Shown piece after piece: positions 1 through 64,000 of a stretch of DNA of 64,000 nucleotides. The notes under the pieces are model-generated. The model was not told the DNA's origin. It worked only from the letters and a program-made list of their open reading frames with translations, and made no database searches. The stretch is from Deltaproteobacteria bacterium (lineage in GTDB: Bacteria; JAGRBM01; JAHCIT01). Positions within the stretch are counted from its first letter, which is position 1, and each line of letters opens with the position of its first letter. The position numbers were made by a program, and so were the translations under genes. Location: positions 190,235-254,234 of the forward strand of contig JAHCIT010000006.1 in the NCBI GenBank assembly GCA_026129095.1, in the 5' to 3' direction.

Positions 1-1
1 C

Positions 2-346
2 CGGGCTCCCGGTGAGGGCCAGTTTCACGTCGAAATCCGGCCGGACGATCCCGCGCTCCGCACCCTGCCTGCTGAAAAGCACCCTGTCACCGAGCGGCTC
101 AGTAACGGTAAATTCCGGTTGATCCACAACTTCCGGATTGCCGGCACCTACCAGATCACTGCCCATTTCAATGGTACTGACGGCCAATCGGCTACCTTGA
201 GCCAAACGGTCCAGGTGCAAGAACAGGCAGGCATAGGGTTCTGGTCCGAAACCATCCTGAAAAGTATCCTCTTTGTTCTGGCTGTTCTCGTGCTTATTAT
301 CGCAATCCGCCGAATGACCCGTCACGATGATGGCACTCCCTCATGA
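2..346 (+). CDS. Partial CDS (5' end outside window): beta-rich extracytoplasmic region followed by a C-terminal TM helix
   Basis: Frame is open from base 2 to TGA at 344-346; GTYQITAHF-type beta strands, then hydrophobic ILKSILFVLAVLVLIIAI and basic RR. Confidence 0.6.
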   Translation, partial: RAPGEGQFHVEIRPDDPALRTLPAEKHPVTERLSNGKFRLIHNFRIAGTYQITAHFNGTDGQSATLSQTVQVQEQAGIGFWSETILKSILFVLAVLVLIIAIRRMTRHDDGTPS

Positions 347-496
347 CCAGCCAATTGACCATCAATGGCAGGTTATTGCCAAAACTGCCGGTTTATCCGG
401 CACCCTGCACGGTTGAGCAGCAAAACGCTATCGGCCGCATTTCACTGTAATCATATAACTATTTGTAATTATTGGATAAAAATACGTGTTATGGTG

Positions 497-512
497 TGGA
501 ACCACGCTTGCT
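497..512 (+). promoter_or_regulatory. Sigma54 (-24/-12) promoter candidate
   Basis: TGGAAC-CACGC-TTGCT with exact GG-N10-GC spacing; AT-rich tract upstream with a one-mismatch IHF-like site (466-478, minus) and a TGGCA-N6-TGCCA palindrome at 366-381. Confidence 0.6.
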
Positions 513-639
513 TTACCGTGACGGGGCTGGGAAACCGTATCGCGGTAATGACTAGGCGCGTCACAGACATGCTACGGGAAGGGTGGAAGGAGCGTACGAC
601 CAAGTGTCAAAATTAGCGGCAGCCTGTGCCAACCCCATA

Positions 640-1344
640 ATGTCTACACTGGAAACCGAAATACCCGCTGACGAATCCCGGCGAATCCATGACCGGGAAC
701 TCGGCTTTATGCCATCCGACTACCTCCGGCGCGTCAGCCCCGAACGGATGAGCCGGCACATGAACCTCATCTGCAGCCATCCGGGTTATCCCCTGAAAAC
801 CTTCGTACAGCATCCGGTGTCATGGGACGTGACCCGGATGGGCAGAAGTGCACGGCTCATGACGTTTTCAATGAACTCACCCCGTGCACTGGTCCATGTT
901 ACAGCCGCCATTGCGCTCACGGGTGGCTCGATTCAGGCAGCAGAGCTTTACCCGCGAACCGATGGCACCCTGCTGATCGACGTCGAGTTTCATGGCCCCG
1001 CAAGCCCGGAAGCGGTTGGAGACTCTCTCGTCACCCAGTTCCAGGCCCGGATCGCCGACGCTCCGGCGCCGGACTGCGAAGCGGTGCGTGAACTGGAACT
1101 CACCACCCGCACCGATACGGCAACCTCGGCGAATGTGATCGAATTAAGGGCGGCGGATACCAGAGGGCTTCTTTACCGGACTGCCCGGGCCTTCGCCATG
1201 CTTGGCATCAAGATCGTGCGATGCGACATCCGCACAACTGGCGGAAAGGCCTACGACACGTTCCAAGTAACCGACAGGCTCGGCCGACCGCTGGACCTCG
1301 ACCGCGAGATGAACTTCCTGCGCCGGGAAATAGAGGGGGGCTAA
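640..1344 (+). CDS. Stand-alone GlnD-like C-terminal tandem ACT domain protein
   Basis: MPSDYLRRVSPERMSRH linker and VIELRAADTRGLLYRTARAF...IRTTGGKAYDTFQVTD resemble the GlnD ACT region; no nucleotidyltransferase or HD domain; start ATG640 (alternative GTG583). Confidence 0.7.
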   Translation: MSTLETEIPADESRRIHDRELGFMPSDYLRRVSPERMSRHMNLICSHPGYPLKTFVQHPVSWDVTRMGRSARLMTFSMNSPRALVHVTAAIALTGGSIQAAELYPRTDGTLLIDVEFHGPASPEAVGDSLVTQFQARIADAPAPDCEAVRELELTTRTDTATSANVIELRAADTRGLLYRTARAFAMLGIKIVRCDIRTTGGKAYDTFQVTDRLGRPLDLDREMNFLRREIEGG

Positions 1345-1349
1345 AAACC

Positions 1350-2252
1350 CTATTTCAGCATTCCGGACCGGTTCAGGATATCGTCGAGGATTTTCTCCTG
1401 CTCCGGCGTGGCCGGGACCATCGGCAGGCGGTGCTCGTTCGACGCCAGCAGGCCCATCCGTTTCATCATGTATTTCATCGGGATCGGGTTCGTATCGAGG
1501 AATACGGCCTTGTTCAGATCAAACAGCTCGTAATGAATGCGGCGGGCCCCTTCCAGATCGCCCGCAAACACCCGGTTACAGAGCTCGGCCACCTGTCCCG
1601 GAGCGATATTCCCCACGGCATTCATCAGCCCCTGCGCCCCCACAGCCATCATCGGGAAACTGAGGCTCTCCAGCCCCACGAATACCCGGAAGTCCGGCCC
1701 CATTTTCACAAACAGTTCCGACACATATTCCAGATCATTCACGGCGTGCTTCATCCCCACCAGCGTCGGAACCTTCTCGGCAATGCGCGCAACCGTTTCC
1801 ACCGTGACGTTCACCACCGCCCGCCCGGGTATATGGTAAATCATGAGCGGCAGACCGGTTTCGCGTCCCAGTGCCGAATAATACTCAACCAGTCCGCGCT
1901 GTGGCGGCTTGATGTAATAGGGCGTCACGACAAGGAGCGCATCCGCGCCCAGCTTTTCGGCACGCTTCGTCAGTTCCAGGGTCGATGCCCACGACTCGCA
2001 TCCTGTCGCAGCCACGACGGGGACACGCTTTTCTGCCGCCCTGACAGCGGTTTCCAGCAGGCGGGCGCGCTCGTCAATGGTGAGAGTGCTGGGTTCTCCC
2101 GTTGTTCCAGTAACGAGTATCCCATGCGTTCCATTCGCAATCTGGTATTCGACCAGTTCAGCATATTTGGCATAATCCACCTCGCCGCCGCGAAATGGCG
2201 TCACGATGGGTGGATAGGATCCTTTCAGGAAATTCCTGTCGAGTTTCATCAT
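1350..2252 (-). CDS. DapA/NAL-family class I aldolase (HpaI-like or hydratase-aldolase-like)
   Basis: GTTGE, PYY, IYHIPGR, Schiff-base Lys in GMKH, TNPIPMK; catabolic gene context. Confidence 0.85.
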   Translation of the reverse strand: MMKLDRNFLKGSYPPIVTPFRGGEVDYAKYAELVEYQIANGTHGILVTGTTGEPSTLTIDERARLLETAVRAAEKRVPVVAATGCESWASTLELTKRAEKLGADALLVVTPYYIKPPQRGLVEYYSALGRETGLPLMIYHIPGRAVVNVTVETVARIAEKVPTLVGMKHAVNDLEYVSELFVKMGPDFRVFVGLESLSFPMMAVGAQGLMNAVGNIAPGQVAELCNRVFAGDLEGARRIHYELFDLNKAVFLDTNPIPMKYMMKRMGLLASNEHRLPMVPATPEQEKILDDILNRSGMLK

Positions 2253-2271
2253 GTGCCAGTCCAGCCCCTGC

Positions 2272-3381
2272 TCAGCCAGCCAGCTTCGCCCGGTTGGTTT
2301 CAAATCCCTTCTGCGAACCGAGCATGGAAAACGGACGTCCGAGGTCTTCCTGCCACATGAGCGAGTCCATTGAAATGTTCAGCGGGCTGTCCTGGATAGT
2401 CAGCTCGTAAACGGGCTCATCGTTCGAGGCGTGATTGTGGATCGCCCAGCCGGGTGCGGTCAGCATCAGATCTCCTGCCTTCCAATGATACCGCTTTCCG
2501 TCCACGAGGCTGTGCCCGCTGCCGGAGAAGAAATAGTTGATCGCCGATGAAGAATGCCGATGGGGCCTGTCCACGATCTTTGGCGGCCGAAGCGTAATGG
2601 TGGCAAAAAATGTGGGTGACGTCCCGTTCAGACGTCCTGAAGCCGGATGATATAAGAGGTAAAGCCGCCTCCCCCGGTATTCCTGGCCCAGACCTGCCAG
2701 CCGGTCCAGGTTTGCCTTCACCTTCTCCCACGGCCAGTGAAGTACAGGCCACTCGACGACATCCGGATTCACCAGTTTTTCATATGGCATCAGCCATGCG
2801 CCTTCGTCGGTAATCTGGAATGTCCCGAACGGATTTTCCATATTCCCGCCGTGACCTTCGCCACCGGCGGGACGGTGTTCAGATACTGTTTTAGGACCAT
2901 AAGGATCGTCATCAACCACGTGGATGTTCATCTTCTCCAGCAATGCGGCATTGCTATAGGCAAGGCGGACCTGGAGTTCTTTGGTATCGTTCACGTGCTC
3001 GTAGATATTCATCGAGGGGGTGTTCCAGACGTCATACTGCCTGAATACCACCCGCTTGCCATTGATGACCGAGTGTCCGCCGCCACGAATGCAGAAATTA
3101 ACCTGCGATGAATTGTGGCGGATCGGTTTCGTCCGCTCGCCCGGTTTCAGCACGGAAATCGTCACCTGGGTTCCCGGTGCCAGTCCGTCGCCCACGCCCG
3201 TATGGGGATGGGCAATAACCGACATCCGCCGGCCGTTTGCCGGCACCGGCAACGACGCCAGCCGTTCCATCTCGGCTTCAAGTTCCTCTTTTGTTATGAG
3301 GACCGGGTCGATCAGCTTCAGCTCCGGCGCAGAAGCACCTGTTCTATTGATGAATTTTGCCTTCAAACGCTCGTCGCTCAT
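2272..3381 (-). CDS. Gentisate 1,2-dioxygenase-like bicupin
   Basis: Two cupin repeats (PIRHNSSQV...YEH and PHRHSSSAI...IHNH) plus LHWPW motif. Confidence 0.75.
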   Translation of the reverse strand: MSDERLKAKFINRTGASAPELKLIDPVLITKEELEAEMERLASLPVPANGRRMSVIAHPHTGVGDGLAPGTQVTISVLKPGERTKPIRHNSSQVNFCIRGGGHSVINGKRVVFRQYDVWNTPSMNIYEHVNDTKELQVRLAYSNAALLEKMNIHVVDDDPYGPKTVSEHRPAGGEGHGGNMENPFGTFQITDEGAWLMPYEKLVNPDVVEWPVLHWPWEKVKANLDRLAGLGQEYRGRRLYLLYHPASGRLNGTSPTFFATITLRPPKIVDRPHRHSSSAINYFFSGSGHSLVDGKRYHWKAGDLMLTAPGWAIHNHASNDEPVYELTIQDSPLNISMDSLMWQEDLGRPFSMLGSQKGFETNRAKLAG

Positions 3382-3408
3382 GACATCTCCATTTCCGGTT
3401 ACCCCGGC

Positions 3409-4416
3409 TCAATCAAAGCGGATTTCCGCGCGCTGGGGAAGCGGCAGTTCCCTGCCGAATTTGCCGGCGTGGGCGGCACGCAGCACCTCGATACCGATCG
3501 AAAGGTCCGAAATACCCACTCCCATCGCCTTGAACAAGCTCAGGTCATCGCCCGGCGAGCGCCCTTTTCCGGAGGCAACCACCGAGGCAAGGCTTTCGAG
3601 ACTTTTCCAGCCGGTCGCATCCTCTCCGAAATGGTCCTGGAATTCGCGCGAGAGTTTTTTCATCTGGTCCACGCTGTCAGCCGCCATGCGGTGAGCTCTG
3701 GGAAACAGGTCCTGATGAAATTCGGCCCGCTCGGGCGTAATAGCACCCACCGCATTCACATGTGTCCCGGCAGCCAGCATTCTCGCTCCCAGAAAGGGTT
3801 CGGTGGCTCGTGTAACCAGCGTCACTGCCGGCGCCCCCTTCACTGCCTCCGCCACTGAGCCAGCAACCACGACCTCGGTACCGGGGAACCTTTTTCGGAG
3901 AATGCCGCCGAATGCTTCCCGCTTTTCAGCCGTCGGGCTGAACACCCGGACCCGCTTCAGCTTGCGCACACACGCAACAGCTGCCACCTGCGGAAGCGCC
4001 TGCTTGCCAGCACCGATTACCGCCAGTTCGTCCGCTTCCGGGCTGGAAAGCCACTTGGTGGCCACACCGGAAATACCGCCCGTACGCAGTTGGCCCAGCG
4101 CGAAGGCTTCAATAACGGCGATCAGGGCACCATTAGCGCCATCAATCATCACCAGAACCGGCATGGCTCCGCCCGGAGTGTGGGCCCATGTCTTTGTGCC
4201 AACTACGGCAGGCGAAAGCTCACTCTCGTCAAATGCCGCCCCGATCGCGTGCAAATTCCCGTGGCCGCCAAAATTTACATGGGTTTTGACCATGTTTCGG
4301 GCCTTCCCCTGGGCCTCTATCCTGAGCCCGCGCTCCAGGGCCGCAATGGCGCCAGACATGCTGACGGCACCGGCTACTTCCTTCTCGGTAATCCAGAGAA
4401 AGGTTCCGCCCATCAC
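3409..4416 (-). CDS. Ornithine cyclodeaminase/mu-crystallin family protein
   Basis: LGQLRTGGISGVATKWL, Rossmann IGAGKQA, GTHVNAVGA, FKAMGVGISD. Confidence 0.85.
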   Translation of the reverse strand: MMGGTFLWITEKEVAGAVSMSGAIAALERGLRIEAQGKARNMVKTHVNFGGHGNLHAIGAAFDESELSPAVVGTKTWAHTPGGAMPVLVMIDGANGALIAVIEAFALGQLRTGGISGVATKWLSSPEADELAVIGAGKQALPQVAAVACVRKLKRVRVFSPTAEKREAFGGILRKRFPGTEVVVAGSVAEAVKGAPAVTLVTRATEPFLGARMLAAGTHVNAVGAITPERAEFHQDLFPRAHRMAADSVDQMKKLSREFQDHFGEDATGWKSLESLASVVASGKGRSPGDDLSLFKAMGVGISDLSIGIEVLRAAHAGKFGRELPLPQRAEIRFD

Positions 4417-4967
4417 CCAGTCTTCTCCGTGAAAATGGACGGAACAGGTGGCGTCAGCCCCAGACTGTTCACAAAAATCGCATGCGTCAGATACCGGCCA
4501 ATCAGCATCAGTACGGCAACCGTCTTTTCCGGACCAATGCTGCCAACAGCCTCGTCCAGTTCAGCACGGCAACCCCGGCCGAGTGTCCTGATGGCGGCCA
4601 GTGCAAGACGCTGTACCGCCGCCTCATCAGCCTTCAGCAGGCCGGCGGCGGGGTGGAGGGAAATGACTCCGGAAATCCATTCCCGGCTAAAACCGAGCTT
4701 GAGGCATAAACGCTCGTGCTGATGCCGCTCATAAGGGTTCCCGGCCTCGGTGGCCGCCGTCAGGGCGACAATTTCCGTCAGATTGTCGGGGAGCGCGGCC
4801 TTCAGTTCGTCTGTCAACTGCATGAACGACAACAGGACGCCGGGCTGGCTTGCTGCACATTTGAAAAACTCCCCCAGATACCCGAGACGCTCGACCCGCG
4901 GAGCAAGGCGACGGGAGAGTTCTGGCGACATGTCCGGCATTTCCAGACGTGGAATCTGATTACTCAT
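4413..4967 (-). CDS. Carboxymuconolactone decarboxylase/AhpD-like protein
   Basis: EIVALTAATEAGNPYERHQH motif (no CxxC); stop overlaps the start of the next gene. Confidence 0.65.
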   Translation of the reverse strand: MSNQIPRLEMPDMSPELSRRLAPRVERLGYLGEFFKCAASQPGVLLSFMQLTDELKAALPDNLTEIVALTAATEAGNPYERHQHERLCLKLGFSREWISGVISLHPAAGLLKADEAAVQRLALAAIRTLGRGCRAELDEAVGSIGPEKTVAVLMLIGRYLTHAIFVNSLGLTPPVPSIFTEKTG

Positions 4968-5045
4968 GTAGATCATCCGTAAATTGCGTGATGGAGCCAA
5001 GCCTAGCGGGACTGGCTGGTCCTGTCGAACGCTGGATACCGGGGA

Positions 5046-5564
5046 TCAGGCGCTGTTATCCGCCTTTGGAAGTTCGTCGGAATCGGGATTGCACCGCAAC
5101 TTGTACATACCCACGGCAGCAGCCTCCGCTCGCATATGGAGTATTTCCAGGGATTTGAGCAGATGGCGTACATCGTCGTCAGTAAATGCCTGGAGAAACT
5201 CGGCGATACCGTCCAGATGAACCTTGTGTGCCTGCTTGAATTTGCTGCGGCCTGCCGCCGACAGATCAATAAGGCGCACTCGCCCGTCAGCAGGATTCGT
5301 CTTGCGCTTCACAAGTCCCTGCGACTCCATCCGGTCAATAAGGCCGGTCACATTGGCGTTGGAAACCACCAGCATCCGGGACAGGTCCGTCAGGCTCATG
5401 GGGACCGAGCGATCGGCCAGAATACGCAGCACTTCGTACTGGGCGTTAGACAGGTCGAACTGCCGGAAGACCTGACGGTTGACCACTGTCTCCATCAACC
5501 CCCCGATATTGAACAGCAACGCAACAAGCCGTTCTCTCGGTTCCTTGATATGCTCCACGGACAT
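5046..5564 (-). CDS. MarR family transcriptional regulator
   Basis: LSNAQYEVL...NVTGLIDRMESQGLV.R...DGR...LSAAG winged HTH. Confidence 0.9.
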   Translation of the reverse strand: MSVEHIKEPRERLVALLFNIGGLMETVVNRQVFRQFDLSNAQYEVLRILADRSVPMSLTDLSRMLVVSNANVTGLIDRMESQGLVKRKTNPADGRVRLIDLSAAGRSKFKQAHKVHLDGIAEFLQAFTDDDVRHLLKSLEILHMRAEAAAVGMYKLRCNPDSDELPKADNSA

Positions 5565-5630
5565 AGGCGCAGTACCTTATTTCCAAACTATCAAAGCCGG
5601 CTCCAATTGCAAACCCCTGCCCCAGAAAGA

Positions 5631-7007
5631 TTAGTGCGCCAAATCCCACCGGGCGAAAGGGAATTCAGCTTCGGAAGGGCACTCGGATGCCACATTCACC
5701 CGGCGGGGGTATATCAGGCAGGGGAATTGCGCTTCATCAGGGCAATGCGGTTCAAATCGAACCGCTACCGGCAGACGATGATCGTATTCCAGTATGTCGG
5801 TATGACGTACAACCGGTGGCCGGTTTATAACTGTCAGTCCACCGGCATCCCGGATCTTTTCCATACTGGCAGCCAGCAGGTTTCGGGCTTCGATATTCAA
5901 AAGGCCGCAACGCTGGTTTGTTGCAGCATCGCGCACATAGAGCCCTGCGTTCACCGCCAGCCACAGGCCAACACCAGCCATGACGGCTTTCCCGGCGAGT
6001 GGGGTGCGCTCGCGCACCCACTCAATCAAGGCACCGACAATCAGGATGGCACCAAAAGCCGCGGCATACTCGTAGCGAGGCTGCGCGATACCCCGGACGA
6101 TTACCGGGAACGACAAGAGCGCCATTACCCACACAATGCCCATCCGGGCAGCCGGGCTTCCCCTCCAGATTACCCATCCTGCGGCAGTGAACACACCCAG
6201 CGTCAATGCCAGCACCGGATACGGGCCTGGAAATCCTGACGGATTAACCAGCAGGAAAAGCCGGAGGATTGATCCTGCCAGCACCGGAAGGGCACTAACC
6301 CCTGCCACGCCCTCGGCCATGGCGCTTGCCGCATGAAGTGAGTCCGATCTCCAGACAGATACCACCAGCAAAGCGGCGTTCACCACCGCAAGTATCGCCA
6401 CCCATGCACCAAGCCGCGGCCATTCTGTTCGGCGGGCCAGGGCACACGCCGCAGTGGCCAGCACGGCGGGAAATAGAAGTGCGGATATCTTGAAGATCAT
6501 TGCCATAGCGGCAAGCCCAACTGCCGGCCAGAGCAGTCTGCCCCTGCTGATACCATTCATCCACAAGAGCAGCGACCCCAGGAGCAGCGTGGTCATCTGC
6601 ACTTCCAGGCTTCCAGCGGCCCATAGCACCGATTCGCTTCCTGGCCGGTGCATGACAAACAGGATGGGAAGCCAGAGGGCAATCGATCCGTCAAACATCC
6701 GCTTCGCCAGCAGGAAAACGAACACGCCGTTCAGTCCGTGCATGCAGGCAATCCATACCCGAACCCACCGGTACGGTTCCTCAGGGCTCAGCCAGATGGC
6801 GATTTTCCAGTAGGGTGGTACCGACGGATATGTTCCCAGTTTCCAGAACAGGATTTCAGTCCAGCTCCAGCTACGGGCGAAATTCGCACTATACAGGTCA
6901 TCGACGAGGAACCCTGGACCGCCACCGATCCAGATCAGTCCGGCAATGAAAAGGCCCGCCACGGCCACCCATACGGCTTTCAATCGCGGGTCTTCTCCGG
7001 AACACAC
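5631..7007 (-). CDS. Multi-TM GT-C (PMT/ArnT/TMTC-like) glycosyltransferase-like protein
   Basis: DD motif after first TM, H-x-x-N, VLWAA, K, YAAAFG; C-terminal Cys-containing soluble tail; paralog of 54137 and 55682. Confidence 0.6.
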   Translation of the reverse strand: MCSGEDPRLKAVWVAVAGLFIAGLIWIGGGPGFLVDDLYSANFARSWSWTEILFWKLGTYPSVPPYWKIAIWLSPEEPYRWVRVWIACMHGLNGVFVFLLAKRMFDGSIALWLPILFVMHRPGSESVLWAAGSLEVQMTTLLLGSLLLWMNGISRGRLLWPAVGLAAMAMIFKISALLFPAVLATAACALARRTEWPRLGAWVAILAVVNAALLVVSVWRSDSLHAASAMAEGVAGVSALPVLAGSILRLFLLVNPSGFPGPYPVLALTLGVFTAAGWVIWRGSPAARMGIVWVMALLSFPVIVRGIAQPRYEYAAAFGAILIVGALIEWVRERTPLAGKAVMAGVGLWLAVNAGLYVRDAATNQRCGLLNIEARNLLAASMEKIRDAGGLTVINRPPVVRHTDILEYDHRLPVAVRFEPHCPDEAQFPCLIYPRRVNVASECPSEAEFPFARWDLAH

Positions 7008-7237
7008 TGTGGCAGTCTCCCGCCCGAGTTTATCGAAAGCAACCGGGACAGTGACTCTCCATATTGCTGATGGCTTTGGGAAAATTTTCCCATCCCCATA
7101 GGGAATTTTCCGTCGTTCCTGACCCTAATAGGCTGGCCATACCTGCACAATGGCCCCGGAATTATGCGCCTTCTGCCAAGTCGTGGCTGGCCCGGTATTT
7201 GCTGCCCCTTCCTGCGGAAGAAAAAGGGGAAGTACCA

Positions 7238-7804
7238 ATGACAGTGAAACAGCAACGCCGCGCCAAGGCGGAAAAGGCGGCAGAAATTGCCAGCCGCATA
7301 AAAACCTCCCCCTCGGCCCATCAGCTTCTCCTGGAGGGGAAAGAACCGACAAGGCTGCTGGAAGACCGCTCTGAAAACGCCGCCACCCAGGCTCTGATCG
7401 AACAGCACCACGACATCGTGGCAATCGTGGACCGGCTGGGAGCCGTTATCCGAACCAGTATCGGGCTGCTACCGGAAGCTCAGAAACGGCGGTTGTTCAA
7501 TGAACTAATGGGGACGCTCATCCAGAAACTCGAGCGGCATTTCCAGTATGAGGAACGGGGCGGATTCATGACCGATGTCGTGAAGCGCCGCCCAGCACTT
7601 GCAGCCGACGTAGAGCGGCTGCTCACGGAACACGGCAACATGATCGGCCAGCTCCGGTGGATACGTGCGCGGTGCATCGAACTGGATCTGGAAACGCTCC
7701 AGAAGCATGTCCAGAGCTTCGTTGACAAGTTCTCTCATCACGAACATCACGAGACTGACCTGATCCAGGGGGTCTATTATGGAGAAACCGGGGCCGGGGA
7801 CTGA
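7238..7804 (+). CDS. Hemerythrin/HHE domain protein
   Basis: EQHH, HFQYEE, LTEH, HEHHE metal-ligand pattern; purine-rich RBS before ATG7238. Confidence 0.75.
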   Translation: MTVKQQRRAKAEKAAEIASRIKTSPSAHQLLLEGKEPTRLLEDRSENAATQALIEQHHDIVAIVDRLGAVIRTSIGLLPEAQKRRLFNELMGTLIQKLERHFQYEERGGFMTDVVKRRPALAADVERLLTEHGNMIGQLRWIRARCIELDLETLQKHVQSFVDKFSHHEHHETDLIQGVYYGETGAGD

Positions 7805-7815
7805 GGTGGACCGGA

Positions 7816-8301
7816 TCAAGCCTCTTTGACTGGCGTCACCTCAAACTCGCCTTCCACGGCAAGGATTGCTTCAGCGGCACACTCCGCGACTACAGCGGCG
7901 ATATTCGTACAGAATTGCTGGCGATCCGGGCCCATAAAGTCCGCGAACTGCCCGGTCAAATCATTGCAGACAATCGACTGGGCCCGGCCCCTGTCCATCC
8001 GCACGCGCACGATCTGCTGATAGTGGAGAATTGCCTGTCGAAGCCGGTCCGTAACCTTTCCCGCAGGATCCGGGTCGCCCAGCAGTTCGCCCAGGACCAG
8101 TTCCCCCGCCTTGACCGCCCCGCACTCCCCTTCACCCGTGATACCGCCCTTCCGCAATGCCTGATAGGGCCGCGTACCAAGGCCGAATGTCTCGGCAATG
8201 GCAATGCCACAGGAACGATGCGGGGTGATCCTGCCCTCATAGAGCAGAAACGCCTTTTCCCGGGCCCGCCGGATCAGATCGGCTTTTCTGGCATCGTCCA
8301 T
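7816..8301 (-). CDS. C-GCAxxG-C-C family putative redox protein
   Basis: SCG...ECGAVKAG...SIVC...FC cysteine pattern. Confidence 0.75.
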   Translation of the reverse strand: MDDARKADLIRRAREKAFLLYEGRITPHRSCGIAIAETFGLGTRPYQALRKGGITGEGECGAVKAGELVLGELLGDPDPAGKVTDRLRQAILHYQQIVRVRMDRGRAQSIVCNDLTGQFADFMGPDRQQFCTNIAAVVAECAAEAILAVEGEFEVTPVKEA

Positions 8302-8462
8302 ACAGGTTTGCAGGATAGCCTATCCGGACATTCCGGAAGAACCCGGCCGCCGCCGGGAAATAATAACACCATTTTCACATGCCGAACTGACATGGAATCT
8401 TGCTTCCGCCAGCCTAGTACACATAATCCCACCACGCGTGGCGGCGGCAAGGAGTTTTTCCA

Positions 8463-8972
8463 ATGAAAACTGTCCGTCTGGAACTGGTGGCCCCGATCCC
8501 CCGTGAGCAGTTCATGACCATCTATGATGGGGACGAGTTCCGGAGCTACGTGATCCAGCACCATCCCCATGTTTCCGCCATCGAGGTGATCGAGCGGCGC
8601 GAGGATGAGACCACACGGCTCATCCGGACCCGCACCACCATGTCCATCGAGGCACCCGGTTTCCTCAAGCTGCTGACCTCGGCCGTCCAGCCGCAGACCG
8701 AAGAGGAACAGGTATTCTTCAAGAAGGAATGGCGGTACGAATTCCGCGGCAGCAGTTCTGTTTCCCGCAGCCGGGCCCGCATTGAGCTTGTCCCTGAGGG
8801 TGAACAGGGCACGCGCCGGATCGTGAATCTTGAGCTTGAAGCAACCCGGGGACCGGGGTTCCTCCGCAGCCGGGCTGAAGACTATTTTGTCGAAAAAGCC
8901 CGCGAGCAGATGGGCTATTATGGAGATATCGTCAAGAAATATATCGCCGAGAAGTTTGGCGTCAGCTACTGA
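8463..8972 (+). CDS. DUF2505/SRPBCC-like hypothetical protein
   Basis: AAGGAG RBS, 169 aa, helix-grip-like beta pattern with C-terminal helix. Confidence 0.5.
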   Translation: MKTVRLELVAPIPREQFMTIYDGDEFRSYVIQHHPHVSAIEVIERREDETTRLIRTRTTMSIEAPGFLKLLTSAVQPQTEEEQVFFKKEWRYEFRGSSSVSRSRARIELVPEGEQGTRRIVNLELEATRGPGFLRSRAEDYFVEKAREQMGYYGDIVKKYIAEKFGVSY

Positions 8973-8980
8973 CCCTGATC

Positions 8981-11452
8981 TTACGCCACACCTGAAAATT
9001 CGATCTTCCCTTTCCACCGTTCCAGCAGCAGAGTCCGGATCTGGCCGTTTTCGCGTTTCTGGAGCCCGGGATCGGCCTCCAGAAGCCGTGCGGCTGCCTC
9101 CCGGCAGGATTGCAGCAGGTCCAGGTCGCGGGCGAGATTCAGGACACGGAACTCCGGCAAACCAGACTGCCGGGTTCCAAGAAACTCCCCAGGACCGCGG
9201 ATTTCCAGATCTGCTTCCGCGATCCGGAAACCATCATTCGTTGAAGCAAGCACCTGAAGCCTGCGGTGGCCCTCGGCCGAGATCCCCGCACTGGGAACCA
9301 GGAAGCAGTAGCTTTGGGCTCCTCCCCGGCCGACACGTCCCCGGAGCTGATGGATTTGTGCGAGTCCAAACCGTTCGGCGTGCTCGATTACCATCACCGT
9401 AGCATTCGGTACGTCTATTCCGACTTCGATTACCGTTGTGGACACAAGAACCTGGGTACGCCCGGCACGGAAATCCCCAAGGGCCTTGTCCTTGTCGGCT
9501 GGCTTCATCCTGCCATGAAGCAGCCCCACTCTGGCACCGGGGATGTAATGGGACGTGATCTCCTTTACGCCGCGTTCGGCGTCCTTGAGATCGATCAGCT
9601 CGCTTTCCGATACCAGCGGGTAAACCACATATGCCTGACGCTCCTCTGCGAGCTGGCGGGCCACCGCGTCCCAAAGTTTCATCTCCGAGCCATCGCCGGC
9701 GATCACGGTCTGCACCTGACGCCTGCCAGGAGGCAGTTCATCCAGCGTTGAAATCTCCAGATCCCCATAAACCGTCAGGGCCAGCGTGCGCGGGATCGGA
9801 GTAGCCGTCATTACCAGCACATCCGGCATATACCCCTTGCTCAGCAGTGTTCGGCGCTGCTCGACACCGAACCGGTGCTGCTCGTCAATAATGACAAATG
9901 CGAGTTTCCCGATCGTCACCTTTTCCTGAATGAGCGCGTGAGTACCAACGGCAATCATGGGCGTCCCACGCGCCAGTTCGTGATAAACCCGCGCCGGAAC
10001 GAGGCTTTCGGTAGAGAGCTTCTGCGAACCGGTCAGCAATGCGACGGGTACATCCAGGCCCTGCACAAGCTTGGTCATCGTCTGGAAGTGCTGCTCGGCG
10101 AGTATTTCCGTCGGTGCCATGAGCGCGGCCTGATAGCCTGCCCCGACGGCAACCAGCGCGGCGGCCAGCGCAACAACGGTTTTCCCTGCACCCACATCGC
10201 CCTGCAGAAGCCGGTTCATCGGCCGAGGCTGGACAAGGTCCCTGCGGATTTCGGCAATCGCCCGCTTCTGGGCGCCAGTCAGCTCAAACGGGAGATTACT
10301 GATAAACGGCGCCAGCAGGGTGTCGTTGTCCGGAATACTGATACCTGTCACCTCTGCCGTTTGGCGGCGGCGAATGGCGAGCCCCAATGCAAGGAAAAAT
10401 GCCTCGTGCACCCGGAGCCGTTCATGTGCCTCGGACATGCGGACAAGATACTTTTCTATATCGCTGTCATCGGGTGGCTGGTGCAGACGGCGCACCGCTT
10501 CGCCAAGCGGAATCGGAGGCAATGAAATACCTTTCACTGTTTCCAACCCGTCACTCAATCCCTCAACGCCAAGCTGAAGCGCATTCGCTATGGCCGCACG
10601 AAGCTGCTTGGGGTGAAGCCCCTCGGTAAGGGGATAGACGGGGATAATTCCGCCTGGGACATGTGATGGTTCTTCGGCAAACTCGATGTCAGGGTGATGA
10701 AATTCCCGCTGGGCGCGAAACTGACGGCAATCCCCGGTTACCCGAACCTGGTCACCCGGTTTGGCCCGTGCAGCACGGACACGCTCAAACCCCTGGAACC
10801 ATTTGCAGGTGAGTTCTCCTGTGCTGTCACGGACGACCAGTTCCCGCCCGTTGCGGCCAAACCGCCCCATCCGGGTCACTTCGCCCACCACGACGGCCTG
10901 CATGCCGGGCACAAGATCCCGGATAGGTGTCACATGACGAAGATCGTCATACCTGACCGGCAAGTGAAACAGCAGATCCTCCACTGTGTGGATATCCAGG
11001 CGTTCCAGAACACCCGCCAGCTTGGGGCCAACACCCTTCACCCATTTCACTTCATCCTTGAGACCGGGGCCGCTTCCGGAGGATGCTCTCTTCGCCGCTG
11101 GAGATTTCCTGGTTGCTGGGGGGGCGGGCACATTTGCCGGCTTCGCAACAGGCCGGGCTGCCGGCCGGCTCACCTCAAACATCGCCGGGCTGCGCAGCCT
11201 TTCCACAATCGCCTGCATCCGCTCCAGACGGTTTCGCCGGGCAGCCAGCGGCTGGGTATCCAGTCCTTGAGCGAGCTTCAGGATTTCACTGAAGCTTTCC
11301 GGCGCAGCTGGCGCTTCCTCCAGTCCCCTCTGGGCCGCACCAGCCAGGGTTTGCTCAAGTCCATGAGAACGAGCCAGCGAGGCATAACCGCCCCGGGATA
11401 TCGCCCCGAGCACAGAATCCAGAATCTCCAGCGGTGAGCGGTTTTTGGTCAT
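8981..11452 (-). CDS. recG: ATP-dependent DNA helicase RecG
   Basis: RLLQGDVGAGKT, IIDEQHRFG, MTATPIPRTL, HQLRGRVGRG, DLEIRGPGEFLGTRQSG. Confidence 0.97.
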   Translation of the reverse strand: MTKNRSPLEILDSVLGAISRGGYASLARSHGLEQTLAGAAQRGLEEAPAAPESFSEILKLAQGLDTQPLAARRNRLERMQAIVERLRSPAMFEVSRPAARPVAKPANVPAPPATRKSPAAKRASSGSGPGLKDEVKWVKGVGPKLAGVLERLDIHTVEDLLFHLPVRYDDLRHVTPIRDLVPGMQAVVVGEVTRMGRFGRNGRELVVRDSTGELTCKWFQGFERVRAARAKPGDQVRVTGDCRQFRAQREFHHPDIEFAEEPSHVPGGIIPVYPLTEGLHPKQLRAAIANALQLGVEGLSDGLETVKGISLPPIPLGEAVRRLHQPPDDSDIEKYLVRMSEAHERLRVHEAFFLALGLAIRRRQTAEVTGISIPDNDTLLAPFISNLPFELTGAQKRAIAEIRRDLVQPRPMNRLLQGDVGAGKTVVALAAALVAVGAGYQAALMAPTEILAEQHFQTMTKLVQGLDVPVALLTGSQKLSTESLVPARVYHELARGTPMIAVGTHALIQEKVTIGKLAFVIIDEQHRFGVEQRRTLLSKGYMPDVLVMTATPIPRTLALTVYGDLEISTLDELPPGRRQVQTVIAGDGSEMKLWDAVARQLAEERQAYVVYPLVSESELIDLKDAERGVKEITSHYIPGARVGLLHGRMKPADKDKALGDFRAGRTQVLVSTTVIEVGIDVPNATVMVIEHAERFGLAQIHQLRGRVGRGGAQSYCFLVPSAGISAEGHRRLQVLASTNDGFRIAEADLEIRGPGEFLGTRQSGLPEFRVLNLARDLDLLQSCREAAARLLEADPGLQKRENGQIRTLLLERWKGKIEFSGVA

Positions 11453-12255
11453 GTACCGGCCTTGAGATCCAGGGCGAGCAGCTTTGCGGGGTCATCCGTG
11501 ATGATCGCCCTGACACCCAGCTTTGCCACCCGACGTGCGTCTTCCGGGCGGTTTACCGTCCAGGTCCAGACCGAAAGATCGTCCCGGGCCGCATCGCGCA
11601 TCATTTCGATGCCGATATTCTCATGGAACGGCGCCAGCAGTTTCGGCTGCACCAATGGCTCTGTCCATCGATCCCGAATCCACCGGGGGTTTCCGTGATA
11701 AAAGAGCATCCCGAGCGGCAGCGACCAGCCATGGCGACGGAGCCGCAGCAGACGGACAGGGTTGAATGACGTATAAATAACCCGGTCCCCGGCTCCCATC
11801 CGGCGGACGAGACGAAGCAACTTCGATTCCAGCCCGTCAGGTTTCCCTGCCCTGCCTTTCAGTTCGATATCGATAAGCATCTCCGGTCCGAGCGTTTCGA
11901 TCACCTCCTCCAGTATGGGTATGCGCGAGGAAGTCGGTTCGGGAAGTCCGCTCTCCGGCATGTCCGGGGGCCGTGGCCCACGAACTCTCAGTTCCCGGAG
12001 TTCACCCAGCGTCATTGTTTCCAGACGCCCTTCCCCATCGGTCAGCCTTTCCACCTTTTCATCGTGAAAAACCACGACTTCGCCGCTGGCGCAGACATGA
12101 ACATCCAGTTCCACACCGTGAGCCCCCGTCTCCCGGGCATAACGGAACGCCTCCACGGTGTTTTCGGGCCTCATATGCCGGGCTCCTCGGTGCCCCAGCA
12201 CCAGGACCGGATCACCCGTACGAGGCGGCGAAAGCAGTTCAGCCAGATGAAGCAT
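11449..12255 (-). CDS. Glycerophosphodiester phosphodiesterase
   Basis: GHRGA...PENT, VELDV, HD, DIELK, WTVN, IITDDP. Confidence 0.92.
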   Translation of the reverse strand: MLHLAELLSPPRTGDPVLVLGHRGARHMRPENTVEAFRYARETGAHGVELDVHVCASGEVVVFHDEKVERLTDGEGRLETMTLGELRELRVRGPRPPDMPESGLPEPTSSRIPILEEVIETLGPEMLIDIELKGRAGKPDGLESKLLRLVRRMGAGDRVIYTSFNPVRLLRLRRHGWSLPLGMLFYHGNPRWIRDRWTEPLVQPKLLAPFHENIGIEMMRDAARDDLSVWTWTVNRPEDARRVAKLGVRAIITDDPAKLLALDLKAGT

Positions 12256-12405
12256 AAAGCAGAGCCGTGTCCATCCCGGCGGGCAACGCCAACAAAACCT
12301 GCTCCTCCACGTTAATCCCCAATGCGGCTTGGGCGCAATCGGCTGTAACTTACTGAAGAAACAGGCGTTTTAGTCCAAGAAGCAATACGTGTTATCCAAG
12401 CCCCA

Positions 12406-12465
12406 TTGACTCCCGCCTATGATATCCTAGACTGGTAAGTCATAAAAATGACCGGATGGTCATTT
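12406..12465 (+). promoter_or_regulatory. Sigma70-type promoter with tandem TetR-type operators
   Basis: TTGACT-N16-TAGACT; palindromes GACT-GGTA-AGTC (12430-12441) and AAATGACC-GGAT-GGTCATTT (12446-12465). Confidence 0.65.
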
Positions 12466-12487
12466 CCCGCCTGCCCAGAAAGTCCCC

Positions 12488-13141
12488 ATGTCCCACCGTC
12501 CTTCCACTGCTACCTCCCGGCCGACCAAATCAGAACTGGTGAAAGAGTTCCGCGAGCGGGAAATCATCGAAGCCGCCCGCCGGGTTTTCACCCGTGAGGG
12601 GTTCCAGTCTGCATCCATGGAAAAGATCGCCGAGGAGGCGGGACTGGCGAAGGGGACAATTTATCTTTATTTCCCGAACCGGGAGCAACTCATCATAGAA
12701 ACACTCGGGGCGGGTGCCCACCGGTTTTACAGCTACTGCCGCGAGCAGTCGCCACCCACCTTCGAACCCGAACAGCGGGTCCGCGCCCTGGTCCGGGCGA
12801 TGTTCCAGCATGCTGAAGAAGAGCGGGATTTCCAGCGCGCCCTGTTTATCGAACTGAACGAATGGCTATTCACTCCCGCCCGGCAGCATCTTGTACAGGG
12901 ACTCATCACCGCACACGAGGAGTTCATGTCCTATATCGCATCCATCCTGGAGGAAGGTGCCCGGTGCCGGAAGTTCCGCAAGGCCGACCACCGGCAGCAT
13001 GCCGGTTATCTGTTCAGTCTGCTCGGCGGGCTGTTCCGGGAACGGCTTATGGGCCTCAATTCGAGCCCGGTCGAGGAGATATCGGCCGGCGTCGCTGACT
13101 TTTTTCTGGCTGCCATCGGCACCAAGGACCGTAAACCATGA
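12488..13141 (+). CDS. TetR/AcrR family regulator
   Basis: IIEAARRVF...GF...SMEKIAEEAGLAKGTIYLYF. Confidence 0.95.
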   Translation: MSHRPSTATSRPTKSELVKEFREREIIEAARRVFTREGFQSASMEKIAEEAGLAKGTIYLYFPNREQLIIETLGAGAHRFYSYCREQSPPTFEPEQRVRALVRAMFQHAEEERDFQRALFIELNEWLFTPARQHLVQGLITAHEEFMSYIASILEEGARCRKFRKADHRQHAGYLFSLLGGLFRERLMGLNSSPVEEISAGVADFFLAAIGTKDRKP

Positions 13142-14775
13142 AGCTACCGATTTCCTTCGTCACCGCCATCACCTTAAGCCTTGCGCTTGGCCTAGTGCCG
13201 CCAGTTTCGGCTGTCCATGCAAGCGAACCGGAACCGTTGCCCGAGCTTCTCAGTACAGGGACTGCCCGGCCGGTGACCTTGAGGGAAGCGGTCCAGATGG
13301 CACTGGAAAAGGCCGAAGAGATCGAACTCGTGCGGATAGACTATCGCAAGGCTATCCACGCAGTTCAGTCACAGATGGGCGTGTTCGACCCCACCCTTTC
13401 GGCCGCATATACCTACACCAACACCGACTCGATCTCGCCGAACCTCTTTAACCTCAGCAGTCCGATCGTGAAGAACAAATCGCACCAGCTTACCTTTGGT
13501 CTGGGCGGGCTCATCCCCACCGGTGCAACTTATGACCTGTCTATTGTCAATGAGCGGACCCGGAACGCCAGTCCCTTTACAACCCTGGTTCCGCAGAACT
13601 CGGTCAGGCTGGCCGGCACCCTCAGGCAGCCGCTCCTCAAGAATCGTGGACTCAGCGTCACCCTGACCCAGCTCCGGATTGCCCGTGGGCTTGAAGAAGG
13701 GCAGAAGTCGGTCCTGCTTCAGCGGATACAGGGCACCGCCTATAACGTGATCCGTTCCTACTGGGATCTGGTGTTCAGGCAGAAGGATCTGGAGGCCAAG
13801 CTCGACTCGCTCAAGGCGGCAGAGGATCTGGTGCGGGTAGCGGAGAACCGGGTTCGCGTGAGAGTCGATCCGCCGATCTACCTGACCCAGGCAAGAGCAG
13901 GGGCGGAAATCCGGCGCGAACAGGTGATCCTTGCCCGGGAACAGCTCGAACTGGCCCGCGACAGCCTGCGTCAGCAGGTGATGCTGGTTGAATCCGCCCG
14001 GGAGCTGGCCGAGCCCGAAAAATTCGAGCCTGCCGATTCCCCGGCATATGTACCGTTCGATCCGCCCTATGAGGAGTCGGTTCGCAAGGCGATGGACCAG
14101 CGGCCGGAGTTCGTCATATCCAGGGTCACACGCGACAACGCGAAGTCCCAGGCCGTTGCGGCCGCCAACGGCCGCTGGCCGGAACTGAATGCGACCGTTA
14201 CCGGCGGGCTCGCCGGCCTTTCAGGAACAGCCCGGCCCGCACGGCCCAGCGATAGCCCCCAGACAGGAACCGCTCTACAGCAGCTGCAAAACCAATGGGG
14301 CGGCGGAATGGGTTCCGCATGGGAAAGCGCCCTGGGTGCCGACGGGCCTTTCTTCGCCCTAGGGGCGGAGTTCCGGATGCCTGTCCCGAACCAGAGAGCG
14401 AGAGCAGCCAATGCCCAGGCGCAGCTGGATCTCGACAACGCCGAGATCGGACTTCGCAAAACCGAGGAAACCGTGCTGATGGATGTCCGCCGCACAATCC
14501 GGTCGCTCCAGGCAAGCGCGCAGCGAATCCGCTCAACCGAACTGAACGTCAACCTGGCACAGGAAAACGTGACCGCCGAACGGCGGCGTTACGAAGTCGG
14601 GATTTCGACCAGCTGGGACGTGCTGGAACGGGAAAAGGAACTTACCGAAGCCAGGGCCGGCTACTACCGGGCGCTTGCCGACTACAACACGGCTCGGGCC
14701 GCCTATGAACTGGCGGTGGGAACGATTCTTGAGTTCGTCGGCATAGACGTTGATGTGGCAGGAGAGCGTACATGA
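13138..14775 (+). CDS. TolC-family outer membrane efflux protein
   Basis: Signal peptide, TLREAVQMAL, LRQPLL, WPELN, RRYEVGIST repeat architecture. Confidence 0.88.
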   Translation: MKLPISFVTAITLSLALGLVPPVSAVHASEPEPLPELLSTGTARPVTLREAVQMALEKAEEIELVRIDYRKAIHAVQSQMGVFDPTLSAAYTYTNTDSISPNLFNLSSPIVKNKSHQLTFGLGGLIPTGATYDLSIVNERTRNASPFTTLVPQNSVRLAGTLRQPLLKNRGLSVTLTQLRIARGLEEGQKSVLLQRIQGTAYNVIRSYWDLVFRQKDLEAKLDSLKAAEDLVRVAENRVRVRVDPPIYLTQARAGAEIRREQVILAREQLELARDSLRQQVMLVESARELAEPEKFEPADSPAYVPFDPPYEESVRKAMDQRPEFVISRVTRDNAKSQAVAAANGRWPELNATVTGGLAGLSGTARPARPSDSPQTGTALQQLQNQWGGGMGSAWESALGADGPFFALGAEFRMPVPNQRARAANAQAQLDLDNAEIGLRKTEETVLMDVRRTIRSLQASAQRIRSTELNVNLAQENVTAERRRYEVGISTSWDVLEREKELTEARAGYYRALADYNTARAAYELAVGTILEFVGIDVDVAGERT

Positions 14776-15923
14776 CCATCACCCAGAAGCGATGGGCAAT
14801 TGTCGGCGGTGTCGTGGCCATTCTGGCTGTTCTGGGCGTATTCGGCGCCCGGAAAAAACCGCTTGAGGTAAAAACAGTCCGTGTTTCCCGCGGGCTGGTG
14901 GAACGGACCGTCAGCTCCACCTCCAGCGGCAGCGTGAAAGCCCGTCTCGCCGCTGATCTCAAGAGCGAAATAGTCGCCAAGGTGCTCCGTCATGAAGTGA
15001 ACGAGGGCGACAAGGCTAAGAAAGACGATCCTCTGGTCACACTGGATACGGCTACTTTCGCGGCCAGCCTGACACTCAATGAAGCCTCCCGGCGGGCGCA
15101 GCAGGCCCGGGTGGAACAGGCCCGGGCCCGCCTGGAGAATGCCCGGCAGGACCATGACCGGATTCAGAACCTGTACAAGGAGCAGATCGTGGCAGAAGAC
15201 CGCCTGCAGGCGGCAAAAACCGCCCTGGATGTGGCCGAACAGGAATTGTCGGCAGCCCGGTCACTGGTTGAGCAATTGTCGGCCCAGATAGAAATGGACC
15301 GTGTCAACCTGTCGAGAGGCGTTATCCGTGCTCCGTTCGACGGGGTCATCGTCAGCCTGGACATGGACCCGGGAGAAACTGCCATTGTCGGCACACGGCT
15401 CGTACGGATCGTCAACAATGAGGACGTATATGTCGAGGCACCGATCGACGAATCCGACCTGGGGCTGCTCAAGCTGGGGCAGGACGTAAGGGTAACCTTC
15501 GACGCCTTCCCGAAGGAGACTTTCACCGGAAAACTCTCCTTTATTTCACCGTCGGTGACCATCGATTCGACTGCTGTCCGGACGGTGGCGGTCCGGGTAA
15601 TTCTGGATAGTGTCACTGGCCGTATGCGAGATGGCATGTCGGCCGATGTGGAAATCATTGTCGAAAAGCTCGAGGCCGTTCCGTTCGTACCGACTCAGGC
15701 CGTCATTGCCACTGCCGACGAGACCTACGTTTATGTCGTCGAAAACAAGCGTGTGGCCAAGAGGGTGATCCAGCCCGGTATCTCCAACTGGGACCGGACG
15801 GAAGTCCGCTCGGGACTTGGCGACAGCGATCACGTCATCATGGCCATCGACCGCCGCGAAATCAGCGAAGGCAACCGGGTCAAGGAGGAACTTTCGGGTG
15901 ATCCGGGGCACGCAGCTCGTTAA
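14772..15923 (+). CDS. Efflux periplasmic adaptor (MacA-like MFP)
   Basis: N-terminal [15 protein letters not shown], coiled coil, [16 protein letters not shown]. Confidence 0.9.
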
Positions 15924-16599
15924 ACGCTACCAGATGGGCGAAGAATTCCTCGACGCCCTGAAGGGTGTCGATATCTCAGTCGATGCAGGCGAGTACATCG
16001 CCATCATAGGTCCATCCGGATCGGGAAAATCGACACTGATGAACATTATCGGCTGCCTCGATTCACCGACGTCAGGAACGCTCTGGCTGGACGGACAGGA
16101 AGTGTCCGGAATGAGTGACACCGAACTCGCCCAGCTCCGGAACCAGAAGATCGGGTTCGTTTTCCAGTCGTTCAACCTGCTCCCGCGGTTTTCGGCCCTC
16201 AAAAATGTGGAACTCCCGCTCATCTATTCGGGGATTTCACCTGAAGAGCGCCTCCGGATGGCTGAAGAAGCACTCACCAAGGTCGGCCTCAAAGACCGGA
16301 TGCTCCACAAGCCGAATGAACTGTCGGGTGGCCAGCGCCAGCGGGTCGCCATCGCACGGGCTATCGTGAACCGGCCGGCCATCCTGTTCGCCGACGAGCC
16401 CACAGGCGCACTCGACACCAAAACCGGCGAGGAAATTGTTGCCCTCTTCGAGTCCCTGAACGAAAAGCTGGGAACGACCCTGATCGTCGTTACCCATGAG
16501 CCCAACGTCGCCGAAAAGGCACGCAGGATCATCAAGATCATGGACGGCAAGATTCTTTCCGATGAGCGTCTGCGGCCCGAGCCTGTCCGGGCGGCCTGA
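15898..16599 (+). CDS. ABC transporter ATP-binding protein (MacB/LolD-like)
   Basis: [38 protein letters not shown] before GTG15898. Confidence 0.93.
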
Positions 16600-16677
16600 G
16601 CCCAAAGTGGCCTTCTGTCCCCGTTTCATCTAAAAAACGCGCTCCTTCCAGACTCCCCACCGAAAGGGCCTTTTGCG

Positions 16678-17049
16678 ATGTACCTCGACGACATGACCCG
16701 TGAGCAGTTCAAAGAGCTTCTGCGTGAGGCTTTTCTCGAATCGAGCGAAACCCGGCCAATCCGCATGGCCCGTAAATGGGACGGTGGAACAATCGTGATC
16801 AAGCCGGCCAATGACGCGCAGCAGCCCAAAGAAATTCCGGTTGACGTGTTTTTCCACAAGGTCGTGATGGTCCGCGACCGGCTGAGGGTGATGGAACAGA
16901 AAATCAACGCACATTCCGGACTCTCGGATTCGGAAAAAGTCGAGTTGCAGCAGTATCTGACCCGCATCTATGGTTCCCTGACGACGTTCAACGTCCTGTT
17001 CGCCGACGAGGCGGACCGTTTCAAGGGTGAGGCTGGCAAGGGCGAATAA
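16678..17049 (+). CDS. Hypothetical protein
   Basis: Compact 123-aa ORF filling the gap between co-oriented genes; protein-like composition (FFHKVVMVRDRLRVMEQKINAH). Confidence 0.7.
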   Translation: MYLDDMTREQFKELLREAFLESSETRPIRMARKWDGGTIVIKPANDAQQPKEIPVDVFFHKVVMVRDRLRVMEQKINAHSGLSDSEKVELQQYLTRIYGSLTTFNVLFADEADRFKGEAGKGE

Positions 17050-17104
17050 GCCCATAGAGACGCACGTTCCGGTGTCGCTACCACTACAGTTTAAGGAAAA
17101 CCCC

Positions 17105-17893
17105 GTGCCGGCGGTCCGGATATGGCTGCTTGGCTCCGGTTCATCCGGAAATGCCTGTTATGTGGAATCAGCAGGCTTCGGCATTCTGATTGACTGCGGA
17201 CTTCCGCCGATGACGCTGCGAAAACGGCTCCGCTCCATCGGCCGTGACTGGGATTCAGTACAGCACATCATTCTGACCCATGAACACGCCGACCATGCAG
17301 GGGGCATCACCAAACTATCCGAAAAGCACCCCGCCCTCTCCGTTTATGCCACCAAGGAAACCGGACGGGCCGTTCACCGGGAAACGGGATTTGAACGGCT
17401 GCGCCCCCTTGTCCCGCTGGACCCGTTTGACCTGGGACCATTCCGCGTCACCGGGCTCCCCGTTCCGCACGATGCCGCGGGCCCCGTGGCCTTCCGGATC
17501 GAGGCGGGTGCGGCCCGCTTCGGATACCTGACGGACCTTGGTTCAATCACGGATACCCTGGCCGAGCGGCTTTTCGACGTTCAGACGCTGATCTGCGAGG
17601 CCAATCACGATCTGGACCGGCTGGAAGCCGGACCATACCCCTCGTTCCTGAAAAAACGCGTCAGTTCCGACATGGGGCACCTGAACAATGACCAGTGCGC
17701 CGCCTTCGTGGGCCGGATTGCCGAGCAGGGACACCTTGAACGCGTGGTGCTGGCCCACCTCTCGGAAGTCAACAATACGCCGGAACTGGCCTACGGAGCC
17801 GTCCGGGCGGAACTTGACGCCTGTGGGGCAGAAACGGTTAGCGTCGCCTGCGCCCGGCGCCGGGAGATCAGCGACGTGATCGATCTGCTGTAG
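17105..17893 (+). CDS. MBL-fold metallo-hydrolase (YycJ/WalJ-like)
   Basis: GSGSSGN, IDCG, THEHADH, HDA, TDLG, EANHD, GHL, LAHLS. Confidence 0.9.
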   Translation: MPAVRIWLLGSGSSGNACYVESAGFGILIDCGLPPMTLRKRLRSIGRDWDSVQHIILTHEHADHAGGITKLSEKHPALSVYATKETGRAVHRETGFERLRPLVPLDPFDLGPFRVTGLPVPHDAAGPVAFRIEAGAARFGYLTDLGSITDTLAERLFDVQTLICEANHDLDRLEAGPYPSFLKKRVSSDMGHLNNDQCAAFVGRIAEQGHLERVVLAHLSEVNNTPELAYGAVRAELDACGAETVSVACARRREISDVIDLL

Positions 17894-17912
17894 CCGGCCA
17901 GAAAGAGCCATC

Positions 17913-19223
17913 GTGATCCCCCGCTACGCCCGCAAGGAGATGACCCGTATCTGGTCCGACGAGACCCGTTACGACTACTGGCTCAAGGTCGAAATCCTGG
18001 CGACGGAGGCCCAGTCGAAGCTGGGACTGGTGCCCCCCGAAGCAGTCGAAGCAATCCGCCGGAAGGCCCGTTACGACATCGCCCGCATTCAGGAAATCGA
18101 GGCCCAGACCAAGCACGACGTCATTGCATTTGTCAGTGCCGTGGCCGAGAACATAGGCCCGGAAGGCCGCTACCTCCACCTGGGAATGACCAGCTCGGAC
18201 GTGCTTGATACCGCCCTCGCCTGCCAGATCCGCGATGCAGGGATACTGCTTCTGCAGGATATCGAGGATCTCATGGAGGCGATCAAGCGCCGGGCCTATG
18301 AGCACAAGGATACGGTGATGATCGGCCGGTCCCACGGTATCCATGCCGAACCGACAACCTTCGGCCTCATGCTCGCAACCTTTTACGAGGAATTCCGGCG
18401 GCACCGGCAGCGGCTCTATTGGGCGCTCCAACGTGTGGCAGTGGGCAAGATGTCCGGAGCCGTGGGGACATTCGCCAACATTGATCCCTCCGTGGAGTGG
18501 CATGTTTGCAAGAGCCTTGGCCTCGCCCCCGATCCGGTTTCCACGCAGATCGTGAACCGGGACCGGCACGCGGAGTTTTTCACGGTAATGGCGCTGATCG
18601 CCTCGAGCATCGAACGGCTGGCAACCGAAATCCGTCATCTCCAGCGGACAGAAGTTTACGAGGCCGAGGAATATTTCAGCCCTGGCCAGAAGGGCTCCAG
18701 CGCCATGCCGCACAAGCGCAACCCGGTTCTGACCGAGAACCTGACCGGCCTTGCGCGTCTCGTCCGGTCGATGGCTTTCCCGGCTCTTGAGAATGTCGCG
18801 CTCTGGCACGAACGGGACATCTCCCATTCATCCGTGGAACGGAATATCGGCCCCGATGCCACGGTCACACTCGACTTCGCCCTGGCCCGGCTTACCAGCG
18901 TCATTGAGAAACTGCTTGTGTACCCCGAGAACATGAGGAAGAACCTGGAACGTCTCGGCGGGTTGCATAATTCCCAGCGGGTACTGCTGAAGCTGGTCGA
19001 GTCCGGCTTCAGCCGGGAGAAGGCCTACGAGATCGTCCAGCGGGCCGCCATGAAGATATGGACCGGCGGGGCGAAGGACTTCCGGACTGAACTCCTCAAC
19101 GAGCCCGCCATCAGGGAAACACTGGGGGAAAAGGGCATAGACGGCTGTCTCGACATAGCCTATCACCTCAAGCACGTAGGCACCATTTTCCGGCGCGTCT
19201 TTGAGCGCGACCGTCTCCAGTAA
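17913..19223 (+). CDS. purB: Adenylosuccinate lyase
   Basis: TKHDV, HLGMTSSD, GRSHG, SSAMPHKRNP, HERDISHS. Confidence 0.97.
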   Translation: MIPRYARKEMTRIWSDETRYDYWLKVEILATEAQSKLGLVPPEAVEAIRRKARYDIARIQEIEAQTKHDVIAFVSAVAENIGPEGRYLHLGMTSSDVLDTALACQIRDAGILLLQDIEDLMEAIKRRAYEHKDTVMIGRSHGIHAEPTTFGLMLATFYEEFRRHRQRLYWALQRVAVGKMSGAVGTFANIDPSVEWHVCKSLGLAPDPVSTQIVNRDRHAEFFTVMALIASSIERLATEIRHLQRTEVYEAEEYFSPGQKGSSAMPHKRNPVLTENLTGLARLVRSMAFPALENVALWHERDISHSSVERNIGPDATVTLDFALARLTSVIEKLLVYPENMRKNLERLGGLHNSQRVLLKLVESGFSREKAYEIVQRAAMKIWTGGAKDFRTELLNEPAIRETLGEKGIDGCLDIAYHLKHVGTIFRRVFERDRLQ

Positions 19224-19253
19224 CCGGAACAGCGGAAAGGTATCCTGCAATCC

Positions 19254-20048
19254 ATGAGCAACGGCGGCATTCTTCCCGGCGCGGCGGCAGAGCTCCCCAA
19301 AGGTCTCCGGCGCGGCGCCAAATTCTATGAGGGCAAGGCGAAAATCCTGTTCCGGACCAATGACCGGAAGTTCGTCATCCAGTATTTCAAGGATGATGCC
19401 ACCGCCTTCAATGCCCAGAAGCGCGGAACCATTGTGAACAAGGGCGTAATGAACAATGAAATCTCGTCGCTCATCTTTGCCTGGCTGGCGAAAAATGGCG
19501 TGCAGTCCCATTTCACCGGCCGCCTGTCGGAACGGGAAATGCTGGTGAAATCCCTCGACATCGTTCCGGTCGAGGTCGTCATGCGTAATATCGTGGCCGG
19601 CTCCCTTTCCAAGCGCATGGGGATTCCGGAAGGCCAGCCCCTGAAACGGCCTATTCTTGAGTACTATTACAAGAAGGACGAACTGGGTGATCCACCCATC
19701 AACCGCGACCATGCGCTGGTATTCGGGCTTGCCACAGCGAAAGAACTGGACCAGATCGACCGGACAGCACACAAGGTGAACCTGCTTCTTCTCAGGCTGT
19801 TCCGGTCCATCGGGATCAAACTTGTCGACTTCAAGCTGGAGTTTGGACGGCACGGCGGAAAAATCCTGCTCGGCGATGAAATCACGCCGGACGGATGCCG
19901 TCTCTGGGATACAAAAACCAACGAAAAGATGGACAAGGACCGGTTTCGCCGTGACCTTGGAAAGATCGAGGAATCCTATGAGGAAGTCCTCCGGCGGGTC
20001 CGCGAAAAAATCGGCCCCAGGCCAGTCCGGAAGGGAAGGAAGCAGTGA
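19254..20048 (+). CDS. purC: SAICAR synthetase
   Basis: YEGKAK, FKDDATAFN, VDFKLEFG, DEITPDGCRLWD. Confidence 0.97.
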   Translation: MSNGGILPGAAAELPKGLRRGAKFYEGKAKILFRTNDRKFVIQYFKDDATAFNAQKRGTIVNKGVMNNEISSLIFAWLAKNGVQSHFTGRLSEREMLVKSLDIVPVEVVMRNIVAGSLSKRMGIPEGQPLKRPILEYYYKKDELGDPPINRDHALVFGLATAKELDQIDRTAHKVNLLLLRLFRSIGIKLVDFKLEFGRHGGKILLGDEITPDGCRLWDTKTNEKMDKDRFRRDLGKIEESYEEVLRRVREKIGPRPVRKGRKQ

Positions 20049-20296
20049 AAGCACGAGTTTTCGTTACCGTCCGGAAGGATGTACTGGACCCCCAGGGGAA
20101 AGCCGTCGAACGTGCCCTGCATCAGAGCGGTTTTTCGGCTGCCGGTAACGTCCGGATCGGCAAGGTGATCGAGATGAATCTCGATGCCACCAGGGGTCTT
20201 ACCCCCCAGCAGGCAGAGGCAGAACTGAAGAAGATGTGCGAGAAGTTCCTGGCCAATACGGTGATTGAAGACTACCGCGTGGAGATCGAACCCTGA
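20045..20296 (+). CDS. purS: FGAM synthase subunit PurS
   Basis: VLDPQG, VRIGK, LANTVIEDY. Confidence 0.95.
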   Translation: MKARVFVTVRKDVLDPQGKAVERALHQSGFSAAGNVRIGKVIEMNLDATRGLTPQQAEAELKKMCEKFLANTVIEDYRVEIEP

Positions 20297-20979
20297 AAGC
20301 CGCCGTTATCCAGTTCCCCGGCTCCAACGACGACCGGGATACGGTCAACATGCTCCAGTCCGTATACCGCGCCGATGCCCGGCTTGTCTGGCACCAGGAA
20401 ACCTCGCTCGGAGGTGCAGAGCTGGTCATTCTTCCCGGCGGATTTTCCTATGGCGACTACCTTCGCACCGGAGCAATGGCGAAGTTTTCGCCTGTCATGG
20501 ATGCTGTCCGGTCCCATGCCACACAGGGGAAACCGGTTCTTGGTATCTGCAACGGGTTTCAGATCCTGTGTGAAGCAGGACTGCTTCCGGGCGTGCTCAT
20601 ACGAAACCGTCAGCTCAGGTTCATCTGTGACGATGTCCGGTTACGCGTGGAGACCACCGACTCGCCATTTCTGGGAAGCGCGAAAAAGAGCCAGGTTGTC
20701 TCCATGCCCATCAAGCACGGAGAAGGGAACTACTTCGCCGATCCCGAAACGCTGAAGCGGCTCGAAGGAGAGGGACAGGTGGCTTTCCGCTATGTGGATG
20801 CCAGCGGCCAGCCCTCCCCGGAAGCCAATCCGAACGGTTCGCTCAACAACATAGCCGGTATCGTGAGTGCCGGACGGAACATTCTCGGCCTTATGCCCCA
20901 CCCTGAACACGCCTGCGAAAACGTTCTGGGGTCCGAGGGCGGCCGTGTAGTGTTCGATACCCTGATGGGTTCGAGGTAA
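20293..20979 (+). CDS. purQ: FGAM synthase glutaminase subunit PurQ (probable CTG start)
   Basis: KAAVIQFPGSN N-terminus, PGGFSYGDYLR, GICNGFQ, MPHPE. Confidence 0.95.
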   Translation: MKAAVIQFPGSNDDRDTVNMLQSVYRADARLVWHQETSLGGAELVILPGGFSYGDYLRTGAMAKFSPVMDAVRSHATQGKPVLGICNGFQILCEAGLLPGVLIRNRQLRFICDDVRLRVETTDSPFLGSAKKSQVVSMPIKHGEGNYFADPETLKRLEGEGQVAFRYVDASGQPSPEANPNGSLNNIAGIVSAGRNILGLMPHPEHACENVLGSEGGRVVFDTLMGSR

Positions 20980-20985
20980 CCGCCT

Positions 20986-23217
20986 GTGGCCGATCCCGAA
21001 ATCACTCCCGAAATCGTGAAGGAACATGGCCTCACGCCGGATGAATACCAGAAGATCATCAGGTCGCTTGGACGCGAACCCACATGGCCCGAACTGGGTG
21101 TCTTCAGCGTCATGTGGAGTGAGCACTGCTCCTACAAATCATCCCGCGTCCACCTGAAAAAGTTTCCGACGAGCGGTCCCCGCGTCCTTCAGGGTCCGGG
21201 TGAGAATGCCGGCGTGATCGATGCAGGTGATGGCATTGCCCTTGTTTTCAAGATGGAGTCCCACAATCACCCCTCATTTATCGAGCCTTACCAGGGAGCG
21301 GCGACGGGGGTGGGGGGTATCCTCCGTGACGTGTTCACGATGGGTGCCCGCCCTATTGCGAACCTCAATTCGCTCAGGTTCGGCGCACCGGATCACCCCA
21401 AAACGGCTCATCTTCTTTCCGGTGTTGTCTCCGGGATCGGCGGCTATGGAAACTGTGTCGGCGTGGCAACGGTGGGGGGCGAGGTGTATTTCAACCCCTG
21501 TTACAACGGGAACCCTCTCGTAAATGCCTTCACGATGGGCGTTGCCAGAACTGACCGCATCTTCAAGGGGCTGGCCGAGGGCGTCGGCAATCCGGTCATT
21601 TATGTTGGCTCCAAGACCGGCCGGGATGGCATCCACGGTGCCACCATGGCTTCTGAATCGTTCGACGAAACGAGCGGCGAGCGCCGCCCCACTGTCCAGG
21701 TTGGGGATCCGTTCACCGAGAAACTTCTTATTGAAGCGTGTCTGGAACTGATGGCCAAGGACTCGATCGTCGGGATTCAGGACATGGGTGCGGCTGGGCT
21801 CACCAGTTCGTCAGTCGAAATGGCCTCCCGCGCCGGCAGCGGCCTTGAACTCGATATCGACAGGATACCCCGCCGTGAAACCGGCATGACACCTTACGAA
21901 ATCCTGTTATCGGAATCGCAGGAACGGATGCTGATTGTGGCCCGCAAGGGGCGCGAGCAGGAAGTGATCGATATCTTCCGCCGATGGGATCTCGACGTGG
22001 AAATCGTGGGCAAGGTGACCGATTCGGGCCGCTGGGTTGTGACTGAAAATGGCAAGCCTGTCTGCGACATCCCCGTCCCAGTGCTGGTGGACGACGCTCC
22101 GGTTTATAACCGTCCGGTCACTCGCCCTCCATGGCAGGATGAAGTCCAGAAACTGGACCTCGATTCAATCCCCCTCCCCCGGAACTACAACGACGTACTG
22201 CTCAGGCTGCTGGCTTCACCGAATATCTGTTCACGGGAATGGATCTGGCGGCAGTATGACAACTACGTCGGCAAGGCGACAATCCTTCCTTCCGGTTCTG
22301 ATGCCGCACTCGTGAAGTTGCCCGGAGTGAACCGGGCCGCCGGCCTGACGGTGAACTGCAATTCACGCTACTGCTACCTGGACCCACGAACGGGCGGAGC
22401 CATCGCCGTTGCCGAATGCGCCCGGAATCTTGTTGCCTCTGGCTGCGAACCGGTGGCGCTTACAGACTGTCTCAACTTCGGCAATCCCGAACGGCCCGAG
22501 ATCATGTGGCAGTTTGCTGAAGCGATCGAAGGGATGGCCGAAGCCTGCCGGGTTCTGGAAACACCAGTAGTGTCGGGCAACGTGTCCCTCTATAACGAAA
22601 CCCTCGATGTGGGAATTTACCCTACACCGTCCATCGCCATGGTCGGGCTGCTTCAGGATCTTGGACACCGCACCGTACAGTGGTTCCAGAAGCCGGGCGA
22701 CCGGATAGTCCTGATCGGCCGCACACGGGAAGAACTGGGTGGCTCCGAGTATCTCCAGGTGATCCATGGGCTCGAAAAGGGAATGCCCCCGGCACTCGAC
22801 CTTGCTCACGAAAAAGCCGTCCAGAAGGCCGTTCTGGAGGCCATACGGGCCGGGCTGATCCGCTCGGCCCATGACTGCTCCGAAGGCGGGCTTGCCGTGG
22901 CCCTTGCTGAGTGCGGTTTCGGCGACCCTCGCCAGCACGGCGAGCGGCTTCTCGGAGCAGCGATTGAAATCGAAGACTATATCCGCGAGGACGCCCTCCT
23001 GTTCGGCGAATCCCAAAGCCGAATGGTCGTTACCGTGGCCAATGAGACAGATTTCGACCGGTTGCTGGCCATCTGCACCCGGCTGGAAACGGGCTGCCGG
23101 GAGATTGGCGTCGTCCAGGAGGGCACACTGGTGATCAATGGACTTGTCAATGTGCCGGTAAAGGATCTGTACCAGGCCTGGCGAACCCCGATTGCAAAGA
23201 TCGCCGGAGAAAACTAA
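20986..23217 (+). CDS. purL: FGAM synthase subunit PurL
   Basis: [40 protein letters not shown]. Confidence 0.97.
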
Positions 23218-23270
23218 AGAACATCCGTTCAGCCGCGTTACCGGGATTTTTTGACGTTTGGCAGGGCCGG

Positions 23271-24716
23271 ATGGGCGATCACAGTTTCCACGATGAATGC
23301 GGAGTGTTTGGCATCTTCGGACACCCGGAGTCGTCCAACATCGCTTACCTTGGTTTGTACGCGCTCCAGCACCGGGGGCAGGAGTCGGCGGGCATCGTTT
23401 CCAGCGATGGCGAATCACTGCATACCCACCGCGGTATGGGCCTTGTCGCGGATGTATTCAACGAACAGACGTTCAAGAATTTGCCCGGCCAGAGTGCCAT
23501 CGGCCATGTCCGCTACTCGACGACAGGGGCTTCCCATGTCCGGAACGCCCAGCCTTTTGCCATGGACTACCGGCATGGTGCGTTTGCCATGGCCCATAAT
23601 GGCAACATCGTTAACGATGTCCAGCTCCGCCGCGAACTGGAAGATTCCGGCTCGATTTTCCGTACCACGACTGATACCGAAATCATCGCCCATCTGATCG
23701 CAGCCAGTGAGGCCAAAACGACGGCCGGTCGCATCATGGAAGCCCTCGCCCAGGTACAGGGCGCCTACTCGATGGTATTCCTTACCGAAACACGGCTCAT
23801 TGCCAGCCGGGATCCGCTGGGTTTCCGACCGCTGGTGCTAGGCAGCCTGGATGGGGCATGGGTTGTGGCGAGCGAAACTTGCGCCTTCGACCTCATAGGC
23901 GCCCGCTATGAACGTGAGATTGAGCCCGGTGAAACCCTGGAAATCACTGCCAGCGGGCTCACGTCCTACCGGGCTCCCGCCCCGGCCATGCCGCGCCGGT
24001 GCATTTTTGAATACATCTATTTTGCCCGGCCCGATTCGATTCTCTTCGGTGCCAATGTCTACCGGGTCCGGAAATCGCTGGGGTCGCGCCTGGCCGCGGA
24101 GCAGCCGGCGAAAGCGGATATTGTGATCGCAGTTCCCGATTCAGGAGTTCCGGCGGCAATGGGCTTCTCAGAGGCATCGGGCATTCCCTATGAGAACGGC
24201 CTCACCCGGAACCACTACGTCGGCCGTACATTCATCGAGCCGACCCAACAGATCCGCCACTTTGGTGTCAAGATCAAGCTGAACCCGAACCGGGGTGTCC
24301 TGGATGGCAAACGGGTGGTGGTGGTGGACGATTCAATCGTACGGGGCACGACATCACAGAAGCTCGTGAACCTGATTCGCCACGCAGGAGCCACCGAAGT
24401 CCATATGCGGATATCGTCACCCCCCACGACGGGCCCCTGCTTCTATGGAGTAGCCACGCCAACGAAGGAAGAACTCATCGCCTCAAGCCAGTCAGCCGCC
24501 GAGATATGCAAGTTCATCGGCGCTGATTCGCTCGGGTACCTGTCCATCGGCGGCCTCAAGGAGGCTGTTAATCAGGCTGATGGCGGGTTCTGTGATGCCT
24601 GCTTCTCAGGTGACTATCCGGTCACGGTTAATAATTCCGACCGCCGGCAGATGCGGCTGTTCGAGGATATCTCTTCCGGCAGCCGACGATGGCCCCGGGG
24701 CCAGACCGCTGGTTGA
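23271..24716 (+). CDS. purF: Amidophosphoribosyltransferase (Fe-S type with propeptide)
   Basis: ECGVFG, LQHRGQE, GHVRYST, VDDSIVRGTT, Fe-S Cys in CIFE, PCFYG and CDAC. Confidence 0.97.
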   Translation: MGDHSFHDECGVFGIFGHPESSNIAYLGLYALQHRGQESAGIVSSDGESLHTHRGMGLVADVFNEQTFKNLPGQSAIGHVRYSTTGASHVRNAQPFAMDYRHGAFAMAHNGNIVNDVQLRRELEDSGSIFRTTTDTEIIAHLIAASEAKTTAGRIMEALAQVQGAYSMVFLTETRLIASRDPLGFRPLVLGSLDGAWVVASETCAFDLIGARYEREIEPGETLEITASGLTSYRAPAPAMPRRCIFEYIYFARPDSILFGANVYRVRKSLGSRLAAEQPAKADIVIAVPDSGVPAAMGFSEASGIPYENGLTRNHYVGRTFIEPTQQIRHFGVKIKLNPNRGVLDGKRVVVVDDSIVRGTTSQKLVNLIRHAGATEVHMRISSPPTTGPCFYGVATPTKEELIASSQSAAEICKFIGADSLGYLSIGGLKEAVNQADGGFCDACFSGDYPVTVNNSDRRQMRLFEDISSGSRRWPRGQTAG

Positions 24717-24737
24717 GAGAAAGGGAATGTTCCTGTC

Positions 24738-25289
24738 TTGAACGAACGCACACGGTTGCTGGAACTGCTGAAAACCCGGTCTTACGAACGCCGGAAGGTC
24801 AAACTCGCCTCCGGGGCGGAAAGCGACTTCTATATCGACTGCAAACGGGTGACTCTGGATGCGGAAGGTTCGGCCCTTGTCGGCGCTGAACTGCTGAAAA
24901 AAATCCGTGAAGAGACTCCTGGTGTCCAAGCCGTGGGTGGACCGACACTTGGCGCCGACCCCATCGCCACAGCTGTCAGCCTTACTTCGTTCCTCAAAGG
25001 CAGCCCCATGCCCGCCTATATCGTCCGGAAAGAGCCCAAGGGCCACGGGACCGGGCAGTGGATAGAAGGCACCGAAAACATTCCCGCCGGTGCCAAGGTT
25101 GTTCTGGTGGAGGACGTGGTCACTTCCGGCAGTTCCTCCCTGAAGGCCATCAGGCATGTCCGCGATGCGGGATATTCGGTCAACGATGTCTATGTACTCG
25201 TGGATCGTGAAGAAGGCGGCCGCGAAAACCTCGCCCGCGAGGGAGTAACCCTGCACGCACTCTATCGCAAGGGGGATTTTGTCTCGTGA
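24738..25289 (+). CDS. pyrE: Orotate phosphoribosyltransferase
   Basis: LASG..SDFYIDC, RKEPKGHGT, VEDVVTSGSS. Confidence 0.95.
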   Translation: MNERTRLLELLKTRSYERRKVKLASGAESDFYIDCKRVTLDAEGSALVGAELLKKIREETPGVQAVGGPTLGADPIATAVSLTSFLKGSPMPAYIVRKEPKGHGTGQWIEGTENIPAGAKVVLVEDVVTSGSSSLKAIRHVRDAGYSVNDVYVLVDREEGGRENLAREGVTLHALYRKGDFVS

Positions 25290-25939
25290 ACGGGAGGCGC
25301 TGGCTGCTGGGCCTTTCGGCTGCCGGCCTTGCCGGTGGTTGCGCCGAAACCATGACCACCCCGGCAGCCCTGCCCCAGTCTGGACCGGAAGGCGGCAGCA
25401 CGGAGATACGGACAGTTGGCGGCTCCGAACTGGACGCCGCCAGAAACGCCTACTACCGGGCACTGGACAGCGGCACCAGGCGGGTACGCATCCAGGTGGA
25501 CCGGGTGGACACTGCTGCTATCTACTGGGCAACGCTCGAGACCCCCGCCCTCCGCTCTCTGCGCCGCGATGCACTCGCCCTTTACGAGCTCTGGACGCCC
25601 GAACAGCGTGCTGCCGAGAACATCAAGGATACCGAGGTCCATAACGGACGCTGGACCTTCTCCGTCGTCCTTTATACGCAGGATTCCAGGGATAACCTGG
25701 TTTCCCGGTCGGGCAGTTCCGGAGTCCGTGCTTTTCTCCTTACCCAGAACGGGGACCGGCTGGAACCGATCGAGGTGCGAAAGCACGAAACCCCAAGATC
25801 CCGGATCGAATGGCTCTACCCGCACAAAGACCGCTTCTCGACTGTCTGGCAAATCGTCTTCCCTGAACCTCAAAACCCAGGCCCGGTGGAGCTTCAGCTC
25901 ACCGGGCCCGGTTTCGTCAGCGCGACATCCTGGGAGTAG
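25286..25939 (+). CDS. Putative lipoprotein, unknown function
   Basis: RRWLLGLSAAGLAGGC signal/lipobox; GTGA overlap with pyrE. Confidence 0.65.
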   Translation: MNGRRWLLGLSAAGLAGGCAETMTTPAALPQSGPEGGSTEIRTVGGSELDAARNAYYRALDSGTRRVRIQVDRVDTAAIYWATLETPALRSLRRDALALYELWTPEQRAAENIKDTEVHNGRWTFSVVLYTQDSRDNLVSRSGSSGVRAFLLTQNGDRLEPIEVRKHETPRSRIEWLYPHKDRFSTVWQIVFPEPQNPGPVELQLTGPGFVSATSWE

Positions 25940-25966
25940 CGGGAGTTTCAGACCGCCGTCGACAGA

Positions 25967-26593
25967 TCATCCATCATTCACGATCGTGCCGGTCATTGTC
26001 AGGTCACACGACGCACTGGCTATTCCCAGGCTGGACTGGAACTGGAGGGCGACATCCACTGAAAAACCGTCGCCAATAAAAATGTCATCCGCCAGCCGTA
26101 TATCAACCTCGATCCTGCCCGCATCGTCGGTAAAAAACACGGTGGGCAGGGTTTCCGGCGCTGATCCCACCACATTGGCCATCAGGAATGCCCCGCCGGG
26201 GTTGGGACTGTCGTCAATCGCAATCAGCGATGAGAGATAAATCGGTGCCCCTGCAGCCGGAACATTCGTGACATTTCCGTACCGGTCCAGAATCGTGTTA
26301 TTAGCGAAAGTCGTCCTCTGGACCCCGTTCGGCTTGGTCGCCACAACAAATGCCCGTCCAAACAGATACCCCGCAGGCAGCAGGATCACTTCATTCTTCG
26401 TATTCGGATCACCATCACCAGGGATAGCGAAACCCAGGTCAATCGTTGCGCAACTCGCAGCCAGCGATATGCCTGACGAGCCCACACCTGGATCACCGCA
26501 ACTGGCGAGCACAAGAGCCGCCGCCAGGAACGGGGCTGCCGCCAACTGGCGAATCCACTTTCCGCCGGTATGCACTGTTGTTTTCATGGCCAT
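25967..26593 (-). CDS. Putative lipoprotein downstream of pilQ
   Basis: AAGGAG RBS; lipobox LVLASC; beta-rich mature region. Confidence 0.7.
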   Translation of the reverse strand: MAMKTTVHTGGKWIRQLAAAPFLAAALVLASCGDPGVGSSGISLAASCATIDLGFAIPGDGDPNTKNEVILLPAGYLFGRAFVVATKPNGVQRTTFANNTILDRYGNVTNVPAAGAPIYLSSLIAIDDSPNPGGAFLMANVVGSAPETLPTVFFTDDAGRIEVDIRLADDIFIGDGFSVDVALQFQSSLGIASASCDLTMTGTIVNDG

Positions 26594-26643
26594 GGTCTCC
26601 TTGACAGTTCTCACGTACATCTCGTTCCGCTTCCCTGGCTCAC

Positions 26644-29181
26644 TTATTCCATCAGGATAGTCGGGGTGATGAAGAAGAGCAGTTCGGTCCGCTGGTCGCT
26701 GTACCGGTTGGTCCGGAACAGATAGCCCAGCAGCGGAATCTTGCTCAGGTAGGGAATGCCGATTTCGCCAAAGCCGCCGGTATAACGGGCGACACCGCCA
26801 ATAACGGCCGTCTGCCCGTCGCGGACCAGGAGCTGCGACTTGGCTTCATTCTTGTTGATCGCCGGGTTGCCGAATGCGGTCGGAATGCCAGGGTTGATCT
26901 GGTTGTCCGAGATTTCCAGCTTCAGGATTACCGACTTGTCGCTGGTGATCTGCGGGGTCACCTTGATCCCCAGCGTGGCATCCACGAAGGTCGTGGTGAT
27001 CGAACCGCCACGGAAAGTAGTGATCGGTACGGAAACACCCGTCTTGATTTCAGCCTGATTATTGTCGATCACGCTGATCCGGGGCGTGGCGATAATACGG
27101 CTCTGGCCGGTCTGCTCGAATGCCGACAGCACCACGTCCAGATTGAACGATTCCGACAGGGTGCCGAAGCTGAATCCGATCGACTGGCCCGACCGCTGGC
27201 CGACAGCCGTCACGGGCAGGTCCACCAGGAAGTTGTTGCGGAACACGGAATCTCCGAACGAATTGCCCGTGTTCGGGGATGCCAGGAAACGCCCGCCCCA
27301 CTGGATGCCAAACTCGCGCTGGAAGTCGAGTGTCGTCGTGACAACCCGGGCCTCAAGCAGGATCTGGCCTGTCTGGGTGTCGAGAGCCCGCACGGTCTGG
27401 ACGATCTTGTCGATCGCCCGCTGCGTGTCCTGCACGAGCAGGCTGTTGCTGCGCGTATCAACGGAGACAGTGCCCCGGGGCGTCATGATCTGCTTCACGC
27501 GCTCCGACAGTTCGCCTGCATCCGCATAGTTGACCGGGATGATCTGGAACTGGAGCGGCTCAAGCTGCTCCTGCTGCTGGATTGCCGCCAGCCGGGCCTC
27601 TTCCTCGACCTGGAGATCCTTCTTGGGCGCGATCCGGATGACATTCCCCACCCGGCGGCGGCCGAGACCATTGGTTTCCAGAATGATGTCGAGCGCCTGG
27701 TCCCATGGAACGTTCTTGAGAACAATGCTGATATTGCCCTTCACTTCCGGAGAAGCGATCAGGTTGAGCTGGGCAACTTCGGCGATCAGAGAAAGCACGT
27801 CGCGTATATCGGCCTCCCGGAACTCCAGCGACATGCGCGTCCCGGTATATCCCTCGGCAGCAGCGGTAGCCAGGCGACGTCCGCCACCCGCAACCGTGGA
27901 GGCAGAAGCCTCGACAACGCTGTGCGACTGGACTGCCATGCCCGTATCGGCCTGCTCCAGATCCGCTGCCTTGACAGGCGCAGGTGCCGCTTGAGCTGCT
28001 GGTGCCGCAGCCACGACCGCCGCCGGTTTGGCTGACGGCAGTTTCGAAGGCAGGCGGATTGCTACCGTTCCGGCCTTCGGATCTGTTGCAACGGTATGAT
28101 CAACCGGCGAACGCAGCGCAATTTTTACGCGGGTCATCGGCTGGATATTCGTGGTATCGGCAATGGACGTTACCTTCGAGATTGTCGAAGTCGCATCATC
28201 TACAACCTGAACGGACACCAGTTCGGGCGGCATTTCCACGCCGACCATCCGGACTTCAATCTCGTCCGGGGCGGGCTTCGACACATCCGGAGTCACGATC
28301 TTCTCCGCCTTGATCGTCACGGAGACCTGGTCACCCTTGGTCTGGATCGTCACAGCCGTGACTTTCGGGTAGACCGGAGCCGCAGGAGGAGGTGGAGGCG
28401 CTGCCACAACCGGCGCCGGAGCGGGCGGGGGTGGCGGTGCGGCCGGAAGTTCTGGCTCAACCTCAATCAACTCTTCCGCCGCAGCGGTTTCGGCAGGAGC
28501 CGGAGGAGGAGGAGGCAATTCCGAAGGGGTAGCCGCCGGAAGTGCTTCCGGCTCCGGAGGTATATCGACCTGAGCCACCTCTGCAGGGACTGCCGGGAGT
28601 GCTTCGGGTTCCGGGGGAGGCGGCGGCAACTCGTCAGCAACCGGGGCCTCCGGAACGGGTGCAGCCGCCACCGGCGGAGCCGTGAAATCGGAGGGCAACT
28701 GCGGCACCACACCGCCAGCGGCAAGACTGATCAGTATTTTGCCGCCTCGAGCGGTGGCTGCTGGTTCAAAATCCTCGGCTGTCAGCTCGACAATTATCCG
28801 GACCCGATCAGGACTATCCACAACGCGAATGCTGGAGATGAGCTTGCTCGGCCCGGGATCAACGCTCGTAAGACCCGATTCATTTCGCACATTGCGGACA
28901 TCGATGACCAGGCGGGGCGGGCTGTCAAGCGGGTAGTTATCAAACTCGATTTCCCGGCCGTTCGTGTCGATGACGATATCGGAGAAATCTCCCCGCTGTT
29001 CGACCCGGAATCCGGTAACCGCTGTGGCAAAGCCGGATACGTCAGCCTGGGCTACCCAGTTGCCTGGTACCTGCTCACGCGCCGAAAGGTTCAGCAAAGG
29101 AAGCAGTGACACCGCCGCCGCGATGGCAGCGATCCTGCGTGTCCGCCTCTTGAGGCCTGTTGCTGACTGCATTTGTGACAT
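26644..29181 (-). CDS. pilQ: Type IV pilus secretin PilQ
   Basis: AMIN (PPRLVID), SLEFREADIRDVL, VPWDQALD, DGQTAVIGG, IPLLGYLF, ELLFFITP. Confidence 0.95.
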   Translation of the reverse strand: MSQMQSATGLKRRTRRIAAIAAAVSLLPLLNLSAREQVPGNWVAQADVSGFATAVTGFRVEQRGDFSDIVIDTNGREIEFDNYPLDSPPRLVIDVRNVRNESGLTSVDPGPSKLISSIRVVDSPDRVRIIVELTAEDFEPAATARGGKILISLAAGGVVPQLPSDFTAPPVAAAPVPEAPVADELPPPPPEPEALPAVPAEVAQVDIPPEPEALPAATPSELPPPPPAPAETAAAEELIEVEPELPAAPPPPPAPAPVVAAPPPPPAAPVYPKVTAVTIQTKGDQVSVTIKAEKIVTPDVSKPAPDEIEVRMVGVEMPPELVSVQVVDDATSTISKVTSIADTTNIQPMTRVKIALRSPVDHTVATDPKAGTVAIRLPSKLPSAKPAAVVAAAPAAQAAPAPVKAADLEQADTGMAVQSHSVVEASASTVAGGGRRLATAAAEGYTGTRMSLEFREADIRDVLSLIAEVAQLNLIASPEVKGNISIVLKNVPWDQALDIILETNGLGRRRVGNVIRIAPKKDLQVEEEARLAAIQQQEQLEPLQFQIIPVNYADAGELSERVKQIMTPRGTVSVDTRSNSLLVQDTQRAIDKIVQTVRALDTQTGQILLEARVVTTTLDFQREFGIQWGGRFLASPNTGNSFGDSVFRNNFLVDLPVTAVGQRSGQSIGFSFGTLSESFNLDVVLSAFEQTGQSRIIATPRISVIDNNQAEIKTGVSVPITTFRGGSITTTFVDATLGIKVTPQITSDKSVILKLEISDNQINPGIPTAFGNPAINKNEAKSQLLVRDGQTAVIGGVARYTGGFGEIGIPYLSKIPLLGYLFRTNRYSDQRTELLFFITPTILME

Positions 29182-29259
29182 CTCCTGTGTTCCCGGTCTT
29201 GTTCGGTTCCCGAACCTTGCCTGTCATTCGCACGGGGTGACGAAAGTGCTTTCGCCGCC

Positions 29260-29922
29260 CTACATGCTCATTATCGTCGTCACTCTCTGATATGCCCTGA
29301 GATTCTCATCCCAATAGCGTTCTTCAACTTCGATTTCGCCCTCGCGGATCGCCCTGATGCGTCCGCGGTGTTTCCCGATTTTCTGTCCTACCCTGACTGT
29401 CCAGTAGTTGTTCTGGGGATCTTTCAGTTTCGCTCTGGAGTCCCGGATTCCCCAGATGATTCCAAGCACCTTCAGATCCTTGAGCTCGAACAGTTCCAGC
29501 GGCTCCTTCATCTCTTCGCCGCATTCTTCCGGGATGACCGTACCCGGCGGGAGATATTCACCCGGTTCTGGACACTTGATGACCGGCTCACGGTAAGGAA
29601 GGAACGGATCAGGCAGGGATGCATCGTACTGGAATGCCGGCTTGATCTGGACCAGTTCTGGCACGGCTCCGACAATCTGTGTGGTATCAACCGGGACGCC
29701 TGTGGCAGGCGTTGTTTCCGGAATGGCGCCCGCTGGAGGCGCTGCCGGAGCCACCGGTGCAGCCGGTACCGGAGCATCGGGAGTCACAGCCTGGGCTGCC
29801 GGCTCCGTCACCACAGCGGCGGGAGCATCCTGTGCAGCCGGTGCCTGTGCGTTCGCAATGCCCGCAGCGCCTGCGAGCAGGACGATCAAGAAGCTTGTCC
29901 GTATGGAAGCATCGGCGTACAT
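29260..29922 (-). CDS. pilP: Type IV pilus assembly protein PilP
   Basis: DPF, EPLELFELKDLKVLGII, DP...VGQKIGK..G.I..I; position between pilO and pilQ. Confidence 0.88.
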   Translation of the reverse strand: MYADASIRTSFLIVLLAGAAGIANAQAPAAQDAPAAVVTEPAAQAVTPDAPVPAAPVAPAAPPAGAIPETTPATGVPVDTTQIVGAVPELVQIKPAFQYDASLPDPFLPYREPVIKCPEPGEYLPPGTVIPEECGEEMKEPLELFELKDLKVLGIIWGIRDSRAKLKDPQNNYWTVRVGQKIGKHRGRIRAIREGEIEVEERYWDENLRAYQRVTTIMSM

Positions 29923-29925
29923 GGA

Positions 29926-30564
29926 TTACCTGCCTCCCTTCTTCGTTGGCACGGCCTTCTGTTCAGCATCGGTAAGAAACCGGAATGTCGTGGCCGTGAC
30001 GGTGGCCTTGAGCAACGCACCGCTGTCATCGACTGGCTTCAATGTCAGGTTCTCGATGTTGATGATCCGCTGCTGGTTCGCCAGTTCATTAAAGAATATC
30101 CCCAACCCGTGGTAACGGCCTTCCATTTCTAGCGTCAGCGGAATGCTCGCATAGAACTGGATCGGCTTTTCCGCCTGAGGAGCCATCTTGTCAAACCGGA
30201 TTCCGTTATCCTTTCCGATACGGTTTACCTGGTTCATGAATTCGGGGACCTTTGCCTGAAGCGGAAGACGCGTCTGTGCTTCTGCAATTGCCTCACGCAA
30301 ACGGTTGATTTCATCCAGGAACTTGTCTCTCTGGGCCGCCAGCGCCTGCGCTTCAACCAGACGCTCATCCAGCTTCTTGTACTGGCCTTTCAGGCGGGTA
30401 ATCTCGATCTCAGTGGCATCGTAGAGTCCGAAGTGGAAGGCGGCGCTGATTACAGCCACCACAACCACATGGAGCCCGACCTTCTGGCCAACAGGCCACT
30501 TCAGGTAGACATTAAGACCCTTCTTAATGTCTTCGATGGGAAGGTTGTCCAGCACTCCAGCCAT
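29926..30564 (-). CDS. pilO: Type IV pilus assembly protein PilO
   Basis: TM, coiled coil, LP, FYASIP, GRYH.LG.F, RIINI. Confidence 0.9.
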   Translation of the reverse strand: MAGVLDNLPIEDIKKGLNVYLKWPVGQKVGLHVVVVAVISAAFHFGLYDATEIEITRLKGQYKKLDERLVEAQALAAQRDKFLDEINRLREAIAEAQTRLPLQAKVPEFMNQVNRIGKDNGIRFDKMAPQAEKPIQFYASIPLTLEMEGRYHGLGIFFNELANQQRIINIENLTLKPVDDSGALLKATVTATTFRFLTDAEQKAVPTKKGGR

Positions 30565-30589
30565 GACTTCTCTGGTATCCTTCCTGCTC

Positions 30590-31165
30590 TCAGGCCCGGG
30601 TCGAAACCCGCGCCCTGAACTTGAACTCCACGGACTTCCGTAGCCCGCTGGCCTTTGCTGAGGCAGTTTTGGGATCGCCTTCGCTTTCCTTGAGCTCGGG
30701 CGCATCTACCGATTCAAACGTCGGCTGCTCACGAAGGCGATTGATGAAGTCGATGACCGTCGCGCTTTCGTCGGCAACACCGGTAAGTGTCAGCGAATTG
30801 TCTTTCTGGGTGAACCCCGTAAGCCACAGCTTTGTGGGCTTGATCCGGGAAATATCCGACATGATCCGCGCCGGACCCGTGCGGGCATTAACCAGCTTCT
30901 CAATGGTTTCCTGCCGCGACTTCAGCACTTCCCGCTGCTTCTTGAACTCTTCGATTTCCTTTTCGACCGGCTTCAGAACTTCCAGATTCCTGGTGTGACT
31001 CTGTATCTTCTTCTGCCAGTCATCGCGTTCCGAAGTGATCTGGGCAACCCGGTAAATCCAGATCGTGAGCGTCAGGAAAACCACCAGGGCAAAGATTGCC
31101 AGCTCGGAGCGGAGCTGAAGCTCGCGCTTGGATATGCGAGGGGGGATAAGATTGATCTTGATCAT
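30590..31165 (-). CDS. pilN: Type IV pilus assembly protein PilN
   Basis: MIKINLIP, TM, coiled coil, P..LWLT. Confidence 0.92.
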   Translation of the reverse strand: MIKINLIPPRISKRELQLRSELAIFALVVFLTLTIWIYRVAQITSERDDWQKKIQSHTRNLEVLKPVEKEIEEFKKQREVLKSRQETIEKLVNARTGPARIMSDISRIKPTKLWLTGFTQKDNSLTLTGVADESATVIDFINRLREQPTFESVDAPELKESEGDPKTASAKASGLRKSVEFKFRARVSTRA

Positions 31166-32238
31166 TTGTCACCCACCCGCCGCATGGCCAGCCCGACCGA
31201 TACGGACATCTGGGCCGCATCCCGTTCCAGAGCCGCAGCGTCAAACTCCTTTTCGGAGTAGATGATGGAGTTAAAGGGATTCACAAATTCACAAGGGATG
31301 CTGAGGCGCTCCTGCAGGAGACGAACCAGCCCCGGAGTCTGCGAAGCGCCGCCCGACAGGTATATCTTGGAAATGGTCTCGTCAGTCGCCTGTCCAATGA
31401 AGTAGTCCACTGACTTCTGGATTTCCGTCACGATCTGCTCGCCAACGCCGGCAATGATCGACTCTACTTCCTGGGGGATCACCTCGTCAGAGGCCTCATC
31501 CGCCCGCTTGCCGATCTTGAAGGCCTCGGCCTCGGAATAAGAGACATTAAGCTGCTTCTGGATCTCCTCGGTGAGAAGATTGCCGCCGATTGCCGCGTCA
31601 CGCGTAAAAACGCTGCGGCCGGACTTGAGAACGTTCAGATTCGTCACGGCCGCCCCCACGTCCACCAGCGCGACGATCTCGCCTTCGGCCAACTCGTAGT
31701 TGGCGCAGAACATGTTCTCGATCGAAAACGCATCGTGCTCGACCACCTCGCAGGCATAGCCCGCCTCGGCAATTACCGTTGCGTAGTCATTCACCATGTC
31801 CCGCTTGGCAGCGACCAGAAGCACGTCCATCTTGCCCTGTGAATCGGCTTCCTTGCTCAGTATCTCAAAGTCGATGTTCACGTCGTTGATATCAAACGGG
31901 ACGTACTGTTCGGCCTCGAACTGGATTGACTCACGGAGAGTTTCCGCAGTCATGAACGGCACCTGGATGATCTTGATGATAACGGAGTTGCCGGAAATCG
32001 AGGTGGCACAACCCTTCAGCTTAGGCTTGATCTCGGCCAGAAGCTCAGTGATCACTTCGCTCACGGCAGCACCGTTCATGATCGCCCCGTCGACAATACA
32101 TTCGGATGGAAGCTCCCGGACGCCGTACTTGACCAGCTTCCAGCCCTTCTTGGCCGGTTTCAGCACACAGGCCTTCACCGAGTGCGACCCGATATCCAGG
32201 CCGATCAGCCGCTTTTCGCCGCCAAACAAGCTGATCAC
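31162..32238 (-). CDS. pilM: Type IV pilus assembly protein PilM
   Basis: IGLDIGSHSVK, EAEQYVPF, LVDVGA, LSGGAS, NPF, VGLAMR. Confidence 0.95.
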   Translation of the reverse strand: MISLFGGEKRLIGLDIGSHSVKACVLKPAKKGWKLVKYGVRELPSECIVDGAIMNGAAVSEVITELLAEIKPKLKGCATSISGNSVIIKIIQVPFMTAETLRESIQFEAEQYVPFDINDVNIDFEILSKEADSQGKMDVLLVAAKRDMVNDYATVIAEAGYACEVVEHDAFSIENMFCANYELAEGEIVALVDVGAAVTNLNVLKSGRSVFTRDAAIGGNLLTEEIQKQLNVSYSEAEAFKIGKRADEASDEVIPQEVESIIAGVGEQIVTEIQKSVDYFIGQATDETISKIYLSGGASQTPGLVRLLQERLSIPCEFVNPFNSIIYSEKEFDAAALERDAAQMSVSVGLAMRRVGDK

Positions 32239-32274
32239 GGTGTCATTACCTCCACGCTCGTTCCAGCCGCCATC

Positions 32275-32541
32275 TCAGGCCGCATCTTCCTGGTCCGCGA
32301 ACACCTTGTGGCGTTCAGTGAGTTTCAGGCCAAGTGCAAGAATTACCTTGCGCTTGGTATCCATGCGGCAGTCGTGTCCCGCTTCGATACGGTCAATTGT
32401 AAGCGAACTGACACCCGCTCGGCGAGCCAGTTCCGCCTTTGACATCAGCAACGCTTCCCGCAACTTGCGAACATTGTTGCGGGAAAACGGAAACTTGTGA
32501 CGGGAGGGCTCGCCCCCCAGGGCGCTATTTACTTGAGACAT
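32275..32541 (-). CDS. Small XRE/Cro-type HTH protein
   Basis: NNVRKLRE..LMSKAELARRAGVS.LTIDRIE.G. Confidence 0.85.
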   Translation of the reverse strand: MSQVNSALGGEPSRHKFPFSRNNVRKLREALLMSKAELARRAGVSSLTIDRIEAGHDCRMDTKRKVILALGLKLTERHKVFADQEDAA

Positions 32542-32592
32542 AGCTGCGCTCTGCTTTACTCGTTATCCGAGAAAGGTGTGGGGGGAAGGTGA

Positions 32593-32624
32593 GTGAATTA
32601 TGAATCATTCACGGGAACTGTCAA
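32593..32624 (-). promoter_or_regulatory. Sigma70 promoter of the XRE-pilMNOPQ operon overlapped by a palindrome
   Basis: Minus strand TTGACA-N16-CATAAT; GTGAAT-N8-ATTCAC at 32593-32612. Confidence 0.6.
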
Positions 32625-32738
32625 GAAAAGAAATGCCTTTGACCGTGAATTTCGCACTTAAAGAAGTATAATTATCTATAGTTTACCCTCATTCACATAT
32701 ATAAATGACAAGAAAACAAACCGAAAAAATACGTTTAA

Positions 32739-32751
32739 TATCAACAAGTTA
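32739..32751 (+). promoter_or_regulatory. IHF-like binding site
   Basis: TATCAACAAGTTA matches WATCAANNNNTTR in an AT-rich divergent intergenic region. Confidence 0.5.
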
Positions 32752-32866
32752 AACCTTATCAGACATCGCGAGTGAACCGCCAATGAGAGTTAATAACCCC
32801 CTGAATCGCACCGGATTATTTTTTGAGATAATGCGAAAGTTGTCCTCACATCTCCAGTAAGGAAAT

Positions 32867-34888
32867 ATGCCCTCCGTGAACACAAGAATACTCTGGATCG
32901 GGCTCTCTGGCCTTCTGCTCCTGCTGATAGCGGGCACCTTGCTCATGCTGGGCACCACTGATGACGAGACCGGCAGCAAATCTTCCAGCGCCCGGACCGC
33001 GGAAGAACAGGAGGCCGGCCGCGGCCCTGCCAGCCGCTCCAGCCGTGGCCCTGCCTATCGCGGCGAACTTCCGGGGGGGGCCCGGCCGGGAGGTTTTTCA
33101 GCAACTGGTCCAGCAGAAACCGATGCCCGGATGGTCTACGAGACTGCCATGCAGACGTGCCAGACCGTCGTTCAGAATGAACGGTCGGCATTCGTCCCCG
33201 ACTGCAATCTTGAAAATGCGATTCGCCCCCGCGGAGACATGGCCAGCGCGAGCGTGGCCATCCAGCGCGCGTTAGATCTGCATCCGGACAGTGCAGATGC
33301 CCAGCGGTGCAAGGGGGAACTGCTCCGACTGCAGGGCGACATCAATGGCGCCACCGGCCTGCTGGAAGAATCTGCGCGGAGCAACCCCTCGGATCCCGCC
33401 ACGTTCCAGAGCCTTGGGGAGGCGCTTTCAAAACAGGGCCGCACCGATGAGGCGCTGGATGCATTCCGCCGGGCAGCCCGTCTGGATTCCCGAAACCCCG
33501 AGCCGGAGCTGGCCCAGGCGCGGCTGCTTCAAATGCTGCGTCAGCATGCGGAGGCCGAAGAAGCCTTCCAGAGGGCGCTGGATCTCGATCCCGAATCGGC
33601 CGAGGCACTAAACGGATTGGCCGCCATCTCCATGGCAGGTGGCAAGCCCCAGGTCGCACTGGATTACCTCTTCAAGGCAATAGACGCGAAGCCCGACAAC
33701 CCCGATGCCTACAGCAATATCCGTAAACATGGACTTTACGCTCCGGCACGAAGACGGCTGGATACGCTTGCAACCCTGCTTCGTGAGGCCGCCGCCAAAA
33801 ACCCCGGCGATGCAGATGCCCAGCATCGCCTCGGACGGGTTCTTCTTGTCCAGGATAAACGCGAAGAAGCGGTAGCCCATCTCAGGAAATCTGTTGAGCT
33901 GGCTCCAAACTTCGCCTGTGCATATGTAAATCTCGGTTCCGCCTTGCTCGCTGCCGGCAAATCCGGCGATGCCATGGAGATATATCGCAAGGCGGCCGAG
34001 ATGGATCCCTCCATCGCCGAACGTTATCCCGAAATGCAGCGGATGCTCACCCATCAGGAAACCCGCGAAGACAAGCTGGCCGAGGCACGCCGGAAAGCCG
34101 AGGCAAGCCCTGGAGACCCCGCCATCCAGAACGAGCTGGGCCTTGCCCTGCGGGCGGCCGGAAAGTTTGACGAAGCGATGGACGCGTTCCGGAAAGCAGT
34201 CGAACTGGATCCAAAGAATATCGGCGCACAGAACAACCTCGGCAATGCACTCCTCAGCAAAGGCAAATTCGCCGATGCAGAAGCTGCCTTCCGGGCTGCC
34301 ATCGAAGCCGATCCCCGGAACGTCGAGGCGCTCGCCAACTTGGGCAAGACATACAACATCCTCGGTAAACGGGCTGAAGCCGAAGAGGCGTTCCGGAATG
34401 CACTCAATAACGACCCCACCAATGGCTCTGCGCTCGCCGGGCTTGCTGATGCCCAGCGTGCCAGCGGCAAGCTGGGTGATGCCGTGGAATCCTACCGGGC
34501 CGCAATCCAGAACAATGCCAATGATCTCAGCTCACGCTTCAATCTTGGCAATACGCTGGACCAGATGGGCAACTTCAACGAAGCGGTGCGCGAATGGAAC
34601 TCCCTGATCGAGAAACATCCGAACTTCGCTGAAGGATACTCTGCCCTCGGACAAAGCCTCGAAAAACAGGGCAACTACCGGGAAGCGATCGACGCCTACC
34701 GCCGGGCGATCGAACTCCGTCCTTCGAACCCCTATAACTACCGGAATCTGGGTTCTGCCTTGGCTGGCCAGGGTCAGACCGCTGAAGCCCGCGAAATGTT
34801 TGAGCGTTATGTGAAGTTTGCGCCCAATGAAACGGCCGAAACACAGCGGCGCAGGGAAGTGGAAAGGATACTGGGTGGAGGGCAGTGA
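32867..34888 (+). CDS. Membrane-anchored tetratricopeptide repeat protein
   Basis: N-terminal TM, then more than 10 TPR units (NLG.AL...G...EA...YR.A...P). Confidence 0.9.
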   Translation: MPSVNTRILWIGLSGLLLLLIAGTLLMLGTTDDETGSKSSSARTAEEQEAGRGPASRSSRGPAYRGELPGGARPGGFSATGPAETDARMVYETAMQTCQTVVQNERSAFVPDCNLENAIRPRGDMASASVAIQRALDLHPDSADAQRCKGELLRLQGDINGATGLLEESARSNPSDPATFQSLGEALSKQGRTDEALDAFRRAARLDSRNPEPELAQARLLQMLRQHAEAEEAFQRALDLDPESAEALNGLAAISMAGGKPQVALDYLFKAIDAKPDNPDAYSNIRKHGLYAPARRRLDTLATLLREAAAKNPGDADAQHRLGRVLLVQDKREEAVAHLRKSVELAPNFACAYVNLGSALLAAGKSGDAMEIYRKAAEMDPSIAERYPEMQRMLTHQETREDKLAEARRKAEASPGDPAIQNELGLALRAAGKFDEAMDAFRKAVELDPKNIGAQNNLGNALLSKGKFADAEAAFRAAIEADPRNVEALANLGKTYNILGKRAEAEEAFRNALNNDPTNGSALAGLADAQRASGKLGDAVESYRAAIQNNANDLSSRFNLGNTLDQMGNFNEAVREWNSLIEKHPNFAEGYSALGQSLEKQGNYREAIDAYRRAIELRPSNPYNYRNLGSALAGQGQTAEAREMFERYVKFAPNETAETQRRREVERILGGGQ

Positions 34889-34984
34889 AACCGCACGCTG
34901 CATTCGGGACTTCAGCTTCCGGTGAAGCATGGACTTTCCAGCAGTCAGCCGGTTCGCCGGGATTACCGGGTCATGCTGCTGCGG

Positions 34985-35452
34985 CTACTCTCCTCCACTG
35001 CCTCCAAAGGACAGCGGAAACACGGCCTTGGTCTCGCCTTTGGGAATCGGCTGGAACTTTGCCTTACCGGCCTTGGCAATAATTTCCTTCTCGAATTCCG
35101 GGTATTTGGAGAAATCGGACTCGGTAATCTTCACGTCCTTGACCGAACCGGCCGGAAGAATCGCGAACTCAAGGATCAGTCCGCCCTCGCCGGCCTTGCC
35201 CTCCGGCACGTGACGCTTGTGCGCGGCCTTGAAGAGCGGCGTGTAACGCCGCATCACGGCGTTGACCGTGGCAAACCCGCGAAGCTCGTGGCTTGCACCC
35301 TCCCCCGACACGCCCGGTTTTTTGCGGTTCGAGGCATTTTTTGCCGTCGGCCGGGGTTTTTCCGGACGCCCTTCGTCCTGCGCCCGAAGGGCAGCCGGGG
35401 CCGCCAGAAAACAGATTACAGCAACTACATTCAGAAAGCGTGCGATATTCAT
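34985..35452 (-). CDS. Exported AgmX/PglI-type (TonB-C-like) domain protein
   Basis: Signal peptide; G.LILEFAILPAGSVKDVKI.ESDF...F...P.G...VFPLSF. Confidence 0.6.
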   Translation of the reverse strand: MNIARFLNVVAVICFLAAPAALRAQDEGRPEKPRPTAKNASNRKKPGVSGEGASHELRGFATVNAVMRRYTPLFKAAHKRHVPEGKAGEGGLILEFAILPAGSVKDVKITESDFSKYPEFEKEIIAKAGKAKFQPIPKGETKAVFPLSFGGSGGE

Positions 35453-35498
35453 GGCGGGGCAAGTTAGCGCGGATGGCGCATGAGGGGAAGTAATGCGC

Positions 35499-38381
<2,883 letters not shown>

Positions 38382-38437
38382 GGGACGTTGGGTTAGCCCA
38401 TTGCGGCGGGGGCGCCAACTGGAGCAAACTTGCGCCC

Positions 38438-39187
38438 CTAGAACAGCTTGTCGGCGAACCACCCGGTCACGTAGCCAAGCCGGGGAAGAATATGGGTAAG
38501 CCAAACCAAGGTGTCGTGGAGAAGCACGATCCCGAGATAGCAAATGGCGAGGACGGCAAATGCCCGCCGGGGCATTTCGTCCCAGACGAACTTTTCCTTA
38601 CCCATGAGAATGGACACGAACGGGAACCAGTGAACCCGTTTCTGGTACGTGTCGAACTCCTCACCCCATTGTGCCCGGACGCTCGGAGTCTCAAATACCC
38701 AGACACCGATAATGTTGTATGCCAAAAGCCCTACTGACCAGATGAGTGCGGCCGCATTTCCGAACACCAGTGTCTTGGCAACCAGGCACAAGAAAACCGC
38801 CACATAGAGAGGGTGCCGGGTGATCCGGTACATCCCCGACTGAATAAGGGTAAACTTTTCCGGAGGCCGGCCAAGCCCCCAGAATGACCGGCCCATCGGC
38901 GCCACTCCGGCAAGAAAGAACATGACCAGCCCCATCAGGATATAGATAAGGGGTTTGAACCAGGGTTCACCCCGGAAGTTCCAGAGCTGCGCGGTCTCCG
39001 GTCCCTTCTGGACGAGATACAGGATCGAGGCTCCGAACAGGAAGATGACTCCGAAATTGTAGAAAAACCGGTATCCGACCCACCCCATCAGCGGTTCCAA
39101 CCGGCTCTTGATGAACGGCCGGGGCCATAAACTCGACCAGACGGAGAACCCCAGGACATGGAGCGCCATCCCGAGATAGGGGTTCAT
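38438..39187 (-). CDS. NnrU/ICMT-like membrane protein
   Basis: Multiple TMs, [19 protein letters not shown]...PF. Confidence 0.7.
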
Positions 39188-39547
39188 GGCAGTGTCGGCG
39201 GCGATGGAATCCAGCTTGGGCTCCTTGGAAACGGCTGGCCCTTCCGGGCCTGAGGTCCTGAGCAGTGGCGACTCTAGCCGATTTCCAGCCTGTAGATAGA
39301 GGTGAACAAACCTTCATCCACCCAAGGGGCCAAATTCGTTGACTTGTGCAGAGGCTTGTCGTTTAGTGGAGACGCAGGGGTTGCGGCAACGCGCCCGTAT
39401 CCGGACGACGGATGCAGGCGAGGGCATGACAGCCGCCAAGGTCGTCTTTTCTGGCCGTGTGGCGGCACAGAACTATCTCTCTTGCAGCAAGAAACCAGCA
39501 TCGTCCGTCTCATCACGACACCTTCAGCCGCGGGTGACCTGTCACTC

Positions 39548-40219
39548 ATGGATCTCGTTTCCGGCAGCACCGGTGTCGGCATTTTCGTACTGCTGATGCT
39601 GCTCGGCATCTCGGTCGTCTCCTGGGGAATCATTTTCCTCAAATGGCGCCAGATCCAGAGCGCCCGGCGCGATACCGCCAGTTTCATAGACCTGTTCTGG
39701 AAAGTCCGCGACCTAGACCGCCTGGGGCAGGCAATACAGGCGGGCGAGACCGGCGGTCCGGCGGCCCGTGTATTCAAGGCGGGCTATGGAGAACTTCTGT
39801 CTATGGGCGTCGGCGACGAAACCTCGCCCGCTGCCAAATCTCCGCAATGGTCGCCAAATCTGGAGCGCGCCCTGCAGCGGGCATTGAACGCCGAACAGAC
39901 ACGCCTCGAAAGCCTGCTGATTTTCCTCGCCACCGCCGGCAGCGCGTCACCGTTTATCGGCCTGTTCGGGACTGTCTGGGGGATCATGGCCAGCTTCCAC
40001 GCCATCGGACAGCTCAAGTCCGCGGACCTTGCCGTCGTTGCACCCGGTATCGCCGAGGCACTCATCGCCACCGCCGTGGGCCTGTTCGCTGCCATACCGG
40101 CAGTGATCGCCTACAACTTCCTGGGAACGAAGGTCCGGGTCCTGATGCGTGACCTGAACGGTTTCGGGGCCGATCTTCTCAACGCTATCCAGCGCCATTT
40201 CATCCGGAAGGGAAACTGA
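39548..40219 (+). CDS. tolQ: TolQ (MotA/TolQ/ExbB family)
   Basis: SPFIGLFGTVWGIM, VVAPGIAEALIATAVGLFAAIPAV.AYN; start uncertain. Confidence 0.92.
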   Translation: MDLVSGSTGVGIFVLLMLLGISVVSWGIIFLKWRQIQSARRDTASFIDLFWKVRDLDRLGQAIQAGETGGPAARVFKAGYGELLSMGVGDETSPAAKSPQWSPNLERALQRALNAEQTRLESLLIFLATAGSASPFIGLFGTVWGIMASFHAIGQLKSADLAVVAPGIAEALIATAVGLFAAIPAVIAYNFLGTKVRVLMRDLNGFGADLLNAIQRHFIRKGN

Positions 40220-40656
40220 TGGCGTTCGGCAGCACAGGCGGCAGTGACCAGGGCCCCATGAGCGATATCAACGTGACACCGCTGGTGGATGTCATGCTCG
40301 TCCTGCTGGTCATCTTCATGGTGACGGTACCGGCCCTGGTGGGTGGCGTCAGGGTAGACCTGCCCAAGACCCGTGAGGCGACACCGGCAGCAGCGAAAGA
40401 CGCAATCATTGTGTCTGTTACCCGCGGCGGCGAAGTATTCCTTGGACGCGAAAGCATCCGGCCCGACGGGCTGGCCGCCCATATCCGGACCCGCATGGGA
40501 AAAAGCCCCGGCCTCGACCCCACCGTTTATCTTCGTGCCGACCAGCGGACCCCATACGGCGAAGTCGTGAAACTGATGGCCATGCTTCGGGCCAACGGCA
40601 TCTCCCGGCTCTCGCTCATCACCGAGCCCGAGCAACTGGAAGGACCACCCCGGTAA
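40219..40656 (+). CDS. tolR: TolR (ExbD family)
   Basis: INVTPLVDVMLVLLVIFMV, RAD...YG.V. Confidence 0.92.
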   Translation: MAFGSTGGSDQGPMSDINVTPLVDVMLVLLVIFMVTVPALVGGVRVDLPKTREATPAAAKDAIIVSVTRGGEVFLGRESIRPDGLAAHIRTRMGKSPGLDPTVYLRADQRTPYGEVVKLMAMLRANGISRLSLITEPEQLEGPPR

Positions 40657-40657
40657 G

Positions 40658-41647
40658 ATGGCATCCGCCGCAGCCAGTACATTGGATGACGAGAGAGGCC
40701 TTGCCCGGTTTCTCACCGTCTCGGCCGCCGTTCATGCCGGAGCCATCCTGCTCGCACTGTTCAACCCCTGGAGCGAATACGGCACAGGAGCCCTAGCTAT
40801 TCCAGCCGGTGATACGGTGGAAGTAACCCTGACTGGCGTGCCGCCACTGCCGGCACCAGTACCGCGGGCGAGCGGCCCGGCCAGCGCCCTGCCCGGTCCG
40901 CCTCCACCTGCTCCGCCGCCACCCAAAACAGAAGCCGCCATTGCGCCCAGATCCGAGCCTCCTTCGGTAGACCAGGCTGCTATACCGCTCGAAACAAAAT
41001 CCCGGTCACTTGAGGACCGCAAGCGGCTCGAAAAGGCCGAGCAAAGCCAGAAATCCAAGGCAGCCGCCGTGCCGGCACCCAAGACTCCAGAACTGAAAAC
41101 GGCACCCACCGGCCCGGCAGAAACGCCGGAGAAATCCGCACGGTCAGAGCTGGAAGAGAAGCTCCGGCGGCAACTGGAAGAAGCCCGGCAAGCTATCGCC
41201 AAGGCAAAAGAGTACGGAACCGGTGGGAGCACGAACACCGTGGGCACGACACCGGCAGAACAATCACCCCAGTCACCCGGCCCAGCCGGAACGGGCGCAT
41301 CTGCCGGGGTGCAGTCGGGGCGATCGGGCAGTTCGCTGCTCGCCTCCGCAGACCGGGTGCAGCAGGGCATGTTTGACAGCTACCGGGCACAAATCATCGC
41401 TGCTGTCCGCGACAACTGGGATGTTCCGGCCTCGGTGAAAGGGTTGACCCTTGAGGCTGTCTTCCGGATCGAGCTTTCGCCCGACGGTGATGTGGCTGCC
41501 TCCCGGCTGGTCAAGAGTTCAGGAAACCGCGTATTCGACGACGCCGTTTCACGTGCCGTGGCCCGGGTAACGAACGTCGGCATTCCACCCGCCGGTTTCC
41601 CCAGATCCGTCAACATTGTCTTCGACAACCGCTCACTGGACCAGTAG
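40658..41647 (+). CDS. tolA: TolA-like protein (TM, Pro/Lys-rich linker, TonB-C-like end)
   Basis: SAAVH TM motif, Y...I...V..NW, SSGN..FD; located between tolR and tolB. Confidence 0.8.
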   Translation: MASAAASTLDDERGLARFLTVSAAVHAGAILLALFNPWSEYGTGALAIPAGDTVEVTLTGVPPLPAPVPRASGPASALPGPPPPAPPPPKTEAAIAPRSEPPSVDQAAIPLETKSRSLEDRKRLEKAEQSQKSKAAAVPAPKTPELKTAPTGPAETPEKSARSELEEKLRRQLEEARQAIAKAKEYGTGGSTNTVGTTPAEQSPQSPGPAGTGASAGVQSGRSGSSLLASADRVQQGMFDSYRAQIIAAVRDNWDVPASVKGLTLEAVFRIELSPDGDVAASRLVKSSGNRVFDDAVSRAVARVTNVGIPPAGFPRSVNIVFDNRSLDQ

Positions 41648-42955
41648 ATGATGCAAAATACCGCAGCCGGACTGCTTTTCCTGCTCCTCCTTTTGTACCC
41701 GCTTGCCTCCTTCGCGCAGGACGAGGAAACGATCCGGGTGTTCCGCCCCGGATTCAGACGAATCGGAATAGCCGTCGTGGATTTCACGACCGAGGACGTA
41801 CCGGCTGAAATGGGCCGCCAGATCACCCAGGTAATCCGGGATGACCTCGAATGGAGCGAGTTTTTCCGGGTACTCCCTGCCGACAAACATCCGAAAGGCA
41901 TGGGAGGGCCGTTGCCCGATGAGCAAAACTTTGCGGCATGGAAGCCCACCGGCGTCACGGCCTATATTCGCGGCATTGTCCGGGCCGATGAAGGCGAACG
42001 GGTGACCGTGGAAGCCCGGCTTTATGACGTCCGGCTGGAACAGTTCCGGACCGGCAAGCGGTATAACGCCCACGCCCGGAATCTCCGGCAGCTCGCCCAC
42101 CGGTTTTCGAATGCCGTCACCGAGGATCTCGCGGGAGTCGAAGGTATCTACACGACCAAGCTGGCCTTTATCTCGGACGAGACTGGATTACGCGAGCTGT
42201 TCCTCATGGATATTGACGGGCACAACCGGGAACAGATCACCCGGAACCGGTCGATTGCCGCCTCCCCGCGGTGGACCCCCGATGGCAAGGCCATCATGCT
42301 GGTATCCTACCGGCGCGGACGGCCTGACCTGTACAGGCTCGACCTGTTTGCACGCGTCCTGGACCTGTTCTGGGACCGGGGGGAACTGAACCAAGGGGGA
42401 ATCTGGTCCCCGGATGGGAAGCGGGCCCTCGTGTCCCAGTCGTCTGGGTCAAATTCGCAGATTTACCTGATCGAGGATGACGGAAACCGGGTCCGGCAAC
42501 TCACCACCGGGGCCGGACTCAACCTTTCCCCTACCTGGTCCCCGGACGGTGAGCGGATTGCGTTTGTTTCCGATCGGGCGGGTTCCCCGCAGATATATCT
42601 CATGGACTCGAATGGAAATGGCGTTCGGCGGCTCACAACCTATGGGAATTACAATACTTCTCCCGCCTGGAGCCCCCGGGGCGACCGGATCGCCTTCGTC
42701 CGGCGGGAATCCCGCGGGTTCAACGTCTATGTGGTGGGGACCGACGGACGGGACGAGGTGCTGATCTCCAAGGAAGGCGGTGCCAACGAAGACCCTACCT
42801 GGTCACCCCGCGGGGATTTTCTTGTCTACGCGTCGAAGCGAGCGAAGAATTACGACCTGATCCTCAGTGATGCCTTCGGGGAAAAACGCCGGATGCTGAC
42901 GAGAACCCCCGCTAACGAAATCCAGCCCGCCTGGTCCCCCCGGGATGTCCCGTGA
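41648..42955 (+). CDS. tolB: TolB beta-propeller protein
   Basis: AHRFSN, repeated P.WSPDG PD40 motifs. Confidence 0.93.
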   Translation: MMQNTAAGLLFLLLLLYPLASFAQDEETIRVFRPGFRRIGIAVVDFTTEDVPAEMGRQITQVIRDDLEWSEFFRVLPADKHPKGMGGPLPDEQNFAAWKPTGVTAYIRGIVRADEGERVTVEARLYDVRLEQFRTGKRYNAHARNLRQLAHRFSNAVTEDLAGVEGIYTTKLAFISDETGLRELFLMDIDGHNREQITRNRSIAASPRWTPDGKAIMLVSYRRGRPDLYRLDLFARVLDLFWDRGELNQGGIWSPDGKRALVSQSSGSNSQIYLIEDDGNRVRQLTTGAGLNLSPTWSPDGERIAFVSDRAGSPQIYLMDSNGNGVRRLTTYGNYNTSPAWSPRGDRIAFVRRESRGFNVYVVGTDGRDEVLISKEGGANEDPTWSPRGDFLVYASKRAKNYDLILSDAFGEKRRMLTRTPANEIQPAWSPRDVP

Positions 42956-43092
42956 CCCCGCAAATGGCCCCTGCTGGCTGTCAAAACCATTAAAACGGCG
43001 AAATGTGCTTCAGTTCACACATTAACTGTGGTACACGCGATATGCAGTCAGCACACATGTCTACAGTGCTGCGCTGAAGGAGCTTTCGAACA

Positions 43093-43695
43093 GTGATGAA
43101 GCGTTTCCAACTCGCCCTCGCACTCAGCACCCTCATGTTCGCCGCCGGATGCAAGAAGGATCCGCCACCAGACGAAAGCCAGAAGGCTGGCGCCCAGGCA
43201 CCCACCAAGGCCGGGCAACCGGGCAAGGCTGGCGCCGATGGCGTACAGGAAAGTGATCTCCCCGCTGGCAGCAGGAAGGGAACACTGGACGACAAGGGCC
43301 AGGTCCAGGAAGCCGCTGCCAAGGACGGCATGGACGGAGCGGGAAGCATCTCGGCTGCCGATGCCGATGCGGTCCAGGACATTTTCTTCGATTACGACCG
43401 GAGCGACCTGCGCCCCGAGGCCCGTGAGACCCTGAAAGTGGTCGCCGATCTCCTGAAGAAGCACAAGAACGCCAAGCTGACGATCGAAGGACACTGCGAT
43501 GCCCGCGGTACCGAGGAATATAACCAGGCTCTTGGCCAGAGACGTGCCGATTCGGCCCGTGCCTATCTGGCGAATCTGGGAATCACCCGGAGCCGCATCT
43601 CTACGGTTTCCTTCGGCGAGTCACAGGCAAACCAGAATGCCGAGACCGAAAGCCAGTGGCAGCAGGACCGCCGCGCAAAGTTCGTCTTCAAATGA
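43093..43695 (+). CDS. pal: Peptidoglycan-associated lipoprotein Pal
   Basis: Lipobox FAAGC, FFDYDRS, IEGHCDARGT.EYN.ALG.RRA, SFGE. Confidence 0.93.
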   Translation: MMKRFQLALALSTLMFAAGCKKDPPPDESQKAGAQAPTKAGQPGKAGADGVQESDLPAGSRKGTLDDKGQVQEAAAKDGMDGAGSISAADADAVQDIFFDYDRSDLRPEARETLKVVADLLKKHKNAKLTIEGHCDARGTEEYNQALGQRRADSARAYLANLGITRSRISTVSFGESQANQNAETESQWQQDRRAKFVFK

Positions 43696-43792
43696 GCGCG
43701 TTTCAGAGCGCCTGAGCGGCGCACCTGAAATCAGGGGCGTGAACCGGCAAGGGTTCGCGCCCCTTGTGTTTTCGGCTATGCTCATCGCGCCG

Positions 43793-44419
43793 ATGGAAAC
43801 CATAACTGGCGAGGCCGCGACCTACGAGTCGATATTCCGCCACCCGAAGGTGCGTCTTGCACTTGCCGTGAGAGCATCGCTGCTGCCGGTGACAGCCGCA
43901 TCGCTCCCCGCTGGACTCCTGGTCGCCGCGATCTTCACGGTCGTAACCCGAAACCCCGAACACCTGCTGATGAAAGGGGTCACGGCTGCCTTCCTGTGCT
44001 GGGCAGCGGGCCTTCTGCTGTTTGCCCGCCAGAATCTCATGCGACTCAAACGTCTGGGCGAAGTAACCTACCGGTTCGACAGCGAGCGGTTCCGTCCGGA
44101 ACCCGGAAAGCCGGATTCCCCTGCCGGCTCACTGAATGAAATGGCCGAAGCCCTCAACCAGAACCGGCTTGACCCCATCCAGTTACCCGCCGACGGTTAC
44201 GTGCCTCATGAATACCGGACACGCGTCAACCGTATTCCCGCCTCGCGGCTGCTCATTGGCGGCCTCAGCCCTGTCCGCGATCTCTATATGGCGGGAGAAC
44301 TCGCTGCCGACGGCACACCGGTGTGGGATCTGCGGACCAAGCTGGTGAAGGAAATCGAGGACCGCGCATGGAAACTGGGCTCCCTCACCGACCCCGGCTG
44401 GCATACGAGACCGGGGTGA
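43793..44419 (+). CDS. Hypothetical membrane protein (2 TM)
   Basis: Two hydrophobic segments; fills the gap after pal; start 43778 or 43793. Confidence 0.55.
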   Translation: METITGEAATYESIFRHPKVRLALAVRASLLPVTAASLPAGLLVAAIFTVVTRNPEHLLMKGVTAAFLCWAAGLLLFARQNLMRLKRLGEVTYRFDSERFRPEPGKPDSPAGSLNEMAEALNQNRLDPIQLPADGYVPHEYRTRVNRIPASRLLIGGLSPVRDLYMAGELAADGTPVWDLRTKLVKEIEDRAWKLGSLTDPGWHTRPG

Positions 44420-44432
44420 CGAGAGGATAACC

Positions 44433-45194
44433 ATGCCGCCGCAGCCCCCTCAGTCCACATCCGACGATCCGGAGATACTGGAAGCCACCGGTTCTCTGCC
44501 GGCACCGAACCCGGACGTGCCGGGATTTCTCACCGCTGACCAGAAGCTCTACTGGGTGCTGGGGGCGGTATTCGTTTCCAGTTTGCTGGTGGGCGACATG
44601 ATCGGGGGGAAGTTTTTCTCGATTGCCGGGACGCGCCTGTCGGTGGGAATCATTCCCTTCCCTGTCACCTACGTGCTGACCGACGTCATCAACGAGTTTT
44701 ATGGCCGCCGGGGAGCCCGGTTCATCACCTTCGTGGCGGCGGCAATGGCCGTTTACGCCTACCTCATCCTCCAGATCGCCATCGCGCTGCCGGTAGCCGA
44801 TGGGTCTCCGATCCCGCAGGAGGCGTTCCAGACGGTATTCGGTTTCGGCCTCCGGCTGTTTGCGGCATCAATACTGGCCTTTCTGATTTCGCAACTGGTG
44901 GATATCGCTGCATTCGGCATGTTCAAAAGGCTCACACGCTCGCGGCACATCTGGCTGCGGGCGACGGGTTCCACGGCCATCTCGCAACTCGTGGACACGT
45001 TCGTCATCAACTTCGTGCTGCTGACGGGAACCATGACGACATTGGAAATCTGGCGCATCGTGCTGGACAGTTATCTTTACAAACTGATCGCTGCAGTTGT
45101 GCTGACGCCAGTAATCTATGCCCTGCATGGACTGGTCATCCATGTTTTCCGGATCCATCCCGAAGGAACTGTCCGCAGGGGAGAAGGTATCTAG
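44433..45194 (+). CDS. Queuosine precursor transporter (YhhQ/VUT family)
   Basis: FPVTYVLTDVINEFYG, SQLVD, WLRATGSTAISQLVDT. Confidence 0.88.
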   Translation: MPPQPPQSTSDDPEILEATGSLPAPNPDVPGFLTADQKLYWVLGAVFVSSLLVGDMIGGKFFSIAGTRLSVGIIPFPVTYVLTDVINEFYGRRGARFITFVAAAMAVYAYLILQIAIALPVADGSPIPQEAFQTVFGFGLRLFAASILAFLISQLVDIAAFGMFKRLTRSRHIWLRATGSTAISQLVDTFVINFVLLTGTMTTLEIWRIVLDSYLYKLIAAVVLTPVIYALHGLVIHVFRIHPEGTVRRGEGI

Positions 45195-45466
45195 GGGTTC
45201 TGCGGGAAGTAGTAGACGATCTCGCCCGGACGCACCATGCCGAGGTCATCACGCGCAATGCTCTCGATGTAGGCGTGATCCTTTTTCAGCCGCTCGCGTT
45301 CGGTTTCCAGACCTGCAATGCGGCCCCGCATTTCCTCGACGCGCTCGGCGGCACGGTCCAGTTCCCGCCGCTCATAAAACAGTTCCGATCCGGTCCTGGC
45401 CAGATTCCAAAGCAACGCGACAGAACCAACGGCCCCAATCGAGACAATGAACCAGCGTCGCCACAT
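45191..45466 (-). CDS. ftsB: Septum formation initiator FtsB/DivIC
   Basis: TM, coiled coil, YIESIARDDLGMVRPGEIVY. Confidence 0.88.
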   Translation of the reverse strand: MWRRWFIVSIGAVGSVALLWNLARTGSELFYERRELDRAAERVEEMRGRIAGLETERERLKKDHAYIESIARDDLGMVRPGEIVYYFPQNP

Positions 45467-45477
45467 AAACTGCGCCT

Positions 45478-45506
45478 AAAATACCGCTGTCGCCAGAGTC
45501 CGTCAA
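45478..45506 (-). promoter_or_regulatory. Sigma70 promoter of ftsB
   Basis: TTGACG-N17-TATTTT ending 11 nt before the ATG. Confidence 0.55.
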
Positions 45507-45585
45507 GACATTGATATGATTGAAGATATCCTGACTTCTACAACCGCTTCAGGAAGAGCGGAGATGGCAGAGCCTTGTCACAAGG

Positions 45586-45613
45586 AAAACGGGCGGCCTT
45601 TTGAGGCCGCCCG
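45586..45613 (-). terminator. Rho-independent terminator after the ferritin-like gene
   Basis: 10-bp stem CGGGCGGCCT/AGGCCGCCCG with 4-nt loop, followed by TTTT on the minus strand. Confidence 0.75.
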
Positions 45614-45634
45614 CTGCGAACCATCTGCCGGAAA

Positions 45635-46600
45635 CTAGGCCGTTGCCCAGTTGCGGATATTGGCTTCGGTTCCATCAGCGCTGGTCCACTGGGCCTCCTT
45701 GAGACCCTTCATGTTTTCCGTGGATGCCGCGCGGACAAACGAGAAGTCGATGCCTGTAGTGAGGTGGATCGCCTTTTCGAGTACCGTGCCAATGGCCGAT
45801 CCGACAGGACTTTCGAAAAACTCCACGGTCTCCTTGAAGTTCTTTACCGTGGGATTGTTCTTTACTTCCTCCCGGTCGTTGAACCTCCGGAGCCGCTTCA
45901 TCACTTCCTTCATTTGGTGATTGCCCGGATCAACGATCTGCATCGGCCGGAAAAACACGTCATTGAAGAACCCGGGGCCCCAGGCGAGCATTCCCCAGAA
46001 CTCCGGCTTAAGCCAGCCAGGAGTCTTGTCATCGCTTGCCCGCTTGCCGCGGTTCCTGGAGAAATACTCGGTCATGTAGAAGTCCATGGCGATATGGCGT
46101 GATTCGTCCTGGTTGATCCGTTCCACGACCTCGCGAGAGAGCGGATCATCCACATATTCATTAAGGCCACGGAGCAGCGCGATGTCGAGAATAAGCTCCC
46201 CGCCCAGGATGAACGACGTGGCAAAAGCCGGGTTGATCGTCTTTACCGCCTTCACGAATGACGGGATGAACTGGAGCATCCAGAGATTCGGTGTGTAGAA
46301 CTTGTAGTTGTGGACATTGAAATAGTCGGCAAGCTTGGCAGCCGCGATGCTGTGACGGACCTCGTCGGCGTGACACAGTTCGAATATCCGCTTGAGGCGC
46401 GGATCTTCAACCCGCTGCGACAGAGCGAGGAACAGGGCCCCCGCAAGACGCTCGATATAGGACATGTCGGTGTAGTACTGGCAAACCTGGAGCTCCTTCT
46501 CTTTCGAGAGAGGGATGGGCTTTTGCGCCCAGTCAAAACTGTTCACATTCCACTGGCCGCGTTCGCACTTCTCCACCATCTTGTCCAGATCCATCGCCAT
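45635..46600 (-). CDS. Ferritin-like diiron carboxylate protein (AurF/desaturase-like superfamily)
   Basis: E...DEVRH...E...DESRH ligand pattern; GAGGAG RBS. Confidence 0.8.
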   Translation of the reverse strand: MAMDLDKMVEKCERGQWNVNSFDWAQKPIPLSKEKELQVCQYYTDMSYIERLAGALFLALSQRVEDPRLKRIFELCHADEVRHSIAAAKLADYFNVHNYKFYTPNLWMLQFIPSFVKAVKTINPAFATSFILGGELILDIALLRGLNEYVDDPLSREVVERINQDESRHIAMDFYMTEYFSRNRGKRASDDKTPGWLKPEFWGMLAWGPGFFNDVFFRPMQIVDPGNHQMKEVMKRLRRFNDREEVKNNPTVKNFKETVEFFESPVGSAIGTVLEKAIHLTTGIDFSFVRAASTENMKGLKEAQWTSADGTEANIRNWATA

Positions 46601-46713
46601 CGCATTTCTCTCCTCAACGGGGGGCCTCGTCAGTGACGCACCCGTCATGTTTGTATTGTATCAGTTCGCCAGTTCCGATGCGCTTTGTCAGTACTCGGAG
46701 TTTCTATACAACC

Positions 46714-46727
46714 TGACCAATTGGTCG
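46714..46727. promoter_or_regulatory. TetR-type operator palindrome
   Basis: TGACC-AATT-GGTCG (perfect GACCAATTGGTC) just downstream of a candidate minus-strand promoter; IHF consensus TATCAACCTATTG at 46796-46808. Confidence 0.55.
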
Positions 46728-46942
46728 GTTAGCTGTATATAACTGGCCAAGCGATCAGCGCGCAAGGAAATAAATAGGGCAACATGGGGCTATTCTATCA
46801 ACCTATTGTAATTACTATTAAATTATATGATGCTATGCATCAAACAGCGTCCATCCAGGTATGGGCACCTGGGATTTCCCAAACGGCAGCCCCCGTTCAG
46901 AGAACTTTGCCGAGAAGCGTCATATAGGGGCATCCAAACCCC

Positions 46943-47734
46943 CTATTCTACATCCTTGAACTTCGCTGGCCGTTTCTGCATCCGGGCCATGAGGGCTTCC
47001 ATCTGGTTGGGACTGCCGATCAGTTTCATCTGAAGCTCGGCCTCGCGGCGGAGCACCTCGTCTACCGGGGCGCGCCAGTTGAACCTGAGCAGTTCCTTGC
47101 CTGCCCGGACTGCATGAGGATTGCGACCGGCAATTTCCCTGGCCAAGGCGAGTGCCTCCGTGAGCGGATCCTCGGCTGTCCGGGTCACGAGCCCGATCTG
47201 GGCAGCTTCGGCCCCGGAAACGATCTTGCCGGTCAGCGCCAGTTCCACTGCAACGTCATACCGCACCAGATCCCGCAACGTCGCGCTGCCGCTCATGTCG
47301 GGGATGAGTCCCAACTGGACCTCCATCACCGAGAGCCGGGCGTCCGGCCGGGCGAGGCGCACATCGGCCCCAAGCGCAACCTGAAGACCTCCGCCAAAGC
47401 AGGCGCCGTGAACAGCGGCGATTACCGGCATGGGCAGTTCACGCCATATCCATCCCGGCTTCTGGAACTGGTTCGCCGGTCCGTCCTTGGCCGCCATGGC
47501 CTCCTTAAGTGATGCCGGGTTGAACGCCGCGCCACCGACATCGAGGCCTGAGCAGAAGCTGGGGCCGTTGCCTGACATTACAACGGCCCGGACGGTCTTG
47601 TTGTCCCTCAGTGACTCCCCTGCCCGGTTGATCGCCTCAAACATCGCGGTGGAAAGCGCATTGTGCTTCTCCGGACGGTTGAGACGGACCTGCGCTACGC
47701 CACCGTCTATTTCGATCAGCACCAGTTCGGACAT
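46943..47734 (-). CDS. Enoyl-CoA hydratase/isomerase (crotonase) family
   Basis: LNRPEKHNAL, FCSGLD, PVIAAVHG.CFGGG, E..LGLIPD. Confidence 0.92.
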   Translation of the reverse strand: MSELVLIEIDGGVAQVRLNRPEKHNALSTAMFEAINRAGESLRDNKTVRAVVMSGNGPSFCSGLDVGGAAFNPASLKEAMAAKDGPANQFQKPGWIWRELPMPVIAAVHGACFGGGLQVALGADVRLARPDARLSVMEVQLGLIPDMSGSATLRDLVRYDVAVELALTGKIVSGAEAAQIGLVTRTAEDPLTEALALAREIAGRNPHAVRAGKELLRFNWRAPVDEVLRREAELQMKLIGSPNQMEALMARMQKRPAKFKDVE

Positions 47735-47754
47735 GAGTTCTGCTTCCTCCGGTT

Positions 47755-49134
47755 TCAGTGATTGAGATATCGTCTGGCTTCCCGGACGGCCTTCACACCG
47801 CTCCGCACGGCCGATTCCATCGTTGACGGAAGCTCCGTATCGGTCCAGTCGCCGGCGAGGAACAGGTTTTCGATGGGGGTCCGCTGCCTGCACCGGAGAT
47901 TCCTGAACCCCGGTACGCCGGAAAACGTCGCTGTGGGTTCACGCACGACACTCGAGTGGAGCAGCTTGAACTTTCGGCTCTCGGGATAGTGCTCATGGAT
48001 CGCCTCCATTGCCGTCTCCATGATCTGCGCGTTGGTTTTCGTCATCAGATCCCACGAAGCGCTCACGATCAGCGTATAGTAGTAGCGCCCCGGCATGCTT
48101 TCGCGGCCGTGCATGGCCGTCCGGTCAAATACCCACTCGACGGGGCAGTCGAGAATCCCTTCATATGAGTTCGTCATGTGGAGCCGCTGGTCATACCAGA
48201 GGTTGATGGCGACAATCGGCGCATCTTCGATACCGTTCACCCTGGCAAAAAACGGATCATCCTTCAGTGCCGTCGCGGCAATCAGGTTTTTCATCCCCTG
48301 CGGGGCAAGCGCCAGCAGATAGGCGTCAGCCGTCAGTTCCCTGCCGCTTTTCAGCAGGAACCGGGTGATCCGCTTGCTGTCGAGCTCCACCCCCGCCACG
48401 GCATCACCGATAATGATCTTCGCGCCGTGACCTTCCAGATACCTGGCCGATGGTGCCACGAACAGTTCGTCCAGCGGAACTGTCGGATATCCGAGACTCG
48501 CCCTGCCGCTACGGCCCGCCACGAAACCCCACCGGAGCAGTTGCGCGAGCAGGTGTGCACTCACCCTCCACGGCTTCTCGTTCAGGGTGGAAATCGTGAA
48601 GGTATCCCAGAAGGCGCGCCGCATGCCCGTTGTGAAACCCATTTCGTCGAACCATTCCTCGGCAGTCATGCGGTCCAGACGGTCGGGTATCTCCCCGGCA
48701 ACAACCGCCAGCTTTGGTAGCGAACGGAGGACTGCCAGCTTGTCGGCAAGTGTGAGGCTTTTCAGCCGCAGCATCCCGATCATGCCGGCAAGGGGCTGGA
48801 GCGGACCCGGCAGATTCGGCCCCCGGAGCCAGTGATCGCCGTACCGGCTGTCCTTGAAAAACGTCTGGAGCTGGTCCGGAAACCAGACCAGGTCGATGGT
48901 TCCAATGATGCGCAGGAATTCGAAAGTGTCCGTATAGGTCGTGGTGAGAACATGCTGGCCATTATCCACGAGATCGCCGGTCGTCTTGTCGCGGAAGGAA
49001 TACGTCCGGCCGCCCAGAAACGGTTTGGCCTCCACCAGCGTCACGGCATGGCCGTCTTTCGCCAGATGTACGGCGGCAGCGAGCCCCGACAGTCCGGAGC
49101 CCGCGACGACCACTTCTTTCCGTGCGCCGTGCAT
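47755..49134 (-). CDS. hpnE: HpnE-like FAD-dependent oxidoreductase (hydroxysqualene dehydroxylase family)
   Basis: GSGLSGL, LGGR..SF, DNGQH, LFLAGDWTDTELPSTMESAVRSG. Confidence 0.75.
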   Translation of the reverse strand: MHGARKEVVVAGSGLSGLAAAVHLAKDGHAVTLVEAKPFLGGRTYSFRDKTTGDLVDNGQHVLTTTYTDTFEFLRIIGTIDLVWFPDQLQTFFKDSRYGDHWLRGPNLPGPLQPLAGMIGMLRLKSLTLADKLAVLRSLPKLAVVAGEIPDRLDRMTAEEWFDEMGFTTGMRRAFWDTFTISTLNEKPWRVSAHLLAQLLRWGFVAGRSGRASLGYPTVPLDELFVAPSARYLEGHGAKIIIGDAVAGVELDSKRITRFLLKSGRELTADAYLLALAPQGMKNLIAATALKDDPFFARVNGIEDAPIVAINLWYDQRLHMTNSYEGILDCPVEWVFDRTAMHGRESMPGRYYYTLIVSASWDLMTKTNAQIMETAMEAIHEHYPESRKFKLLHSSVVREPTATFSGVPGFRNLRCRQRTPIENLFLAGDWTDTELPSTMESAVRSGVKAVREARRYLNH

Positions 49135-50882
49135 TACTCTCCTGTTTTCGGCTCACTGGCTGCTGGCGTTACCGGCGACACTGCCGGAAGGGGCCCTACG
49201 ACCTTCAGCTCACGAACGGGGCCTTCGGCCTCCTCACCTTCTGTTCCGGCCCACGGCGCATTCGGAACGCGTGGCTTTTTCCGGCGGTGACGCCTCCTCT
49301 CTCGCTGGCCTTCAGGCCGGGGACCGCCTGGCACCTGCCCCTGTTGCGACGACTGTCCACCCTGCGGTTTTGCTTCCCTGGGCGGTTGAGGCTTCTGCGC
49401 CGGTCTCGGAGGCGGCAGCGGCTGTTTCGGCCTTGGTCGTGGACGCGGCAGTGTATCGAGCTTCTCGATGGCGGCCTTCAGGCGATTCACCGCATCGGGA
49501 ACCTCTTCAGGCGCCAGATCCATCATGGACACGGCAAAATAGGGCGATTCGCCAAACTCCGGATCAAAAAGTTCACCCGGCCAGATGCCGATCCTGTGTT
49601 CGAGTGCCACATCGGCAAGCTGGTGCGTGGGTCGCCCGCTTCTCAGTTTCAGCCACAGGAAGTGCCCTCCACGCGGGGCATGGTACTCGACCAGTTCCTT
49701 CAGCCAGCCTTCGATCCCCTGGAGCCAGGCTTCGCGGCGCTTGCGCAGCATCACCCGGAGCCGGTCAAGGTAGACGTTCCATCCGGCATGGTTCAGCAGC
49801 CTCGCGGCAATCTCCTGCGGAATCCGCCCAGCACTGGCGCCGACCGTCTCCATGTACCGGACCAGCCGCTCCTTGATGGGCCCGGGCAGCGCCATTCCCG
49901 CCACCGGAAGCGTTGGCGAAACGAGCATTTCCAGATCGACCAGGTGGATCTTCATCAGGCCCGGCGGTGGCGGGATGGGCCGAGGTGGCGGAGCGCCATA
50001 GAACACCAGACGGTACGGGTCATCCTCTACCAGGATTACCCCGCGCCGGGCGCAAACCTCGGCGATCTCCTGCCGGCGGCGGTCAAACAGCACCGCGTCA
50101 TCAGGCTCGCGGTAGGTCGGATTGAGATAGACGAACCGGATGTCACCGGCCTGAAGTCGCCTGTCGAGTCCTCCCGGCGCAATACCATCGGCATCCGATC
50201 GGGCGACCTCAACCCGGGCGCCAGCCGACTTGAATGCATGAATGGCACGGGCGCGTGTGAGTGGCTCCACCAGAACCGTTGAACCGGGGTCGATCAGCGC
50301 TAGTGCCAGGAGTTTCAGCGAGTGCCCGACACCCTGTGTCACGAACATCTCGTTATCCGTGACCGGCAGCCCTTCACGGGTAAGGAGCCGTGCAAACCCC
50401 TCGCGAAGGGAAACGATACCGTCAACGGGAGCCTGCTCCATGAGCTGAACAGCCTTGGGGAGTCCCGCGATGGCCTCGACCCAGACGGGGTCGCGCTCGA
50501 CTTCCTTCACACCATGCACGCCGAGCGGCACCAGTACACCTTCCGCCCCTTTTACCTTGCTGATCCATTCCTTCAGCGGATCGCGGCGCGGCATCCCGGT
50601 GTTGAGCGTCCGGGCAAACTGAACCTGCGGTCCGCGTGGCGCATCCGGCAACTGGCGCCGGGGATCACCCCGTTCCTCACGCTGCACCTCCGGCCGGGGC
50701 CCACCCTTGCGATCGCGGCCGCGGCGGCGATTGCGGTTTCGGCCCTCACGCGAAGGCCGGTCGCCGCGGGGCGAACCGGTTGCCAGTGTTCCTTCAGCTC
50801 GCACTCCGGGTTGCACGGCAGGAGTTGCTACCGGAGGAGTCGCTGGAGCTGGCGGCGTGTTGTTCTGCTGTTCGTCACTCAT
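49134..50882 (-). CDS. Degenerate class I/II aminotransferase-fold protein with Arg/Pro-rich disordered termini
   Basis: G...LRE, LIDPG.TVLVE, ILVEDDPY, GG.FLWL and PGE.F are retained; the SFSK PLP-lysine motif reads DLEM. Confidence 0.8.
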   Translation of the reverse strand: MSDEQQNNTPPAPATPPVATPAVQPGVRAEGTLATGSPRGDRPSREGRNRNRRRGRDRKGGPRPEVQREERGDPRRQLPDAPRGPQVQFARTLNTGMPRRDPLKEWISKVKGAEGVLVPLGVHGVKEVERDPVWVEAIAGLPKAVQLMEQAPVDGIVSLREGFARLLTREGLPVTDNEMFVTQGVGHSLKLLALALIDPGSTVLVEPLTRARAIHAFKSAGARVEVARSDADGIAPGGLDRRLQAGDIRFVYLNPTYREPDDAVLFDRRRQEIAEVCARRGVILVEDDPYRLVFYGAPPPRPIPPPPGLMKIHLVDLEMLVSPTLPVAGMALPGPIKERLVRYMETVGASAGRIPQEIAARLLNHAGWNVYLDRLRVMLRKRREAWLQGIEGWLKELVEYHAPRGGHFLWLKLRSGRPTHQLADVALEHRIGIWPGELFDPEFGESPYFAVSMMDLAPEEVPDAVNRLKAAIEKLDTLPRPRPRPKQPLPPPRPAQKPQPPREAKPQGGQSSQQGQVPGGPRPEGQRERRRHRRKKPRVPNAPWAGTEGEEAEGPVRELKVVGPLPAVSPVTPAASEPKTGE

Positions 50883-50946
50883 TCGTTATTACCTGGGCCA
50901 CTGCCTGGCTTTCTCATGCCACTTCGTTGCGTCATGGAGCAAGTTC

Positions 50947-51435
50947 TCATTTGCTCCACGGGGAGGGGGGATACGGATCAGCGATGGTCTGGGGCCGCCG
51001 GGGCAGCAGCACACGTCTCCGGAGGACCAGCACCTTTTCGGATTTCTGGTTCCATGCACGGGTCTCCACGTAAATGATTCCCCGGTCGCTCTTGGTCGTG
51101 GAGGGGATCACGTCCAGCACCTCGGTTTCGGCATACAGCGTGTCGCCGTGGAAAGTGGGGCCCATATGCTTCACGGTTTCATATTCGAGATTTGCAATAC
51201 AGATTTCCGACACGTCCTTCACGCTCATCCCGACGACGATTGAAAAGACGAGGGTGCCGTTGACCAGCCGTTGCCCATGCTGCGACTTCGAGCCCCAGTA
51301 GGCATCAAAATGCAGGGGATTCGTGTTCATCGTCAGCAGCGTGAACCAGGTGTCGTCCGCCTCGGTGACAGTCCGCCCCGGCCAGTGCCGGATCACTTCA
51401 CCCCTGGCGAAATCCTCGAAGTATTTCTGGGCCAT
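50947..51435 (-). CDS. MaoC-family dehydratase
   Basis: YFEDF, RTVTEAD, NPLHFD, PTFHGDTL. Confidence 0.9.
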   Translation of the reverse strand: MAQKYFEDFARGEVIRHWPGRTVTEADDTWFTLLTMNTNPLHFDAYWGSKSQHGQRLVNGTLVFSIVVGMSVKDVSEICIANLEYETVKHMGPTFHGDTLYAETEVLDVIPSTTKSDRGIIYVETRAWNQKSEKVLVLRRRVLLPRRPQTIADPYPPSPWSK

Positions 51436-51448
51436 GCCGGAGCATCCT

Positions 51449-52624
51449 CTAGTCGATCGAATACCGTTTCCTGATCTGCCGGGCGATTACCGTCTGGAGA
51501 ATCTCGTTCGTCCCTTCGCCGACGGTCATCAATGGTGCATCCCGGTAGTACCGCTCAACATCGAACTCGCTGGTATACCCGTAACCGCCGTGGAGCTGGA
51601 TGCCCTCGAACGAGTGCCGTGCACAGGCCGATGATGCAAACAGCTTGGCCATGCCGCTTTCCAGATCACATCTCTGGCCCCGGTCTTTCTTCCGGGCGGC
51701 GTCGAGCGTCAAAAGCCGCGCCGCCTGCAGATCCGTCTGCATGAACGCCAGTTTCTGCTGGACGAGCTGGTGCTCGATGAGAGGCTTTCCGAATGTCACG
51801 CGCTCCTGCGCATATCTGGCCGAATCCTCGAAGATGGCCCGCAACACACCCACGGCCCGGGCAGCCACGTTGATACGGCCTGTCTCCAGGCCGTCCATCA
51901 CCTGATAGAAGCCCTTGCCTTCCGACCCGCCTACGAGGTTTGCCGCCGGGACGCGGACATTCTCGAAGGTGAGCTCGCAGGTTTCTATCCCCTTGTAACC
52001 CAGCTTCTTGATATTCCTGCTCACGGTAAAGCCGGGGTCACCCTTTTCGAATATGAACGCGCTGATTCCCTTGTAGGCCGGATCAGTGTTCATGTCGGTT
52101 TTCACAACAAGCAGATAGGTGTTTCCGTACGAGCCGTTCGTGATCCACATCTTCGAGCCGTTCACGATGTAGTGGTCACCAGCTTTAACGGCCCGGCAGC
52201 GGATTCCTGCGACGTCGGATCCTCCTTGCGCCTCTGAAAGCGCCAATCCGCCACGCATCTCGCCGGTGGCAAACCGGGGCAGGTATTTCCTTTTCTGGTC
52301 CTCGGTCCCGTAGTTTTTCACCACATAGGCCATGATGAGATGCGTGTTGATAAACCCCGACAGCGACATCCAGACACGCGATAGTTCCTCATTAATGAGG
52401 GCATAAGTGTAGTAGTCGAGACCCAGGCCCCCGTATTCGGCCGGTATCGTCGCCCCGAACAGACCGAGCCTTTTCAGTCCATCCACGAACTCCGCGGGAT
52501 ACTCGTCGGCGTGCTCGTAGTGCTGGACCTTGGGCTTCACATCCTTTTCCAGCCAGCGGCGGATGGCATCCAGCAGCGCCCGCTGGTCCTCGTTCATCAG
52601 CGTTTCGTCAATCGCACGTTGCAT
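51449..52624 (-). CDS. Acyl-CoA dehydrogenase
   Basis: ALSE..GGSD, NGSKMWITNG, R.TFGK, QLHGGYGY, GEGTNEI. Confidence 0.95.
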   Translation of the reverse strand: MQRAIDETLMNEDQRALLDAIRRWLEKDVKPKVQHYEHADEYPAEFVDGLKRLGLFGATIPAEYGGLGLDYYTYALINEELSRVWMSLSGFINTHLIMAYVVKNYGTEDQKRKYLPRFATGEMRGGLALSEAQGGSDVAGIRCRAVKAGDHYIVNGSKMWITNGSYGNTYLLVVKTDMNTDPAYKGISAFIFEKGDPGFTVSRNIKKLGYKGIETCELTFENVRVPAANLVGGSEGKGFYQVMDGLETGRINVAARAVGVLRAIFEDSARYAQERVTFGKPLIEHQLVQQKLAFMQTDLQAARLLTLDAARKKDRGQRCDLESGMAKLFASSACARHSFEGIQLHGGYGYTSEFDVERYYRDAPLMTVGEGTNEILQTVIARQIRKRYSID

Positions 52625-52700
52625 GGGATTCCGGGAGACTCCTCGCCCCTTGCAGGGGCCGGAGAACTTAGGGGAACCGGGGGCCGGAGGGCAAACTCCC

Positions 52701-54023
52701 TCAGCCGAATACCAGATCCACCTTGATGCCGAACTCGTCGGCCTTTTTCTTGAACCGGGGCGCCTGGGAGATCAGGAAGGCAAACACGTCAAAATGAGGA
52801 TCAAACATCTTCGACATGCCCTCGAAGGTCGCGTAGGCGACCGAGATCATCGTAGCGTCGGAATCGAACGGCATGCGGTACTTGAAGGCGAGCTGGAAGG
52901 TTCGCATCATCATCTCGCCGAACTCGATCTCGCTGTGCTTGCGGCCGCGCATCATGTCCAGCACTCCATCGATATCACGGGTAAAGGCCCTGAACTCCTC
53001 CGGTGTGCCAGGAAAGCCGTAGGCCTCGTCGAGCGCAGCAGCCATCTTCTCGGCGCTCAGCCCCCAGAGGGCAAAATTCACCTTGTAATGGCTCAGGAGG
53101 TATGTGGGCTTGATCTGGGTGATCAGCCCCAGATCGATCATCACGACACCGCCATCCGGCTGGAACCACAGGTTGCCGGGGTGCATGTCGGAGTGGATGA
53201 AAAGGTCTTCGAAGGCCATCTTGATATAAACCTCGAAGAGCCGCTTGGCCATTTCAGTGGGTGACAGCGCCAGCTTGCCCGGCGCGGTTACCTCCTCGAT
53301 CCGCGCCCCGCGGACGAACTCCATCGTGAGGACTTCCTCGGAGCAGAACTCCGCATAGAGCTTCGGAATCTTCATCCACTGAACACCGGCGAAGTTCTTC
53401 TGGAACCGGCGGTTGTTTTCGGCCTCGACCCGGAGGTCGGTCTGGGCACGAATCGCCGCGCCGAACTCGGCGACCTGCTTGCCTGCCTGCGCCAGCGTAA
53501 TGACCGGCAGCCGGTCCAGTATCCAGGCGAAAAATCCGGCAATGGCGAGATCACGGTCCACCTGCTCGCGGATATTCGGCCGGAGGACCTTGACTGCCAC
53601 CTCCTCGCCGGACTTGAGATGCGCATGATGTACCTGTGCCACGCTGGCGGCAGCAACCGGCACATTGTCGAAGTCAGCATAGATATCCGCGATCGGGCGT
53701 CCGAAGTTGCGCCGAACTGCTTCCTCAACCTTCCGGAACGGAAACGGGGGGACCCGGTCCTGCAAGTGCTTCAGCTCCCCAACCAGATCGGGGGGCAGGA
53801 GATCGGGCCGGGATGATAAAATCTGCCCCAGCTTGATGAAGGTTGCTCCCATCCGCTGAAGCAGCATGCGCAGCGAACGGTATATTTTCCGGTTCCGCCA
53901 CTCGATGCGCTTTTCGCGTGTCGGACCACCCACGAACCATCCGGCAACCCGGTAAAACAGGAATTGAAACAGGAAAACGGTGACCTGCAGATAAAGCCGC
54001 ACCGCATTGAGCAGCGTCTTCAT
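52701..54023 (-). CDS. ABC1/UbiB (AarF) family atypical kinase
   Basis: FIKLGQILSSRPD, AAASVAQVH, VAVKV.RP, HSDMHPGN, IDLG. Confidence 0.92.
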   Translation of the reverse strand: MKTLLNAVRLYLQVTVFLFQFLFYRVAGWFVGGPTREKRIEWRNRKIYRSLRMLLQRMGATFIKLGQILSSRPDLLPPDLVGELKHLQDRVPPFPFRKVEEAVRRNFGRPIADIYADFDNVPVAAASVAQVHHAHLKSGEEVAVKVLRPNIREQVDRDLAIAGFFAWILDRLPVITLAQAGKQVAEFGAAIRAQTDLRVEAENNRRFQKNFAGVQWMKIPKLYAEFCSEEVLTMEFVRGARIEEVTAPGKLALSPTEMAKRLFEVYIKMAFEDLFIHSDMHPGNLWFQPDGGVVMIDLGLITQIKPTYLLSHYKVNFALWGLSAEKMAAALDEAYGFPGTPEEFRAFTRDIDGVLDMMRGRKHSEIEFGEMMMRTFQLAFKYRMPFDSDATMISVAYATFEGMSKMFDPHFDVFAFLISQAPRFKKKADEFGIKVDLVFG

Positions 54024-54136
54024 AGGAACCACAAAACTCCGGACCGGCCTTATTAAGGGTTCCCTGTATATTAGGCAAATGAAGCAGCCCCGTGCATTTC
54101 TTCCGGCGGGAAGCCCCTCTATCCTTGTCCCCACAC

Positions 54137-55612
54137 ATGAGGAAGTGGCTTCAACGGGTAGTGGATTTCCTTGAGGAACTGCTCGACATCCCCTCTTCCG
54201 CCTGGAAGTGGCTGGCGCCCACCCTGCTCGTCTCCATCATTGCCCTCGGATGGCTGCTCTACCCGCTGGGGATACACGCCGACGACTATCTGGAGGCCCT
54301 CACGGCCCGCCGTTCCGGCTGGAAGCAGTTGCTGACCTTCCAGGGAGCCCCAGTTCCGCTGCTGCTGTCGGTGTGGAAACTGGCCCTCCCATTCAGTGAC
54401 GGACCGCCGTCAGGCATCCTGAGAGTTGCAGCGGCTACCGTGCACATAATCAATTCGGTCCTGGTTTATGCAGCTCTGTGTGGCATCTTCTCCAGGTATA
54501 CGCGGCTCGCGGCGGCTATGACTTTTTTCGCCTATCGCGGCGGCAACTGGGTGCTGCTCTGGGCAGCGACTTTCAAGGACGCACTAATGACCCTGTTTGT
54601 CCTGCTGGCGGTCATCCTGTGGCGGCGCGGGATGGAACACCCACGCTGCCGGCTCTGGGCCAGCCTGCCCGCTGCCGCCGCCATGATGTGCAAACCCACT
54701 GCCATCGTGCTCGCGCCGCTGCTGCTACTCCACCAGCTCTGGATGGAGGACCGCGATAGCTGGACCCTTCGCTTGCAAAAGGCTGCCGGCGGGCTGCTAC
54801 TCGTTTCCTCCGTTCTGGGCGCCCTCCTGGCCAATGCGCTTCTCAACCCCGGTATCTGGTCCGGTTACACACCGGGCCGCGGCCTGCCGGACATCGAATA
54901 CGCCCCGCTCTATCTGGCCGGAATGTATAGCTACCTGGCGGCTTGGTCCCTGCTGCCGGTCAGTCCAGATCTGGATATCCAGAGCCAATCGTGGCTCGCG
55001 GCCTCAGGCTTCATCATCATCTGCGGAATCGCTGCCGCGTTTTTCCGTTTCGACAGGATGGTGAAATGGGGAATTGCCTGGCATGCCGCCTTCACCGCCC
55101 TTCCCCTTTATGCCAACGGAGGCATGCCCTCGCCGCACTATTCCTACGCAGCGGCATTCGGGCTAACGCTGGCAGTATTCCGCGCTGGTGGTCTCGTTTA
55201 CAGGCGGAGCTCAGGTGCCCGGCCGGCCATTCTGGTGGTGGGAATACTCTGGCTGGCGGGCACACTGGTCCATTGGCCGTCCGATCTGAGGCTTTTTCAC
55301 CGCATGGGCAAGGCAGGCCAGGATGCACGCCATGTGATCCTGGCTCATAAAGATGACGTGCTGGCATCCGGCAGGGTATATGCGACGAGCCCACATCCAC
55401 GCCTGCTCCCGCTTATGACAGTTAACAGCCACCTTTTCGAGTTTGAGCTGGGCAATCCAGTCAGAGTCGTCCACCCGCAATCGCCCGCCTGTCCGGCAAC
55501 CGATGGCATTCCCTGCCTGTACCTGGCACATTCAAAAGCCGAGTTAGCCGCCTGCACCAGTAACGCTGCCGATAGCTGCATGATATGGACGCCCGCCACC
55601 CGTAATCCTTAA
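54137..55612 (+). CDS. Multi-TM GT-C-like glycosyltransferase, tandem paralog 1
   Basis: HADDY, WKL, H..NS, VLLWA, CK, HYSYAAAFG, Cys-containing C-terminal tail. Confidence 0.65.
   Translation: MRKWLQRVVDFLEELLDIPSSAWKWLAPTLLVSIIALGWLLYPLGIHADDYLEALTARRSGWKQLLTFQGAPVPLLLSVWKLALPFSDGPPSGILRVAAATVHIINSVLVYAALCGIFSRYTRLAAAMTFFAYRGGNWVLLWAATFKDALMTLFVLLAVILWRRGMEHPRCRLWASLPAAAAMMCKPTAIVLAPLLLLHQLWMEDRDSWTLRLQKAAGGLLLVSSVLGALLANALLNPGIWSGYTPGRGLPDIEYAPLYLAGMYSYLAAWSLLPVSPDLDIQSQSWLAASGFIIICGIAAAFFRFDRMVKWGIAWHAAFTALPLYANGGMPSPHYSYAAAFGLTLAVFRAGGLVYRRSSGARPAILVVGILWLAGTLVHWPSDLRLFHRMGKAGQDARHVILAHKDDVLASGRVYATSPHPRLLPLMTVNSHLFEFELGNPVRVVHPQSPACPATDGIPCLYLAHSKAELAACTSNAADSCMIWTPATRNP
54587..54857 (+). 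repeat. 271-bp direct repeat, copy 1
   Basis: Identical by eye to 56132-56402 (offset 1545). Confidence 0.9.
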
Positions 55613-55681
55613 AAGCGCAAGCCGGGAAACCAAACGGTTTCTTCCGGCGGAAGTCCACACTATTCTTTTCCAACCAGACAG

Positions 55682-57157
55682 ATGGCGAACCACTCCCTCC
55701 ATGCAGGAGCTTCCCTGAAAGAGTTCCTCGATATACCTGCTTCCGCGTGGAAATGGCTGGCACCAATGGCCCTTATCGCTGGCATCCTGCTGGCGTGGCT
55801 GGTCTATCCTTTGGGCCTCCACTGCGACGATTACTGGGAGGCCCTCGTTGCCCGCCAGATCTCCTGGCTGGAGTTGCTGACTTTCCAAGGCGCACCCATT
55901 CCCATTCATCTTGGTATCTGGAAGCTGGCATTGCCTTTCAGCGAGGGCCCCCCGTCCGGGATACTCCGGGCCGTATCGGTATTCGTGCATGTGGCGAATT
56001 CGATCCTTGTGTATTCCGCCCTTCGCGACCTGTTTTCCCGGCAAACCAGGGTTGCTGCCGCGTTTGCATTTTTGGCCTACCGGTGTGGCAACACGGTCCT
56101 GTTCTGGGCTCCGACCCTGAAGGATTCCCTGATGACCCTGTTTGTCCTGCTGGCGGTCATCCTGTGGCGGCGCGGGATGGAACACCCACGCTGCCGGCTC
56201 TGGGCCAGCCTGCCCGCTGCCGCCGCCATGATGTGCAAACCCACTGCCATCGTGCTCGCGCCGCTGCTGCTACTCCACCAGCTCTGGATGGAGGACCGCG
56301 ATAGCTGGACCCTTCGCTTGCAAAAGGCTGCCGGCGGGCTGCTACTCGTTTCCTCCGTTCTGGGCGCCCTCCTGGCCAATGCGCTTCTCAACCCCGGTAT
56401 CTACTCCGATCATTCGGCTGGAGTAACGATGCCTGCCGTTGAATCTGTCCCGCTGTATCTTCTCGGCCATTTCAACAACTACGCGGCCTGGTCGCTACTG
56501 CCCGTCATTCCAGACCTGGGGATTCTCAGCCACGCGTGGATTTCGGTTGCCGGTACCCTGCTCTTTTTCGGAGCGGCCGCCGGGTTTTTCTGGTTTGACC
56601 GGAAAGTGAAATGGGGAATCGCCTGGTACACGGCTTTTGTGCTGCTTCCTCTATACGCCAACGGCGGCTCGCCCGCACCCCACTATTCCTATGCCGCTGC
56701 ATTTGGCCTGCTGCTCGCCATATTTCGGTCAGGACAAATCCTGCTGGCCCATATACCGCAGATGCAGCCGGTAGTTCTGGCTGCCGGACTTATCTGGCTT
56801 ACCGCAACGACATTCCACTGGCCCAGCGACCTGCGCCATTTTCGCGTCGCCGGAAAGGTGGGACTGGATACCCGGCACCAGCTTATCCTTCACCAGAACG
56901 AACTGCTGGATGCTGGGTCATACTACCTCACCGGTGCCAAACTCCCCCTGCCGCCGCTACTTGTGGCTGAAACCCGCATGATCGAGTTCGATCTGGGTCA
57001 GACGCTCCAGACCCGGCGTCCCCCGAACGGCGAGTGTCCCCATGAGAATGCATACCCCTGTATCAGCATGATCTCGAAAATATCGGATGCTTATGCCTGC
57101 GCCGATACACCTCCGGGCGGGTGCATTACCTATGTATCCGCACGTCGATCTCCTTAA
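55682..57157 (+). CDS. Multi-TM GT-C-like glycosyltransferase, tandem paralog 2
   Basis: HCDDY, WKL, H..NS, VLFWA, CK, HYSYAAAFG, Cys-containing C-terminal tail. Confidence 0.65.
   Translation: MANHSLHAGASLKEFLDIPASAWKWLAPMALIAGILLAWLVYPLGLHCDDYWEALVARQISWLELLTFQGAPIPIHLGIWKLALPFSEGPPSGILRAVSVFVHVANSILVYSALRDLFSRQTRVAAAFAFLAYRCGNTVLFWAPTLKDSLMTLFVLLAVILWRRGMEHPRCRLWASLPAAAAMMCKPTAIVLAPLLLLHQLWMEDRDSWTLRLQKAAGGLLLVSSVLGALLANALLNPGIYSDHSAGVTMPAVESVPLYLLGHFNNYAAWSLLPVIPDLGILSHAWISVAGTLLFFGAAAGFFWFDRKVKWGIAWYTAFVLLPLYANGGSPAPHYSYAAAFGLLLAIFRSGQILLAHIPQMQPVVLAAGLIWLTATTFHWPSDLRHFRVAGKVGLDTRHQLILHQNELLDAGSYYLTGAKLPLPPLLVAETRMIEFDLGQTLQTRRPPNGECPHENAYPCISMISKISDAYACADTPPGGCITYVSARRSP
56132..56402 (+). 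repeat. 271-bp direct repeat, copy 2
   Basis: Identical by eye to 54587-54857. Confidence 0.9.
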
Positions 57158-57424
57158 AACACATCGAATTGCCTGATACGGGCCATTATACGTGTGACAC
57201 GTCCTGACATATGCCCGTGTCATGATCTCCTCGTGGCCGCCGCAAACGGTCGCAGGAAGGCAGGGCAAAGAAATGGGACTGTTTCCGGTGTGGGTCTCCG
57301 AGGGTATTACGGTGGGGCTTTTGACGCTCGGGGCGAGTGCCGCGCTGCATGCCATAGCGGGGACTGTTCTGTGGACCGCCAGATGGCTTGGGCATCACAT
57401 CTGGCAGGCGACAGCGCGCAAGGC

Positions 57425-58792
57425 TCAGAACGGATAACCCATCTTGACGAATGCCACCATGCCGTCACGGGAGAAGCCAAAATCCACGCGGACAAGGATG
57501 TCGGGGCGGACCTCGAGCCGCCAGCCCACTCCGCCCGTGTATTCCATGTCCTTGAAGCCCAGATCGCCGCTGCTGTGGAATACTCGTCCCATCTCGAAGA
57601 ACGGGTCCAGCCGCACCTCTGATTCCACATCGAACCAGTTCAGCCGGACCAGCGCCACGCGAACCTCTGCCTGAAACAGAAGGCGGCCATTGTCGTAGAA
57701 ACGCCCGCCACCAAACCCCCGGAGCGCGGAGTCTCCACCCAGTGCGGGAAGCCGCATGAAAGGAATTGCGCTGGAGCCGTATACGTGATCGACCAGGCCG
57801 CGGACGACGCCATAAACCCGTTCGGAAAACGGACGCAGATGAAGCGCCTCTCCGCCCCACCCCCAGTAGCCCACGTCACTTCCAAACGATTCGGAACTCC
57901 GGTACCCATACATCCGCATGAATGTTCCCACCCGGGAAAACTCCCCGTCCGGCCGGGTATCCATCTCCACAGCTGTCCGGTGGACTACTGTCAATGACTT
58001 AGGAGTGCCGGGAAGACCGGGATAGACCGCCAGTGTCGAAGGCACGCCGGGAATCACATCCGGCTTGATACGTGTGCGGTAAACCTCGCCTTCATAGACG
58101 AGGTTAAACGCCCCCAGCACCTTAACCCCCACACGCCCTCCGGCATGGTAATCCTCCATCGTGAAGGCACTCTGCCCCGACGCCGGGGTTCCGGCGCCGG
58201 TGCCGTAGAACCGTCGGTAGGGATCATTGATGTATGAGGCCCGCAGCGAGGCAAAAAACGGCGTGCCAAAGATGGGATTCTGATCCAGCTCGAACATCGC
58301 CTCCCGGTAGACCCTCTCGGCGATCGAACCATACAGGCGAACCTTGGAACCCGGCCGGAAGTAACCCTGGTAGTCGAGCGTGCCGGTGTGTCCAATGATC
58401 CCGTTCCACGTGTACTGTGGGGAGATGATCCCGATGATCGCGTTCGTCGTCCGCCGCTGGACAAGGAATATGCCCATCGCTCCGGCTGTGGGCCCCTCGT
58501 TCGGATCCAGATCGAACACGGGCACCGGCACAAACTGCACCCGGTTCCCGCCAGCCTCAAACGTCCGCTGCGGATTCATCCGCTCCAGCAGTTCCATGAC
58601 CCGCGGATCGATAAACGGCGTTTCGTCCGTCTTTCCCTTTCCGGATTTTTCAGCCTCGACGGGTGCTGACGATTCCGGGGCGGCATTTGCCACACCCGCC
58701 TCCATAACCAGCACCGCCAGCAACCATGCGGCCCGGAAAACCCGGGCAGGAAAGAGGCGGCGTATGCCAGAAGGGAAAGCGGAAATGATCAC
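57425..58792 (-). CDS. Omp85/BamA-TamA-family outer membrane beta-barrel
   Basis: LGG..ALRGF...RF.D, GVG.R, VRVDFG, C-terminal GYPF; start uncertain. Confidence 0.8.
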   Translation of the reverse strand: MIISAFPSGIRRLFPARVFRAAWLLAVLVMEAGVANAAPESSAPVEAEKSGKGKTDETPFIDPRVMELLERMNPQRTFEAGGNRVQFVPVPVFDLDPNEGPTAGAMGIFLVQRRTTNAIIGIISPQYTWNGIIGHTGTLDYQGYFRPGSKVRLYGSIAERVYREAMFELDQNPIFGTPFFASLRASYINDPYRRFYGTGAGTPASGQSAFTMEDYHAGGRVGVKVLGAFNLVYEGEVYRTRIKPDVIPGVPSTLAVYPGLPGTPKSLTVVHRTAVEMDTRPDGEFSRVGTFMRMYGYRSSESFGSDVGYWGWGGEALHLRPFSERVYGVVRGLVDHVYGSSAIPFMRLPALGGDSALRGFGGGRFYDNGRLLFQAEVRVALVRLNWFDVESEVRLDPFFEMGRVFHSSGDLGFKDMEYTGGVGWRLEVRPDILVRVDFGFSRDGMVAFVKMGYPF

Positions 58793-58921
58793 TGGTGCTG
58801 AGTCTACCCCGCTGGCAGCGACCGGTGTAAATGCCCGCTTGGTGACGAGGCGCATATCCACCGGGAAAGCGGCGCCCGCTGCGCTTATGGAAGTACTCAA
58901 TCATTCCGCTGCGTTATCTGG

Positions 58922-58951
58922 TTGACAGCGGTTCCATAACTGCCCTATATT
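58922..58951 (+). promoter_or_regulatory. Sigma70 promoter of the parA-like operon
   Basis: TTGACA-N18-TATATT, about 50 nt upstream of ATG59004. Confidence 0.55.
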
Positions 58952-59003
58952 GCCTGTGTATCGAGTTCCTTAAGGTGAGGGCTGCACCGATTCCGGGCGG
59001 CCC

Positions 59004-60143
59004 ATGAAATCCGGCACAGCAATCAAGCCATCTCTCCGGACCTGCAGCGTCTGCGGTAAGCCCTTTGAACTCCAGTTCAGCTTCCAGCATCGAACCGAAG
59101 ACGGCGCCGAACATTACTACTGCAGTTCGGCGTGCCTGCTCGAAGAATCTTCCACTGGTCCGAAACTGATCGATGTCGACACCGGAGAGCCGGTTTCCAC
59201 CCGCGACGACAGCTCCGTGCAGTGCGATCACTGCAAGCGCCAGTTCAAGATTGCCTACCTTGGCCAGCTGGTCGTGGCGGGTTCCAGAACTCGCCGCGTG
59301 TGCAGCCCTGAATGTCGCGCCGCCATAGTGAAAACCGTCACGTCGAAACACCGGGTCCACCGGATCGCGGTGATGAACCAGAAGGGCGGCACCGGAAAAA
59401 CGACAACCTCGGTCACCTTGGCAGCGGGCCTTGCCGCGAAAGGTCACCGCGTGCTCCTCGTTGATATGGATTCGCAGGGGAATGTGGGTGCCTCGCTAGG
59501 CGTCCGGGGCGAAAAGTCGATCTATCATGTCCTGATCGACTCCATTCCCCCGCAGGAAGCTTCCGTCCCCGTCCGTCCCGGCCTTGATGTCATTACATCG
59601 GACGAGACAGTCGCCGCTGCCGAGATCCGCCTCGTGAACATGAAGCGCCGCGAGCGTCTCCTCCGCCAACGTCTCGAAGGTCTGGGCGACTATGACTATG
59701 TGGTACTGGACTGCGCACCGAGCCTTTCCATCGTCAACCAGAACGCGCTCACTTTCGCCGAAAGCGTGCTGATCCCGGTGTCGTGCGACTTCCTCGCCAT
59801 GTATGGCGTAAAGCAGATACTCCGGACCATCCGCTACGTGCGGGAACAGCTTATGCACCCGATCGAGATACTCGGCGTCCTGCCCACCTTCTACGATCCG
59901 CGCGCACGGATCACCCATGACGTCGTGGCCAGCCTGAAGGACTACTTCAAGGACCAGATGTTCCAGCCAATCCGCGCAAACTCGAAGCTGAAGGAAGCCC
60001 CGTCCTACCGGAAAACCATCTTTGAATACGACCCGAAGTGCCCCTCGGCGCTCGACTACCAGGCCCTGGTAGACAGCGTGGTGGAGCGCCTCCGGTCCAG
60101 AAACGAAAACCCACGCCCGCAAGCTGCGGGCGCTACCGCCTGA
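59004..60143 (+). CDS. ParA/Soj-family ATPase with two N-terminal Cys4 (TRASH/MYM-like) fingers
   Basis: CxxC...CSxxC twice; NQKGGTGKTT, DMDSQGN, LDCAPS, L.EAPS. Confidence 0.9.
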   Translation: MKSGTAIKPSLRTCSVCGKPFELQFSFQHRTEDGAEHYYCSSACLLEESSTGPKLIDVDTGEPVSTRDDSSVQCDHCKRQFKIAYLGQLVVAGSRTRRVCSPECRAAIVKTVTSKHRVHRIAVMNQKGGTGKTTTSVTLAAGLAAKGHRVLLVDMDSQGNVGASLGVRGEKSIYHVLIDSIPPQEASVPVRPGLDVITSDETVAAAEIRLVNMKRRERLLRQRLEGLGDYDYVVLDCAPSLSIVNQNALTFAESVLIPVSCDFLAMYGVKQILRTIRYVREQLMHPIEILGVLPTFYDPRARITHDVVASLKDYFKDQMFQPIRANSKLKEAPSYRKTIFEYDPKCPSALDYQALVDSVVERLRSRNENPRPQAAGATA

Positions 60144-60184
60144 GGGCGGCACAACCCCAACCCCCAACGGAGACCCGAACGCAC

Positions 60185-60475
60185 ATGGAACACAAGAAGC
60201 ACGAAGCCCTCGCGATGGCGCCCGCCCTGGGACGCAACCCGCTGACCGAAGACGTCATGGAGCGGACCTTTTACCGGCCTGCGCGTGACGACGGCGAGGA
60301 CAAGCCCACCCATTACAAGATCGTGTCAATCTCCTTGTACCTTGAGGACATCGATCTGCTGAACCGGATGGTCGCCGATCTCAAGGCCAAGGGGCATACC
60401 AAGGCGAACAAAAGCGCGCTCATTCGCGCCGCCCTGCGCCAGTGCGATCTGGACAAGGTGCCGAAGAACATCTGA
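60185..60475 (+). CDS. Small putative ribbon-helix-helix protein, candidate ParA partner
   Basis: Flexible N-terminus with ALGRNPL; KIVSISL beta strand, helix, NKSALIRAAL helix; GGAG RBS. Confidence 0.7.
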   Translation: MEHKKHEALAMAPALGRNPLTEDVMERTFYRPARDDGEDKPTHYKIVSISLYLEDIDLLNRMVADLKAKGHTKANKSALIRAALRQCDLDKVPKNI

Positions 60476-60517
60476 ACCGCGGTTCTGTCAGCGCCCACTG
60501 GGCCTGAAATAACCGGA

Positions 60518-60549
60518 AATGCCCGGTTCCCGAACGGGGGCCGGGCATT
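60518..60549. terminator. Hairpin between convergent genes (probable terminator)
   Basis: AATGCCCGGTTCCC-GAAC-GGGGGCCGGGCATT, 14-bp stem including G-U pairs. Confidence 0.6.
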
Positions 60550-60566
60550 CGGCTGGAAAAACAGGC

Positions 60567-60887
60567 TTACTGCTTGATGGCCGCGTCAACGAGCTTCTTC
60601 AGCTCGCCGCTGGAATACAGTTCACGGGTAATATCACAACCGCCAACGAACTGGCCGTCGATGTAAAGCTGCGGGATAGTCGGCCAGTTTGAATACCGCT
60701 TGATGCCTTCACGGATATCCATGTCCTCAAGAACGTCCACTGTCTCGAACGGGATTTCCATGCGGCGGAGAATATCCACCACCGTCGCTGAAAAACCGCA
60801 CATCGGCATCAGCTTGTTCCCTTTCATGAACAGGACCACCTTGTTGTTCTTGACCATCGCGTCAATCTTCTGCTGTGCGTCTGACAT
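60567..60887 (-). CDS. grxD: Monothiol glutaredoxin Grx4
   Basis: LFMKG, CGFS, WPTIPQLY, GGCDI. Confidence 0.95.
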   Translation of the reverse strand: MSDAQQKIDAMVKNNKVVLFMKGNKLMPMCGFSATVVDILRRMEIPFETVDVLEDMDIREGIKRYSNWPTIPQLYIDGQFVGGCDITRELYSSGELKKLVDAAIKQ

Positions 60888-60953
60888 CTTTCCTGCTCCC
60901 TAGAGCGCGCCCGCCGGGGCGCGGTCATCATCGTGAGAATTCGCCTGTGCTTT

Positions 60954-61193
60954 TCAGGCCGGGGCCTGCGTTTTCAGCGCCAGAGCATGCAACGGCGCCC
61001 CCGGTCCAGCCATCAGGTCCGAAAGGGACTTGTACACCCGTTGATGCTGCTGGACCATCGACAAGCTTCGAAACTGCTCGGCGGTCACATGGACACTGAA
61101 ATGATCACCACCTCCGGTGGTATCCTCCACTATGACACTGGCACCGGGCAGTTCCGCCTCGATCCGCCGCCTGATTTCTGCAGGGTTCACCAT
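60954..61193 (-). CDS. BolA family protein
   Basis: GGGDHF, F...SMVQQHQRVY, LHALALKT. Confidence 0.92.
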   Translation of the reverse strand: MVNPAEIRRRIEAELPGASVIVEDTTGGGDHFSVHVTAEQFRSLSMVQQHQRVYKSLSDLMAGPGAPLHALALKTQAPA

Positions 61194-61399
61194 AATACTG
61201 CCACCGGCCTCCAATTTAACCGATCGTCGGCAGAAGTGATATCCAGTCGGACAGGAATAATGGCTGCCGGATGCCCATTTGAATAAATCCCTGGCAGGCC
61301 GGGGAAAAGGGGTATCATGCAAATCACAGACACAGGGAGCCGGGGAGCTTATGTTCGGAACACTGGAAACCCCGGTCAGCCAAGTCTAAAGGAGCGCCC

Positions 61400-62014
61400 T
61401 TGAAAGCATACCACCTGCTGTTCGCCGCCATCGCTTTTCTCGCCATTCTCGTCATCCCCGCCGCTTCCCAGCCAAAACGGGCCGGGACCATTGCCCTTGT
61501 TAATGGCCGGGTGATCGTGACGTCCAGGGGCGTCACTTTCCCGGCGGAACCCGGTTCGCCCGTCTATGAGGGCGACAGGATACGGTCGTTCAATCCGGGC
61601 AAGGCGAAAATCGTCTTTACCGATGATACGATCATCAACATTGGCCGTGATACGGAGTTCGAGATCAAAACGGCCAGTTTCAGCCTTTTCCGGCGGGATT
61701 CGTCTTTCGATGTATTTCGGGGCCGCTTCAAGGTGGCCGTCGGCAAGCTCTTCACCGGCACCAGCCAGTTCGAACTGCGCACTCCCACCGTCGTCACTGG
61801 CGTCCGGGGGACCGTATTCTGGGGCGACACGGAACTGGATGCCATGTGCGCGCTGCAGGGGGAGATAGAGGTGACGCCGGTCTCGAACCCCTCCGCCCGG
61901 CAGTATCTCAAGGATGGCCAGTGTGCCGCTGGCTACAAGGGCGGGAACCCTGCCGCCATTTCGCCGACCGCCGAAGCAGTCCGCGGATATATTGACGAGG
62001 TAACGCCGGAGTAA
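61400..62014 (+). CDS. Exported FecR-domain protein
   Basis: Signal peptide, GDRI.S...A.I.F.D.T, TPT...GVRGT.F, G.IEV. Confidence 0.8.
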   Translation: MKAYHLLFAAIAFLAILVIPAASQPKRAGTIALVNGRVIVTSRGVTFPAEPGSPVYEGDRIRSFNPGKAKIVFTDDTIINIGRDTEFEIKTASFSLFRRDSSFDVFRGRFKVAVGKLFTGTSQFELRTPTVVTGVRGTVFWGDTELDAMCALQGEIEVTPVSNPSARQYLKDGQCAAGYKGGNPAAISPTAEAVRGYIDEVTPE

Positions 62015-62020
62015 GCGGCC

Positions 62021-62653
62021 CTACTCTCCTCCAATTCCGAAAGCAGCCTGGATGCCGGTCATTACAAACTGCACGCCGATGCAGATGATGATGAACCCCA
62101 TGAGGCGGCTGACGACCTCCTGACCGACCTTGCCAATGTATTCTGCCACAATGGGTGCTGCACGGAGCGTGAGGTAACTGACCAGGGCAGAGAGTACGAT
62201 GGATGCCGACAGGGCCAGATATTCGACGACCCCCGTCGTGCTGACGGCGAGCGACATGGTAACGGCGATGGAACCCGGCCCTGACAGCATCGGCATGGCA
62301 AGCGGGGTGAACGAGATGTCCTCCTTCCGCATGGCGGCCTCAGCCGTCTTCTCGGCGATCGGGGCCTGGCTATTCAACTGGTTCCAGCCGGCTTTCAGCA
62401 CCAGCAGGCCACCCGCGATCCGCATGGCATGGATCGACAGGCCGAACAGCTTGAAGATATAGACGCCACCATAAAGGAACAGGCCCAGGATAAACACCAT
62501 GTAGAAGGCCGCCCGCCGCGCCTGTCCGGCCCGGTGCTCATCGGTATCGCCGGCCGTCATGGCAAGAAACACTGGCACTGCCGACACCGGATTGATGATC
62601 GGCAGCAATGCCAGAAGCCCGACGCCCATTACCTGGAAAAACGACTGTATCAT
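62021..62653 (-). CDS. MarC family membrane protein
   Basis: IINP..AVP.F, IAGGLL, PLAMPMLSGPGSI, RLMG. Confidence 0.92.
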   Translation of the reverse strand: MIQSFFQVMGVGLLALLPIINPVSAVPVFLAMTAGDTDEHRAGQARRAAFYMVFILGLFLYGGVYIFKLFGLSIHAMRIAGGLLVLKAGWNQLNSQAPIAEKTAEAAMRKEDISFTPLAMPMLSGPGSIAVTMSLAVSTTGVVEYLALSASIVLSALVSYLTLRAAPIVAEYIGKVGQEVVSRLMGFIIICIGVQFVMTGIQAAFGIGGE

Positions 62654-62677
62654 TCTTCTGGAAAATCCGGCGGCCTC

Positions 62678-63025
62678 TCAGGCCATCCCCTGCGCCTTGT
62701 AGAGCCGGGGGAAATCCATGCGGTATTTTTCCACCGGCCTGCCATTTTTCAGGTGCGACTCGACGATCTCTGGCACCTGCCCCGCCGTCAGGCGGCCGTA
62801 CCAGACCCCTTCCGGGTAAATCACGGCCGAGACACCCTCCTCGCAGGTCTCCAGGCATCCGGACTTCTGGGCCCGGACCATGGCCACGAGACCGGCTTTT
62901 GCCACCTCTTCCTTGAACCTCGCCAGCACCTCGGCCGCCCCGCGCGAGGCACAGCACCCACGGCGGTGTCCTGCCTCCCGTTCGTTCATACAGACAAACA
63001 CGTGATACTGGTAAGGGGCTGGCAT
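62678..63025 (-). CDS. Thioredoxin-like [2Fe-2S] ferredoxin
   Basis: HVFVC.N.R...GCC, SGCL..C..G, YPEGVWY, H...GRPVE. Confidence 0.9.
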   Translation of the reverse strand: MPAPYQYHVFVCMNEREAGHRRGCCASRGAAEVLARFKEEVAKAGLVAMVRAQKSGCLETCEEGVSAVIYPEGVWYGRLTAGQVPEIVESHLKNGRPVEKYRMDFPRLYKAQGMA

Positions 63026-63127
63026 GCCTGGACTCCCGTTCCGCTTCATTGCGTTTGCATCGCCCCGGGTCAAGGCCAATGCCTTGACCTCCTGCAGCCC
63101 CTCTGGCGATGATAACGCCGTCAGGCA

Positions 63128-64000
63128 ATGGAACCTTCACCGGACACCACCCGGCTGGAAGCGGAACTCCGCCGCAAGCAGCATGTCATCGATTCGATGC
63201 GCGAGATCGGCCGTGCCCTTTCGTCCACGCTCTCCACCAACACACTGCTTGCCCTCATCATGGACCGGACAATCAGCCTCATGGACGCCGATCGCTCGAC
63301 CCTGTTCGTCGTTGACCATGCGAAGAAGGAACTCTGGTCGCTCATCGCCCAGGGCGAGAACGTAAAGGAAATCCGCCTTCCCATCGGGAAAGGGATCGCC
63401 GGTTACGTTGCCGCCACGGGCGAGACGATCAACATCCCCGATGCCTACCAGGATGCCCGTTTCAATCCCGAAGTAGACCGGCAGACCGGCTATCGCACAC
63501 GCAACATCCTGTGCATGCCGCTCAGGGACCACAACGAAAACGTGATGGCGGTGCTCCAGGTGCTGAACAAGCGTACAGGCCCCTTCACTCGTGAGGACGA
63601 GGAGCTTCTCGACGCCCTTGGATTTCAGGCATCCATAAGCCTCCAGAACTCCCGGCTCTATGCGGATCTCGAAGTCCGGAACGCGGAACTCAGGCAGACC
63701 CACGCCGGCCTCCAGCAGAAGATGGCCGAGCTGGACATGCTGTTTGAGCTGGAACGGATGATTTCCAGCGCCGCCAGTCTCGAAACCCTGCTCGACTCGG
63801 TGATGGAACGCACCACCCGGTTTGTCGGAGGTCAGGCAGGAAGCATCCTGCTGATCGAGGAAGACACCAACAACCTGTTCTTCAAGACGGCCCTGGGAGA
63901 CAAGGCAGCCGAGGTAAAGAAGTTCAAGGTCCCGGTCGGTGAAGGCATCGCCGGCTGGGTCGCCAAGAACGGGGAGCCGCTCCTCGTTTCGGATGCCTAT
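63128..64000 (+). CDS. Tandem GAF-domain sensor protein (partial, runs off the window)
   Basis: Not in the ORF track; translates as MEPSPDTT...ADRSTLF...GIAGYVA.TGE..NI.DAY.D.RFN.EVD..TGY.TRNILC.P...LNK...F...DE, then a second GAF begins. Confidence 0.88.
   Translation, partial: MEPSPDTTRLEAELRRKQHVIDSMREIGRALSSTLSTNTLLALIMDRTISLMDADRSTLFVVDHAKKELWSLIAQGENVKEIRLPIGKGIAGYVAATGETINIPDAYQDARFNPEVDRQTGYRTRNILCMPLRDHNENVMAVLQVLNKRTGPFTREDEELLDALGFQASISLQNSRLYADLEVRNAELRQTHAGLQQKMAELDMLFELERMISSAASLETLLDSVMERTTRFVGGQAGSILLIEEDTNNLFFKTALGDKAAEVKKFKVPVGEGIAGWVAKNGEPLLVSDAY

Follow-up and report, generated by a model that had tools for sequence, protein, structure and literature searches.

The gene at 49134..50882 (minus strand) of the window, the 64,000-nucleotide stretch of DNA analysed here, encodes a protein of 582 aa (P0001) that keeps the fold of a class I/II aminotransferase and has lost the cofactor and substrate site. 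It is, with high confidence, a real, selected, PLP-free pseudoenzyme, and its present function is probably that of a binding scaffold, no longer that of an enzyme. The likeliest role, to which we assign a probability of about 0.45, is that of a dimeric nucleic-acid-binding scaffold. A scaffold role is proposed because the chemical centre has been replaced, the fold has been preserved by selection and long Arg-rich tails are carried.

An intact gene with a replaced active site

The reading frame runs from 50882 to 49134 without internal stops, and its start pattern, M-[ST]-[ED]-E, is common to the orthologues. GC3 is 0.68, compared to 0.71-0.78 in nine other window genes. Every motif that an earlier sequence-only reading of this DNA had claimed for the frame was found where that reading had placed it, including GRNRNRRRGRDRKGG in the N-terminal tail (50700-50744, minus strand) and RRRHRRKKPR in the C-terminal tail (49269-49298, minus strand). 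The sole Pfam match is PF00155 (E 2.6e-7, 30.6 bits against a cut-off of 19.7), and automatic annotation through this match would wrongly label the protein an aminotransferase. An Rfam search of positions 44000-55000 returned no matches. A scan of 45300-54400 for promoters and terminators gave two promoter-like sites where 2.6 were expected, and between this gene and the next one downstream, hpnE, no terminator-like site was detected on the minus strand.

Residue roles were taken from the available text of the AlaA description (PMC4094517) and mapped by motif, not by direct alignment to AlaA. Two residues of the superfamily, the PLP Lys and Asp, are usually regarded as invariant (PMC3870968). 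In P0001, DLEM (residues 316-319; 49926-49937, minus strand) replaces SFSK, so that the catalytic Lys has become Met319 (ATG) and the two Ser have become Asp316 and Glu318. The HMMER alignment of P0001 to LysN 2egy is gap-free across this motif (IHLVDLEMLVSPTLPVA versus IYLGSFSKVLSPGLRVA), and the Lys-to-Met call is therefore not an alignment artefact. All five family sequences read D-[LF]-E-M here, whereas the Lys is retained in 264 of 266 other (non-orthologue) matches. As for another Lys in the PLP pocket, neither Lys nor His stands at the Lys position in any orthologue; His313 is on the strand preceding the motif, outside the Lys column.

The rest of the site has been replaced in the same way (coordinates on the minus strand). 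The Tyr that stacks on the ring of PLP has become Arg210 (50253..50255; PTY to LTR); that position is Tyr in 238 of the 266 non-orthologues and Arg in none, but Arg in all orthologues, with codons CGC and AGG. REPDD (258-262; 50097-50111) replaces QNPTG and turns its O3' Asn, present in 257/266 non-orthologues, into Glu259; the motif is invariant in the orthologues despite synonymous codon turnover. TLPVA (324-328; 49899-49913) replaces GLRLG, with the phosphate-binding Arg (264/266 non-orthologues) becoming Pro326 in all five family sequences, and AVSM (450-453; 49524-49535) replaces RLSF, with the substrate-carboxylate Arg (264/266) becoming Ala450 in the four full-length ones. The cross-subunit Tyr of the QY motif is also lost, there being no Tyr in residues 134-160 of any of the five sequences, and the KQxxD segment of canonical relatives is replaced. 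Where active LysN-type enzymes have Ser, Arg and the cross-subunit Tyr as phosphate ligands, P0001 has Asp316, Glu318, Pro326 and Val185 and no such Tyr. Judged from sequence and selection together, formation of a PLP aldimine is impossible, and the phosphate cup, the ring-stacking residue and the substrate residues are gone.

The sequence-only reading had held that EDDPY (286-290; 50013-50027, minus strand) was all that survived. Its pyridine-nitrogen ligand Asp287 is indeed kept in all five family sequences. However, Tyr290 is Phe in every other orthologue, so only the Asp of this motif is a family feature. Of 50 positions at which canonical relatives show at least 85% conservation, P0001 keeps 30, most of them structural Gly, Pro, Leu and Arg. 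Seventeen canonical positions are lost in all orthologues, and 13 of these are fixed in one new state. Against a background invariance of 0.59 this share is not a significant excess (binomial p 0.11), so extra conservation of the remodelled pocket was not detected.

A small family under purifying selection

Besides P0001, three full-length orthologues and one partial orthologue were found, with about 70% core identity and the same replacements. In an exhaustive search of a 50%-identity library of 1.84 billion representatives, the family forms one cluster (643 bits), and the next cluster scores 142 bits. A profile search with the five family sequences (8000 candidates scored, lengths 216-1138) returned just the same three clusters at E 1e-40. 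The protein of locus L003 was missed by two of the homologue searches, one of them this profile search, and the orthologue count is therefore a lower bound on a family known from about five sequences of one uncultured lineage.

In all six orthologue pairs, core dN was 0.09-0.21 and dS 1.05-2.49, giving a dN/dS of about 0.05-0.14. The corresponding values are about 0.14-0.16 for the neighbouring ubiB gene and about 0.03-0.11 for the acyl-CoA dehydrogenase gene, which places the pseudo-aminotransferase core close to the former and above the latter. Across the orthologues 208 of 331 core positions are invariant, with the highest invariance in residues 201-300 (70/100) and 368-478 (76/111). Eleven of the twelve differences between P0001 and the near-identical P0002 lie in the tails. 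The check that the sequence-only reading had proposed thus came out in its favour, in that the orthologues lack the Lys, keep the tails and have a dN/dS well below 1. Of the refuting outcomes that it had named, none of those open to computation occurred, and its description of an intact, catalytically dead protein is supported by the shared replacements and by this dN/dS.

The identity of only about 30% to the nearest canonical proteins and the long stem branch (1.65-1.71 changes per column) would suit a decaying gene that has yet to acquire a stop. The chance of this is negligible, since the frame is open in all four full-length sequences at near-saturated synonymous distance and the dN/dS and core invariance point the other way; the dN/dS analysis of the orthologues already refutes decay. 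Sequence and selection together indicate that the gene is kept intact by purifying selection.

Fold, predicted dimer and ancestry

The fold-type-I core spans residues 86-478 (49449..50627, minus strand) and includes a LysN-like N-terminal arm. Residues 89-479 of the predicted core superimpose on residues 7-397 of LysN chain 2z1y_B (Z 45.7, rmsd 2.5, 385 aligned), and this alignment and the PF00155 match together place the protein within the aspartate-aminotransferase-like fold. The predicted homodimer scored 0.44, compared to 0.00 for the best of three controls, and narrowly passed a mark reached by 20/30 solved pairs and 1/23 single chains, though it may pass through likeness to solved LysN dimers. 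Contacts are reproduced between runs to at least 87%, with pLDDT of at least 88. In the model, the invariant Met148 contacts Leu325 and Pro326 of the other chain, the former site of the phosphate-holding Tyr and Arg. Invariant positions are not enriched at the predicted interface (20/44 versus 210/349 elsewhere, p 0.07, in the opposite direction).

The sequence-only reading had stated that the protein is not a MocR regulator. This holds for the present protein: Pfam finds no GntR domain (PF00392) in P0001, and a winged-HTH profile that matched 64 of 270 proteins matched none of P0001, P0003 and P0004. Its ancestor, however, may have been a MocR. A profile of 42 MocR sequences scores P0001 at 260 bits and a profile of 93 stand-alone sequences at 238 bits. 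The interdomain helix of P0001 has six Lys/Arg, as in 45% of 64 MocR matches and 10% of 202 stand-alone matches. FastTree (113 rows) and IQ-TREE (44 rows, then 34 after removal of ten that included the long rows P0130, P0223 and P0170) nest P0001 among MocR rows. However, stand-alone ancestry was not rejected by an AU test (p 0.688), the constrained tree being 6.3 log units better. Within the class I/II aminotransferases the pseudoenzyme belongs by descent to the LysN/MocR branch, and its origin was either a stand-alone LysN or a MocR without its HTH.

Disordered tails

The tails had been described as Arg-rich and about 90-100 aa long. They are Arg-rich, disordered and family-wide, but their lengths are 85 and about 104 aa and their charge is mixed, not purely basic. 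The N-terminal tail (residues 1-85; 50628..50882, minus strand) is rich in Arg, Gly, Asp, Glu and Pro, with 17 Arg and a net charge of +7. The C-terminal tail (residues 479-582; 49137..49448, minus strand; net +10) consists of a Pro/Gln-rich linker, a basic patch and an acidic end. Block pLDDT is 31-47 in the N tail and mostly 35-51 past residue 510. In all five family sequences the N tail measures 73-114 aa with 17-24 Arg, and in the four full-length sequences the C tail, measured from IEKL, is 107-144 aa. Net charge across the family is +3 to +7 for N tails and +5 to +10 for C tails, and the core is neutral. This modest net charge, together with the neutral core, speaks against a nucleic-acid role.

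Disordered Arg-rich regions are therefore conserved in the family, but their sequence is poorly conserved, with 14 of 85 N-tail positions and none of the last 38 invariant. The C tail carries a short motif, the basic patch RRRHRRKKP followed by R[VI]P[ND]APW (49251..49298, minus strand), in all four full-length sequences. This patch is the strongest basic 12-mer (net +8) among 47 window genes, and just this one gene of the 47 has such a region; a C-terminal extension of at least 60 aa occurs in just one of 266 non-orthologues. An Atlas feature search with the N tail gave no usable match and detected no homology. The tails of Rho and of DEAD-box proteins may resemble Arg-rich disordered arms of this kind.

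Gene neighbourhood

Three genes on the same strand lie directly upstream: a MaoC-family (RipB/Ich-like) dehydratase (50947..51435), an acyl-CoA dehydrogenase (51449..52624) and, as the first gene of the block, an ABC1/UbiB atypical kinase (52701..54023). The first two are upstream in all three related loci (88-92% and 87-90% identity, respectively), and the kinase in both loci long enough to include it (76-80%). The block ubiB-acyl-CoA dehydrogenase-maoC-pseudo-aminotransferase is kept in the window, L001 and L003, with both flanks differing. The genes in it are separated by 76, 13 and 64 nt, which suggests a single transcript. None of these conserved neighbours is an RNA gene (two are CoA/lipid enzymes, one is a kinase), which speaks against an RNA role.

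Downstream, hpnE (47755..49134, minus strand) overlaps the stop of the pseudo-aminotransferase gene by 1 nt (TAATG). The sequence-only reading had regarded the two genes as coupled. The TAA/ATG overlap is real and the product is HpnE (TIGR03467, 358.8 bits against a cut-off of 283.05), but the linkage is found in neither of the two relatives with a readable downstream region, L001 and L003 (L002 ends within the pseudo-aminotransferase gene), where a sigma-54 response regulator gene, oriented convergently, comes next. Overlap by 1 nt is also seen between tolQ and tolR in the same window. A functional link to hpnE was rejected on these two grounds, and conserved linkage to hpn genes, as in a hopanoid (hpnCDE) operon, was not found. 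Proteins 75-76% identical to the window HpnE are encoded on contigs of 137,635, 105,731 and 37,360 nt, which differ in length from those of L001 and L003, and may be the hpnE of the same genomes located elsewhere. Short motifs of squalene synthase or cyclase, used as queries, had no match in the window. The position of hpnE is particular to the source genome, and hpnE is probably a genome-specific passenger.

Discussion

The closest known relatives are in the LysN subfamily (T. thermophilus LysN, 2egy and 2z1y; MppQ, 8tn2; P. horikoshii PH0207), with MppQ (E 2e-30) and LysN (E 7e-26) as the best PDB sequence matches. P0001 shares their fold over 385 residues, N-terminal arm included, but lacks the catalytic Lys, both Ser, the phosphate Arg, the stacking Tyr, the Asn, the carboxylate Arg and the cross-subunit Tyr of LysN, and adds about 190 aa of disordered tails. 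MocR/GabR-type regulators likewise use this domain non-catalytically. However, according to the available text of PMC6677901, PLP is bound by MocR proteins, in which the Lys and Asp are retained, whereas P0001 has Met319 at this Lys and a disordered N tail in place of the winged HTH. Among the Lys-less members described in the sources available to us, each either helps a partner's active site or uses His with PMP; the P0001 family erases the whole site.

How the proposed scaffold would work can be outlined. The folded core would keep the usual two-fold dimer and form a rigid hub from which four flexible arms project. Nucleic acid would be bound, with low sequence specificity, by the Arg/Gly/Asp-rich N arms together with the basic patch of the C tail. 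RNA binding is proposed from the composition of the tails, which would favour RNA over DNA as the ligand. R[VI]P[ND]APW may dock a protein partner. The protein could then be expressed from a shared transcript with ubiB, the acyl-CoA dehydrogenase gene and maoC and act, without catalysis, as an RNA-binding or regulatory scaffold. The accessible text on RNase E (PMC9037510) describes Arg-rich disordered RNA-binding arms on an oligomeric core, and its C-terminal region, with unstructured arms, Arg-rich patches and short partner-binding motifs, has the layout proposed here for P0001. This is an analogy of composition without detected homology, and the P0001 core is not an RNA enzyme. A fuller version, which we put forward tentatively, is a dimer hub, possibly a former MocR that traded its DNA-binding domain for arms, with its own pocket sealed (Arg210 in place of the PLP ring, Asp316 and Glu318 in place of the phosphate) and four arms that would bind RNA or, more speculatively, form condensates.

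Other roles must be weighed against this scaffold. The conserved four-gene block with differing flanks, the dehydrogenase-maoC-gene order in three of three loci and the short gaps would also be expected of a non-catalytic subunit or regulator that binds the UbiB kinase, the acyl-CoA dehydrogenase and MaoC, the tails and APW motif docking or tethering these proteins, or anionic lipids or acyl-CoA. This is doubtful, as four genomes of one narrow lineage may simply share inherited gene order, and outside the lineage no homologue accompanies such enzymes within the reach of the homologue searches. It is rather unlikely that the old pocket has taken on a new, PLP-independent job, either as a binding site for a metal or small molecule or as a new centre of catalysis formed by Arg210, Arg258, Glu259, Asp261, Asp262, Asp287, Asp316, Glu318 and His407. 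The 13 fixed replacements, many charged and with synonymous codon turnover, and the location of the most invariant segments favour such a job, but these replacements do not exceed the background significantly, and the same residues could merely fill or seal the cavity through salt bridges.

Two precedents for function without the Lys also bear on P0001. In the available parts of PMC11726168 and PMC3794620, Serratia Ser4 (SerTA) and eukaryotic LCB1/SPTLC1 are fold-type-I chains that lack the Lys, as P0001 does, yet are functional: they complete a partner's active site, and Arg191* and Asn189* of Ser4 bind the PLP phosphate. P0001 could likewise pair, as an inactive subunit, with a Lys-bearing paralogue and complete its active site within a hetero-oligomeric aminotransferase, as in the Ser4/Ser5 and LCB1/LCB2 pairs, and its fold and modelled dimer-forming helices appear intact. 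This is improbable, because residues donated across the interface should have stayed, yet the QY Tyr is gone and the KQxxD segment is replaced, and no aminotransferase partner was found next to the gene, either in the window or among the ORFs listed for L001 and L003. Ser4, as described there, is truncated and adjoins its partner gene, whereas P0001 is full length with basic tails. Loss of the Lys alone is no proof of death according to the available text of PMC8987622, since the aminotransferase-related 3-dehydratases ColD, E1 and SpnQ are active without it, and Asp287 is retained in P0001. A B6-dependent enzyme of this kind is nevertheless highly improbable here: these enzymes bind PMP and have a catalytic His at the Lys position, whereas position 319 is Met and the cofactor site is gone. 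With a Pro and two new carboxylates in the phosphate site, and Arg in place of the stacking aromatic, non-covalent PMP binding is disfavoured as well.

A literature search, mostly without subscription papers, turned up neither an account of this family nor one of a dead aminotransferase that binds RNA. If the sealed-pocket hub is correct, a dead metabolic enzyme would here have given rise to a new type of RNA-binding protein in bacteria. The family is in any case a clean natural example of an enzyme fold put to non-catalytic use, in which the whole cofactor and substrate site has been erased, constraint remains similar to that on the neighbouring kinase, and conserved disordered arms have been gained.

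Active site, fold and family

P0001, the 582-aa protein read as a pseudo-aminotransferase, is encoded on the minus strand between 50882 and 49134, in a frame with no internal stop. The motifs quoted in the sequence-only reading are all at the coordinates it gave. In a TAATG the stop codon of this gene overlaps the start of hpnE, and the downstream gene scores above the curated HpnE cut-off. PF00155 is the sole Pfam match of P0001; the nearest NCBIfam models are MppQ and MocR-type regulators, every one far under its cut-off, and the closest solved structures are those of MppQ and LysN. An AlphaFold2 model built from an input alignment of 150 rows has block pLDDT of 84-98 across residues 101-480 and below 50 for most of residues 1-97 and 512-569. 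Alignment to fold-type I aminotransferases bears out the proposed fold, as the model and LysN superpose over 385 residues (Z 45.7, rmsd 2.5), Foldseek concurs, and the LysN alignment has no gaps through the Lys motif.

Pocket residues were compared with 266 non-orthologous matches from the protein search and the exhaustive representative search. Lys at position 319, Arg at 326 and Arg at 450 are each present in 264 of the 266, and are Met, Pro and Ala in P0001. Asn259 (257/266) is replaced by Glu, Ser318 (254/266) by Glu, Tyr210 (238/266) by Arg, and Ser or Thr316 (263/266) by Asp. In the account of E. coli AlaA (PMC4094517), the counterpart residues include the one that forms the Schiff base, the phosphate ligands, which are joined by a Tyr of the other subunit, the residue stacked on the ring and the one that binds the carboxylate of the substrate; we infer these roles for P0001 by motif. 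Asp287, which would contact the pyridine nitrogen, is the only such pocket residue kept family-wide. Because the Lys-free B6 enzymes ColD, E1 and SpnQ are described as using His and PMP (PMC8987622), a substitute was sought. Position 319 is Met in all five family sequences, which have no common Lys in residues 305-332. This makes it very likely that both covalent and non-covalent B6 binding have been lost.

The Lys is also missing in two of the 266 non-orthologues, both of them matches of the exhaustive search. P0175 (442 aa) has Thr there, and the GntR-bearing MocR protein P0223 (491 aa) has SLEF in place of SFSK, RDP in place of QNP, and a His where the phosphate Arg would be. The erosion of P0223 is parallel, and this protein lies apart from the P0001 family in trees, from which P0175 was left out.

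The protein search returned P0002, which is nearly identical to P0001, as well as two orthologues whose core identity is 70% (P0003, 577 aa) and 69% (P0004, 611 aa); beyond these, identity falls to about 30%. In an exhaustive search of 1.84 billion representatives, one cluster scored 643 bits and the runner-up 142 bits. Among GTDB genomes, 50 pattern matches yielded three loci. P0004 is the product of L001, a 650-aa orthologue is encoded at L003, and the gene at L002 is partial and nearly identical to P0003. D[LF]EM, REPDD, Arg210 and Pro326 are present in all orthologues, and Ala450 in all four full-length sequences. Loss of the Lys is thus common to the family, the Arg-rich tails are kept, and core dN/dS is low, a combination that the sequence-only reading had proposed as a test. 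Pairwise Nei-Gojobori estimates for the core (dN 0.09-0.21, dS 1.05-2.49) give dN/dS of about 0.05-0.14 in all six pairs, values that are rough because dS is near saturation; the controls gave about 0.14-0.16 (ubiB) and about 0.03-0.11 (acyl-CoA dehydrogenase). The replaced pocket residues are kept despite synonymous codon changes. Of the 17 replaced positions, 13 are fixed, a proportion that does not significantly exceed the 0.59 seen across the core (p 0.11). The family has a long stem branch in the trees and has since been strongly constrained, as would be expected of a change of function and not of decay.

Ancestry, dimer and tails

Profile scores for P0001 are 260 bits against MocR matches versus 238 bits against stand-alone proteins, and in free trees it falls within the MocR rows; a stand-alone origin is not rejected by the AU test (p 0.688). 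On the side of LysN, the modelled protein retains an N-terminal arm like the one in that enzyme, with residue 89 aligned to LysN residue 7, in a region where pLDDT is below 50 up to residue 97. A predicted homodimer of residues 86-480 scored 0.44 (best control 0.00), a pass that may reflect likeness to solved dimers; of 30 solved pairs 20 attained the mark, as did 1 of 23 single chains. Contact agreement between runs was at least 87% and pLDDT at least 88. The predicted interface is no more invariant than the remainder (20/44 versus 210/349).

The N tail has 73-114 aa with 17-24 Arg in all five family sequences, is rich in Gly, Pro, Asp and Glu, and has at most 8% hydrophobic residues and a net charge of +3 to +7. 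Its composition is kept and its sequence is not (14 of 85 positions invariant), and an Atlas search with it was blank. In all four full-length sequences the C tail is Pro/Gln-rich with a basic patch and then R[VI]P[ND]APW, 38-58 residues before the end. None of the 47 window genes besides that of P0001 encodes such a tail region, and a C extension of at least 60 aa occurs in 1 of 266 non-orthologues. The tails are therefore specific, and as a feature they are under selection.

Genomic context

The order ubiB, acyl-CoA dehydrogenase, maoC and the P0001 gene is preserved, with the dehydrogenase and maoC present at all three related loci and ubiB at both loci of sufficient length. The proposed coupling to hpnE finds no support as a functional link: in L001 and L003 a convergent sigma-54 response regulator follows the orthologue instead (L002 stops inside the gene), three HpnE proteins of 75-76% identity occur on other contigs, and comparable overlaps occur elsewhere in the window (1 nt between tolQ and tolR, 4 nt in three other pairs). 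The overlap is what operon packing ordinarily produces. A search of the 64-kb window for hpnC, hpnD or a cyclase motif alongside hpnE (47755-49134) found none. Among named relatives, the window HpnE is closest to one in a Bdellovibrionota MAG (61%), followed at about 41% by Nocardia. KTGE ends both P0001 (49134-49148) and P0004 (L001, about 11525-11539), with a gene behind it in the window and not in L001; its codons in the window include an AGGAG-like site that precedes the start of hpnE. The shared end may reflect either a C-terminal motif or an older coupling that L001 no longer has.

Long antisense open frames cover the gene in the window (49122-50282, plus strand), L001 (9656-11494, minus) and L003 (9638-11551, minus); these are probably GC-rich shadow ORFs, since similar frames overlie the dehydrogenase and ubiB genes. 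AurF-like ferritin-fold proteins are encoded within about 7 kb of the gene in all three (window 45635-46648; L001 2455-3363; L003 3059-4006), and are paralogues and not conserved neighbours because their sides differ and identity is only 33%. Elsewhere in the window, 59004-60475 encodes a ParA-family ATPase that begins with a zinc-finger (zf-FCS-like) region; after it comes a small protein that matches no Pfam family, an arrangement that would be typical of Myxococcota-like bacteria. At 54092-57157, two genes for GT-C-type membrane glycosyltransferases stand in tandem; they are nearly identical in parts and share a long, central identical stretch, and a third gene resembles them (5631-7007).

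Possible roles

Lys-less fold-type-I chains are already known, sporadic Lys loss having been noted in assembly-line domains (PMC3870968); listings of the open-access literature yielded no full-length stand-alone form with the entire site erased and basic tails. The P0001 family joins an intact fold and an erased cofactor and substrate site to purifying selection and conserved disordered tails. Several roles could be considered for such a protein. A scaffolding or regulatory role towards the kinase and CoA enzymes encoded next to it, whose genes keep their order, is unlikely though worth considering, and a PLP-independent repurposing of the pocket somewhat less likely still. A role as helper to an active paralogue, of the kind that Ser4 and LCB1 play, has described precedents (PMC11726168, PMC3794620) but is improbable, because the cross-subunit donated Tyr and the KQxxD segment are both gone from the family. 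A Lys-free B6 enzyme, for which ColD, E1 and SpnQ are models, is very improbable given the replaced pocket, and a decaying gene, despite the long stem, hardly credible under such constraint.

The sequence-only reading had proposed a dead scaffold for RNA binding, condensates or enzymes. The reading favored here, held tentatively at a probability of about 0.45, is that P0001 would be a dimeric hub bearing four arms, for whose unstructured Arg-rich character the arms of RNase E, as described in PMC9037510, offer an analogy. The Arg-rich segments of these arms would bind nucleic acid, and the APW motif may bind a partner.
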